From: a virus
Strand: one strand, 5' to 3'
Virus record (IMG/VR): IMGVR_UViG_3300025284_000002
Span: 1-43,380 of that record
DNA length: 43,380 bases
The first letter of the stretch is position 1. Each line of letters begins with the position of its first letter. Made by a program: the position numbers and the translations under genes. Of this stretch, positions 1-43,380 are shown piece after piece. The notes beneath the pieces are model-generated. The model did not search any database, had not been told where the DNA came from, and saw only the letters and a program-made list of their open reading frames with translations.

Positions 1-127
1 AAGGCGGGCTTCCAGCAGGTCAAGGATTCCGCCAAGGACATGGCGCAATCCGTTGCTCAGTCCGGCCAAGCGGCCTCAAAGGGCATCGACGGAATTGGTG
101 ACGGCGCGAGCGCTGCCGGCGCGAAGG
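1..127. repeat. Terminal overlap identical to 43254-43380 (circular contig closure)
   Basis: Read directly: aaggcgggcttccagcaggtcaagg...gccggcgcgaagg occurs at both window ends. It lies in phase inside the tape-measure ORF. Confidence 0.95.
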
Positions 128-3120
128 TTGATCGGGCAACCTCGAACCTGATCAGCTCCATCCAGCGCGCGACGGCGGCGGCTGAGGCCGGCAAGAAGTC
201 TGGCTCTGCGTTCTACGAATCCCTGGCCAACCAGCGCGGCGTGAACGTTGACGTGCTGCGCCCGTACCTCAATCAACTGGATGCCGTTACCGCCAAGACC
301 AAGGCGGCGACGGCGGCGGCTGTAGATTGGTCCAAGGTCACGACTTCGCTTGGCGCGAGCAACACGCTGGCCGGCGCGACTACTTCGCTCGGGGCTACCG
401 CCTTCACGAAGCCGGCGGCACTGCCTGCTGTGGTGCCTCAGATTGCGTCCGAGTCGCAGAAGGCCGCCGTTGTCGCTGCGCAGTCGCTGGACAAGATTGG
501 CATGTCGGCTAAGCAAACCGCTGCGGCTCTGCGCCAAGTGCCGGCGCAGTTCACCGACATCGTCACCAGCCTTCAAGCGGGCCAGTCGCCGCTGACGGTG
601 CTGCTGCAGCAAGGCGGTCAGTTGAAAGACGTCTTCGGTGGCGTCGGCCCTGCCGCCCGCGCACTCGGCAACTACATCTCTAGCCTGATCACGCCGCTGA
701 CGCTCGCCGCGGCCGGCGTTGGCGCGCTTGCTGTCGCCATGTACCAGGGCAGCAAGGAGTCGGAGGCGTATGCCAAAGCCCTGATCCTGACCGGTAACAG
801 CATCGGCAAGACGACCGACCAGCTGCAGGGCATGGCGGCGAACATCGCGAAGATCACCGGCACGCAAGGCGAGGCGGCCGAGGCCCTGGCCGCCATGGCG
901 CAGAGCGGGAAGATCGCAAGCTCGTCCTTCACGGAGGTCGGGGCGGCGGTCGTTTCAATGAACCGGGTGCTTGGCACGTCGATTGACGACGCTGTCGGGC
1001 AGTTCGTGAAATTGGCGGATGCTCCGGCCAAGGCGTCGGCCGACCTGAACGAGAAACTGCATTACCTCAACCTGACGACCTACGAGCGCATCCGTGCGCT
1101 GGAGGAGCAGGGCGACAAGGAGGGAGCAGCCGCGCTGGCTCAAAAGAGCCTGGCCGAGGCGACCACCGCGCGCATGGCTGCGGTCGAGAAGCAGGCCGGC
1201 GTTCTGGCCCGCGCGTGGCAGGCGCTTACGCACGACGCCAAGGAAGCTTGGGACATCATGTCCGGGCTGGGGCGCCCGCAGACCACGGGCGATAGGATCG
1301 CGGACCTTCAGAAGCAGTTGGCCGATCGCCAGGCCCGCGGTGCCACCAACAGCCTGACGACCGGAGCATTCGAGAAGGGCAATTCGCGCCTGCAGGCGGA
1401 GATCGCTACGCTGTCGCGTCAATCGTTGCGCGAGCAGGAATACGCGTATGCGCAAGGCGAGAAAGCGCGGTCGGACGCCGCCAAGATCGCGGCCTCGGAC
1501 CGCCTGAACACCCTGACGAAGGAAGTCCAGACCAACGCGGACAAGCGCAAAAAGGCGATCGCCGAGCTGAACAAGGACTTTCAGACCCTGGGCAAGGCGA
1601 CCAGCGGCGCCGAATACGACAAGCTCGTCGCCAACATCAACGAGAAGTTCAAGGATCCGAAGGCGGCCGCCGGTAAGGCCTTCCAGGACGACGCGGCGAC
1701 GAAGATGCTCGCCGGTCTCCGCCAGCAAGAGGCGGCGCTCAAGGAGCAGCTTGCAACCGACGAAAAGCTCACCGCCTCCGAGAAGGAACGCGCCAAGTTC
1801 GTCCAGCTGGTCGCCGACCTCAAGACCAAAGGCACTCTCACCGCCGAACAGAAGAGCCTCTTGGCCAACCAGGGCGCGATCAAAGCCCAGCTCGACCAGA
1901 ACGTCGCCATCGAGAAGCAGGTCGAGCTCAAGAAGGAGGCGGCCAAGCTCGACGAGCAGCGCCGCAAGGACGCGGAGGAGTTCGCGCGCCAGATCGAGGG
2001 CATCAACATCTCGATCGAGTCCTCGAATCGGAGCCGACAGGACCAGCAGGACCGCACACTTGAAGCCTTCGGGCTGGGCTCGCGTGCCCGCAGTGAGGTG
2101 GAGGCGCAGCGCTCGATCCGTCGCGAGTTCGAGGGCTACCAGCGGCAGCTGACGAAGAACGCCGCCGAGAAGAACCAACTCGGCTCGGATGCCTACAAAG
2201 AAGAGACCGCCCGCATCAAGTCGGCGCTCGACGACGCGCTGGCGGCGCAGCAGGCCTACTTCGACGCTCTGAAGGAAAAGCAGGAAGACTGGCGCAACGG
2301 CGCGACGACCGCGCTGGCCGACTACATCGACTACGTCGAGGACGCCGCCGGCCGGGCCCGCGCGCTGATGTCGAACATCCTCGGCGGCCTGAATGAGTCG
2401 ATCACTGACGCGTTGTGGACGGGAAATCTCGACTCATTCAAGAAGTTCGGCGACGCGATCGGCAAGCAGATCATCTCCGGCATTGTCGAGCAGCAACTGA
2501 CCAAGCCGCTCGCCCAGTGGATGCAAGGCGCCGTCAGCGACAAGGACTCGATCTTCTCGAAGATCTTCGGCGGCCTGACCAGCAACAAGGAAAGCGGCGA
2601 GAACTGGCTCGGTGCGCTCGGCCTGGGCGGCGGCAAGTCGGCCGCGAACGACGCCCTGGCGCGAGGCTCCACGATCGCGAACCCGCTCTATGTGAAGTCG
2701 GTTGACTTCGAAGGCGTTGGATCGGTCTTCGGCTCCGCCGCCAACGACAGCGGCGGGGGATTCGCCGGAGTTCTGGGAGGGCTTTTTGGCGGCATGTCGA
2801 ATGGCGCAGCGACGACCGTCGCGAACGCGCTCCCCGGCGATTCACTGGACAACCTTATCAAGCTGGCGGGCGCCTGGGGCGGCGCGTTCGCTGACGGGGG
2901 AAGCCCGCCGCTTGGCAAGGTATCGCTGGTTGGGGAGCGAGGGCCCGAGTTGTTCATCCCAAATCAGCCGGGGACCATCGTCCCGAACGGCGCGATCGGC
3001 GGCAGGAGCACTGTCGTGCACATCAACCAGACCTTCGCCGAAGGCACCTCCAGAAAGACTGCCGACCAGGCGGCTCTTTCGGCGAGTAGGGCGCTTCAGC
3101 GTGCGCAGAGGATCGCATGA
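1..3120 (+). CDS. Tail tape measure protein, main part (ORF continues from 43197 across the circular junction; about 1058 aa in total)
   Basis: Track ORF 40..3120 is open back to base 1 in the same frame. Long Ala/Gln/Lys-rich coiled-coil protein with a C-terminal [10 protein letters not shown] motif typical of lambda-family tape measures. It sits between the G/GT chaperones and the distal tail genes. Confidence 0.9.
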
Positions 3121-4043
3121 CACTCGAAATCAAGAACATCGTCATGCCGGAGTCGGTGCTCATCTCCGCCCTGACGGGGACTCGGATGCGCAAGAACACG
3201 CGCACTCAGAACATCGGAGGCTATGTGTCGGTCAACGCTGATCGAGACGTGACGTTGCGCCGGTGGCAGATCGCGACTCAGCCCCTGATTCTCCCGCTCG
3301 CGTCTTCGATCATCGGAATCTATGAAGCTACGGACGCAGGGGCTTCTGGGTTTCTCATCTTCGATCCGGTCGACTCGTTTGTGTCTTCGTCGGAAGGCGT
3401 TCTTCAGGGGTACATGCTGGGCGTTGAGTCCGGGGTCGCTGGCTTCGGCAATGGCGGCCCGACTTACGGGCTGCGGAAAGGGTACACGGCCTCGGGATCG
3501 TCGCTCGGCGGGGTCAACACGATCACCAGGCCTTACGGCACGCCAGCGATCACGCGAGGTGGTTCGCCCGTGACAGTCGGCGTGGCTGCCGGGAACATCA
3601 GCATCAGCGCCGGACCGTCCTACGTCACCTTCGTTCCCGATGCCACACGCACAGTCTCGGCCGTTACGGTGGGTGCGACCACTCAGGTGTCATTGAACAC
3701 GGCCATCGGCCTTGCGGTGGGGCAGAGGCTTTGGCTCCAGGGCGTGACTGGAGCCGACGCTGCGCTCTTGAACAACCAGGCGCACACGATCACCAACATC
3801 AGCGGCGGCGGGTTGAACGTCTACACACTGAGCACGAACACCGCGGGCAAGACGATCACGGCAGCAGGGCAGGGCCACAAGTATCCGCAGTCGACCGAGG
3901 CGCTCGGTTGGTCGGGTCGCTACTACATGCCAGTGCATTTCCGAGATGACGATCTGGAGTGGGAGTTGATCGCCGGCGGTGGTGCCGCGTCGCGGCTTGT
4001 CTCCTTCACGTCCTGCTTTCTCGACGAGGTCCGCGAGGCATGA
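3117..4043 (+). CDS. Distal tail protein, DUF2460 / GTA gp12-like
   Basis: ATGA overlap with the tape-measure stop. Position and pattern (N-terminal ...[19 protein letters not shown]..., C-terminal [15 protein letters not shown]) resemble the family that follows tape measures in GTA-like tails. Confidence 0.65.
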
Positions 4044-4894
4044 AGACCGCGTCCCCTGCGCTGCTCGCACACATTGCGGGCTGCACGACCACGCTCGCGC
4101 GCTGCTGGCGTTTCGAGACGAAGAGCGGCCGCGTCGTGACTGTCACCGCCGGCCCGCGCGACCTGCCCGTCAACGGAGAGGTCTACCGGGCAAAGGAGGG
4201 GCTGAACCCTGCCGCGACTCAGCAAGAGATCGGCGGCTCGGTCAACAACTCCGAGATGGTCGGCGCGCTGGCGCCTGACCTGGCGACCGAGCAGCAGATC
4301 CTGTTCGGCGAGTGGGATGGCGCCTTCGTCACGGTGTTCGAGGTCAACTACCGCGACCTGAGCATGGGCCAGATCATCCTCGGCTACGGCACGGTGGGCG
4401 AGTTGAAGGTCGGCCGCGCGACGTTCCAGGCCGAGTTCCGCAGCCTGACGCAGTTCCTGCAGCAGACGGCCGGCGAGGTGTTCACGGCGCCGTGCCGCTA
4501 CCGCTTCGGCGATGACCGTTGCGGCGTGGACTTGGGGCCGATCACGGTCGCGGGCTCCTTCACCAGCGTTTCGAGCGCTCGCGTGATGGCCGACACCGGT
4601 CGCGGCGAGGCGGCGGACTACTTCGGCGGCGGTCTGCTGCGCGTCACCTCGGGCGCCCTGGCCGGCTTCGCTGTCGAGGTCGCCAACTTCTCCGGCGGGG
4701 TGTTCTCCCTGGCGCTGCCGATGCCCGGCTATCCGGCTTTCGGCGACACCTACGAGGCGATCCCCGGCTGCCGCAAGCGCTTCGAGGAGGACTGCATCGT
4801 CAAGTGGAGCAACGGTGTCCGCTTCGGCGGCTTCCCTCATGTGCCTGGCGCCGACCTGGTGCTCGGCCTCGCTGGAACCGGGGGCGCGGCATGA
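4040..4894 (+). CDS. Tail hub protein, DUF2163 / phage BR0599 family (GTA gp13-like)
   Basis: ATG at 4040 overlaps the upstream TGA (ATGA). N-terminus [28 protein letters not shown] and C-terminus CRKRFEEDCIVKWSN..RFGGFPHVPG match the recalled BR0599 signature. Confidence 0.75.
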   Translation: MKTASPALLAHIAGCTTTLARCWRFETKSGRVVTVTAGPRDLPVNGEVYRAKEGLNPAATQQEIGGSVNNSEMVGALAPDLATEQQILFGEWDGAFVTVFEVNYRDLSMGQIILGYGTVGELKVGRATFQAEFRSLTQFLQQTAGEVFTAPCRYRFGDDRCGVDLGPITVAGSFTSVSSARVMADTGRGEAADYFGGGLLRVTSGALAGFAVEVANFSGGVFSLALPMPGYPAFGDTYEAIPGCRKRFEEDCIVKWSNGVRFGGFPHVPGADLVLGLAGTGGAA

Positions 4895-5322
4895 CGGGCG
4901 CGGACATCGTGACCGAGGCCCGCACCTGGCTCGGCGTCCGCTGGAAGCACCAGGGGCGCGACCGCGGCGGCATCGACTGCGCCGGCCTGGTCATCAAGGT
5001 GGGGCAGGCGTTCGACGTGCTTGCCTTCGACACGCGCGACTACGGCCCTCAGGCGTCCGACGAAAGCATGCTGCGCTTGTGCCGCGAGCACCTGCAAGAG
5101 GTCGGCCGCGGCGAGATGGCGCCGGGCGACGTGATCGTGATGCGCTTCGGCGCGAATCGGCACCTCGGCATTGCCGGCGACTACCTGCACGGCGGCTTGA
5201 GCGTGATCCACGCCTTCACGCAGATGCGGCGCGTGACCGAAAGCCGCTTCGATGAAACCTGGCTTCGCCAGATGGGCGGCTCCTTCATGGCCTGCTTTCG
5301 CTTCCCGGGGGTGACGCCATGA
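4891..5322 (+). CDS. NlpC/P60 family cell-wall peptidase (GTA gp14-like)
   Basis: ATGA-coupled start. Contains GIDCAGLV (catalytic Cys) and PGDVIVM...HLGI (His) motifs. Confidence 0.8.
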   Translation: MTGADIVTEARTWLGVRWKHQGRDRGGIDCAGLVIKVGQAFDVLAFDTRDYGPQASDESMLRLCREHLQEVGRGEMAPGDVIVMRFGANRHLGIAGDYLHGGLSVIHAFTQMRRVTESRFDETWLRQMGGSFMACFRFPGVTP

Positions 5323-8300
5323 CGATGCAAACCACGCTCGGGGTCATCGGCGGCGTCGTCGGCGCCTTCTTCGGCTATCCGCAGCTCGGCTTCCTTGTCG
5401 GCTCGCTGATCGGTGCCGCCCTCACGCCCGGCACCAAGACCGAGGGGCCGAAACTCGATGACCTCAAGGTCACGGTCAGCACCTACGGGGTCGGCATCGC
5501 CATCCTGTACGGCACCATGCGGATGGGCGGCAACGTCATCTTCTCGACCGACAAGATCGACGTGGCGACGACCGAGTCGCAGGGCAAGGGCGGCGGCAAC
5601 GAGACCACGACGCACAGCTACTTCGTCCACATGGCGACGGCGCTCTGCGAGGGCCCGATCACGGCGGTGCGCAAGCGCTGGTTCGACGGCGCCCTGAAGT
5701 ACGACCAGTCGAGCGGCATCCCGATTGCCTCGGCCCTGGCCAGCGCAAGCAGCCCCTACGCGACGGCGACGGTCTACCTCGGCACGGACAGCCAGTTGCC
5801 CGACCCGACGATGGAGTCGATCAAGGGCGTGGGGCACGTCCCGGCGTACCTGAACACGGCCTATGTCATGGACACCTGGCTGGAGACGCCGGGCGGCCGC
5901 ATCCCGCAAGGGACGTTCGAGGTCACGACCGATTCCAACGCCGCACCGGAAGTGTCGCAGCTGGTGACGGTGCCGGTCGTCACCAACGACCTGTATGCGG
6001 GTGTGTGCCAGCCCAACGGCGTATGGCACAGCTACTGGCAGAGTTCGGGCTTCGGCTTCCCGACCAGCTTCACCGTCTACTACGGCGAGACCAGCGGACA
6101 GGTGCAGGCGGTTCGCAACTTCCAGTTGCCGGAGTCCAACGCCTACCAGCCCTACCCGGTCTTCTGCGCGACCGAGGCGCTGTGGCTATGGCCGAACGGC
6201 GGTGCGCCGGGTCTCACCGCACGGCTCGATGTCATCGACGCCAACTCGGGCGTGCGCAACACGGTCTATCAGGGCGACGCCGGCTCCTGCCCTGGCTACT
6301 ACGTCGGGCGCGCGGCTTACGACCCGGTCGAGAAGCTATTCATCGTCCTGAGTCTGGGCGACCCCGACTTCCCGCAGCCGCTGATCTTCAATCGATTCAA
6401 CGGCGTGCCAATCTCCGTCGCGCCCGTTTCCGGCATTCCGTTCCAGGTTGGCATCGGTGGCGGTGTGGCGTACGTGCTGACGGACGACGGCGGTGTTCTG
6501 AAGTTGGCGCGCCGCTTCACCAATGGCACGATCGACGCCTCGATGCCGGACACCATTGGTCCGACATTCGGCATGAACAGCCTAGCGCTGCAGTTCTCGT
6601 GCCTGTGTGTCAACGAGTTCGGCATCTTCGCGCTGATTCTTTCAGGCAGCCCCAACATCACGGCACGTTCGATCTACAAGATCAACCCGGCCACGGCGAC
6701 TGATCCTGGCTCCTGGGCACTGCTCTACACCGGCAGCGCGCTGGCGATCGAGAACATCTTCTCCGGCCCGGCGTCGCGCACCTTCTATTGCTCCAACGAG
6801 ATGGCGGTTGTCGGCCCGGTCCCAGCGTCCGACGACTACAAGGCCATCCGCTTCGCTGCCCTCAACGTCTCTCCCTATCCAGTGGCGGACATCCTGGCCG
6901 ACCAGTGCCGCCGGGCGGGAGTCGACCTGGATCACGTCGACGTGAGCGGCATCGACGACGAGGTCATTGGCTACGTCATCAAGAACCCGGGCAGCGCGCG
7001 GGCCAACATCGACCCGCTGCTGATGGCCTACGGGATCGACGTACGCGAGCAGGACGGGAAGATCCAGTTCATCAAGCGCGCCGACCAGGTGTCGGTAGCG
7101 ACGATCCCCTACGTCGACCTGGCCAGCCACGACGCCAGCGAGGAGCCCGGCGACCCGATGCCGCTCACGCACCAGCAAGAGGTCGAGTGCCCGAAGACGG
7201 TGTCGGTGTCGTTCCTGAACTACCTGGACGACTACCAGACGGCGACGGAGAGCTACACCGGGCAGGTAACGACCTCGGAGAAGGTCACGACCATTGAACT
7301 GCCGCTGGCGTTGACGCCGGACGAAGGCGCGACGATCGCCTTCCGGCTCTGGTGCGACGCCTGGAACGCCCGCAACGCGCGCAGCCTGAAGCTGCAGCGC
7401 AAGTACCTGGCGCTCTCTCCGGGTGACGTGGCGACGGTGGAGTACCCCGAAGGCAGCCTCAGCGACTGGCGCCTGACCAAGATCACCGACACGGGCTCGC
7501 TGCTGGAGTGCGAGGCGGTTCCGGCGGATTCGGCCCTGTACTCGCAGACTGCGGTCGGCGCCACCAGCTACAGCGGCGGCCAGGAAGTCCCGGCGCAGCC
7601 ATCGAACACGCGCCTGACCCTGGCCGATGCCCCGATCTTCCGGGACGAGGACAGCAACGGCGGCATCTATGCCTGCATGGAGGGCTTTGGCCCCGGATGG
7701 AACGGCGCCACGCTTTGGGTCGGGGAGGACGACACCAGCCTCCAGGACCGCGGCACTGTCAGCAATGTGTGCGCGACTGGCTTCGCCGAGGATGCGCTCG
7801 GCACCTGGTCGCCTCGAATGATCGACGGCGCGAACAGCGTGATCGTCACCATGGGCGACGACGTGCTGGCCAGCATCACGAACGACCAACTCATGACCAC
7901 GCGCGCCAACCTGGCGCTGCTTGGCACGAATGGCCGCTGGGAGGCGATCCAGTTCCAGCGCGCGGACGACCTTGGCAGCGGTCGCTATCGCCTCTACGGA
8001 CTGCTTCGTGGCCTGTTCGGCACCGAGCGCAACCGCGGCACTCACGCGATTGGCGACACGTTCCTTCTGCTGGCTGGTGTCAGCGGCATTCTGCGCCCGA
8101 GCATGGGAGCCAGCGAGATCGGACAGAACAAGTCCTACCGCGCAGTGTCGCTGGGCCGGGACATGAACGCGACGGCGTCCGTCGTCTATGCCAACACGGC
8201 CGAGGGCCTGCGCCCCTACGCACCGTGGGACGCGCGCAAGTCCAAGGCGGCGAGCAACGACCAGGCCATCACCTGGGAGCGGCGCACGCGCTTCGCCAGC

Positions 8301-8540
8301 AATGCGCTGCGCGGGATCGTGCCACTGGGCGAGACGACGGAGGCGTACCGCATCCGGCTCTACACGTCGAGCGCGTTCACCACGGTGGCGACCACCAAGA
8401 CCAGCACCTCGCGCACCGCGACCTTCACCAGCGCCGAGCAGACGGCCGCCGGCCTCACGCCGGGCGGGACGCTCTGGGTCGGCATCTCCCAAGTGTCCGA
8501 CACCTACGGCGCCGGCTCCGAGCTGCAAGCGACGCTCTAA
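5319..8540 (+). CDS. Host specificity / central tail fibre protein (GTA gp15-like, 1073 aa)
   Basis: ATGA-coupled. Gly-rich hydrophobic N-terminus followed by GPKLDDLKVTVSTYGVGIAILYGTMRMGGNVIFS, characteristic of this family. Size and position fit. Confidence 0.8.
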   Translation: MTMQTTLGVIGGVVGAFFGYPQLGFLVGSLIGAALTPGTKTEGPKLDDLKVTVSTYGVGIAILYGTMRMGGNVIFSTDKIDVATTESQGKGGGNETTTHSYFVHMATALCEGPITAVRKRWFDGALKYDQSSGIPIASALASASSPYATATVYLGTDSQLPDPTMESIKGVGHVPAYLNTAYVMDTWLETPGGRIPQGTFEVTTDSNAAPEVSQLVTVPVVTNDLYAGVCQPNGVWHSYWQSSGFGFPTSFTVYYGETSGQVQAVRNFQLPESNAYQPYPVFCATEALWLWPNGGAPGLTARLDVIDANSGVRNTVYQGDAGSCPGYYVGRAAYDPVEKLFIVLSLGDPDFPQPLIFNRFNGVPISVAPVSGIPFQVGIGGGVAYVLTDDGGVLKLARRFTNGTIDASMPDTIGPTFGMNSLALQFSCLCVNEFGIFALILSGSPNITARSIYKINPATATDPGSWALLYTGSALAIENIFSGPASRTFYCSNEMAVVGPVPASDDYKAIRFAALNVSPYPVADILADQCRRAGVDLDHVDVSGIDDEVIGYVIKNPGSARANIDPLLMAYGIDVREQDGKIQFIKRADQVSVATIPYVDLASHDASEEPGDPMPLTHQQEVECPKTVSVSFLNYLDDYQTATESYTGQVTTSEKVTTIELPLALTPDEGATIAFRLWCDAWNARNARSLKLQRKYLALSPGDVATVEYPEGSLSDWRLTKITDTGSLLECEAVPADSALYSQTAVGATSYSGGQEVPAQPSNTRLTLADAPIFRDEDSNGGIYACMEGFGPGWNGATLWVGEDDTSLQDRGTVSNVCATGFAEDALGTWSPRMIDGANSVIVTMGDDVLASITNDQLMTTRANLALLGTNGRWEAIQFQRADDLGSGRYRLYGLLRGLFGTERNRGTHAIGDTFLLLAGVSGILRPSMGASEIGQNKSYRAVSLGRDMNATASVVYANTAEGLRPYAPWDARKSKAASNDQAITWERRTRFASNALRGIVPLGETTEAYRIRLYTSSAFTTVATTKTSTSRTATFTSAEQTAAGLTPGGTLWVGISQVSDTYGAGSELQATL

Positions 8541-8549
8541 GGAAAACGA

Positions 8550-9446
8550 ATGGCAAACAGTACTTCTCCCGTCCCACAGGTAGCCGAGGGCACCGGCGCG
8601 GTCGCCAAGATCAACCAGATCAACGACGCGAACTCGCAAGGGTTGATCGGCGGCCGCGATGCCAGCACCACGTCGCTGCTCACCTGGGGCACGCTGGGCG
8701 GCCGCATCGCAGGCATTAACGTCGCCAATGGTACGGTGACGCTGACGGCCAGCGCGACGAACTATGTCGTGATGAAGAAGTCGGACGGCGTCGTCAGCGT
8801 GGCGACCACGACGACCAACTGGGACGACTCGGCGAACTACTGGCGCCTGTACTCGGTGGTTGTCGGCACCACGGCGCCGACGAGCTACAACGACGAGCGC
8901 ACCAGCGAGCGCGGGATCTTCGGCGTCGGCGCGGTGCCGGTCGCCGGCTTCACGAATCCGATGACGACCGCCGGGGACATGATCGGCGCGACCACGTCGG
9001 GCGTCGCCATCCGTATCCCCAAAGGCACGGCCTACCAGGGCCTGCGCATGAACAGCGGCGCTACGGCGCAAGAGTGGGCGACGGTCACAACCTGCATCCC
9101 GATTGCCTGCGGCGACGAAACGACCGCGATTGGCACCGGCACGGCAAAGGTGACTTTCCGCATGCCGTTCGCCATGAAAGTGACGGCGGTTCGCGCCTCC
9201 CTCACGACCGCTCAGGCGAGCGGCTCGATCTTCACGGTCGACATCAACGAGGGCGGCACGACGATCCTGTCCACGAAGCTGACCATCGACAACACCGAAA
9301 AGACCAGCGTGACGGCAGCGACGCCGCCGGTCATCGGCGACGCCGACCTGGCCGACGATGCAGAAATCACCATCGACGTTGACCAAGTCGGCAGTGGCTC
9401 GGCCGCCGGCCTCAAGGTCTACCTCATCGGGTACGTCGCGCAATGA
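8550..9446 (+). CDS. Distal tail / putative receptor-binding protein (unknown family)
   Basis: 298-aa ORF directly after the host-specificity gene and ATGA-coupled to the next gene. Thr/Gly/Ala-rich, beta-type composition. Confidence 0.6.
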   Translation: MANSTSPVPQVAEGTGAVAKINQINDANSQGLIGGRDASTTSLLTWGTLGGRIAGINVANGTVTLTASATNYVVMKKSDGVVSVATTTTNWDDSANYWRLYSVVVGTTAPTSYNDERTSERGIFGVGAVPVAGFTNPMTTAGDMIGATTSGVAIRIPKGTAYQGLRMNSGATAQEWATVTTCIPIACGDETTAIGTGTAKVTFRMPFAMKVTAVRASLTTAQASGSIFTVDINEGGTTILSTKLTIDNTEKTSVTAATPPVIGDADLADDAEITIDVDQVGSGSAAGLKVYLIGYVAQ

Positions 9447-10270
9447 GCCGCCTGATCCGCCTGGACACCGACATCGATAGCGCCTTCGTGGCGCGCGCTC
9501 GGCAACGGGCGTTGATCGAGGGGCGCGGCCCGCGCGTGTCGGAGTTCTTCCTCAACCCGTACCGATTCGGCGGCGCTGGCAGCACGGACCCGCTCTATGC
9601 CCAAGTCGCGCTGCTGCTGCACATGGACGGGTCGAACGGCGGTACGACGTTCACCGACAACAGCCCGACGCCGAAGACGGTCACGCCGACAATCGTCACG
9701 ACCAGCACGGTGCAGGCCAAGTTCGGCATCTCGTCGGCGCTCTATCCGGGGGCCAGCGCGACGCAGAAGCTGACCATTCCGCACTCGGCAGACCTGGCCC
9801 CGACCGGCGACTTCTGCGTCGAAATGTGGGTGCGGCTCGGGGCGGCGGCATCGCAGCGGTGCCTTATCTGGAAGTCGGTTTCGACGGGTCACACGACCTA
9901 TGCCATGCGCCTGACGACGACGAACACGGTGCAGTGCTTTGCGTCGAACGCGGCCGGGTCGGCGTTCCAGATCAACATGACAGGCACGACGGCCGTCAAC
10001 ACGTCCGGCACCTGGCAGCACATCGCGTTCGACCGCAACGGCAGCACCTATCGTCTATTCATTCACGGGACGCTCGACACGAGCGCATCTGCCGCCGGTG
10101 CAGGCTATGTCAATGCGGCGCACAGCGTCACGATCGGCAACGTCACCGACAACACCTTGCCCATCGGCACGGGCGGGAATGACTCCTACATCGACGACGT
10201 GCGGATCACGACGGCCTCGCGCTACACGGCGAACTTCACGCCGCCTTCTTCGCCTTTCCCGAACTCCTGA
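9443..10270 (+). CDS. LamG/concanavalin-A-like lectin domain tail protein
   Basis: Motifs LTIPHSADLAPTGDFCVEMWVRL, GTWQHIAFDRNGSTYRLFIHG and YIDDVRIT are typical of Laminin_G_3 jelly-rolls. It is the last gene of the tail module. Confidence 0.7.
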   Translation: MSRLIRLDTDIDSAFVARARQRALIEGRGPRVSEFFLNPYRFGGAGSTDPLYAQVALLLHMDGSNGGTTFTDNSPTPKTVTPTIVTTSTVQAKFGISSALYPGASATQKLTIPHSADLAPTGDFCVEMWVRLGAAASQRCLIWKSVSTGHTTYAMRLTTTNTVQCFASNAAGSAFQINMTGTTAVNTSGTWQHIAFDRNGSTYRLFIHGTLDTSASAAGAGYVNAAHSVTIGNVTDNTLPIGTGGNDSYIDDVRITTASRYTANFTPPSSPFPNS

Positions 10271-10276
10271 CCCCCG

Positions 10277-10300
10277 GCCCGCTTCGGCGGGTTTTCTTTT
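10277..10300 (+). terminator. Intrinsic terminator after the tail module
   Basis: The sequence gcccgc-ttcg-gcgggt forms the stem and is followed by ttttcttttt. Confidence 0.7.
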
Positions 10301-10320
10301 TGCCCTCACGAAAGCTCCAC

Positions 10321-10554
10321 ATGAAGCGCTATCTCTGGAACGCCTTGGTCGCGTTCGACCAGTTCATCAACGCGCTCACGGGTGGCGACCCCGACATGAC
10401 GCTCTCCGGCCGCATGGGCAAGGCGGTCGCAGAGGGGCGGTGCAAGGCATGCCGCGGCATCTGCTGGGTGCTCGACAGGTTCGACCCGGGCCACTGCGCC
10501 CGCGTGAGCCAGGCCGAGTCCGACGAGGGCGCTGATGAGGTGGCAAAGCTGTGA
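10321..10554 (+). CDS. Small Cys-containing protein upstream of the lysis genes (function unknown)
   Basis: ATG at 10321 (MKRYLWNALVAFDQFINALTGGDPD...). Its stop overlaps the GTG start of the next gene. No clear Shine-Dalgarno sequence. Confidence 0.55.
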   Translation: MKRYLWNALVAFDQFINALTGGDPDMTLSGRMGKAVAEGRCKACRGICWVLDRFDPGHCARVSQAESDEGADEVAKL

Positions 10555-10772
10555 GCGAGATCGATCCCCAGGACTTCGGCCGCCTGACAGCCAAGGTCGA
10601 GATGCTGGAGGAGCAGGTCGCTGAGATGCGCGCCGACCTCCGAGCAGTGCGCGACATGCTCAACGAGGCGAAAGGCGGCTGGAAGTTGATGCTGGCCGTC
10701 GCCGGTTTCGCTGGCACTGCCGGCGCGCTGCTGTCCAAGTTCCTCGTGTTCTTCCAATCCACTCCGAAGTGA
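10551..10772 (+). CDS. Coiled-coil protein with a C-terminal transmembrane helix (lysis accessory?)
   Basis: GTGA overlap with the upstream gene. N-terminal heptad-like EMLEEQVAEMRADLRAV, C-terminal WKLMLAVAGFAGTAGALLSKFLVFF. Confidence 0.6.
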   Translation: MSEIDPQDFGRLTAKVEMLEEQVAEMRADLRAVRDMLNEAKGGWKLMLAVAGFAGTAGALLSKFLVFFQSTPK

Positions 10773-10779
10773 GGCGCGC

Positions 10780-11265
10780 ATGACCTTCGACGAAGCATTC
10801 GACCGGCTCATCGGGCACGAGGGCGGCTACGCGAACAGCCCCTCCGATCCGGGCGGCGAGACCATGTGGGGCGTCACCGCCAAGGTCGCCTATGCGAACG
10901 GCTACACCGGACGCATGCGGGATCTGCCTCGCGACACCGCGAAGGCGATCTACCGCAAGCAGTACTGGGACTCCGTCAAGGCCGAGCAGCTGCCGCTGGG
11001 TCTGCGCTTCGACGTGTTCGACGCCGCGGTGAACTCCGGCGTCTCGCAGTCGGTCAAGTGGCTCCAGCGTGTTGTCGGCGTCGTCGACGACGGCGTGATC
11101 GGCCCCATGACCATCAGCGCCGCCAACAAGCTGGACGGCAAGGCCGCCGCAGCCGCATTCAACGGCGTCCGACTCGACTTCATGACGAGCCTGCCGACCT
11201 GGGGCATGTTCGGCAAGGGCTGGGCCCGCCGCATCGCATCCAACCTCCAAGCACTGAAGGGCTGA
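10780..11265 (+). CDS. Endolysin, glycoside hydrolase family 108 with a PG_binding_3 domain
   Basis: GHEGGYANSPSDPGGETMWGVT motif plus VDDGVIGPMTISAA peptidoglycan-binding motif. Confidence 0.9.
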   Translation: MTFDEAFDRLIGHEGGYANSPSDPGGETMWGVTAKVAYANGYTGRMRDLPRDTAKAIYRKQYWDSVKAEQLPLGLRFDVFDAAVNSGVSQSVKWLQRVVGVVDDGVIGPMTISAANKLDGKAAAAAFNGVRLDFMTSLPTWGMFGKGWARRIASNLQALKG

Positions 11266-11267
11266 CC

Positions 11268-11654
11268 ATGGCACTCGAACCCGTCACCGCCGGCCTGGAA
11301 CTGGCGAACACCGTCGTCAAGACCATCTGGCCCGACAAGTCCGAGCAGGAGCGCGCGCAACTCGCCGCGGCCGTGCAGCTCGTGCAGGGGCAGATGGAGA
11401 TCAACAAGGCCGAGGCAACGAACCCGAGCATCTTCGTCAGCGGGTGGCGGCCCTTCGTGGGCTGGGTCTGCGGCGGCGCCTGCGCGTGGAACTGGATTGG
11501 CCTGCCGATCATGAAGCTCGCCCTGGCCGTGATGGACCGCCAAGTCAATCTCGCGCCGGCCGATCTGTCCGAGATGCTTCCGTTGCTGCTGGGCCTGCTC
11601 GGCCTCGGCGGCCTGCGCACCTTCGAGCGAGTCAAGGGCGTGGCGCGGAAGTAG
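11268..11654 (+). CDS. Holin, 3-TM GTA-type
   Basis: IWPDKSEQERAQL...NKAEATNPSIFVSGWRPFVGWVCGG matches the recalled GTA_holin_3TM pattern. Starts 2 nt after the endolysin stop. Confidence 0.8.
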   Translation: MALEPVTAGLELANTVVKTIWPDKSEQERAQLAAAVQLVQGQMEINKAEATNPSIFVSGWRPFVGWVCGGACAWNWIGLPIMKLALAVMDRQVNLAPADLSEMLPLLLGLLGLGGLRTFERVKGVARK

Positions 11655-11656
11655 CC

Positions 11657-12082
11657 ATGATCGAGGTCCGCCAAGTCAACGCCCAAGACCCCAAGGTCGA
11701 GGCACTGCTGAAGTTCCTGCAGCTGTCCACTCTGGGCGGCGACGAGCCCTACGACGTGTCCGAGGGGCACTGGTGGATCGCCTACGACGGCCAACTGCCG
11801 GTCGCCTTTGCCGGCGTCGTCCGCTCCTTCCAGTGGTCCGACACCGGCTACATGTGCCGAAGCGGCGTGTTGCGATCGCACCGCGGCAAGGGCCTGCAGA
11901 AGCGCCTGATCCGCGTCCGGGAAGCCAAGGCGCGCCGTCTGGGCTGGAATTGGCTCATCTCTGACACCTACAAGAACCCGCCCAGCGCGAACAGTCTGAT
12001 CGCCTGCGGGTATCGCACTTTCACCCCGTCTCGGCCCTGGGGCTTCGATGGGGCCATCTATTGGCGAAAGAAGATCCGATGA
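11657..12082 (+). CDS. GNAT family N-acetyltransferase
   Basis: 141 aa. The RSHRGKGLQKRLI segment is an acetyl-CoA-binding (R/Q-x-x-G-x-G/A) motif. Starts 2 nt after the holin stop. Confidence 0.75.
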   Translation: MIEVRQVNAQDPKVEALLKFLQLSTLGGDEPYDVSEGHWWIAYDGQLPVAFAGVVRSFQWSDTGYMCRSGVLRSHRGKGLQKRLIRVREAKARRLGWNWLISDTYKNPPSANSLIACGYRTFTPSRPWGFDGAIYWRKKIR

Positions 12083-13233
12083 AGGTTGACCCCAAGCTCT
12101 ACGAGTTCTGCACCGTCCGCCAGTTGGAGGTGCTGGAGGCCTTGGACACGCACGGCAGCGAGAAGAAGGCCGCCAAGGCGCTCGGATGCGCTTCCAGCCT
12201 GATCGGCAGCACCCTCAAGGCCGTGAAGAAGAAGGCGGCGCTGGCCGGTCACGCTCCGGGCCATTTCGAGAGCGGGGTGGCGCCCGGCTATGCCATGGGC
12301 AAGGTCACGGTCCAGCGCAACGCGAGCGGCGAGGTCGAACGCACCTGGGAGCGCCAGTCGCCGGAATCGCAGGCGCAACTTGAGGTGCTGCGCGCCGCGG
12401 CTGAGGCCATGTCCGAAGGGGTCAAGGGATTGGCGCCGCTGACGCCGCCGCCGGAGTTCACGCGCGACGACCTACTGTGCGTGTACCCGATGGGCGACCC
12501 GCACTTCGGCGCCATGGCCTGGTGGCAGGAGGTCGGGGAAAGCTTCGACCTTGAGATCGCGGAGAAGCTGACCTGCGGCGCGATCGACCGACTGGTCGCC
12601 AGTGCGCCGGCCTCGCATACGTCGCTACTTCTCAATTTGGGCGACATGTTCCACGCCGACAACCAGCGGAACGTGACCCAGTCGGGCCATCAGCTGGACG
12701 TAGATGGTCGCTGGGCCAAGATCCAGCAGGTCGGCCTTCGCGCGATGCTCTATTGCATTCGCCGGCTGCTGGAAAAGCACCAGCGCGTTATCGTCCGGAT
12801 CAACCGCGGCAACCACGACGGCCACTCGGCCTATGCGCTGGCCCTCATGATCTCCTGCTACTTCCATGGCGAGCCGCGAGTCGAGGTCGACCTTTCGCCT
12901 TCCGTCGTCTGGTTTCACCAGTTCGGCAAGGTGCTGATCGGCTCCACGCACGGGGACACCATCAAGGGCCCCGACATGATGGGCGTGATGGCCGCCGACA
13001 AGCCGGAAGAGTGGGGCGCCACCAGCCATCGGTACTTTTACGTCGGCCACGTCCACCACCAGGACATCAAGGAGTACCGCGGCGGCGTCGTCGAGTACTT
13101 CCGCACGCTTGCGGCACGCGACGCCTGGCACCACGGGCAGGGCTACCGCGCCGGCCGCGACATGCGGCTGATCGTCCATCACCGCGAGCACGGCGAGATC
13201 GAGCGCCACCGGTGCGATGTCGGCATGCTCTGA
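12079..13233 (+). CDS. HTH domain fused to a calcineurin-like metallophosphoesterase
   Basis: ATGA overlap with the GNAT gene. N-terminal RQLEVLEAL..KAAKALGCASSLIGSTLKAV (LuxR/sigma-r4-like HTH). Full metallophosphoesterase motif set: GDPHFG, GDMFHAD, GNHDG, THGD, GHVHH. Confidence 0.75.
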   Translation: MKVDPKLYEFCTVRQLEVLEALDTHGSEKKAAKALGCASSLIGSTLKAVKKKAALAGHAPGHFESGVAPGYAMGKVTVQRNASGEVERTWERQSPESQAQLEVLRAAAEAMSEGVKGLAPLTPPPEFTRDDLLCVYPMGDPHFGAMAWWQEVGESFDLEIAEKLTCGAIDRLVASAPASHTSLLLNLGDMFHADNQRNVTQSGHQLDVDGRWAKIQQVGLRAMLYCIRRLLEKHQRVIVRINRGNHDGHSAYALALMISCYFHGEPRVEVDLSPSVVWFHQFGKVLIGSTHGDTIKGPDMMGVMAADKPEEWGATSHRYFYVGHVHHQDIKEYRGGVVEYFRTLAARDAWHHGQGYRAGRDMRLIVHHREHGEIERHRCDVGML

Positions 13234-13251
13234 TGGCCTGATAATCGACGG

Positions 13252-13539
13252 ATGGCCAAGCCCACCGACGAAGAGAAGCAGCTACTCGAAATGATGCAGA
13301 AGTCCAAGGCCGGCCCGGCTATGGACACCCTCGCCGACATCTACCAGGCGTGGATCAAGGCGGGCCGCCCCGGCGACATCGGGGCGTTCCAGCGCAACTA
13401 CAAGCCAGGGGCTGAGCCGCGTGAGGCGTGGTGGAGGGAGTTGCTTCGGAACCTCCCGATCGTGATAGGGACGGTGGCCGGCTGCCTAGCAGTCATGGTT
13501 CTGTTCTACCAGCTCATCCAGTACGTGGGCAAGCACTAG
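13252..13539 (+). CDS. Tail-anchored small membrane protein
   Basis: 95 aa with a single C-terminal hydrophobic helix, LPIVIGTVAGCLAVMVLFYQLI. It is the last plus-strand gene before attP. Confidence 0.6.
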   Translation: MAKPTDEEKQLLEMMQKSKAGPAMDTLADIYQAWIKAGRPGDIGAFQRNYKPGAEPREAWWRELLRNLPIVIGTVAGCLAVMVLFYQLIQYVGKH

Positions 13540-13553
13540 CCCCGTATCCTCCC

Positions 13554-13563
13554 CAATTCTTCC
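13554..13563 (+). repeat. 10-bp direct repeat caattcttcc (copy 1), flanking the putative attP core
   Basis: Exact second copy at 13663-13672. Candidate integrase arm-type site. Confidence 0.4.
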
Positions 13564-13605
13564 CTGAGTCCGCGCGACGATGGCGGCTTCCCCTCTGTAG
13601 ATGGG

Positions 13606-13633
13606 TGGCCTGCCCGGAGGGGATCGAACCGTC
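13606..13633 (-). other. tRNA 3'-end-like segment, candidate attP core
   Basis: The minus strand reads GACGG-TTCGATC-CCCTC-CGGGCAG-G-CCA. That is a T-loop, a T-stem with 4 of 5 pairs, a 7-nt acceptor strand, a discriminator and CCA. No D arm or anticodon arm precedes it. It lies 54 bp from the int stop. Confidence 0.4.
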
Positions 13634-13657
13634 TTGCCAGCGCAACCCAGACGAGCG

Positions 13658-13689
13658 TAGCGCAATTCTTCCAATGAAGGATTGCGCTA
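13658..13689 (-). terminator. Strong hairpin overlapping the int stop codon
   Basis: The arms tagcgcaattcttc and gaaggattgcgcta around a caat loop give a 14-bp stem with one G-U pair. No clear U-run follows, so function as a terminator or processing site is inferred. Confidence 0.45.
13663..13672 (+). repeat. 10-bp direct repeat caattcttcc (copy 2)
   Basis: Identical to 13554-13563. It lies inside the hairpin. Confidence 0.4.
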
Positions 13690-14856
13690 GGACGTGCTCC
13701 GTTGCGCCTTTTCTTCCCTGGATTCTTCCCCGATCAGGTTCTCCAGCTTGCCCATCTCGACCGCGTTCTGGCCGCCGTCGATCCACTTGGCGTAGGTCCG
13801 CAGGAACATGTCGACCGAGTGCCCCATCTGCTTCGCCGCGTAGGCCGGGGTGACGCCGGCCATCAGCATCATCGTCGCGTAGGTGTGGCGCGTCTGGTAG
13901 GGGCTGCGGTAGCGGATGCCCAGGCGCTTAAGGGTGGGGCGCCAGTACATCTCCCGCGGCGTCCAGTCGTCCACCCAGCGCTCGCGCGTCTTGGGGTCAG
14001 GGAAAACCCAGCCGTCCCGCATCAGGAAGCTGTGCGCCTTCTGGGCCTTGAGGTACTCCAGCGCCCGCGAGTTGATCTGCACCAGGCGCGCGACGTTGGT
14101 CTTGGTGTTGTCCTTGTGCTCGCCCAGGACGATGGCGTCGGACACCATCATGTGCCCGAGCCGCCAGTCGATGGACTCCCACTTGAGGGCGAGGCTTTCC
14201 GATGTGCGCAGGCCAGTGAAGAACTTGACGCCGAAGTAGTTGGCGATCTCCGGGCCGTACTTCTCCAGCAGGCCGGCCAGGATGGCTTCGGCCTCCTCCA
14301 TGCTGAACGGGTCGGGGATCTTGCGCTGGTGCGGCGCGGACTCCAGGCCGTCGAGCGGGTTGATGGTGATGATGCGGTCCTTGATGGCCAACGTCAGCGC
14401 CAGGCGCAGGACGCTGGTCTTGTTGTTGATGGTCTTGCCGCTCCATGTCGGCTCCTTCGCCAGCGCGGCGAGGATGTCGCTGTGCAGCAGCGCCTTCAGC
14501 TGCTTGTGGCCGATGCGCTTCTTCCACCAGTCCTTCGCGATCCGGTAGCCCTTCAGGGTGCTGGACTCCTTGGTCTGCAGGCTGTACCAGAGGTCTAGGT
14601 GCTCGCCGACCGTCGTCCCGACGCCGGTGGTGGCGTGCGGGCTGGCCGGGAAGTAGTCGGCGTAGATGAAGGTGCCGTGCCGGATCTTGTCCTTGATCTC
14701 GGCCGCCAGCTTGTGGGCGTAGACGAGGTTCTTCGGGGTGGGCGGCATGGGCTTGCCGTCCGTCTTGATCGTCTCCTTCCGGACTTCACCCTCGAAGGTG
14801 AATGAGAGGCGGATGGACTTGTCGCGCGCCTCTACCCCGCTTCCTGCTCGGCCCAT
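13687..14856 (-). CDS. int: Tyrosine integrase
   Basis: Starts at MGRAGSGVEARDKSIRLSF (arm-binding N-terminus). Catalytic signature ...GLRTSE..., TRHTYATMMLMAG and GHSVDMFLRTYAKW. Confidence 0.9.
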   Translation of the reverse strand: MGRAGSGVEARDKSIRLSFTFEGEVRKETIKTDGKPMPPTPKNLVYAHKLAAEIKDKIRHGTFIYADYFPASPHATTGVGTTVGEHLDLWYSLQTKESSTLKGYRIAKDWWKKRIGHKQLKALLHSDILAALAKEPTWSGKTINNKTSVLRLALTLAIKDRIITINPLDGLESAPHQRKIPDPFSMEEAEAILAGLLEKYGPEIANYFGVKFFTGLRTSESLALKWESIDWRLGHMMVSDAIVLGEHKDNTKTNVARLVQINSRALEYLKAQKAHSFLMRDGWVFPDPKTRERWVDDWTPREMYWRPTLKRLGIRYRSPYQTRHTYATMMLMAGVTPAYAAKQMGHSVDMFLRTYAKWIDGGQNAVEMGKLENLIGEESREEKAQRSTS

Positions 14857-15056
14857 TGTTCGTACCCCTTCATGTCGATCAGGACGCGACCGTCGCGCTT
14901 GACCCATTGCCGGCCTTCCAGCCAGACGCTTTTCGCGATCTTCGTGCGAATCGCCCCGGGCGTAAAGCCGGTCATCATGGCCGCCAGTTCGATCGTAACG
15001 TAGCGCGCACTAACAACCTGCACGGTTGGCGCTGCCGGTTCGAGGATGGCGCTCAT
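14832..15056 (-). CDS. xis: Excisionase-like DNA-binding protein
   Basis: 74 aa, overlaps the int start by 25 nt. YVTIELAAMMTGFTPGAIRTKI...WVKRDGRVLIDMKGYEQW resembles Xis/AlpA-type winged helices. Confidence 0.7.
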   Translation of the reverse strand: MSAILEPAAPTVQVVSARYVTIELAAMMTGFTPGAIRTKIAKSVWLEGRQWVKRDGRVLIDMKGYEQWAEQEAG

Positions 15057-15226
15057 TCGCCCTCCTGCGGGTCAGCAAGTCCTGCCATCAGCGCGGCTTG
15101 ATAGGTTGAGTAGCCCTCTTCGCGGTAGTCGAGGTAGCGCCAGGCGTCTTCCGAGTCGCAGCCCCAGCGCTCCATCACTTCGCGCACACGGCGACTCCGG
15201 GCGGTTTCTTGTTCAAGCGTCATCAT
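15053..15226 (-). CDS. 57-aa ORF not in the track (MMTLEQETARSRRVREVMERWGCDSEDAWRYLDYREEGYSTYQAALMAGLADPQEGE)
   Basis: Hand-translated. It has ATGA overlaps with both neighbours (xis downstream, the 139-aa gene upstream). Confidence 0.45.
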   Translation of the reverse strand: MMTLEQETARSRRVREVMERWGCDSEDAWRYLDYREEGYSTYQAALMAGLADPQEGE

Positions 15227-15645
15227 CACCTCCCACCCTCCCCACTATCTGAGGCGTCCAGGGAGGCAGCGGCGTCGATTGCGGCGTCCATCTCATCGCC
15301 TGCGATCAGGTCGTTGTAGTCGAATCGCCCGGTGTCAGGGTCGGCTACGCGGATTGCGGTGAAGATGGGGTGATCGCCCAACAGCGCATTGCGCTCACGC
15401 AGCCACCGATACCTCTCCGCATCCTTGCGCAGCGCCTCCACCTCAGCGCATAGGCGGTCGTGGGCGGTGAGAGCATGGGCGCTCCACTTGTCGAAGGCTT
15501 GCTTCTCTATGCGCCGGATCAGGTCGGCCCATGTGGTGCCGTGCTCGTTGTGCCAGTACTGGAACATGCCGGCGACTTCATCGTCCGTCATCGGCTCGGG
15601 ACCAGCCTCCAGCGCCTTGCGAATCTCGGTGGTGGGGTCGGTCAT
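15226..15645 (-). CDS. Hypothetical early protein (139 aa)
   Basis: Track ORF in the co-directional coupled chain, with acidic, plausible composition. Confidence 0.65.
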   Translation of the reverse strand: MTDPTTEIRKALEAGPEPMTDDEVAGMFQYWHNEHGTTWADLIRRIEKQAFDKWSAHALTAHDRLCAEVEALRKDAERYRWLRERNALLGDHPIFTAIRVADPDTGRFDYNDLIAGDEMDAAIDAAASLDASDSGEGGR

Positions 15646-15656
15646 TGGGTGGCTTC

Positions 15657-15866
15657 TCAGAAGGGAATGTCATTTGCGAACCTCGAAAGGCGGTACTTGA
15701 TCGGCTCCAGCAACGGATCGCGGCGCGCGACGTTGTCGTAGCGGTCGGTGAGCAACTGGTGGTACATGTCCACCAGCGGGGGCGCATTGACGGGCAGGTT
15801 GATCAGCAGCCGGGACAAGTGCTTCGCCCGATACCAGCGCTTGCGGGTCCAGCGGAACTTGCGCAT
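15657..15866 (-). CDS. Hypothetical early protein (69 aa, basic)
   Basis: Track ORF. Its start abuts the upstream stop at 15867. Confidence 0.5.
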   Translation of the reverse strand: MRKFRWTRKRWYRAKHLSRLLINLPVNAPPLVDMYHQLLTDRYDNVARRDPLLEPIKYRLSRFANDIPF

Positions 15867-16514
15867 CTACTTCTCCCCCGATGCGGGCAGGATGCCGTGG
15901 TGCAACTCGCAGTCGCGGTAGCCCGCTTCGTAGGCATCAACGACATTGGAAGCGCCGCCGAGCGTCAGCCAGATTTCGCACTTGTCGGCCAAGGCATCCG
16001 GCGTCAATCGTCGTTGCGGGACTTTCAGCCGTTGTGAAGCTCTGGCGAAGTCGTACATCTGCTGCGCCGAGTAGGCGACGGTCGGATGCCCGTCATGTAG
16101 GTCCAGCGAATACGCGGCGGCTGGCAACAACGGCAATTCATCGCTCGCCACTGCCTCCGTCAACTGCCGTGCTTGCGGCGCTCGCAGGGCGAGGATTTCG
16201 GCCTTTTCGTCCTCGCCGATCCAGCCCAAAGTAACTGCATCTTTGAGCACTTGTCGCAGGGTGCGATCAGCACGGTCACTCACCTCTGCCTGCGCCTCGG
16301 TGCTGTCGGCCCGTGCGGCTCGGGTGTTCCAAGCATCGCGCACCTCTTCGTAGAAGATCGGGTCGGCTTCACTGCGGGTTGAGCACCAGTTGCCCCGTGT
16401 CCGCAGTCCGCACTTGTCGCACTCGATGTGCGCCCAGTAGCAGCCGTCTTGGTCGTGGGAGTGACGCATGCTGGCCTTGGAGTGGCACAGCGGGCAAGTT
16501 TGAATCTCAGCCAT
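15867..16514 (-). CDS. Lar-like restriction-alleviation zinc-ribbon domain fused to a domain of about 150 aa of unknown function
   Basis: CPLCHS...IECDKCGLRT...VRDAWNTRAA matches the recalled Lar family pattern. Start is 16514 or 16526. Confidence 0.6.
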   Translation of the reverse strand: MAEIQTCPLCHSKASMRHSHDQDGCYWAHIECDKCGLRTRGNWCSTRSEADPIFYEEVRDAWNTRAARADSTEAQAEVSDRADRTLRQVLKDAVTLGWIGEDEKAEILALRAPQARQLTEAVASDELPLLPAAAYSLDLHDGHPTVAYSAQQMYDFARASQRLKVPQRRLTPDALADKCEIWLTLGGASNVVDAYEAGYRDCELHHGILPASGEK

Positions 16515-16908
16515 TGCTGCCTCCATCGGTGCTGTCGGCCATGGGGTGGACCAGCTTCACGGTGTCGAAGTCAATATCGTGCTTTGTGATTGCGCGACAC
16601 ACGGCGTCTACGAGCGCGTCTGACTGCTTGCGATCCAGCAGCTTCGGGATATGAATTTGAACAACTTTGCCGCTCGCCTCTGCCTGCCCCTGCTTTGTGG
16701 GCGGGGCGGCGAGAGCGGCTCCTGGATACCAAGGCATGTGTTCTGCCACGGCCTTAACTCCTGCGCCGGTCTCTGTAGCGGGCGGGAGAGAGGAAAGGGC
16801 GGCGATGGCAGCATTCCAGCCATCATTGAACGCGCCCTGCGTGGTGCGGGTTTGGTCGTTGCCTGTAGCGTGCTGTGCTTCGAGGCGCTGTGCTTCGGTT
16901 GGCTTCAT
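16507..16908 (-). CDS. Hypothetical early protein (133 aa)
   Basis: Track ORF, overlaps its neighbours by 4-8 nt. Confidence 0.6.
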   Translation of the reverse strand: MKPTEAQRLEAQHATGNDQTRTTQGAFNDGWNAAIAALSSLPPATETGAGVKAVAEHMPWYPGAALAAPPTKQGQAEASGKVVQIHIPKLLDRKQSDALVDAVCRAITKHDIDFDTVKLVHPMADSTDGGSNG

Positions 16909-17513
16909 TGGGCCTCCTGAGAGTGTTGCTCGCGTGGTGTGTATTCGTAGCGATCAAGGCTAGCGAACAGACGCAGCGCCATCGCGGCGGTCTGCAATGC
17001 CTCCTTGCGCACGTTCTCGCGGCTGGTCTTGTGTGGCTCGTAGACCATCTGGAGCATGTCCTTGGTCAACTCGCCGAACTCTTCGCCCAGCACGGCAAGC
17101 GCATGCAGGGGATCGGTCGGCCATGTCGGGAACTTGGCCGTCGCCTTGGCAAGCTCGCCGAACACATCCGCGAACTCACTCGGCACCGCCTCTGCGCTCG
17201 CGCTGGGGGTGGGAAGGTCAGGAAAGTAGCCCCACGGCTTCCAGCCCATGCTTTTCCGAGCATCCTTGCTTTCGATCAGTTTCTCGCTCACGAACGACTT
17301 CATTTCGCCGTCCAGCCACGATTCGCGGCACATGGTGGCTCGATTGTCGAACAGGCCGCTAGGCCCCTCCTTCTTCTGCGCATCGGAGAGGTGGGAGAGG
17401 GCGGCTTTATGGAACAACTCAGCATTGGTGAAAAAGATGTTCCCGTCGCCGTGGACGATGCCGCCAGCTTCACGGATGCATGTTTGAACTGCGCGCTCTT
17501 GTTCGTTGGTCAT
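16905..17513 (-). CDS. Protein with a MazG-like NTP pyrophosphohydrolase-type C-terminal domain
   Basis: The C-terminal LHALAVLGEEFGELTKDMLQ...EALQTAAMALRL resembles MazG-like helical EExxE motifs. The N-terminal 100 aa or so are unassigned. Confidence 0.45.
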   Translation of the reverse strand: MTNEQERAVQTCIREAGGIVHGDGNIFFTNAELFHKAALSHLSDAQKKEGPSGLFDNRATMCRESWLDGEMKSFVSEKLIESKDARKSMGWKPWGYFPDLPTPSASAEAVPSEFADVFGELAKATAKFPTWPTDPLHALAVLGEEFGELTKDMLQMVYEPHKTSRENVRKEALQTAAMALRLFASLDRYEYTPREQHSQEAQ

Positions 17514-17531
17514 GGCTGTGTCTTTGGGGGG

Positions 17532-17819
17532 TTAGCCGCGCAGGCGGTGACGGGTGATCGACGTGATTCCGTTCGGTTTGCCGGGCTCGTTGCCCAGGTG
17601 CGCCACGCTCGGATCTGCGGGCTCTTCCAGGAAGCCGGCGCGGTCCTGGCCCGTGACCTTCAGGTAGTCGATCTCGACCTTGGCCGTGTCCACCAGGACG
17701 CCGGCAACTTGAGCGACGGCGCGGGCGCGATCCGGCTCCATCGGGTTCTCGCGGTTGCGCAGGTCCGCAAGGGTGTCCAGCAAATGCTGACGCAGCGTGG
17801 CGATGTGGGGAGAAGTCAT
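17532..17819 (-). CDS. Hypothetical early protein (95 aa)
   Basis: Start MTSPHIATLRQ at 17819, with an ATGA overlap onto the upstream stop. The longer track ORF N-terminus is Arg/Pro-rich non-coding-like sequence. Confidence 0.6.
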   Translation of the reverse strand: MTSPHIATLRQHLLDTLADLRNRENPMEPDRARAVAQVAGVLVDTAKVEIDYLKVTGQDRAGFLEEPADPSVAHLGNEPGKPNGITSITRHRLRG

Positions 17820-18499
17820 GCCTGATGCTCCTTGGCGATGCGGTTGACCTGGCGCGTGATGGCGCCCTTGAGTTGAATGAGGCGGCCCAGTTCGGGGTCG
17901 CGGTTGCGCGGGTGATTGCGGCGCGCGTTCTCGGCGCGGCTGATGCATTCGAGGCGGTCGACAGTGATCTCGGCTTCGATGACGGTCTTCATGCCGGGGC
18001 GGTAGGTCACGATGTGGCCGCGCGAGATCGGGCCGTGCGCGGCCTCCCAAACCAGGCGGGCTACCGGCACCCATCGTCGGGCCGGATACAGGGTCGGGTC
18101 ATCGGTGACCTTGCGCTCCAGGTAGCCGTCCTTGCTTACTCGCAGCGATCCGACCGGCACGTAGTTGTGCTGGGCCGCTCCGGTCATCTCACCCTTCTTG
18201 AACTGGGTGGCTCGGCAACCCTCCTGCACGCCGACGCGACCCTTCGTGCCCTTGCTCCAGGACGGCGCACCAGGTTGAAACCGGGTGGCGATCATCGCGG
18301 GCGACTGCTTGCCGCGCTGGATGCGGCCGGCCAGGTCGGATGCCAGAAAGGCGGCAGACTTCTCCAGGCCCTCGGCGCGCGCTCTCTGGAAGACGCTGCT
18401 GATGGTGCGGCCAAGGCGCTTCGCTACATCCTGGCCGCGCTCGTTCGGGTAGAACTCCCGCAGCACTGCGAGCTCGTCGTCGGTCCAGAACCTGCGCAT
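17816..18499 (-). CDS. HNH_3-like protein with a degenerate active site and an N-terminal Myb/SANT-like HTH
   Basis: Start MRRFWTDDELAVLREFYP at 18499 (ATGA coupling). In RLVWEAAHGPISRGHIVTYRPG the canonical V-D-H is replaced by V-T-Y. Confidence 0.6.
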   Translation of the reverse strand: MRRFWTDDELAVLREFYPNERGQDVAKRLGRTISSVFQRARAEGLEKSAAFLASDLAGRIQRGKQSPAMIATRFQPGAPSWSKGTKGRVGVQEGCRATQFKKGEMTGAAQHNYVPVGSLRVSKDGYLERKVTDDPTLYPARRWVPVARLVWEAAHGPISRGHIVTYRPGMKTVIEAEITVDRLECISRAENARRNHPRNRDPELGRLIQLKGAITRQVNRIAKEHQA

Positions 18500-18651
18500 C
18501 ACAGCCACCTCCAAACCACCACCCCACCCCCCAGAAGCGCGAGAGCCCCTGCTGCTGGCGAGTAGTTGAAGATGAAGGCGATGACACCGAATACAGCGCC
18601 TGCACACAGCAAGACGAGGATTCCGTTGAATAGCTGCATCAGGCCGGTCAT
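18499..18651 (-). CDS. 50-aa two-TM membrane peptide
   Basis: MTGLMQLFNGILVLLCAGAVFGVIAFIFNYSPAAGALALLGGGVVVWRWL. It has ATGA overlaps on both sides. Confidence 0.45.
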   Translation of the reverse strand: MTGLMQLFNGILVLLCAGAVFGVIAFIFNYSPAAGALALLGGGVVVWRWL

Positions 18652-19019
18652 GCGGCACCGCCCTTGCTCAGCGCCTTGATGCGAACGCGCAGCCAGCCAG
18701 CCTTCTCGGCGAGTGCAGCGCAATCAATCGCCGCTTGGTGGATCTCGTAGGGCTTGGAGCGCACGCGCTGGGTCTTGGCCTTCAGCGCCCACTCTTCCTC
18801 GCTCCATGGCTTGATCGGCTTGCCGCCGGCGTTCTCGGCCATGGCGACCAAGCGCTTATGCCCCTCGATTGCGTCCTCGCGAGCGCCGGGCGGGATGCCT
18901 TCGACGGCCCAGCCCTTGTGATACTCGCCGGGCGCGCCCTTGCTGGACTTCGCCGGCGTTGCCGTGCGGGCCGTCGTGTTGACCGGCTCGCCGTTGATGT
19001 TGACGAATTGCAAGCTCAT
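18648..19019 (-). CDS. Hypothetical early protein (123 aa)
   Basis: Track ORF. A GGGGAGGGGAG Shine-Dalgarno-like sequence lies immediately upstream of the ATG. Confidence 0.65.
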   Translation of the reverse strand: MSLQFVNINGEPVNTTARTATPAKSSKGAPGEYHKGWAVEGIPPGAREDAIEGHKRLVAMAENAGGKPIKPWSEEEWALKAKTQRVRSKPYEIHQAAIDCAALAEKAGWLRVRIKALSKGGAA

Positions 19020-19068
19020 CTCCCCTCCCCAACCTCAAGCACTCGGCCATCTCGGAAGAGAAGCCTGG

Positions 19069-20661
19069 TCATGCGGCCTCCGCGATGGTTTCGATGTGGT
19101 CGACGATGGCGGCGCAGATGGCCGGGAAGTCGTCGGCTGCGTACAGGACCGCGGCTCGCTCCTTGCCGACCGGCTCGAAGCCCAGCGCGCGCAGGGCGTC
19201 GACGCTCAGCGTCAGCGGCGCCAGTCGCTCGTTGATCGTGCCGAGCTTCAGCGTTGCGGCTGGTGCTTCTGCCTTCTTGGCCGGCGCGGGAGCCGGGGCG
19301 GTCGCCGGCGCTGCGGCCTGGGCGACCACGGCGCGCGTTGCTTCCTCGGCCGTCTTGCGCTTGGCCTCGGCGGCTTCGAACTCGGTGACGCGCTGGGCGA
19401 TGACGGCGGCCAGGTCGTCGGGGGCCTTCAGCACCAGCTGGCGCGCGTCGGGGAACAGCGGCGCGTACTGCGGGCGGGCCTCCAGCGCTACCAAGTTCGC
19501 GCGAATCTTCTCGGCCGTGGCGTTGGCCTCGATCTTGGCGTTGGCCAGCGCGGTCGAGACGGCGTCGCGCATGCTGTCCAGGTTCTTCTTGCCCTTGATG
19601 GCGCCACCGAAGTCCACGGGCTGGGCCGGCATCCAGGGGCGGCCGAGCGACTCGTTCAGGGCGTTCAGATGGTCGCGCAGGCCGTTGACGCCCTCGGCGA
19701 CGATCTCGCCTCGGATTGCCTCCTTGCGGGCTTTGACGAGCTTGTCCAGATCCAGGCGGACGCGGCGCGCCTCGGCGCCGATGTCGTCGATGGTGCGGAA
19801 GAGTGCGTCGATGCTCTCGGTTTGGCTCAGCGCGTGCTGCTTGGCGCCGGCGAGGCGCTCCTCGACATCGCCGCACCACTTCACGGCCTTCTCGGCGTCG
19901 GCGAAGTCCTGGTCGGTCTTGAGGTCGCGGTTGATGGAACTGAAGACGGCGAGGGCGTGCTCCTTGAAGGGCGCCAGGTTGCTCGCCGTCACCGCGCCGG
20001 TGACTTCGATGCGCAGGGCCGGCAGGGATTCGGGCGTGCGGCCGGTGACGACTTCGACGGCCTCGGGTGCCTCGTAGGCTTCCAGGTCGGCGGCCAGTTG
20101 ACGCCAGCCGGCGTCGATCTTGGCGCGCAGTTCGAGGTCCGGTGTGTACCAGCAGTGGCGCTCCTCGACGAGCTCATTGCCCTTCCACTTCGACGCCATG
20201 AACAGCGTGCGGCCGGCGCCCGAGACCATGCACTGCTGCTCCATCTGGATCAGGTACATCGGCGCCAGGAACTCGTTCGCGTTGCCGCCCTGCTGACGGA
20301 TCGAGGAGCGCAGGTCGTCGTTCAGCGTCTTGTGCTCGAACGCGGTGTCCTCGGCGATGGTCAGGCCGTCGAAGGAGGCGGAGAGGCGACCCTCGGTTCC
20401 CGTGACGGGGTACAGGTCTTCGCCGATGATCTCCTCGGCCAGCGGGCGGGCCAGGGCCTCGAAGCGGTGCCCGTCGTCGAAGCGGCGCTGCGTGGCGGCA
20501 TCGACTTCCTGCGAGAGGCCGGTCTTCAGGCGCGCGATCAGCTGCGTGCGCGTCTCGTAGGGCGAGCAGCCCATCATGGCCGGCGCGTCGCTGGCGTTGA
20601 AATGCTGGGCGCGGTGAGCCAGCCAGGCGGGCGAGCCTTGGATGAGGTCGTGCGTCTTCAT
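19069..20661 (-). CDS. YqaJ-type (lambda Exo-like) recombination exonuclease with a C-terminal coiled-coil extension of about 330 aa
   Basis: The N-terminus QGSPAWLAHRAQHFNASDAPAMMGCSPYETRTQL is the YqaJ signature. The remaining roughly 330 aa are helical and Ala/Glu/Lys-rich. Confidence 0.85.
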   Translation of the reverse strand: MKTHDLIQGSPAWLAHRAQHFNASDAPAMMGCSPYETRTQLIARLKTGLSQEVDAATQRRFDDGHRFEALARPLAEEIIGEDLYPVTGTEGRLSASFDGLTIAEDTAFEHKTLNDDLRSSIRQQGGNANEFLAPMYLIQMEQQCMVSGAGRTLFMASKWKGNELVEERHCWYTPDLELRAKIDAGWRQLAADLEAYEAPEAVEVVTGRTPESLPALRIEVTGAVTASNLAPFKEHALAVFSSINRDLKTDQDFADAEKAVKWCGDVEERLAGAKQHALSQTESIDALFRTIDDIGAEARRVRLDLDKLVKARKEAIRGEIVAEGVNGLRDHLNALNESLGRPWMPAQPVDFGGAIKGKKNLDSMRDAVSTALANAKIEANATAEKIRANLVALEARPQYAPLFPDARQLVLKAPDDLAAVIAQRVTEFEAAEAKRKTAEEATRAVVAQAAAPATAPAPAPAKKAEAPAATLKLGTINERLAPLTLSVDALRALGFEPVGKERAAVLYAADDFPAICAAIVDHIETIAEAA

Positions 20662-21491
20662 TGTGCTGCGCCCTCTGCCACGACGGTTGCGCGGATGATG
20701 GCCAGCTGCTCGTCGGTGAGCGCGCCCTTCGTCGACACGGTCGCGATGACCTGTTCGGCCGTCTTCTTGCCCGACTCGATCAGTGAGCGCCAGGCCGGCA
20801 GGTTCTTCTGGAAGGCCTCGTCCGAGTAGACCGGCAGACCCTTGGGCTCGGCCGGCGCGTCGTTCTCATGGCGCGCCAGGTGGTCGCGCAGCGCGTCGTC
20901 CATGTCCTCCAGATCCTGTGCGAAGCAGTCGCTGGCGGCGGTGACGTTCAACACCATGGCCATCTTCGCCCGCTTGTTCGCCATCTTCAGGACGGTGTTG
21001 GCGATGTCGGCTGGCTCGGTGCGGATCTGCTCGACCTTGTAGGTGCTGCCGCCCTTGCCGCGGGCGTGCTTGACGCGGCGCAGGTTGGCCGGCGTCTCCT
21101 CGAACTCCTCCTTGCAGACGGCCTTGCGCCACTTGTACTTTTCTTCGCCGCTGGAGGCTTCGCCCAGGCCCGAGCCCAGCACGGAGCCGGTCATCTGGTG
21201 CTCGCCGATGCAGGTCACGCGGTAGCGCACGCAGTCGGCCGTCGACAGATCCTCGACGACGTACTTGTCAGCGATGCGGAAGACCATGCACAGCACCTCG
21301 GCGCCGGCCTTCAGCAACGTCGGCTTGTCGCCGGCGCCGGGGATCTTCCCGTAGTGGACTTCGGGCTTCATCACGGCGCGCATAACTTCCTGCACCGTGG
21401 AGACGTGAGCGATGATGTCGGCAACGGCCATCCGGCCCGATGCCTGGGCGTGCGCAAGGGCGTTGGCTTCCTGTTTGACTAGAGCGTTCAT
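20658..21491 (-). CDS. Putative single-strand annealing protein (partner of the exonuclease)
   Basis: ATGA-coupled upstream of exo. The GKIPGAGDKPTLLKAGAEVLCMVF motif is recalled from phage SSAP families. The family was not resolved. Confidence 0.55.
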   Translation of the reverse strand: MNALVKQEANALAHAQASGRMAVADIIAHVSTVQEVMRAVMKPEVHYGKIPGAGDKPTLLKAGAEVLCMVFRIADKYVVEDLSTADCVRYRVTCIGEHQMTGSVLGSGLGEASSGEEKYKWRKAVCKEEFEETPANLRRVKHARGKGGSTYKVEQIRTEPADIANTVLKMANKRAKMAMVLNVTAASDCFAQDLEDMDDALRDHLARHENDAPAEPKGLPVYSDEAFQKNLPAWRSLIESGKKTAEQVIATVSTKGALTDEQLAIIRATVVAEGAAQ

Positions 21492-21694
21492 TTGAGGACG
21501 TAGTTCTTGATGACGATGACGACGGCCGCGACCAGGGCGACCGATGCGATGGGCAGGACGGCCCAGACGGTCAGGGCGACGCCGCGGTCGATGCGGGTCT
21601 TGATCGGCGGGTCTTGCGGCTCGGGGTGGCCGTCGTTGGCTGCTTTGGTGGCGGGCCGCATGTAGCTGCGGCCTACTCGGGCTACGGTGGTCAT
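21488..21694 (-). CDS. 68-aa protein with a C-terminal TM helix
   Basis: Start MTTVARVG at 21694 (ATGA coupling). C-terminal VWAVLPIASVALVAAVVIVI. Confidence 0.5.
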   Translation of the reverse strand: MTTVARVGRSYMRPATKAANDGHPEPQDPPIKTRIDRGVALTVWAVLPIASVALVAAVVIVIKNYVLK

Positions 21695-21945
21695 TGCGCG
21701 CTCCGGCCGCGAGCCAGTTGACGACGCACGAAGCGTTGGTTGCGGCGCTTGACGCCGGCGTTCCAGGCGGCGATCTCGCGGGCTTCGGCGGTGCGGCTGG
21801 GAGCGTCGGCCTCCCACATGGCGATGCGGCGCTTCTGGGCCTCGCTGGGCTCGGAGCGGCTCGGCAGAGCGAGGGCGCCGCCGGCGCTCATGCCGATCAG
21901 GGTGGCGATGAGGGCGCGCATCTTGGAGCTGTGGACGGTGTTCAT
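21691..21945 (-). CDS. 84-aa secreted small protein
   Basis: Start MNTVHSSKMRALIATLIGMSAGGALA (signal-peptide-like) at 21945, ATGA-coupled. Confidence 0.5.
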   Translation of the reverse strand: MNTVHSSKMRALIATLIGMSAGGALALPSRSEPSEAQKRRIAMWEADAPSRTAEAREIAAWNAGVKRRNQRFVRRQLARGRSAQ

Positions 21946-22109
21946 TGCTGCTGTTCCTTGAGTTGATTGAGGCGGATGAGGCTCTTGGCGGCTGCGTCGG
22001 CGATGGCTTGGTGGTACTCGGCAGCTGCCGCGTGCTCCAAGTGGCGGCGCTTGGCTTCGTAGATCTGCTGCGCGAGGATCTTTTCGGGGCTGGTGGGTGC
22101 AAAGAACAC
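21942..22109 (-). CDS. 55-aa ORF not in the track (M/VFFAPTSPEKILAQQIYEAKRRHLEHAAAAEYHQAIADAAAKSLIRLNQLKEQQQ)
   Basis: Hand-translated. GTG start preceded by AGGAG at a 5-nt spacing. Its stop overlaps the next ATG (ATGA). Confidence 0.4.
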   Translation of the reverse strand: MFFAPTSPEKILAQQIYEAKRRHLEHAAAAEYHQAIADAAAKSLIRLNQLKEQQQ

Positions 22110-22117
22110 GCTGACTC

Positions 22118-22210
22118 CTATGCGTAGAGGTAGACAACCGCCGCAGCCAGCAGGCCGACGACGAACAGGTAGGGGAGGTGCCGCGCGAAGTCGGCGTCAA
22201 GGTCGTTCAT
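22118..22210 (-). CDS. 30-aa hydrophobic micro-ORF (MNDLDADFARHLPYLFVVGLLAAAVVYLYA)
   Basis: ATGA-coupled to the upstream gene. Very short, so tentative. Confidence 0.3.
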   Translation of the reverse strand: MNDLDADFARHLPYLFVVGLLAAAVVYLYA

Positions 22211-22410
22211 TCCTCGATCCCCATCTCGCGACGAGCGCGCTGGTTGATGTAGGCGCGGTGGCGCTGGGTCTGGGCGGCCTTGATGCGGGCTCCCAGGCGA
22301 AGGAAGTGCTGCACTCGGTCGTGGAAGTGGGCGGCTTCGTGCTGCGAGGCAGAGGCCGGGCAGATGGCGCGCAACTCGCCGAGCTCGACGAAGGTGCGGG
22401 GGATGGTCAT
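22207..22410 (-). CDS. Hypothetical early protein (67 aa)
   Basis: Start MTIPRTFVEL at 22410 (ATGA coupling). Confidence 0.5.
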   Translation of the reverse strand: MTIPRTFVELGELRAICPASASQHEAAHFHDRVQHFLRLGARIKAAQTQRHRAYINQRARREMGIEE

Positions 22411-22598
22411 ACCCACCACCTAGCACGGCGAACGTCACCACTGACCATGCGCAGGCTGCCGAAGTCATCGACGACGGCGTGACCGTCGAGGGCGCCCGGG
22501 CCGTAGCAGTCATCGAGGGCCGGCGAGCAGCAAACGAACCAGAAGCGGTAGTCGCGAGTGGAGCGGAACCACTCGAAGTGGGCGCTGCGATCGCTCAT
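22407..22598 (-). CDS. Hypothetical early protein (63 aa, Trp/Cys-rich)
   Basis: Track ORF in the coupled chain. Confidence 0.5.
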   Translation of the reverse strand: MSDRSAHFEWFRSTRDYRFWFVCCSPALDDCYGPGALDGHAVVDDFGSLRMVSGDVRRARWWV

Positions 22599-22909
22599 AC
22601 GGCGCTCCCGGTGGCCTTGGCGATGGCGGCGCGGATGTCGTCAAGGCGAAGCTCCCGCTGTGCGCTTGGCGTATAGCCTCGGGCGACTCGCTCAACCCGA
22701 ATGAGTGCGGCCAATAGCTCAGGAGCGGCGGCGATCAGGCGGGCGTCGTCAATGCGCATGAACCCACAGAGCCCAAAGCCGCGCTCCGTGTCATCGTCGG
22801 GAAGGAAGCCGCAACCACCGCTGATGGAGTGGTATTCATCGGATAGGACGTGCTCCATCCCTGGACCGTCAAGAAGCCACGGCCCCGGCGTGTGCTTGGC
22901 GGCGCTCAC
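22595..22909 (-). CDS. Conserved phage protein with HTPGPW ... ARLIAAAPELL motifs
   Basis: GTG start at 22909 (GTGA overlap with the upstream stop). The motif pair is recalled from widespread phage hypothetical proteins. Confidence 0.55.
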   Translation of the reverse strand: MSAAKHTPGPWLLDGPGMEHVLSDEYHSISGGCGFLPDDDTERGFGLCGFMRIDDARLIAAAPELLAALIRVERVARGYTPSAQRELRLDDIRAAIAKATGSAV

Positions 22910-23103
22910 GGCAGCAGCCCCCAATGCGAGTCCGCCCCTTGAGTGGCACGCTCCCATGCGTCATCCCCCACAACCCCGGGCAGCTCGTCAACGACGATCC
23001 CCTGCAGGTCTTGGGCTCGCATCTCCGCCTCTTCATGAGGGGCGAGGGCCTTCTGGCGCGCGGCGCGCAGGGCGGCCATGGCTTCGGCTCGGTAGAGGCT
23101 CAC
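22906..23103 (-). CDS. Hypothetical early protein (65 aa)
   Basis: Track ORF, 4-nt overlaps on both sides. Confidence 0.5.
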   Translation of the reverse strand: MSLYRAEAMAALRAARQKALAPHEEAEMRAQDLQGIVVDELPGVVGDDAWERATQGADSHWGLLP

Positions 23104-23303
23104 GCCGGCTCCTTCAGCATCTCGTCGGCCTGGTCGAAGGACACGCGGCGGACCTTGGCCAACGCAGCGCGGTATTCGTCGTCGGGGAGGTCGAGGATCG
23201 CGGCGCCGAGGCTGGCGTAGATGCCCGTCAGTGCCGCCTTCACGTACTCGCGGCGGACCTGGTCGGTGCCCTGCGGTTGCGACTGCCTTCTGGTGGTTGC
23301 CAT
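23100..23303 (-). CDS. First gene of the leftward early operon (67 aa, basic N-terminus)
   Basis: AAGGAG Shine-Dalgarno sequence 7 nt upstream of the ATG, directly downstream of the PL-like promoter. N-terminus MATTRRQSQPQGTDQVRR. Confidence 0.6.
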   Translation of the reverse strand: MATTRRQSQPQGTDQVRREYVKAALTGIYASLGAAILDLPDDEYRAALAKVRRVSFDQADEMLKEPA

Positions 23304-23342
23304 CTGGTCACTCCTTGCAGCGGGATTGCTGCGTTGAAGTGA

Positions 23343-23371
23343 ATTACACCAGACGGTGTTTCGCGTGTCAA
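23343..23371 (-). promoter_or_regulatory. PL-like promoter: TTGACA-N17-TGTAAT (minus strand)
   Basis: Read on the minus strand as ggtgTTGACAcgcgaaacaccgtctggTGTAATtc. Both hexamers overlap operators. Confidence 0.55.
23346..23359. promoter_or_regulatory. Operator ACACCAGACGGTGT (left, overlaps the -10)
   Basis: One of four ACACC-N4-GGTGT palindromes found in the window. Confidence 0.65.
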
Positions 23372-23384
23372 CACCAAAAGGTGT
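23371..23384. promoter_or_regulatory. Operator ACACCAAAAGGTGT (left, abuts the -35)
   Basis: Second palindrome, centred 25 bp from the first. Confidence 0.65.
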
Positions 23385-23395
23385 CTATGCGAAAG

Positions 23396-23418
23396 TTTTT
23401 TGTCGGAGTGACAAAAAA
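23396..23418. other. AT-rich perfect hairpin/palindrome ttttttgtc-ggagt-gacaaaaaa
   Basis: 9-bp perfect stem read directly. It sits between the repressor-operon terminator and PL. Confidence 0.5.
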
Positions 23419-23435
23419 GTCTTTGGCCCAGGCCA

Positions 23436-23460
23436 ACAAAAAACCCGCTCAATGGCGGGC
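23436..23460 (-). terminator. Intrinsic terminator of the repressor operon
   Basis: The minus strand reads gcccgc-cattga-gcgggttttttgtt. Confidence 0.75.
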
Positions 23461-23486
23461 TTTCCTAGCTGGGCGGGGCGTCGGCT

Positions 23487-23882
23487 CTATTGCTCGATCT
23501 CGTATCGCGCCCAGAGCTCTTGCATGCGGGTCTTGGCGTCCGCGTAGGCCCGGTCGGCGTTGTTCTTCGTGCCGACCTGCAGAGTGGTGAGCGCGCTCAT
23601 GCTCGCTACCCAGGCTGCGTAGTAGTCCTTGAGGCGTGCGCTGCGCGCGCCGCTGTTGCCGGCAAGTGCCGAGGGGAATGAAGCCTTTGCTTTAGAAAGC
23701 TGTTGGTCGACGCAGGTGCGCGTCGCCTGGTAGTGGGCGTCATCGCCGAACATCTGGGCCGAGCTCATGCGGAAGGCGCAAGCGTCGTAGGCCTTGCCAG
23801 CATCCCGGGCCCACGATTGCGCATCTTGTGCGTGCGCGCATGTGCCGACCAGAAGGGCGGCGATGCAGGCGAGCGTTTTCAT
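23487..23882 (-). CDS. Secreted periplasmic protein (131 aa), lysogeny-expressed cargo
   Basis: Signal peptide MKTLACIAALLVGTCAHA-QD (AxA cleavage site). Helical mature part with 2 Cys. GGAGG Shine-Dalgarno sequence. Followed by its own terminator. Confidence 0.7.
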   Translation of the reverse strand: MKTLACIAALLVGTCAHAQDAQSWARDAGKAYDACAFRMSSAQMFGDDAHYQATRTCVDQQLSKAKASFPSALAGNSGARSARLKDYYAAWVASMSALTTLQVGTKNNADRAYADAKTRMQELWARYEIEQ

Positions 23883-23883
23883 G

Positions 23884-24189
23884 TCATCCCCTCCGTAGCC
23901 GGCGCGGAAGCCGGTCGAGAACGTGTTGCGGCGCGGAGTAGCGTGGCTTCTTCAGGAGCCCCATCTGTTCACAGAACAGATCCAGTCCCTTGGCCGCAGC
24001 GTTCGCGGCCTGCTCGGGCTTGTCAGCGAAGCAGCCTGCGGCGTACATGACCTGCCGGCCTGATGCCGTCTCGGCCATGCCGACCCAGCCGACCAATTCA
24101 CCGCACCTTGCCAACGCGAGCTGGCGTTCGAGTTCGGCCACCAGCTCCGGCCGAACGGTCCTGTTTTTCAACGCGATCACTTGTCCCAT
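23884..24189 (-). CDS. Hypothetical protein (101 aa) co-transcribed with the repressor
   Basis: ATG at 24189 (MGQVIALKNR...). It overlaps the repressor 3' end out of frame. Third-codon-position GC by hand over 18 codons favours this frame (14/18 against 9/18). Confidence 0.6.
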   Translation of the reverse strand: MGQVIALKNRTVRPELVAELERQLALARCGELVGWVGMAETASGRQVMYAAGCFADKPEQAANAAAKGLDLFCEQMGLLKKPRYSAPQHVLDRLPRRLRRG

Positions 24190-24679
24190 TGCTCTGACGA
24201 CCTTCCTCAACAACGACGGCGACGATGCCGGGTGTTGATTCTTTGCCTACTTTGTTGCCAGGGGAGAGCAATAGGTCGAGCCGGCGTGCAATATTGCCCG
24301 CGTCGGCGTTCCCATCGAACAGGCGGGTCACCAGAGATTCGGCCTGCACTCGGGTTAACTCGTCCACAGAGTTGAGGAGGGAGGCCATCAATAGAAACAT
24401 TCGTTCTACGTCTCCTTCCGCGTGCGATACGAAGACCTGCGGAGACGCCTTCGGTAGCGCGATCGGCGGCTCGCCATCGTCGCGTTGCTGGTCCAGCGCG
24501 CCGCGGGGTAGGCCCAGGCCTTCTTCCAATTTCCTGGCCGCCTTCTCCCCGAACGATTTCTTGCCGCGGAGCATGTCGGCCCAGTAGCTGACGCGGCCGC
24601 CGACCTTCTCAGATAGGTGCGTCGGCGACAGATTGAGCGCCCGCAGATTTTCGAGACGGATGAGGGTGTCGTCGTTCAT
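24098..24679 (-). CDS. XRE/cI-type HTH repressor without an S24 peptidase domain
   Basis: Start MNDDTLIRLENLRALNLSPTHLSEKVGGRVSYWADMLRGKKSFGEKAARKLEEGLGLPRGALD. No Ser/Lys LexA-like C-terminal domain. No Shine-Dalgarno sequence upstream. Confidence 0.8.
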   Translation of the reverse strand: MNDDTLIRLENLRALNLSPTHLSEKVGGRVSYWADMLRGKKSFGEKAARKLEEGLGLPRGALDQQRDDGEPPIALPKASPQVFVSHAEGDVERMFLLMASLLNSVDELTRVQAESLVTRLFDGNADAGNIARRLDLLLSPGNKVGKESTPGIVAVVVEEGRQSNGTSDRVEKQDRSAGAGGRTRTPARVGKVR

Positions 24680-24702
24680 GCGCGAATTAGATTCAGGGAA
24701 TG

Positions 24703-24716
24703 ACACCGAAAGGTGT
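24703..24716. promoter_or_regulatory. Operator ACACCGAAAGGTGT (right, abuts the -35 of PR)
   Basis: Third ACACC-N4-GGTGT palindrome. It shares GGTGTTGACA with the PL copy. Confidence 0.65.
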
Positions 24717-24745
24717 TGACAAACCGAGACACCGTATGGTGTACT
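24716..24745 (+). promoter_or_regulatory. PR-like promoter: TTGACA-N18-TGTACT
   Basis: Same architecture as PL. The -10 ends 6 nt before the cro-like ATG. Confidence 0.5.
24729..24742. promoter_or_regulatory. Operator ACACCGTATGGTGT (right, overlaps the -10)
   Basis: Fourth palindrome, centred 26 bp from the third. Confidence 0.65.
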
Positions 24746-24751
24746 CGGCGC

Positions 24752-24979
24752 ATGGACCTCCGAACCTACTTCCTCAGCCTCAGCAATGAAGAGCGCGGGG
24801 CGCTCGCCGGGAAGTGCGGCGTCGCTGCGAACCACCTCCGCAACTGCGCCTATGGCACTCGGCGTCCGTCGCCCGAGCTCGCCGTCCTCATCGAACGTCA
24901 CTCCAAGCGCGCGGTGACCCGGCAGGAAATGTTCCCCGACACGTTCAAGCAGACGTGGCCCGAACTGCGGGCCGCCTGA
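24752..24979 (+). CDS. Cro/YdaS-like HTH regulator
   Basis: The sequence MDLRTYFLSLSNEERGALAGKCGVAANHLRN...LAVLIERHSKRAVTRQEMFPDTF fits the YdaS/Cro-like pattern. Divergent from the repressor. Confidence 0.7.
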   Translation: MDLRTYFLSLSNEERGALAGKCGVAANHLRNCAYGTRRPSPELAVLIERHSKRAVTRQEMFPDTFKQTWPELRAA

Positions 24980-25013
24980 CCCATCCACCACCACGCAATC
25001 CGCAGAGGGACTC

Positions 25014-25232
25014 ATGACGACAGCACGCAACATGCCGAATGGCAAGAAGACCGAAGCCATCACGCTTCGCCTGTCCGAGCGCGACGAGCAGCGCCTGAAG
25101 CTCATCGCCGGCTCGGCGGGCATTCCTACTGCGATCTGGGTGCGCGTTGCGGTGTTGAAGGCCATTGCTGAATCGTCGCTCGACGAGGCGTCCTTTGACA
25201 ACCTTAGTTCAAGCGACTTTGCGCCCCTCTGA
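25014..25232 (+). CDS. Ribbon-helix-helix (CopG/Arc-like) protein in the cII position
   Basis: EAITLRLSERDEQRLKLIAGSAGIPTAIWVRVAVLKAI has a beta-strand plus two-helix pattern. Confidence 0.55.
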   Translation: MTTARNMPNGKKTEAITLRLSERDEQRLKLIAGSAGIPTAIWVRVAVLKAIAESSLDEASFDNLSSSDFAPL

Positions 25233-25238
25233 GCGGCC

Positions 25239-25643
25239 ATGAGCATCTCTTCTCCTCAATCGGGCGGAGCCGCGGTGGACTTCCTCGCCACCCGCGAAGG
25301 CTGCGAGCCTCAAGCCCGCGCCTGCGCCCGCCTCATCACCCAGATCATCGTCCAGGCCCTCATCGACCTGGGCGCCAAGCCCAGCGGCCCCGAGAAGGAT
25401 GCCATGCGCAACCTCGACGACGACGCACGCGCCGCGGCCCGCTTCTTCTTCGACCCTGACTCGTTCTTCAACGGCTACGCCAAGCTCATCGGCATGAGCG
25501 GCGAGAAGTTCGTCGCGAACATGCTGCAGAACGTCGTCAGCTACCCCTTCCTGGGCGTCGGCACCGATCACGCCCGGATCGCCCGCATCCGCCGCCAGTG
25601 GTGGCTCAACGAGCAAGCCCATCAACAACGGAGGGCAGCATGA
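25239..25643 (+). CDS. Hypothetical early protein (134 aa)
   Basis: Track ORF, ATGA-coupled to the next gene. Confidence 0.65.
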   Translation: MSISSPQSGGAAVDFLATREGCEPQARACARLITQIIVQALIDLGAKPSGPEKDAMRNLDDDARAAARFFFDPDSFFNGYAKLIGMSGEKFVANMLQNVVSYPFLGVGTDHARIARIRRQWWLNEQAHQQRRAA

Positions 25644-25981
25644 TCCAGTCGAACATCGACTTCACCTCTGCGCGCGCAGCTGGCGCCGCGGCCGGTGAGC
25701 TGGCGCTCGAGCGCGCCGAGAGGACCGACCCCGAGTTCCGGGCCCGCGCGCTGCGGTTCATCGTCGCGTTCATCCGTCGCCATGGCGAGGCCACGGGAGA
25801 AAGTGCAACAGATGCGGCGATTAAGGCCGGCATCACGGCGCCTGATGCGCGCGCTTTCGGCCCGGTGTACGCAGACGCTCTCAAGCGAGGACTCATCCGT
25901 GTTGTTGCATACGTGCCTCGTTCGAAGGGGCACGGGTCCATGGGCGGAAAGCGCTACGCGCCGGGGGTGCGATGGAAGTGA
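25640..25981 (+). CDS. Hypothetical early protein (113 aa)
   Basis: ATG at 25640 with a GGAGGG Shine-Dalgarno sequence. Overlaps the methyltransferase start by 10 nt. Confidence 0.65.
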   Translation: MIQSNIDFTSARAAGAAAGELALERAERTDPEFRARALRFIVAFIRRHGEATGESATDAAIKAGITAPDARAFGPVYADALKRGLIRVVAYVPRSKGHGSMGGKRYAPGVRWK

Positions 25982-26706
25982 AGACCATCGGCGACGCAAC
26001 GCTCTACAACGCGGACTGCATGGAAGTGCTGCGCTCGCTGCCTGACAGGGCCTTCGACCTGGCCATCACGGACCCGCCGTACTTCGACGGCCCGAACCGC
26101 TCTGGCTACTACGGCAAAGGCTACTCGAGCCTGGGCGTGCAGCGCGCCAAACACTACGACCAGATAGATGAATGGTCAGTGCCCGACACGGAGTACTTCA
26201 CCGAGCTGCGGCGGGTGTCGCGCCACCAGATCATCTGGGGTGCCAATCACTTCGCCGACCGGTTCGCTTCGGCCTCGCCGTCGTGGATCGTGTGGGACAA
26301 GCAGAACGGTGCTAGCACGTTTGCCGATGCCGAGCTTGCCTACTGCTCCATGGACTGCGCCGTGCGCGTCTTCCGCTACGTGTGGAATGGCATGCACCAG
26401 GGGCAGTACGGCGGCAACAAGTCGCTCAACGAGCCCCGCATCCATCCGACCCAGAAGCCCGTAGCACTCTACGAGTGGCTGCTGGACAACTACGCAAGAG
26501 CTGGACAGACGATTCTGGACACGCACCTTGGCAGCGGCTCGAGCGCAATCGCGGCCAAGAACCGGGGGTTCGCCTTCACCGGGATCGAGCTCAACGAAGG
26601 CCACTTCGCGCAGGCCTGCGCTCGTATCGAGAAGGCCGGCCGTCAGCTGCCGATCTTCGCCCCCGTGGCGGTACCGCCCGAGCAGCTTGGACTGGAGGCG
26701 CTGTGA
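25972..26706 (+). CDS. Orphan DNA methyltransferase (N6-adenine/N4-cytosine, beta class)
   Basis: AITDPPYFDG (motif IV) precedes ILDTHLGSGSSAIAA (motif I). No adjacent restriction endonuclease. Confidence 0.9.
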   Translation: MEVKTIGDATLYNADCMEVLRSLPDRAFDLAITDPPYFDGPNRSGYYGKGYSSLGVQRAKHYDQIDEWSVPDTEYFTELRRVSRHQIIWGANHFADRFASASPSWIVWDKQNGASTFADAELAYCSMDCAVRVFRYVWNGMHQGQYGGNKSLNEPRIHPTQKPVALYEWLLDNYARAGQTILDTHLGSGSSAIAAKNRGFAFTGIELNEGHFAQACARIEKAGRQLPIFAPVAVPPEQLGLEAL

Positions 26707-27479
26707 TCATCCTCCCCAACAACTGGGCCGACCTCCAGCACTACAAGGACCGGTCGCCACCGTGGATCAAGCTCCACAAGAAACTGCTGGACAACTTCGA
26801 GTTCCAGACGTTGCCTGTTGCTAGCAAGGCGCTAGCACCGATGTTGTGGCTGCTAGCAAGCGAGCACGACAACGGTGAAGTCGACGCCACCCCGAAGAAG
26901 CTGGCCTTCCGTCTCCGAATGACCGAGGTCGAAGCATCGGATGCGCTTAAGCCGTTGATTGATAACGGCTTTTTCTCCGTGGTGCGCGGTGATAGCGGCT
27001 CGCTAGCAGAACGCAAGCAAAGCGCTATGCCAGAGACAGAGGGAGAGGCAGAGAAAGAGGCAGAGGCAGAGAAGAAGCCGTCGCGCAAGCGCGCCGCCGC
27101 CTCTCCCGATGTCGTGGAGCGCCCCGAGGATGTCAGCGAGCAAGTCTGGAAAGACTGGGTGCAGTTGCGGAAGAGCAAGCGGACCACGGCCAGCCTGACG
27201 GCAATCGACGGTGCCCGGGAAGAGGCCGCGAAGGCGAACCTTTCCCTGGAGGGTTTCCTGAAGGTCTGGGTTCGTCGCGGGTCGCAGGGCCTGGAGGCTG
27301 ACTGGCTCAGGCCCAACGAGCGCGGAGCCGCCTCGCCAACCGGCGAAACCCCATACCAGCGCCAGATGCGCGAACGCATGCAGCAGGCCGCGCCTGGCGT
27401 CGCTGCGCGCGGCCCTGGCGCTCCCAACAACGTAATTGATCTGGAGGCAATCGATGTCACTGCCCGCCGCCTGGGTTGA
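26703..27479 (+). CDS. Replication initiator / replisome organizer (lambda O-like)
   Basis: GTGA-coupled GTG start. N-terminus WIKLHKKLLDNFEFQTLPVASKALAPMLWLLA resembles replisome-organizer N-terminal domains. Acidic linker ETEGEAEKEAEAEKK. Followed by a P-like gene. Confidence 0.6.
   Translation: MIILPNNWADLQHYKDRSPPWIKLHKKLLDNFEFQTLPVASKALAPMLWLLASEHDNGEVDATPKKLAFRLRMTEVEASDALKPLIDNGFFSVVRGDSGSLAERKQSAMPETEGEAEKEAEAEKKPSRKRAAASPDVVERPEDVSEQVWKDWVQLRKSKRTTASLTAIDGAREEAAKANLSLEGFLKVWVRRGSQGLEADWLRPNERGAASPTGETPYQRQMRERMQQAAPGVAARGPGAPNNVIDLEAIDVTARRLG
26820..27007. repeat. Four GCTAGCA motifs (26820, 26831, 26852, 27002) inside the O-like gene, candidate iterons
   Basis: Read directly: ttGCTAGCAag, cGCTAGCAcc, tGCTAGCAag, cGCTAGCAga. 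A hairpin with a T-run (26951-26974) and a purine tract (27032-27077) follow. Confidence 0.35.
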
Positions 27480-27900
27480 CAGGATCTTCGAAAAGCTTGC
27501 GCTGACCTATGGGCGCGACTTCCTCGGCCGCTACGAAGGCCTGGACCTGAACGCCGTGAAGTCTGACTGGGCGCACGAACTGTCCGGCTTCTTCTCGCAC
27601 CCGAGCGCCATTGCGCACGCGCTCGACAACTTGCCCGACCGCGCGCCGTCTGTTGTCGACTTCCGCAAGATCGCCCGCATGGCGCCCGTGCCCGAGGCCC
27701 CGCGCATTGAGCACTCGCCCGCCGGCAAGGAGCGCATCGCTGCCGAACTGGCCCGTGTCGCCCCAGCGCTGCAGCGCCGCATTACGGTTGACTCGCGCGA
27801 TTGGGCTCGCCGGATCATGTCCCGGCACGAAGGCGGCGACCGCCGCATCACGCGCGCGCAACTGGCCATGGCCACTGACGCTCTGCGAGGTGCCGCATGA
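27454..27900 (+). CDS. Lambda P-like replication protein (helicase loader candidate)
   Basis: GGAGG Shine-Dalgarno sequence 6 nt upstream. IFEKLALTYGRDF...VKSDWAHELSGF...APSVVDFRKIARMAP parallels the N-terminal pattern of lambda P. Confidence 0.55.
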   Translation: MSLPAAWVDRIFEKLALTYGRDFLGRYEGLDLNAVKSDWAHELSGFFSHPSAIAHALDNLPDRAPSVVDFRKIARMAPVPEAPRIEHSPAGKERIAAELARVAPALQRRITVDSRDWARRIMSRHEGGDRRITRAQLAMATDALRGAA

Positions 27901-28424
27901 GCGTGCAGATGGCGGTGATCCCGGCCCCCTTCGATGAAGGCGACTACCTGATGAGCAAGGTCCGCCCGCGCTGCTGCGACGACGGCGGCTGCTGGGTCTG
28001 GACCGGCTCCACCCAGAAGGGGACGATGCCGATGATCAACATCGGCGGCAACGTGATGGCCGTCCGTCGCGCCGTCTGGATTGCCTTCAACGGTGAGATA
28101 CCGGCGGGCCTGGAAATCATCCGGACCTGCGAGACGGTCCTCTGCGTGAACCCGGAGCACCTGAAGCAGGTCACCAAGAAGACCCGCCGCCGCATGCTGG
28201 CCGCGATCCGCAATCAGCAGACCTCGGCAAGCGCCCTGGCCAAGAACCGGGAACTGCATGGCAAGCTGGACCTGGACAAGGTCCGCTACATCCGAGAGAC
28301 CGAGGAGGGCAGTGGCGTCCTCGCCGAGCGCTTTGGGGTGAGCCGCACGACGATCAACAACGTCCGCGCCTATCGTGCGTGGCCCGAGGCGGTGAGCCCG
28401 TTCTCCGGGCTGGGGAGCCGCTGA
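27897..28424 (+). CDS. HNH-like (degenerate) DNA-binding protein with a C-terminal HTH
   Basis: CWVWTGSTQKG...RRAVWIAFNGEIPAGLEIIRTCETVLCVNPEHL has the HNH fold pattern but lacks the His. C-terminal GVSRTTINNVRAY HTH. Confidence 0.6.
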   Translation: MSVQMAVIPAPFDEGDYLMSKVRPRCCDDGGCWVWTGSTQKGTMPMINIGGNVMAVRRAVWIAFNGEIPAGLEIIRTCETVLCVNPEHLKQVTKKTRRRMLAAIRNQQTSASALAKNRELHGKLDLDKVRYIRETEEGSGVLAERFGVSRTTINNVRAYRAWPEAVSPFSGLGSR

Positions 28425-28786
28425 TGGTGCCGACCCTCACCAAGCAGGTGCTCCAGATTCTCTGGGCCCATCGCGTCCACCCAATGCCTATCCGTGGATT
28501 CGTGGAGCAAACCGGCGTCCCCGCAGAGAAGGTGGAGCGCGCTCTTCGTGACTGCGTCCGCCAGCGCTGGATGTTGTTCCGCAATGGCGCCTACGAACTG
28601 ACGCTTGAGGGCGCCGTCCGCGCCAAGCGCCAACCGAAGACGGACGCGCACCGGCTGGAGCTCAAGGCCGCCCGCCTGGCGCGGAACAAGGCAGCCGCGC
28701 TGGAGGCGAAGTCCGCGAAGCGCGTCGATAGCGTCGTTGCGGTTGCGCTTGCCACTCAGCATCCGCTGGCGGGAGTCTGGGCATGA
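28424..28786 (+). CDS. Winged-helix-like hypothetical protein (120 aa)
   Basis: TGATG-coupled start. VLQILWAHRVHPMPIRGFVEQTGVPAEKVERALRDCV. Confidence 0.5.
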   Translation: MVPTLTKQVLQILWAHRVHPMPIRGFVEQTGVPAEKVERALRDCVRQRWMLFRNGAYELTLEGAVRAKRQPKTDAHRLELKAARLARNKAAALEAKSAKRVDSVVAVALATQHPLAGVWA

Positions 28787-28983
28787 ACTGCGGCCGCTGC
28801 ACACATTGGACGTTCAAGGACTCGCCGCTGAAGGACGCCGGCTTCGGCCTGTGCGCCGTTGAGAAGAACGACCTGATGCGGGTCGCCCGCACGTCGAGCG
28901 CTCAGCTTGCGTGCCGCAACGGGAAGTTCGAGATGGCTGCGATGGCGACGCTGAAGAAGCGCGAGAAGGCGCTGTCGCGATGA
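28783..28983 (+). CDS. Small Cys-rich protein (66 aa)
   Basis: Track ORF, ATGA-coupled on both sides. MNCGRCTHW...GLCAV...LACRNG. Confidence 0.5.
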   Translation: MNCGRCTHWTFKDSPLKDAGFGLCAVEKNDLMRVARTSSAQLACRNGKFEMAAMATLKKREKALSR

Positions 28984-29435
28984 GCTCCATCCTGCTGACC
29001 GACCCCGAGCAGGCGAAGAACGCGCTGCAATGGCTGTATCGGACCCAGGTCAAGGACCAGGTCGCCGATGGCAAGCGCCTGCGTGCCAGTGTGAAGCCCG
29101 AGACCCGCAAGGACGCGCAGAACGCGCACTTCCACTCCCTGATCGGCCAGATCTCGGAGCACATCGGCGGCGACCTGGCCGACCCGGACGACGCCAAGCG
29201 CATCCTGCTGAGCGCCTTCCGCATCGACACCCTGAAGGACTTCGCCGACGAGTGGAAGAAGTTCGGCGATCTGCGCATCGGCCGAGGCCTGCGCGGCGAG
29301 ACGGTTCTGATGGGCAACCAGACGCGCGACCTGTCGGTGAAGTTGGCCGCGGTGTTCATCGTCTGGCTGGAAGCCTTCGGCGCCGAGCACAACATTCGCT
29401 TCCGCGCCCCGAAGTCTTGGGAGGAGGGCAGATGA
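28980..29435 (+). CDS. ninB: NinB (Orf) recombination mediator
   Basis: RKDAQNAHFHSLIGQISEHIGGD...NQTRDLSVKLAAVFIVWLEAFGAEHNIRF parallels lambda NinB. Confidence 0.75.
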   Translation: MSSILLTDPEQAKNALQWLYRTQVKDQVADGKRLRASVKPETRKDAQNAHFHSLIGQISEHIGGDLADPDDAKRILLSAFRIDTLKDFADEWKKFGDLRIGRGLRGETVLMGNQTRDLSVKLAAVFIVWLEAFGAEHNIRFRAPKSWEEGR

Positions 29436-29596
29436 AGCCGTACATGCGCCGTCACCCCCGCTTCCGCGACCTGTGGATGTGTGGCTTCCCGCCCTATGGC
29501 TGGTGCATCGGCTGGACACCCGAGCAGGCCTATCGCCTGTGGAAGTTCTCGCAGGAGCGCGCCAAGCGCTGGGTCGACGGGAGGTACGTGGGATGA
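29432..29596 (+). CDS. 54-aa Trp-rich small protein
   Basis: ATGA-coupled at both ends. Below the track size cutoff as an independent ORF. Confidence 0.45.
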   Translation: MKPYMRRHPRFRDLWMCGFPPYGWCIGWTPEQAYRLWKFSQERAKRWVDGRYVG

Positions 29597-30231
29597 CCAT
29601 CGGCCAAACCGATAAACGCGGAATATCGGCCAAGCCGATGAAGCCCAAGGCCTGCAAACACTGCAAGTCGGTCTTCACCCCGACCAAGCGCATGCAGGTC
29701 GTGTGCGGCCCGATGTGCGGGCTGGAGCGCGCCAGGCTGCAGCGCGAAGCCAAGGAGCGCAAGCAGGCCAAGGAGCGGGCGAAGGTCGATCGCATGATGG
29801 ACAAGCAGCAGCGCGCCAAGGCGCTGCAGACCATCCCGGAGCTGATCGCCATTGCCGACAAGGCGTTCCAAGAGTTCATCCGGTGGCGCGACCGTGTAGC
29901 CGGCCATGCCTGCATCTCCAGCGGCCAGCCCCTGGACTGGTGGACGCCGAACAAGGTCGACGGCGGGCACTACCGCACCAAGGGCGCGGCATCGCACCTT
30001 CGCTACAACGAAGACAACTGCCACGCGCAAACGAAGCAAGAGAACAAGTGGAAGGCCGGCAACGCCGTCGACTACCGCATCCACCTCATTGAGCGCATCG
30101 GGCTTGCGCGCGTCGAGGCGCTGGAGTGCGACAACGAACCCATCAAGTGGACGCGGGAGGTGCTGCGCGAGATCGCAGTCGTCTACCGCGCCAAGACACG
30201 CGAACTCAAACGGAAGGAGAAGAGGGCATGA
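29593..30231 (+). CDS. ninG: NinG / Rap recombination endonuclease
   Basis: CKHCKSVFTPTKRMQVVCGPMC zinc motif plus VDGGHYRTKGAASHLRYNEDNCHAQTKQEN. Confidence 0.8.
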   Translation: MTIGQTDKRGISAKPMKPKACKHCKSVFTPTKRMQVVCGPMCGLERARLQREAKERKQAKERAKVDRMMDKQQRAKALQTIPELIAIADKAFQEFIRWRDRVAGHACISSGQPLDWWTPNKVDGGHYRTKGAASHLRYNEDNCHAQTKQENKWKAGNAVDYRIHLIERIGLARVEALECDNEPIKWTREVLREIAVVYRAKTRELKRKEKRA

Positions 30232-30488
30232 ACTGCAAACCTGGGGATCTGGCTGTCATCGTCAAGACGAGCGCTCTCGATCCTACGTGGCCCATTGGCC
30301 GCATCGTTCGTTGCGTCTCGGTTGTCTACGACGAGATATACCCATGCTGGATCGTTGACCCGCCGGTTGGAGACTTTCCGAGCGTCTACGACGGCGTGCT
30401 CCGCCCCATCCGCGACCCTGGCGAAGACGCCAAGGACGAGACCCTCTCCTGGCTCCCGGTGCCCAGCAAGGAAGGGGTGCCGGCGTGA
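30228..30488 (+). CDS. Hypothetical nin-region protein (86 aa)
   Basis: ATGA-coupled start at 30228. Confidence 0.55.
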   Translation: MNCKPGDLAVIVKTSALDPTWPIGRIVRCVSVVYDEIYPCWIVDPPVGDFPSVYDGVLRPIRDPGEDAKDETLSWLPVPSKEGVPA

Positions 30489-30673
30489 CCATAGAAGAGA
30501 TGCGCAAGGCGCAGAAGCAAGCCGAGGGAGAGATCGTCGACATCCTGACCCGGCTCAGCAGGGACACGGGCGCCGACATCCTGTCCACCAACCTCAACGC
30601 GATGCAGTACCAAGACGGCGACGGCCGCCGCACGCTCATCACTGACTTCAAGATCACTTTGGGGCTCGAATGA
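30485..30673 (+). CDS. Hypothetical protein (62 aa)
   Basis: GTGA-coupled track ORF. Confidence 0.5.
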   Translation: MTIEEMRKAQKQAEGEIVDILTRLSRDTGADILSTNLNAMQYQDGDGRRTLITDFKITLGLE

Positions 30674-30900
30674 ACCAACTGACCACGATTGCCAAGTTGC
30701 CCGGCTCTGGCGCAGGCTCCATGAGCGCGATGAGGGGGGAGGAGGGGAAGGCGAGGGCGAAGGTCGTCATTGGCCTTGACTTCGCCAGTGGCCCCGACAA
30801 GACCATCCTCCAGATCGTCGCTGCGGATGCGGCGAAGGCTATCGTCGCGCAGGTCGTCGAGGCCTACTTCGCAGCCGCCAAGCATCGGAGGGCCCAATGA
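30670..30900 (+). CDS. Hypothetical protein (76 aa)
   Basis: ATGA-coupled track ORF. Confidence 0.5.
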   Translation: MNQLTTIAKLPGSGAGSMSAMRGEEGKARAKVVIGLDFASGPDKTILQIVAADAAKAIVAQVVEAYFAAAKHRRAQ

Positions 30901-31307
30901 TGGCTGTCGTCTGTTCCAGCCCTTGGACCGTCTACGGAAAGATGGTCGATGCGCCCAAGAGCGCCTTCGTCAACTTCGGCCGCATTGCCGGCCAGATGTA
31001 CGTGCAGCCTTCGCAGTACTACCACTTCCCGGTTGTGGAGTCGCTCACGCTCCGCCTGCCGGCCTGCGCAGCGTACTTTGACCTGATCCCGGCCGCACGC
31101 CGCACGGGTGATGTGATCCAGATCGGAATGGAGGGCGAAACCCGGCGCCTCTTGTTCGCTGGGCTCGTCGACCGCGAGCCTGAGCCAATCTTCCTGCCAG
31201 ACCGAACGACCGAGTTCGAGATCCTCCTGCGCCTGAGCGATGTCGTCTCGCTGTTCAAGCGCAAGGGCAAGCGGTGGTATGCCGAGTCGATCACCCGAAA
31301 GGCCTGA
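30897..31307 (+). CDS. Hypothetical protein (136 aa)
   Basis: ATGA-coupled track ORF. Confidence 0.6.
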   Translation: MMAVVCSSPWTVYGKMVDAPKSAFVNFGRIAGQMYVQPSQYYHFPVVESLTLRLPACAAYFDLIPAARRTGDVIQIGMEGETRRLLFAGLVDREPEPIFLPDRTTEFEILLRLSDVVSLFKRKGKRWYAESITRKA

Positions 31308-31691
31308 ATGCTGATGAAAGTGAAGTACGTCGACTTCCACCAGGTGGAGCCCGAGCACGCCGAGATGCACGCCAGGCTGGAGAACTGGGCCGAGCTTGTG
31401 CGGGATCGCGGGATGCACTGGGTGAGTCCGATTTGGAAACTTGGGCGCTCCCATGGTCGGCAGTGGGACATGCCGAAGCTCCGACCACCGGTCGACACGC
31501 ACGACGGCTGGCTGATCGAGAAGGCCGTCTCCATACTGCCGGAGAAGCACCGCGCGGCTGTGCGCTGGGCCTACGTCCGCAAGGATGCGCCGGCGCGCGC
31601 CGCCCGTGAGCTGGCCGTGAGCATGGAGGGCCTGCATGCGCTGGTGCGCTCTGGTAGGGTGATGCTCATCAACCGGGAGCGCGCGGCATGA
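31308..31691 (+). CDS. Putative late-gene regulator (antiterminator Q-like)
   Basis: Position at the end of the nin region, before the late regulatory gap. The C-terminus AVSILPEKHRAAVRWAYVRKDAPARAARELAVSMEGLHALVRSGRVMLIN resembles Q / sigma-r4-like HTH proteins. Confidence 0.5.
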   Translation: MLMKVKYVDFHQVEPEHAEMHARLENWAELVRDRGMHWVSPIWKLGRSHGRQWDMPKLRPPVDTHDGWLIEKAVSILPEKHRAAVRWAYVRKDAPARAARELAVSMEGLHALVRSGRVMLINRERAA

Positions 31692-31912
31692 GAGGTAAGG
31701 ACATGGAGGTCACGCAGGACCGTGGATGGTCGTTCGCGACGATCCCCTCGAAGCACGGCGACGGCTTCATCGCATGGGCCAAGATGGGGGAGATCGTCGG
31801 CACGAACCCGGTCAACGAGCCCGGGCAGCACGTCTGGCTCGAGTCGGCGAAGACGCGCGAGCTTGCGGTCGGCAAACTGAAGGCTGAGCTAGGTCTGGCG
31901 AGTCCGTTGTAA
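31688..31912 (+). CDS. Hypothetical protein (74 aa)
   Basis: ATGA-coupled track ORF. It is the last early gene. Confidence 0.55.
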   Translation: MRGKDMEVTQDRGWSFATIPSKHGDGFIAWAKMGEIVGTNPVNEPGQHVWLESAKTRELAVGKLKAELGLASPL

Positions 31913-32110
31913 AAATGTCACTTACACGATCAGAAACGGATCGCTAGACTTCGCGCAGTTCACGGGAAAACCCATAGAGAACTCGATCCAGGCGGAGGCA
32001 TCGGTGCCACTGGATCACAAAGAATCGGAGAGGGTGGAAAACCGCGAGGCCCGCCCTAGTAGCCAATAGCCGGATAAAAGCCAAGAAGGTCCGGACCTCT
32101 CTGTCCATTC

Positions 32111-32143
32111 AGCCGCCCAGCAGCAATGCTCGGCGGCTTTTTC
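32111..32143 (+). terminator. Intrinsic terminator in the late leader (tR'-like)
   Basis: The arms agccgcc and ggcggct around a 14-nt partly paired loop form the stem, followed by ttttt. Confidence 0.7.
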
Positions 32144-32342
32144 GTTCGCCGGTCGGCCACACCAACCCTACAGGCTTGATTGCCACAAGGGCCGCATCCG
32201 GCAACACACACCAACCGCCGTTTCATGCGCTCAACCTGAGAGCGTAGCGCCAGGCGGTCAATATGGCGCTGCAATCTCCGCGTCCAGCTCCGGGCGTCAT
32301 CAGGCAGGGAAGAACGGCAAGCGCCAGCCGAAAGGTAGTCCG

Positions 32343-32660
32343 ATGGCACTCACCACGCTCAAGCCCAGGCTTGCAGCACTCACCGCCTCAAGGGCTCCGA
32401 TGCTCGACCACAAGGCCGGCACCACGGAGATGGAGAGAGGCAGGGCATGGATGGCCAAGCGCCAACGTGTAGCCCTAGCCCATGGCTACCAGTGCGCTGC
32501 ATGTGGCAGGGCCTGGAATAGCAGGCACGACCAGATCGACCACCGCATCCCAAGGGAGCAGGGTGGCAGCAACGACGAGTCGAACCTTCAGCCGCTGTGC
32601 CATGAGTGCCATGCGGCAAAGACGGCCGCAGAGGCGAAGGCAAGGGCAGGCAGGGGCTAA
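32343..32660 (+). CDS. HNH endonuclease (terminase-associated type)
   Basis: CAACGRAW...DQIDHRIPREQGGSNDESNLQPLCHECHAAKT. Located just upstream of the terminase genes. Confidence 0.85.
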   Translation: MALTTLKPRLAALTASRAPMLDHKAGTTEMERGRAWMAKRQRVALAHGYQCAACGRAWNSRHDQIDHRIPREQGGSNDESNLQPLCHECHAAKTAAEAKARAGRG

Positions 32661-32866
32661 CCCCAATGCCTTGTACGGCACAAGCGAAACGGATGAGCAA
32701 CCCTCTGGAGATGCGAGTTCATCGCATTCACCCTCGGATGCACCAGTCTGGGGCACCAGGGGGGTGGGAAAACCCTAGAAATCGGCCGATCAGGAAACCG
32801 CTCGGTTCCGCATTTGGACAATAAATCCCCCTTCCCGGTTAATCAAATGGAGCAGGCAGGAATCAA

Positions 32867-33190
32867 ATGGCAGGCGTGAAGGGCCGGAGCGGCGGGGCGA
32901 GGGCTGGGGCGGGGCGGAAGGCGAAGGGGCCGACGTACATCGCGCCCAAGGAAGCCGCTGCTGTACCTGGCGAGCCGCTCGATCCGCGCCCGACGCTGGA
33001 GCTCATCGCGCTCGGTCACATGGATGTGAGCCCGGCGCAAATGAAGGCGCTCCTGGCGCTGCTGCCGTACGTGCACACGAAGAAGGGCGAGGGCGGCAAA
33101 AAGGACGAGAAGGCCGACGCTGCCAAGAAGGCCGGCGCCGGCAAGTTCGCTGCCGCTGCGCCGCCGCTGAAACTGGTAGGCGGCCGCTGA
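32867..33190 (+). CDS. Terminase small subunit (putative)
   Basis: Position immediately 5' of the large terminase (TGATG overlap). Basic N-terminus MAGVKGRSGGARAGAGRKAKG, typical of small terminases. Confidence 0.6.
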   Translation: MAGVKGRSGGARAGAGRKAKGPTYIAPKEAAAVPGEPLDPRPTLELIALGHMDVSPAQMKALLALLPYVHTKKGEGGKKDEKADAAKKAGAGKFAAAAPPLKLVGGR

Positions 33191-34878
33191 TGGCTGAATG
33201 GTCGACAGCTTGCCCTGACTGGGCGGCGCGGTTGCGCGCGGGCGAGTCGATCATTCCGCCGCCGATCTTTCCGGAGCAGGCCGAGCAGGCGCTGGCCATC
33301 TTCAAGCAACTGAAGATTGTCGACGCGCCCGGCAGTCCGACGTTCGGCGAGTCGTGTGCCGAGTGGGTGTTCGACCTGGTGCGCAGCATCTTCGGTGCCT
33401 ATGACGCGAACAGCGGGCGCCGGCTGATCGTCGAGTGGTTCATCTTGATCCCCAAGAAGAACAGCAAGTCGACCATCGCGGCCGGGATCATGATGACCGC
33501 GGTCATCCTGAACTGGCGGCAGTCGGCGGAGTTCTCGGTCCTGGCGCCGACGGTCGAGGTGGCGAACAACGCCTACGCGCCGGCGCGGGACATGGTGCAG
33601 AAGGACGAGGACTTGGACGCGCTGATGCACGTCCAGTCGCACGTCAAGACCATCACGCACCGGGAGAGCAATGCGATCCTGAAGGTGCTGGCGGCGGACC
33701 AGAACACGGTCGGCGGAAAGAAGTCGGTCGGAACGCTGGTGGACGAGCTCCACCTGTTCGGGAAGATGGCCAGCGCCGAGAACATGTTCCGGGAGGCGCT
33801 GGGCGGCCTGGCGTCGCGGCCGGAGGGCTTCGTGATCTGGCTGTCGACGCAGTCCGACGAACCGCCGGCCGGCATCTTCAAGCAGAAGCTGGAGTACGCC
33901 CGCAAGGTGCGCGACGGCGAGATCGTCGACCCGGGCTTCGTGCCGGTGATCTTCGAGCACCCGCCGGAGATGGTCGCGTCGGGCGAGTGCCTTCTGCTGG
34001 AGAACATGGCGCTGGTGAACCCGAACATGGGGTTCTCGGTGGACCAGGCCTTCCTTGAGCGCGAGTTCAAGAAGGCGGAGACGGCCGGCGAGCAGTCGTT
34101 CCGCGGCTTCATGGCGAAGCACGCGAACGTCGAGATCGGCATGAACCTGCGCTCCGACCGCTGGGCCGGCGCGGACTTCTGGGAGCAGCAGGGCGTCGAG
34201 GCAGCGCTGACGCTGGATGACCTGCTCGACCGCTGTGAGGTGGTCGATGTCGGCATCGACGGCGGCGGCTTGGATGACTTGCTCGGCCTGGCGGTGCTGG
34301 GTCGGCTGAAGCTGGGCCCGGCCAGCGTCGAGAAGCGCAAGTGGCTGCTCTGGACGCATGCCTGGGCGCACCCGTCTGTGATGGAGCGCCGCAAAGAGAT
34401 CGCGCCGCGCCTGCATGACTTCGCGAAGCAGGGCGACCTAACGCTGGTCAAGCAGATCGGCGACGACGTGTACGAGGTGGCGGAGATCGTCGCCAAGTGC
34501 GAGGCCTCCGGGCTGCTGGACAAGGTCGGCTGCGACCCGGCGGGCCTCGGCGGCATCCTCGACGCGATGGTCGAGGCGGAAGTCCCGCAGGACAAGGTGA
34601 TCGGCATCTCCCAAGGTTGGAAGATGACCGGCGCCATCAAGACTGCAGAGCGCAAGCTCGCCGAGGGCGGGCTCGTGCATGGCGGCCAGCCTCTCATGGC
34701 CTGGTGCGTCGGAAACGCAAAAGTGGAGCCGCGCGGCAATGCGATCGTGATCACGAAGCAGGCCAGCGGCACCGGAAAAATTGACCCGCTCATGGCGACC
34801 TTCAACGCCGTGACGCTCCTCTCCCTCAACCCAGAGGCCTCGGATCATCTCCAAGGCTTCGTGGACCTGAACGCATGA
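33190..34878 (+). CDS. terL: Terminase large subunit
   Basis: 562 aa with a Walker-A-like LIPKKNSKST, a Walker-B-like LVDELHLF and a nuclease C-terminal half. Followed by the portal gene. Confidence 0.9.
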   Translation: MAEWSTACPDWAARLRAGESIIPPPIFPEQAEQALAIFKQLKIVDAPGSPTFGESCAEWVFDLVRSIFGAYDANSGRRLIVEWFILIPKKNSKSTIAAGIMMTAVILNWRQSAEFSVLAPTVEVANNAYAPARDMVQKDEDLDALMHVQSHVKTITHRESNAILKVLAADQNTVGGKKSVGTLVDELHLFGKMASAENMFREALGGLASRPEGFVIWLSTQSDEPPAGIFKQKLEYARKVRDGEIVDPGFVPVIFEHPPEMVASGECLLLENMALVNPNMGFSVDQAFLEREFKKAETAGEQSFRGFMAKHANVEIGMNLRSDRWAGADFWEQQGVEAALTLDDLLDRCEVVDVGIDGGGLDDLLGLAVLGRLKLGPASVEKRKWLLWTHAWAHPSVMERRKEIAPRLHDFAKQGDLTLVKQIGDDVYEVAEIVAKCEASGLLDKVGCDPAGLGGILDAMVEAEVPQDKVIGISQGWKMTGAIKTAERKLAEGGLVHGGQPLMAWCVGNAKVEPRGNAIVITKQASGTGKIDPLMATFNAVTLLSLNPEASDHLQGFVDLNA

Positions 34879-36176
34879 CGCAAACATTCAACCTCACTGC
34901 CGAGCGCCGCGAGTCGCGCGTGCTGACGGACTGGGTCGCGTCGCGTCCGGGCGGCATGGAGCGCGCGGGCATCCAGAACCAGACCGTGACGAGTTCCGAC
35001 CGCGAGGGGATGATCGAGCTGTTCCAGCCGATCGTCGCTGCGTCCGGCTATCCGGTGACGGACCAGTCGGCCGTTCAAGTCAGCACGGTCTTCGCCTGCG
35101 CGAGCAAACTCGGCGGCGCGGTGCAGCAGCTGCCGATCAACCAGTACCGGCTGCAGCAGGATGGCTCCCGCGAGGAGTCGAAGCGCAACGACCTCTGGTA
35201 TCTGCTCAACGAGTCGCCGGCACCGGCCTGGACCGCAGCGTCGTGGTGGGAATGGATCATGCGCTGCGTCGCCTTCCGAGGCGATCAGCACACCGAGATC
35301 CTGCGCAATGGCTTCGGCACCGTCCGCGGCTTCAAGGTGCACCACCCTGACTACGTGCTGGCGCGCCGCGTGAACTCGCGCTTGGTCTACGACGTCTGCG
35401 ACATCGAGACCGGCCGCGTCTACACCGTCGACCAAGACGACATGCTGCACTTCCCGGGCCTGGGATTCGACGGCCTGCGCTCGCTAAGCATGATCCAGCA
35501 CGGTGCGAAGAACGGCATCGGCAACGCGCTGGCCGCTGCGAACTACACCGGCAAGAGCATCGGCGAAGGCGCCATGCCGCAGATTGCCCTGCAGTACAAG
35601 AACAAGATGAGCCCCGACCAGAAGCAGGGGCTGCGCGAGTCGTTCGTCGCCACCTACGGCGGGGTGAATGGCCGCAAGTTCCCTCTGGTGCTGACCGAAG
35701 GCGGTGAGGCCAAGGCGCTGAGCATCAGCCCAGTCGACATGCAGTTGCTCGAATCGCGCCAGTTCGAGCGCGAGGACATCTGCCAGGCCATGGGCGTGCC
35801 GCCGGTGCTGATCGGCGACCACTCCAAGACCTCAAGCTGGGGCACCGGCATCGAGCAAATCACGCTCGGTTTCGTCAAGTACACGATCAAGCCGCACCTG
35901 AATCGCTGGAAGCAGGAGCTCAATCGCAAGTTGTTCCGCAATGCGGGCCCGTTCCTGGACTTCGACCTCGACGAGCTGCTGCGCGGCGACTCCAAGGCGC
36001 AGGCCGAGGCCGACCGTGCCGCCCTGGGCGGTGCGCAGGGCGACGGCTACAAGACCACGAACGAGGTGCGCCGTGCGCGCAACCTGGCGCCGCTGCCTGG
36101 CGGCGACGAGCTCTACAGGGCGGCCGCCAAGGGCGCCGACGCTACCGAACCCGCACCCAAAGAGGGCAACGAATGA
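34875..36176 (+). CDS. Portal protein, HK97 family
   Basis: QAMGVPPVLIGDHSKTSSWGTGIEQITLGFVKYTIKPHL is a portal signature. ATGA-coupled on both sides. Confidence 0.9.
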   Translation: MTQTFNLTAERRESRVLTDWVASRPGGMERAGIQNQTVTSSDREGMIELFQPIVAASGYPVTDQSAVQVSTVFACASKLGGAVQQLPINQYRLQQDGSREESKRNDLWYLLNESPAPAWTAASWWEWIMRCVAFRGDQHTEILRNGFGTVRGFKVHHPDYVLARRVNSRLVYDVCDIETGRVYTVDQDDMLHFPGLGFDGLRSLSMIQHGAKNGIGNALAAANYTGKSIGEGAMPQIALQYKNKMSPDQKQGLRESFVATYGGVNGRKFPLVLTEGGEAKALSISPVDMQLLESRQFEREDICQAMGVPPVLIGDHSKTSSWGTGIEQITLGFVKYTIKPHLNRWKQELNRKLFRNAGPFLDFDLDELLRGDSKAQAEADRAALGGAQGDGYKTTNEVRRARNLAPLPGGDELYRAAAKGADATEPAPKEGNE

Positions 36177-36904
36177 AGACCAACAAGCTGCTGCAGCTGC
36201 TCAAGGACAACGCGCGCGCCGAAGGCCCCGCGGCCATCCGTGCCGAGGAGACCGATGGCGTTGTTGACATCTACGTCTACGACGTGATCGATGCTTGGTG
36301 GGGCGCCAACGCGTCCGGCCTGGTTTCTGCTTTGAAGGCGGCCGAAGGCAAGGACATCCGCCTGCATATCAACAGCCCCGGCGGCGATGTCTTCGAGGCG
36401 CGCGCCATGGCGGCCGCGATCACTGCGCACGCTGGCAAGGTGACGGCGCATATCGACGGCATGGCGGCAAGCGCCGCGACCTACCTGGCCCTCTCGGCGA
36501 ACGAGGTGCGGATGTCGGATGGCGCATTGTTCATGGTGCACAACTCGTGGACGCTGGCCTACGGCAACCGCACCGAGCTGCGCGCCACAGCAGACCTGCT
36601 GGAGAAGATCGACGGCACGATTTCCGCCGACTACCAGCGCAAGACCGGCGCGAGCGCAGAGCAGGTCGGCGAGTGGATGGACGCCGAGACGTGGTTCACC
36701 GCGCAAGAGGCGCTCGACGCGGGCTTCGTCGACGTCATTGATGCATCCAGCAAGGGCGCGCAGGACTCCGCCGCGCGTTGGAACCTGTCCGCGTACGCCA
36801 ACGCTCCGAAACCCCAGAAACCCGCTGCCCCGGAAGCCGAACCGGCTGCCGTGGCCGCTGCGCTGCAGGCGAATCGCAATCGCATGCGGCTCCTCCAGAT
36901 CTGA
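36173..36904 (+). CDS. ClpP-like (S14) prohead maturation protease
   Basis: INSPGGDVFEARAM...IDGMAASAATYLAL...FMVHNSW (Ser and His catalytic motifs). Confidence 0.85.
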   Translation: MKTNKLLQLLKDNARAEGPAAIRAEETDGVVDIYVYDVIDAWWGANASGLVSALKAAEGKDIRLHINSPGGDVFEARAMAAAITAHAGKVTAHIDGMAASAATYLALSANEVRMSDGALFMVHNSWTLAYGNRTELRATADLLEKIDGTISADYQRKTGASAEQVGEWMDAETWFTAQEALDAGFVDVIDASSKGAQDSAARWNLSAYANAPKPQKPAAPEAEPAAVAAALQANRNRMRLLQI

Positions 36905-36926
36905 CGCGACTCCCGCGTGAGAGCAG

Positions 36927-36950
36927 GCCGCCTTTGGGCGGCTTTTTTTA
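36927..36950 (+). terminator. Intrinsic terminator between the protease and capsid genes
   Basis: The sequence gccgcc-tttg-ggcggc forms the stem and is followed by ttttttt. Confidence 0.7.
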
Positions 36951-36979
36951 TGTCTGTCTCATACCCTGAAAGGTAACAA

Positions 36980-38188
36980 ATGAGCATCCAAGCCCTCCGG
37001 GAGCGCCTCAAAGCCTCCGCTGACGCTGCGAACCACCTCCTGGCTGAAAAGGGTTCCGCAGTCTGGACCGCCGAAGAACAAGCCAAGTTCGACGGTCACA
37101 TGGACGAAGCCGAGCGCGTGAAGTCGCAGATCAAGGCGCATGAGCGCATGATCGAGGCTGGCCGTGACGCCGACTTTGCCGACGCCGCTGCCCAGGCTGC
37201 CAAGCGTGGCGGTTCCGGCTCCGACATGAGCGTCAAGGACGCCGTCGCGATCTACCTGCGCCACGGCGACAAGGTGACCGCCGAGCAGGCCGTCCAGATC
37301 CGCAACGCCATGTCGACCACGACCGGCTCCGAAGGCGGCTTCACTGTCGCGACCGAAGTGCCCGCCATGGTGATCGACGCGCTGAAGGCCTTCGGCGGCA
37401 TGCGCGACGTCGCGAACATCATCTCGACGGCAGCCGGCAACGACTGGCAGTACCCGGCCAGCGACGGCACCTCGGAAGTGGGTGAAATCGTCGGCCAGAA
37501 CACCGCCGCCAGCGGTGCCGACATCACCTTCAGCCAAGTGCCGCTGGTGGTCTACAAGTACAGCTCGAAGAAGATCGCTCTGCCCTGGGAACTGATCCAG
37601 GACAGCGCCATCGACGTCGTGTCCTTCGTGGTCAACCGTCTGGCCCAGCGCCTCGGCCGCATCACCAACACGCACTACACCGTGGGCACCGGCACCGGCC
37701 AGCCCTGGGGCGTGATGGCGCGCGCCACGTCGGGCAAGGTCGGCACGACCGGCCAGACCACGACCGTGATCTACGACGACCTGGTCGACTTGAAGCACAG
37801 CGTGAACCGCGCGTACCGCAAGGGTGCGAAGTTCATGATGGCCGACAGCTCCATCAAGGTGATTCGCAAGATCAAGGACACCGCCGGTCGTCCGATCTTC
37901 ACCCCGGGCTACGAGTACGGCATCACGCAGGACACCCCCGACCTGCTGCTGGGCGACCCGATCACGGTGAATGACGACGTCGCCGCGATGGCCGCCAACG
38001 CCAAGTCGATCGGCTACGGCGACTTCAAGCAGTACACGATCCGTGACGTGATGGAAACCATCATCCGCCGCTTCGACGACTCGGCCTTCGCCCTGAACGG
38101 CCAGGTCGGCTTCTGCGGCTGGCAGCGCACGGGCGGCAACCTGCTCGACACTGCGGCTGTGAAGTTCTACCAGAACAGCGCCACGTAA
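36980..38188 (+). CDS. Major capsid protein, HK97 family
   Basis: 402 aa with an N-terminal coiled-coil delta domain, then TTTGSEGGFTVATEV and the conserved core. Confidence 0.9.
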   Translation: MSIQALRERLKASADAANHLLAEKGSAVWTAEEQAKFDGHMDEAERVKSQIKAHERMIEAGRDADFADAAAQAAKRGGSGSDMSVKDAVAIYLRHGDKVTAEQAVQIRNAMSTTTGSEGGFTVATEVPAMVIDALKAFGGMRDVANIISTAAGNDWQYPASDGTSEVGEIVGQNTAASGADITFSQVPLVVYKYSSKKIALPWELIQDSAIDVVSFVVNRLAQRLGRITNTHYTVGTGTGQPWGVMARATSGKVGTTGQTTTVIYDDLVDLKHSVNRAYRKGAKFMMADSSIKVIRKIKDTAGRPIFTPGYEYGITQDTPDLLLGDPITVNDDVAAMAANAKSIGYGDFKQYTIRDVMETIIRRFDDSAFALNGQVGFCGWQRTGGNLLDTAAVKFYQNSAT

Positions 38189-38196
38189 GCGCCACG

Positions 38197-38218
38197 GGGC
38201 CCGGCTTCGGCTGGGCCC
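38197..38218 (+). terminator. Hairpin after the capsid gene (weak U-run)
   Basis: gggcccggc-ttcg-gctgggccc gives a 9-bp stem with one G-U pair, followed by gcctcttc. Confidence 0.45.
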
Positions 38219-38244
38219 GCCTCTTCAACACAAGAAGGAACACC

Positions 38245-38547
38245 ATGGCAAAAGACAAGCCTGTCGCGCCGGCCGTCGCTGTTGCGGACTCCGCTGCGCC
38301 CGCCGCCCCTGCCGCCGCGCCCGAAGCAACCACGCCTACGGCCCCGCCCGTGACGCCCCCGGCTCCGCCCGCCGCTCCTGAAATGGTGAAGGCGCGCGTT
38401 CTGGTCGACGGCGCGTTCGGCGTCGCAAACAGCGTGGTTGAAGTGCCTGCAACTGAGGCAGAAGCCTCGCCCGAGCTCGACCCGCACCCCGAAGCGGTCG
38501 CCTACGCCGAGAGCCTCGCTGCTCCCGCCGAACCGGCTGCCGAGTAA
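38245..38547 (+). CDS. Ala/Pro-rich head-associated hypothetical protein (100 aa)
   Basis: Track ORF with an AAGGAA Shine-Dalgarno sequence. Sits between the capsid and connector genes. Confidence 0.6.
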   Translation: MAKDKPVAPAVAVADSAAPAAPAAAPEATTPTAPPVTPPAPPAAPEMVKARVLVDGAFGVANSVVEVPATEAEASPELDPHPEAVAYAESLAAPAEPAAE

Positions 38548-38555
38548 GGCCTGAG

Positions 38556-39107
38556 ATGGGCGTCAAGGTCATCACCCCCGCCGCGCAGCAGATACCGACT
38601 GCGGACCTGCGCGCGCACTGCCGCATCGATGGCACGGACGAGGACGCGCTCCTGGCCGGCTATCTGGCTGCGGCCGTGGGGTATGCGGAGCACTACACGC
38701 AGCGCTCGATCGGCGAGCAGACGCTGGAGCTTGCCCTTGACGCCTTCCCCGCATGTGGGGCCATCGACCTGCCTCGCGGGCCGGTGGCCAGCATCGAGAG
38801 CATCAAGTACCTGGACGCGGCCGGCGTCGAGCAGACGCTTTCCGATACGCAGTACTCGCTGGACGACTATGGCCTAGTGCCGCGGGTCATCCTGGTGGCG
38901 GATGCGTGGCCGGCCACCGACGCCGTCGCGAATGCCGTGAAGGTCCGCTACGAGGCCGGCTCGCTGCCTGACGCGGTGAAGACCGCGCTGCTGCTGACCG
39001 TTGGGCACCTGTTCGAGAACCGCGAAGCCACGGCGCCGGACAACCTGGCGGAACTGCCGCTCGGCGTCGACTGCATGCTCGACACCGTCAAGGTCTGGGG
39101 CATGTGA
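38556..39107 (+). CDS. Head-tail connector (gp6-like / DNA-packaging) protein
   Basis: IPTADLRAHCRIDGTDEDALLAGYLAAAVGYAEHYTQRSI is the typical gp6-like signature. Confidence 0.8.
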   Translation: MGVKVITPAAQQIPTADLRAHCRIDGTDEDALLAGYLAAAVGYAEHYTQRSIGEQTLELALDAFPACGAIDLPRGPVASIESIKYLDAAGVEQTLSDTQYSLDDYGLVPRVILVADAWPATDAVANAVKVRYEAGSLPDAVKTALLLTVGHLFENREATAPDNLAELPLGVDCMLDTVKVWGM

Positions 39108-39424
39108 TGCAGGCCGGCAAGCTGCGCCACCGCGTGACGTTCAAGAGCCCGTCGACCGGGCAGGACGAGATCGGTCAGCCGATCGACACCTGGACGCCGA
39201 TGGACCCGATCTGGGCTGACGTTCGCTTCCCGAGCGGGCTGGAGTCGGTCCGGGCCGGCACCGTCGCGGTGTTCAAGCGGGCGAGCATCCAAGTGCGCCA
39301 CCGCACCGACCTGGCGGAGAACATGCGGGTCGAGTTCGACGGCGTCGACTACGAGGTGAAGTCGATCGCGCCGGATCCGACGAATGCGCGCTACCTGAGC
39401 GTGGTCGCGGAGGCGGTGCAATGA
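39104..39424 (+). CDS. Head closure / head-tail adaptor, SPP1 gp16 family
   Basis: GKLRHRVTFKSP...DTWTPMDPIWADVRFPSG...IQVRHRTDL...VEFDGVDYEVKSI. Confidence 0.8.
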   Translation: MMQAGKLRHRVTFKSPSTGQDEIGQPIDTWTPMDPIWADVRFPSGLESVRAGTVAVFKRASIQVRHRTDLAENMRVEFDGVDYEVKSIAPDPTNARYLSVVAEAVQ

Positions 39425-40011
39425 CCAAGCCCAGCCGCATCGCTGCCAACCGCGCCGCGCGCTACGAGGGCCTGAACAGCTTCCGCGTCGGTGCCGACCT
39501 GTCCGGTCTGGATGCGCTGTTCGCGCAGATGGAGGGCGCCATCGAGGAGGCAGTCCGGCCGGCCTCGCAGGCTGCGGCCCAGGTGCTCTACGACGAGGTC
39601 AAGAAGAACGTCGGCCAACTGAAGACGGTGACGGGCAATCTTGACCGGAGCATTTATCAGAAGTTTTCGCCCGAGCAGAGTACGCAGGGCAAGGCGACCT
39701 ATCACATCAGCTGGAACGCCAAGACGGCTCCGCACGGCCACCTGCTGGAGAACGGCTACCTGCAGCGCTACCGCTACTACAAGGGCGCGGACGGCCAAGT
39801 GCGCCCGATGGTGCGCCCAGGAATGGATGGCCAGCCGCGTCCGAATCGAAGCGCCTCGCAAGCAGTGAAGGACGCCTATTACGTGACGCTGCCTGTGCCT
39901 GTCCAGGTGCCGGCCAAGGCTTTCGTGCGCCGCGCGCAGAGCGCGTTCGACCGGGCCTATGCCGCGGCTGAGGCGGAACTGCTGCGACGGATCAACGGGA
40001 GCGCAGCATGA
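39421..40011 (+). CDS. HK97 gp10-like tail component
   Basis: The TGNLDRSIY...HGHLLENGY pattern. ATGA-coupled. Confidence 0.7.
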   Translation: MTKPSRIAANRAARYEGLNSFRVGADLSGLDALFAQMEGAIEEAVRPASQAAAQVLYDEVKKNVGQLKTVTGNLDRSIYQKFSPEQSTQGKATYHISWNAKTAPHGHLLENGYLQRYRYYKGADGQVRPMVRPGMDGQPRPNRSASQAVKDAYYVTLPVPVQVPAKAFVRRAQSAFDRAYAAAEAELLRRINGSAA

Positions 40012-40346
40012 GCATGGAATCAGACCTGTTCACGCTGCTGAAGACGGTGTGCCCTCGGGTGTTCCCGGACATCGCGCCGACGAGCACGGCCAAGCCCTAC
40101 ATCACCTGGCAGCAAATCGGCGGCGCGGTGCTGAACCCGCTGGACAACTCTGTGCCGGGCAAGCGCAACGCGGTGATCCAGATCAACGTCTGGTCCGCCA
40201 CGCGCGCCGAGGCCAACGCACTGATGAACCAGGTGGAGGACGCAATGCGCCCCTTTCCCGCGCGGCCGCAGTCGGCGTTGTTCGCCGACTACGACCACGA
40301 CATGTTGACCTACAGCGCGCAGCAGGACTTCGAACTCTGGCGCTGA
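40008..40346 (+). CDS. DUF3168-type tail completion protein
   Basis: LFTLLKTVCPRVFPDIAPTSTAKPYITWQQIGG...VIQINVWSATRAEANAL. Confidence 0.7.
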   Translation: MSMESDLFTLLKTVCPRVFPDIAPTSTAKPYITWQQIGGAVLNPLDNSVPGKRNAVIQINVWSATRAEANALMNQVEDAMRPFPARPQSALFADYDHDMLTYSAQQDFELWR

Positions 40347-40365
40347 GGCGCTGAGCCCCCTACAC

Positions 40366-40400
40366 AGCCCGCCCCGAGCAATCGCGGCGGGCTTTTTCGT
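40366..40400 (+). terminator. Intrinsic terminator 1 upstream of the tail tube gene
   Basis: The arms agcccgcc and ggcgggct around a 12-nt loop form the stem, followed by ttttcgttt. Confidence 0.7.
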
Positions 40401-40429
40401 TTCCCCGCCCTCTCGGGCACGTCAACCCC

Positions 40430-40454
40430 GGCCGCCGCGAGCGGCCTTTTTCTT
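40430..40454 (+). terminator. Intrinsic terminator 2 upstream of the tail tube gene
   Basis: The sequence ggccgc-cgcga-gcggcc forms the stem and is followed by tttttctt. Confidence 0.65.
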
Positions 40455-40474
40455 GTCCAGAAAGGTAGCCCACC

Positions 40475-41119
40475 ATGGCTTATGCGTTCCCCGAGGGTGC
40501 ACAGATCCTCTTTTCCACGACCTTCGCCTCGGCGAAGACCATCACGGCGATGACCAACGCCAGCCCGGCCGTTGCCACCTCCACGGCACACGGCTACGCG
40601 GACAACAGCGAAATCCTGCTGTCCTCGGGCTGGGAAGACGCGACCGACACCGTGTTCCGCACCGGCGCGATCGATGCGAACAGCTTCCAGGTGAAGGGTC
40701 TGAACACCTCGAACACCGGCTTCTATGTGGCCGGCGCTGGCATCCCGGCATCGGCGCAGCTGATCAGCGGCTGGACGGCGATCCCCCAAGTGCTGACCAT
40801 CAGCACCACCGGCGGCGACGCGAAGTTCACCACGATCAGCCCGCTCGCGCGCCGCAACGACATCAATGTGCCCGTCGGCTTCAATGCCGCATCCACCACG
40901 CTGACGCTCGGCCACGACCCGTCGAACGCCACCTACCAGACCATGATCGACATCAGCCGTTCGCTCACGAAGTGCGCGTTCAAGCTGCTGCTGACCGGCG
41001 GTGGCGCCTCCTATGGATACGGCTACATGAACGTGTCCGAAGTGCCGCAACTGAACAAGGGCCAGGCCAACCAGGTCACCGCTGCCTTCACGTTCATCGG
41101 CCGCACCATCAGCTACTAA
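40475..41119 (+). CDS. Major tail (tube) protein
   Basis: 214 aa, positioned before the G/GT chaperones. TAMTNASPAVATSTAHGYADNSEILLSSGWED is typical of tail tube families. Confidence 0.8.
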   Translation: MAYAFPEGAQILFSTTFASAKTITAMTNASPAVATSTAHGYADNSEILLSSGWEDATDTVFRTGAIDANSFQVKGLNTSNTGFYVAGAGIPASAQLISGWTAIPQVLTISTTGGDAKFTTISPLARRNDINVPVGFNAASTTLTLGHDPSNATYQTMIDISRSLTKCAFKLLLTGGGASYGYGYMNVSEVPQLNKGQANQVTAAFTFIGRTISY

Positions 41120-41132
41120 GAGTAGTTGCCAG

Positions 41133-41155
41133 CGCCCGCTTCGGCGGGCGTTTTC
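41133..41155 (+). terminator. Intrinsic terminator after the tail tube gene
   Basis: The sequence cgcccgc-ttcg-gcgggcg forms the stem and is followed by ttttc. Confidence 0.7.
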
Positions 41156-41211
41156 ATGCCCGCGGGTCGCTCCCGAGTCCGGGCCTTTTTCCTCCTCCTG
41201 AAAGAACAAAG

Positions 41212-41586
41212 ATGGCAACCATCACGCTCGGCAAGCCGCCGAAGAATTTCAAGAAGCTGGTCACGTTCAAGATGCTGGACGGGACCGACGGCACGATCGA
41301 GTGCTTGTTCAAGTACCGGACGGTGACGGCCTACGGCGCGATGAAGGACCAGATGTCCAGCGACCTGGGTCTGAGCGATCCGACGACCGCCACCTGGGCG
41401 TTGATCATGGAGAAGCGCCGCGACAAGGGCGGCGAGTTCCTTGCCCTTGCCCTCGACGGCTGGAACCTCGACGTGGGGTTCACCAAAGAGACGCTGGAGC
41501 AGTTTGCCGACGAATACCCCGGTGGTGTCGCGGCAATCGCGGACGCCTACGACGCTGCAATCGGCCAGGGCCGCCTGGGAAACTGA
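41212..41586 (+). CDS. Tail assembly chaperone (gpG analogue)
   Basis: 124 aa, between the tube and tape-measure genes. It ends with the slippery site. Confidence 0.8.
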   Translation: MATITLGKPPKNFKKLVTFKMLDGTDGTIECLFKYRTVTAYGAMKDQMSSDLGLSDPTTATWALIMEKRRDKGGEFLALALDGWNLDVGFTKETLEQFADEYPGGVAAIADAYDAAIGQGRLGN

Positions 41587-41939
41587 TCTCGGCCGTCGTG
41601 GCGTGGTACGCGCCGGCCGCAGTCGAGCAGCCCACTTCGGATGATCCGAAGCATCAGCCGAATGCCTTCGGCGCCGCCATCACCAATCACTACGCGTCCC
41701 AGAACGCTGAACTTTGGCCCGAAAACTGGGCCATCTGGAGCCTTTTCCGTGGCATCGCCAATCAGTGGCGGCGGGCCGGGATGGGGGGCGCCGCTTACGC
41801 ACTCGACTACGGGGTGCTGTTCCACCGCATGGACCGCATGCGACTCAATGACCGCGAGTACGAAGAGACCTTCGAGCTCATCAAGGCCATGGAGCGCGCG
41901 GCTCTCGAACAAATGAATCAGGGAGTCGACGAAAGCTAG
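41212..41939 (+). CDS. Tail assembly chaperone -1 frameshift product (gpGT analogue), join 41212..41583 and 41583..41939
   Basis: G_GGA_AAC lies in the zero frame at 41577-41583. The -1 frame is open and reads GKLISAVVAWYAP... through to 41939. Confidence 0.7.
41577..41583 (+). promoter_or_regulatory. Programmed -1 ribosomal frameshift slippery heptamer GGGAAAC
   Basis: X_XXY_YYZ is correctly phased, 1 codon before the gpG-like stop. Confidence 0.7.
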
Positions 41940-42106
41940 CCTCGCGCCCTGTTGATGGCCGCCCTGAGCCAGGCCATGCCGAGGCGATCTAGCTTTGCCC
42001 ATTGAGCCGCAGTCAGGCGGATGGACCGAACGAGGAGTTTTTCCTCGGGTGGAGTCGGGGGGCGACCGGGCGGGCGTTTGGCTTCCATGCCCCCGATTGT
42101 ATTGCG

Positions 42107-42142
42107 GGTTGTTGTGTTGCAAAAACAACTGGTTGTTGTGTT
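42107..42142 (+). repeat. 12-bp direct repeat ggttgttgtgtt x2 (42107-42118 and 42131-42142) in an AT-rich leader
   Basis: Read directly. The spacer gcaaaaacaact forms a partial inverted repeat gttg/caac. Confidence 0.6.
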
Positions 42143-42177
42143 ACCATAAACGCTCCAAACTTGAAGGAGCGGCGGGC

Positions 42178-42621
42178 ATGAGTGACCTGAGTGAAATTTA
42201 CGCGGCCCTGTGCGAAGCGAAACGTGCGGTTGATGCGCTGGAAACGTGGCAACTCAATGCCGACGGCGCCGATGCCGTCCGCAGTCGCCGTCGCTCCATA
42301 GAACAAGGCCTTGCGGCCTACGAACGCCTGTCGCGCGACCTGCGAGACGGCCGCAAGCATGTTGAGCCGCCCGAAGATTTCAAGATGACCGAGTGCGGTT
42401 GTAGCTGGCCTAACGCCAGCCCGCCTTGCAGCTATTGCACGGACCCGGCGAACAACGAAGAGAACGAGCCGGCCAAGTGCAACGAGTGCGATGGGCACGG
42501 CTGGTTCTGGGCGACCGATGCCGTGCGCCACCTTTCACCCTCGGGCGAGTATCTGGGCACCGAGCAGTGGCAGCACAAGCGGGAATGCGAGGCGTGCAAG
42601 GGCCAAGGGGAGGCGGTCTGA
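42178..42621 (+). CDS. DnaJ-type CxxCxGxG zinc-finger protein (147 aa)
   Basis: GAAGGAG Shine-Dalgarno sequence 8 nt upstream. CNECDGHG and CEACKGQG repeats plus CGC...CSYC. Confidence 0.65.
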   Translation: MSDLSEIYAALCEAKRAVDALETWQLNADGADAVRSRRRSIEQGLAAYERLSRDLRDGRKHVEPPEDFKMTECGCSWPNASPPCSYCTDPANNEENEPAKCNECDGHGWFWATDAVRHLSPSGEYLGTEQWQHKRECEACKGQGEAV

Positions 42622-43118
42622 TGGCGCTCACGCTCAATCGGCTCAAGACGCTGCTGCACTACGACCCGTTGAGCGGGGCGTTCACTTGGCGTGTCAGAAC
42701 GTCGAACCGGATTGCCGTTGGTGATGTGGCTGGCACGAAGAACGCCGCCGGGTACGTGAGCATCAGCATTGACGGGAAGCTGCATCGTGCGAACAGGCTC
42801 GCTTGGCTGTATGTGACTGGTGAGTGGCCGGTCGGCGATGTTGACCACAAGAACGGCGTCCGCCATGAAAACTGGTTTGCCAACCTGCGCGATACGAGCC
42901 GATCTGTGAATCTGCAGAACCAGCGGCGGGCCAGAACCAACAACCAATCGAGCGGCTTGCTCGGCGTGTCAGCGTCGCTCGGCCGCGCGAAGAGATGGCG
43001 GGCGAGCATCAAGGCGGAGGGCAAAGCGAAACATCTAGGTCGCTTTGCCACGAAAGAGGAGGCGCAGGAAGCGTATCTGGCAGCGAAGCGTGATCTTCAC
43101 CAAGGCTGCACGATCTAG
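42621..43118 (+). CDS. HNH (HNH_3) plus AP2-domain homing endonuclease
   Basis: GYVSISIDGKLHRANRLAWLYVTGEWPVGDVDHKNGVRHENWFANLR (intact HNH). GLLGVS...RWRASIKAEGKAKHLGRFATKEEAQEAYLAA (AP2). Confidence 0.85.
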   Translation: MALTLNRLKTLLHYDPLSGAFTWRVRTSNRIAVGDVAGTKNAAGYVSISIDGKLHRANRLAWLYVTGEWPVGDVDHKNGVRHENWFANLRDTSRSVNLQNQRRARTNNQSSGLLGVSASLGRAKRWRASIKAEGKAKHLGRFATKEEAQEAYLAAKRDLHQGCTI

Positions 43119-43124
43119 TCAACC

Positions 43125-43150
43125 AAAGCCGGCACCGAGCCGGCTTTTCT
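43125..43150 (+). terminator. Intrinsic terminator after the HNH-AP2 gene
   Basis: The hairpin aaagccggc-accga-gccggctttt is followed by ct. Confidence 0.7.
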
Positions 43151-43196
43151 CATTCTGGGGCTCGCTTTGGCGGGCCCTTTTTCTTTGGGCCCCTAG

Positions 43197-43380
43197 ATGA
43201 CCACTGACAGTCGCAAGATTCAGCTAGAGACCGCAGTCGACGCAACGGGCGCGAAGGCGGGCTTCCAGCAGGTCAAGGATTCCGCCAAGGACATGGCGCA
43301 ATCCGTTGCTCAGTCCGGCCAAGCGGCCTCAAAGGGCATCGACGGAATTGGTGACGGCGCGAGCGCTGCCGGCGCGAAGG
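43197..43380 (+). CDS. Tape measure protein, 5' end (continues at base 128 after the overlap is removed)
   Basis: ATG immediately after an in-frame TAG. MTTDSRKIQLETAVDATGAKAGFQQV... runs in phase into the 127-bp overlap. ATG at 40 is an alternative start. Confidence 0.6.
   Translation, partial: MTTDSRKIQLETAVDATGAKAGFQQVKDSAKDMAQSVAQSGQAASKGIDGIGDGASAAGAK
43254..43380. repeat. Terminal overlap identical to 1-127
   Basis: Exact duplicate of the window start. Confidence 0.95.

What the first reader, a model, noticed from the sequence alone, without database searches (positions are those of the whole stretch)
11657..13539. GNAT acetyltransferase, HTH-metallophosphoesterase and tail-anchored membrane protein coupled to the holin next to attP
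Three genes with no obvious role in lysis or morphogenesis follow the 3TM holin. A 141-aa GNAT starts 2 nt after the holin stop. It overlaps (ATGA) a 384-aa protein that joins a LuxR/sigma-r4-like HTH to a complete calcineurin-type phosphoesterase motif set (GDPHFG, GDMFHAD, GNHDG, THGD, GHVHH). A 95-aa protein with one C-terminal TM helix follows. The slot between the lysis cassette and attP is a classical moron and defence-cargo position in lambdoid prophages (for example lambda bor). I do not recognise an acetyltransferase translationally coupled to a DNA-binding phosphoesterase as any described phage system. The cassette could be an anti-defence pair, such as nucleotide-signal degradation plus acetylation. 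It could be a lysogen-protecting nuclease system, or a late-acting host or DNA modification module.
Basis: partly seen in the sequence, partly recalled or inferred. Interest (0 to 1): 0.72.

Follow-up and report, generated by a model that had tools for sequence, protein, structure and literature searches.

The report
Phage acetyltransferase paired with a nuclease-like phosphoesterase
At the end of this phage's late genes, a small, very basic acetyltransferase is translationally coupled to a DNA-binding metallophosphoesterase; the phosphoesterase family is found in thousands of phages, and the acetyltransferase almost always sits just upstream of some nuclease-type gene, an association I found described nowhere and whose function is untested.

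Summary
The three-gene "system" does not hold up.

- **The 384-aa protein** is a full-length member of phrog_704 (E 2e-100). It has an N-terminal HTH, a flexible linker and a complete metallophosphoesterase core. The best structural match is Mre11. The family occurs in 2066 sequenced phages, including strictly lytic T1-like, Dhillonvirus, Jersey-like and N4-like phages. None of 48 related loci carries the GNAT or p95.
- **The 95-aa protein** is a near-ORFan. It has 2–3 relatives among billions of proteins and is absent from every related locus.
- **The GNAT** gave the unexpected result. It belongs to a uniformly basic family (pI 9.7–11). In 43 of 45 informative lineages it lies directly upstream of a nuclease-type gene: phrog_704 (11 lineages), an unrelated HTH-metallophosphoesterase family, phrog_221 (12), or an HNH endonuclease (20). 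The surrounding genomic contexts differ. Close GNAT relatives (92% identical) carry different phosphoesterase partners.

The conserved unit is therefore a two-gene module of GNAT plus nuclease. The GNAT is the facultative partner. No defence family matched, and the function is unknown. My best guess is a late-expressed DNA-processing nuclease with an accessory acetyltransferase that acts in the same nucleic-acid-linked process.

The parts
10276..10293 (+). Terminator-like GC hairpin plus T-run, between the tail-fibre ORF and the lysis cassette. It marks a possible start of a separate late transcription unit that includes the genes below.
   Evidence: This is a consensus match only; 2.8 such sites are expected by chance in the scanned region.
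10300..10772 (+). Two small lysis-cassette ORFs. p84 (10300-10554) matches phrog_3342. p73 (10551-10772) has a coiled coil plus a C-terminal TM helix.
   Evidence: Homologues lie upstream of the phosphoesterase gene in several relatives.
10780..11265 (+). Endolysin (GH108 plus a PG_binding_3 domain).
   Evidence: PF05838, 1e-27; phrog_315.
11262..11654 (+). Three-TM holin of the GTA-holin type.
   Evidence: PF11351, 2e-20; phrog_3427.
11657..12082 (+). GNAT N-acetyltransferase, 141 aa, pI 10.0. It starts 2 nt after the holin stop, and its stop codon overlaps the next gene's start (ATGA).
   Evidence: The AlphaFold model has pLDDT 93.8 and a canonical GNAT fold. The SHRGKG CoA-pyrophosphate loop is conserved. 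The family is basic throughout.
12079..13233 (+). HTH-metallophosphoesterase, 384 aa, a member of phrog_704.
   Evidence: E 1.9e-100, full length.
12091..12243 (+). N-terminal helical HTH-like domain of the phosphoesterase (residues 5-55), followed by a low-confidence linker (residues 60-75).
   Evidence: helices 5-10, 13-25, 28-35 and 39-55; pLDDT 78-90. One search gives HTH_1 at E 0.038, below threshold. One search lists PF00126/PF18024 hits in homologues.
12463..13215 (+). Metallophosphoesterase catalytic core (residues 129-379) with all five motifs.
   Evidence: Foldseek finds Mre11 first (4tug, E 3e-6), then PolD DP1, Rv0805 and GpdQ.
13252..13539 (+). p95, a lineage-specific small protein with one C-terminal TM helix (residues 68-86, nt 13453-13509). 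It is not part of the conserved module.
   Evidence: Only 2 relatives are found among 5.8e9 proteins and 2 hits among 1.84e9 representatives. It is absent from all related loci.
13606..13638 (-). tRNA 3'-end-like string (GGTTCGATCC...GGGCAGGCCA). It is a plausible attP core.
   Evidence: Read directly from the sequence. ARAGORN and Rfam did not call it, so the assignment is an inference.
13687..14907 (-). Tyrosine integrase.
   Evidence: Arm-DNA-bind_2, 1e-18; Phage_integrase, 2e-15.

Best explanation
The conserved unit is a two-gene, late-transcribed module. It has an AcCoA-type, strongly basic GNAT translationally coupled to a nuclease-type gene. Here that gene is an HTH-tethered, Mre11-like metallophosphoesterase of phage family phrog_704. 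p95 is an unrelated lineage-specific ORFan.

**Shown:**
- The genes are real and tightly coupled behind the holin.
- The phosphoesterase has an intact di-metal site and an N-terminal HTH.
- The phosphoesterase is a widespread gene of lytic and temperate phages and does not need the GNAT.
- The GNAT family is almost always found directly 5' of a nuclease-type gene, drawn from three families (phrog_704, phrog_221, HNH).
- The phosphoesterase partner has been swapped repeatedly.

**Inferred:**
- The phosphoesterase is a Mn/Mg-dependent DNA nuclease or phosphodiesterase. Its HTH brings it to DNA late in infection. The substrate could be the host chromosome, DNA ends or replication and packaging intermediates.
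- The basic GNAT acetylates a nucleic-acid-associated target in the same process. Candidates are the nuclease itself, a host DNA-end or defence protein, or a nucleic acid.
- The GNAT is an optional accessory. It is not half of an obligate two-component system.
For: **Gene reality and coupling.**

**The phosphoesterase.**
- It matches phrog_704 over its full length (E 1.9e-100).
- tblastn finds it in 2066 phage records.
- All metal ligands are invariant.
- The AlphaFold model shows an HTH, a linker and the phosphoesterase core.
- The best PDB match is the Mre11-DNA complex (E 3e-6).
- Motif II, GDMFHAD, resembles the Mre11 GDLFH motif. This is read from the sequence and rests on my own knowledge of Mre11.
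- Its contexts in isolates are beside lysis genes, terminase genes, Dam/helicase genes or nucleotide-metabolism genes.

**The GNAT.**
- It reaches the Pfam threshold and gives a confident GNAT fold.
- pI is 9.7-11.0 in all 32 family members tested.

**The association.**
- 97 GNAT loci collapse to 47 lineages at 90% identity.
- The immediate 3' gene is HNH in 20 lineages, phrog_221 in 12, phrog_704 in 11, something else in 2 and truncated in 2.
- The contexts differ. Some pairs sit after the lysis genes at the end of the late operon. Some run GNAT-HNH-TerS-TerL. Some are an inverted GNAT-HNH island among capsid genes.
- Partner types are interleaved on the GNAT tree. The window's GNAT is 92% identical to that of L050/L067, yet those loci carry phrog_221 instead of phrog_704.
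Against: - No experiment bears on any activity.
- The phosphoesterase occurs without the GNAT in 48 of 48 related loci and in essentially all cultured phages. Only 1 of 50,697 phage records has a GNAT homologue, and that one has no phosphoesterase beside it. Any functional link is therefore dispensable for the nuclease.
- Swapping of the partner exactly at the GNAT/phosphoesterase boundary (GNAT 84-92% identical, phosphoesterase 45% identical or non-homologous) argues against a specific protein-protein partnership.
- The HNH-partnered GNATs form one clade, so that association may reflect a single event.
- Structural similarity to Mre11 is only moderate (TM 0.37-0.45). Phosphodiesterases such as Rv0805 and GpdQ also match, so a non-DNA substrate is not excluded.
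- Pfam Metallophos itself does not hit the protein.
Confidence: 0.45

Rival explanations
1. Positional coincidence. The GNAT is an independent moron that lands at module junctions such as the end of the lysis cassette or the start of the packaging operon. Nuclease genes already live at those junctions: phrog_704 and phrog_221 after the lysis genes, and HNH beside the terminase. The adjacency would then carry no functional meaning.
For: - The phosphoesterase gene lies directly after spanin, holin or endolysin genes, with no GNAT, in many relatives. L012 runs from holin straight to the phosphoesterase, and by inspection at least 20 of 48 loci are like this.
- The HNH directly upstream of TerS/TerL is the classical packaging-HNH position.
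- The recombination breakpoint falls exactly between the GNAT and the phosphoesterase.
- Both partners occur alone.
Against: - In HNH-type loci the genes upstream of the GNAT are on the opposite strand and are not lysis genes. The constant neighbour is therefore the downstream nuclease, not a particular junction.
- The GNAT-HNH pair also occurs as an inverted two-gene island inside capsid gene clusters.
- 43 of 45 lineages is a very high fraction for a gene class that makes up a few percent of phage genes.
- Start-stop overlap or spacing of 23 nt or less is the rule.
Confidence: 0.3
2. Packaging-associated nuclease. The HTH-phosphoesterase would be a positional and functional analogue of the terminase-associated HNH endonuclease. 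It would help to cut or trim concatemeric DNA, with the GNAT as an accessory of the packaging step.
For: - In Dhillonvirus PC2 the order is lysis genes, phosphoesterase, a small ORF, TerS, TerL.
- In loci L013, L014, L017, L019 and L021-L025 the gene lies just upstream of ORFs whose sizes fit terminase subunits. In L026 it lies between an ORF that looks like TerL (by its P-loop sequence) and a portal-sized ORF. None of these was checked by a family search.
- Within one GNAT family the partner alternates between a terminase-adjacent HNH and the phosphoesterases.
Against: - In the window the gene is about 20 kb from TerS (32867) and TerL (33190).
- In Drexlerviridae, Jersey-like and N4-like phages it sits beside Dam/helicase genes, tail genes or nucleotide-metabolism genes rather than the terminase.
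- No evidence of any interaction with terminase exists.
Confidence: 0.1
3. Counter-defence pair. The phosphoesterase would destroy a host immune signal or host DNA. The GNAT would inactivate a host defence protein by acetylation, as the anti-CRISPR AcrVA5 does.
For: - A mycobacteriophage metallophosphoesterase (A10ZJ24 gp48) degrades host DNA and silences defence genes (PMC12287305).
- GNAT anti-CRISPRs exist (my own knowledge).
- The patchy distribution of the GNAT is typical of accessory anti-defence genes.
Against: - gp48 is an early gene. These genes sit behind the holin with no promoter-like site, which suggests late expression, too late for classical anti-defence.
- An HTH is not needed to hydrolyse cyclic nucleotides.
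- No relation to gp48 was tested or shown here.
Confidence: 0.1
4. Lysogen-protecting cargo. The genes would be expressed from the prophage and act as a defence or exclusion system next to attP.
For: They occupy the last positions before attP and the integrase. p95 is a membrane protein of the kind often found among exclusion morons.
Against: - None of the three proteins gives a PADLOC hit.
- The phosphoesterase family is mostly in obligately lytic phages.
- No promoter-like site is found. The genes are coupled to the holin, and expressing them from that operon in a lysogen would be lethal.
Confidence: 0.05

Closest known systems
PHROG family phrog_704 ('DNA repair exonuclease'; the uncharacterised HTH-metallophosphoesterase of T1-like, Dhillonvirus, Jersey-like, Vibrio, Campylobacter and N4-like phages)
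   Same: The window protein gives a full-length profile match (E 1.9e-100). It has the same length, the same HTH-plus-phosphoesterase architecture and intact motifs. It often sits beside lysis or terminase genes.
   Different: No experimental function for the family turned up in the literature I could search. The name is a prediction. In cultured phages the gene has no GNAT upstream.
Mre11/SbcD nucleases
   Same: Both have the metallophosphoesterase fold. The best PDB match is M. jannaschii Mre11 bound to DNA (E 3e-6). Motifs II and III are of the GDxFH and GNHD type.
   Different: - No Rad50/SbcC-like ATPase gene lies nearby.
- An N-terminal HTH takes the place of a C-terminal capping or Rad50-binding region.
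- TM-score is only 0.37-0.45.
- No sequence-level hit to any PDB chain was found.
Mycobacteriophage A10ZJ24 gp48 metallophosphoesterase (PMC12287305)
   Same: It is a phage-encoded metallophosphoesterase with five motifs and phosphodiesterase and DNA-damaging activity. This shows that phage enzymes of this superfamily can act on DNA.
   Different: That paper reports gp48 as an early counter-defence gene. Homology to the window protein was not tested here.
Terminase-associated HNH endonucleases (HK97 gp74 type; own knowledge)
   Same: In 20 lineages the GNAT's partner is an HNH of about 120 aa (phrog_3106/2255, E 1e-24). It is often immediately upstream of TerS/TerL.
   Different: The window has no such HNH after the GNAT. 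Its only HNH lies in the nin-like region (27897-28424).
Mu Mom (a GNAT-fold, tRNA-dependent DNA adenine modifier; PMC13219725)
   Same: Both are GNAT-fold enzymes encoded as the last late gene at a genome end. Mom acts on nucleic acid, and the window GNAT is strongly basic, which may point the same way.
   Different: - No detectable homology (hhalign probability 0.5%).
- The window GNAT is a minimal 141-aa domain without Mom's HTH-like insertion.
- It keeps the CoA-pyrophosphate loop.

Membership tests
Calcineurin-like metallophosphoesterase superfamily | Five metal-binding and catalytic motifs: DxH, GD, GNH[DE], H, GHxH | tested here: met
   GDPHFG, GDMFHAD, GNHDG, THGD and GHVHH are all present. 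D140, H142, D189, N245, H246, H291, H324 and H326 are invariant in 50 homologues.
Calcineurin-like metallophosphoesterase superfamily | Two-sheet beta-sandwich phosphoesterase fold | tested here: met
   The AlphaFold model has mean pLDDT 76, and the core is mostly above 80. Among the 50 PDB matches listed, those at E <= 0.001 are metallophosphoesterase-fold proteins: Mre11, PolD DP1, the Pol zeta B subunit, Rv0805, GpdQ and purple acid phosphatase.
Calcineurin-like metallophosphoesterase superfamily | Pfam PF00149 (Metallophos) at the gathering score | tested here: not met
   No Metallophos hit at E <= 0.1. The family is too divergent for that model. The GNAT-linked phrog_221 proteins do reach it.
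phrog_704 | Full-length profile match | tested here: met
   E 1.9e-100, with residues 14-383 matching profile positions 7-388 of 390.
Mre11/SbcD nuclease | Adjacent or co-encoded Rad50/SbcC ATPase partner | tested here: not met
   The neighbours are the holin, the GNAT, p95 and the integrase. None of the related loci examined showed an ATPase partner.
Mre11/SbcD nuclease | Close structural similarity, including the capping domain | tested here: inconclusive
   Mre11 is the best hit, but TM-score is 0.37-0.45 and rmsd about 6 A.
Mre11/SbcD nuclease | Mn2+-dependent exo- and endonuclease activity on DNA | not testable with these tools
   This needs a biochemical assay.
GNAT superfamily | Pfam Acetyltransf_1 at the gathering score, and the GNAT fold | tested here: met
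   31.3 bits against a cut-off of 20.7. The model has pLDDT 93.8 and gives 615 PDB matches at E <= 0.001, of which all 50 listed are GNAT-fold proteins.
GNAT superfamily | Conserved beta4-alpha3 pyrophosphate-binding loop (R/Q-x-x-G-x-G/A type) | tested here: met
   S74-H-R-G-K-G79 aligns with SHRGQG of the CoA-bound SACOL1063 structure. G77 and G79 are invariant and R76 is nearly invariant in the family.
Mom-type DNA-modifying GNAT | Homology to Mu Mom, including the HTH-like insertion | tested here: not met
   hhalign probability is 0.5%. The 141-aa protein has no insertion. The features of Mom are taken from PMC13219725.
GNAT toxin-antitoxin modules (TacT/AtaT type; own knowledge) | Cognate small RHH/DUF1778 antitoxin gene directly adjacent | tested here: not met
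   The upstream gene is the holin and the downstream gene is the phosphoesterase.
Known anti-phage defence systems (PADLOC-DB v2) | Any component profile match | tested here: not met
   No family at E <= 0.1 for any of the three proteins.

The most novel reading that the evidence does not exclude
The GNAT-nuclease pair is a phage-encoded licensing or self-protection module, analogous to modification-restriction. The basic GNAT would acylate a nucleic acid (phage DNA or a tRNA) or the nuclease itself. The downstream nuclease (phrog_704, phrog_221 or HNH) would then attack only host or competitor DNA, or become active only at the right moment. The interchangeability of three unrelated nucleases behind one GNAT would reflect this shared logic.
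Probability: 0.1. Interest if true: 0.85.

Novelty: new variant of a known kind. Interest (0 to 1): 0.45.

Why it matters
**The phosphoesterase.** phrog_704 is present in more than 2000 sequenced phages, including T1-like Klebsiella and E. coli phages and Jersey-like Salmonella phages. No function for it turned up in the literature I could search. Any handle on it would be useful.

**The GNAT pattern.** A strongly basic GNAT family sits directly upstream of a nuclease-type gene in 43 of 45 lineages. The nucleases come from three families and the genomic contexts differ. This is guilt-by-association evidence for a phage module that I found described nowhere, and simple genetics and biochemistry could test it.

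**The negative result.** The region is not a three-gene defence cassette, so it should not be prioritised as one.

Tried and rejected
- **Solved relatives by sequence.** No PDB relative was found for the phosphoesterase. The GNAT gave only generic hits; the best was a putative streptothricin acetyltransferase at 4e-5.
- **NCBIfam and PADLOC.** Nothing significant.
- **Rfam.** The whole window and the attP region gave no hit. The tRNA-like attP core rests on reading the sequence only. The ARAGORN tRNA-Met inside a tail gene is probably spurious.
- **Near-identical DNA in sequenced phages.** None.
- **A conserved small ORF downstream of the phosphoesterase.** The small ORFs coupled to this gene in other phages are unrelated to each other and to p95. 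Rejected.
- **Mom-like GNAT.** Rejected.
- **Profile comparison of phrog_704 with the phrog_221 partners.** Only the N-terminal HTH aligned, and weakly. I treat the two families as distinct within the superfamily.
- **Foldseek of the GNAT.** Only generic GNATs were returned, with no substrate clue.
- **Literature searches.** No functional study of this phosphoesterase family or of a GNAT-nuclease pair turned up.
- **Limits of the census.** The GNAT census used the best 80 of 388 IMG/VR matches plus 17 metagenome loci. It was dereplicated at 90% identity but not phylogenetically corrected. The metagenome-contig scan was not used.
Full report
**1.

The window looks like a nearly complete temperate siphovirus genome. 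A tape-measure-sized ORF (1026 aa) lies at 40-3120, and tail genes, including the tail-fibre ORF, run up to 10270. TerS and TerL lie at 32867-34878, and a nin-like region contains NinB, NinG/Rap, an HNH and a DNA methyltransferase. An identical copy of the 384-aa protein is on record on a 43,394-bp metagenomic contig.

The lysis cassette comes first:
- p84 (10300-10554)
- p73 (10551-10772)
- GH108 endolysin (10780-11265)
- 3TM GTA-type holin (11262-11654)

- The GNAT (11657-12082) starts 2 nt after the holin TAG.
- The 384-aa ORF (12079-13233) starts in an ATGA overlap with the GNAT stop.
- The 95-aa ORF runs 13252-13539.

All three ORFs have third-position GC of 0.85-0.88, like the capsid and terminase genes. 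The five phosphoesterase motifs are present, and their ligand residues are invariant in 50 homologues. An integrase (13687-14907, minus strand) and a tRNA-3'-end-like string (13606-13638, minus strand) make attP plausible. No RNA tool called the string.

**2. The 384-aa protein belongs to a very large, uncharacterised phage family.**

- It matches phrog_704 ("DNA repair exonuclease") over its full length (E 1.9e-100).
- It gives no Pfam Metallophos hit and no sequence hit to any solved structure.
- tblastn finds relatives in 2066 of 50,697 phage records. These include T1-like Drexlerviridae, Dhillonvirus, Jersey-like Salmonella phages, and Vibrio, Campylobacter, Flavobacterium and N4-like roseophages. 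The best match is Pseudanabaena phage Pan3 at 52% identity.
- The big protein database holds more than 3300 relatives.

An AlphaFold model (pLDDT 76) shows three parts:
- a four-helix N-terminal domain (residues 5-55);
- a low-confidence linker;
- a phosphoesterase core (residues 129-379).

Foldseek against the PDB puts M. jannaschii Mre11 bound to DNA first (E 3e-6, TM 0.37-0.45). PolD DP1, Pol zeta B subunits, Rv0805 and GpdQ follow. Against viral models it finds only uncharacterised phage proteins.

In isolates the gene sits in several contexts:
- between the lysis genes and TerS/TerL in Dhillonvirus PC2;
- between Dam/helicase genes and the holin in Drexlerviridae;
- in an inverted island among tail genes in a Jersey-like phage;
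- among nucleotide-metabolism genes in N4-like DSS3phi2.

A gene this common in obligately lytic phages is not lysogen defence cargo. PADLOC and NCBIfam gave nothing.

**3. The three-gene cassette is not conserved.**

I fetched 47 loci encoding relatives of the phosphoesterase, at 33-72% identity, and two loci from isolates. None contains a homologue of the GNAT or of p95.

The usual upstream neighbour in these loci is a spanin, holin or endolysin gene. In L012 the holin abuts the phosphoesterase directly. In other loci the gene lies just upstream of ORFs whose sizes fit terminase subunits.

p95 has 2 relatives among 5.8 billion proteins. A full HMMER scan of 1.84 billion representatives returned one of those again, plus one odd repeat-protein hit. 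The small ORFs that follow the phosphoesterase in other phages are unrelated to p95 and to each other. p95 is a lineage-specific tail-anchored ORFan.

**4. The GNAT gave the unexpected result.**

The GNAT family has 253 database hits, almost all from metagenomes. Only one cultured phage carries it, Limnohabitans phage YIMV22061. The family is a canonical minimal GNAT:
- It reaches the Pfam threshold.
- The model has pLDDT 93.8.
- The SHRGKG CoA-pyrophosphate loop is conserved.
- Fold matches are generic.
- It has no relation to Mu Mom.
- It is uniformly very basic, with pI 9.7-11.0 and net charge +7 to +17.

I examined the gene directly 3' of the GNAT in 97 loci. The loci collapse to 47 lineages at 90% GNAT identity:

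| Gene directly 3' of the GNAT | Lineages |
|---|---|
| HNH endonuclease of about 120 aa (phrog_3106/2255, E 1e-24) | 20 |
| phrog_221 metallophosphoesterase (PF00149 above threshold; most copies have their own N-terminal HTH) | 12 |
| phrog_704 (the window's family) | 11 |
| Something else | 2 |
| Truncated by a contig end | 2 |

The surrounding contexts differ:
- The phosphoesterase-type pairs follow endolysin, spanin or holin genes and end the late operon, as in the window.
- The HNH-type pairs have opposite-strand genes upstream. They either lead into TerS-TerL or sit as an inverted two-gene island among capsid genes.

On a GNAT tree the HNH-linked members form one clade. The phrog_704 and phrog_221 partners are interleaved. 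The window's GNAT is 92% identical to that of L050/L067, where the partner is a phrog_221 protein. It is 84% identical to that of L051, where the phrog_704 partner is only 45% identical to the window's.

**5. Interpretation.**

The conserved unit is GNAT plus a downstream nuclease-type gene. The GNAT is the dependent, facultative member, because all three nuclease families occur widely without it.

I commit, at moderate confidence, to the following model. The genes are transcribed late with the lysis genes. There is no promoter-like site, and a terminator-like hairpin precedes the cassette at 10276-10293. The HTH-tethered, Mre11-like phosphoesterase acts on DNA. The basic GNAT acetylates a nucleic-acid-associated target in the same process.

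The main rival is positional coincidence at module junctions. Three observations favour it:
- The phosphoesterase follows the lysis genes even without the GNAT.
- HNH genes normally sit by the terminase.
- The recombination breakpoint falls exactly between the two genes.

Three observations weigh against it:
- The downstream partner class stays constant while the upstream context changes.
- The pair also occurs as an inverted island.
- The frequency is 43 of 45.

The packaging-helper, counter-defence and lysogen-cargo readings are less likely, for the reasons given under each rival.

**6. Novelty and score.**

Each protein is a new member of a known superfamily or PHROG. My literature searches found no description of the GNAT-nuclease pairing. 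The closest functional precedents are conceptual rather than homologous:
- a mycobacteriophage phosphoesterase that degrades host DNA (PMC12287305);
- Mu Mom, a late, terminal GNAT-fold DNA modifier (PMC13219725).

I rate the finding as a new variant of a known kind with moderate interest (0.45). The defence-cassette idea falls. What remains is a testable association that had not been noticed, and a very widespread phage gene without a known function.

Noticed in passing
window 10276-10293 (+): A terminator-like GC hairpin with a T-run lies between the tail-fibre ORF (9443-10270) and the first lysis-cassette ORF (10300). The lysis genes, GNAT, phosphoesterase and p95 may form their own transcription unit, perhaps one that needs antitermination.
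   Followed up: no
window 7804-7889 (-): ARAGORN calls a tRNA-Met inside the 1073-aa tail ORF (5319-8540). The Rfam gathering scan of the window finds no tRNA. This is probably a false positive.
   Followed up: partly
window 13606-13638 (-): A tRNA 3'-end-like string (T-arm GGTTCGATCC, acceptor strand, CCA) lies 50 nt from the integrase gene. It is a plausible attP core that would point to the host's tRNA attB. No RNA tool called it.
   Followed up: partly
window 25972-30231 (+): A lambdoid nin-like block: DNA methyltransferase (25972-26706), HNH endonuclease (27897-28424), NinB/Orf (28911-29435) and NinG/Rap (29473-30231). The phage therefore carries other nucleases besides the phosphoesterase.
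   Followed up: partly
L050/L067 5423-6202 and L068: The closest GNAT relatives (79-92% identical) are followed by a 255-265-aa phrog_221 phosphoesterase that lacks the N-terminal HTH. Longer phrog_221 partners (about 320-331 aa) have one. The HTH is therefore not obligatory for the pairing.
   Followed up: partly
L151 (Salmonella phage ST521_2H4) 2941-4690: The phrog_704 gene and two small flanking ORFs form a plus-strand island inside minus-strand tail genes. The arrangement looks like an inserted cassette and resembles the inverted GNAT-HNH islands.
   Followed up: no
P0243 (2827-aa metagenomic protein): The only remote hit of p95 is a giant protein in which a stretch matching p95 residues 37-66 recurs eight times (E 1e-13). 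I have no explanation.
   Followed up: no
L060/L061, L073, L078, L086, L125 and others: GNAT-HNH occurs as a two-gene plus-strand island between minus-strand structural genes, with a capsid gene of about 300 aa immediately downstream. This suggests the pair moves as a cassette.
   Followed up: partly
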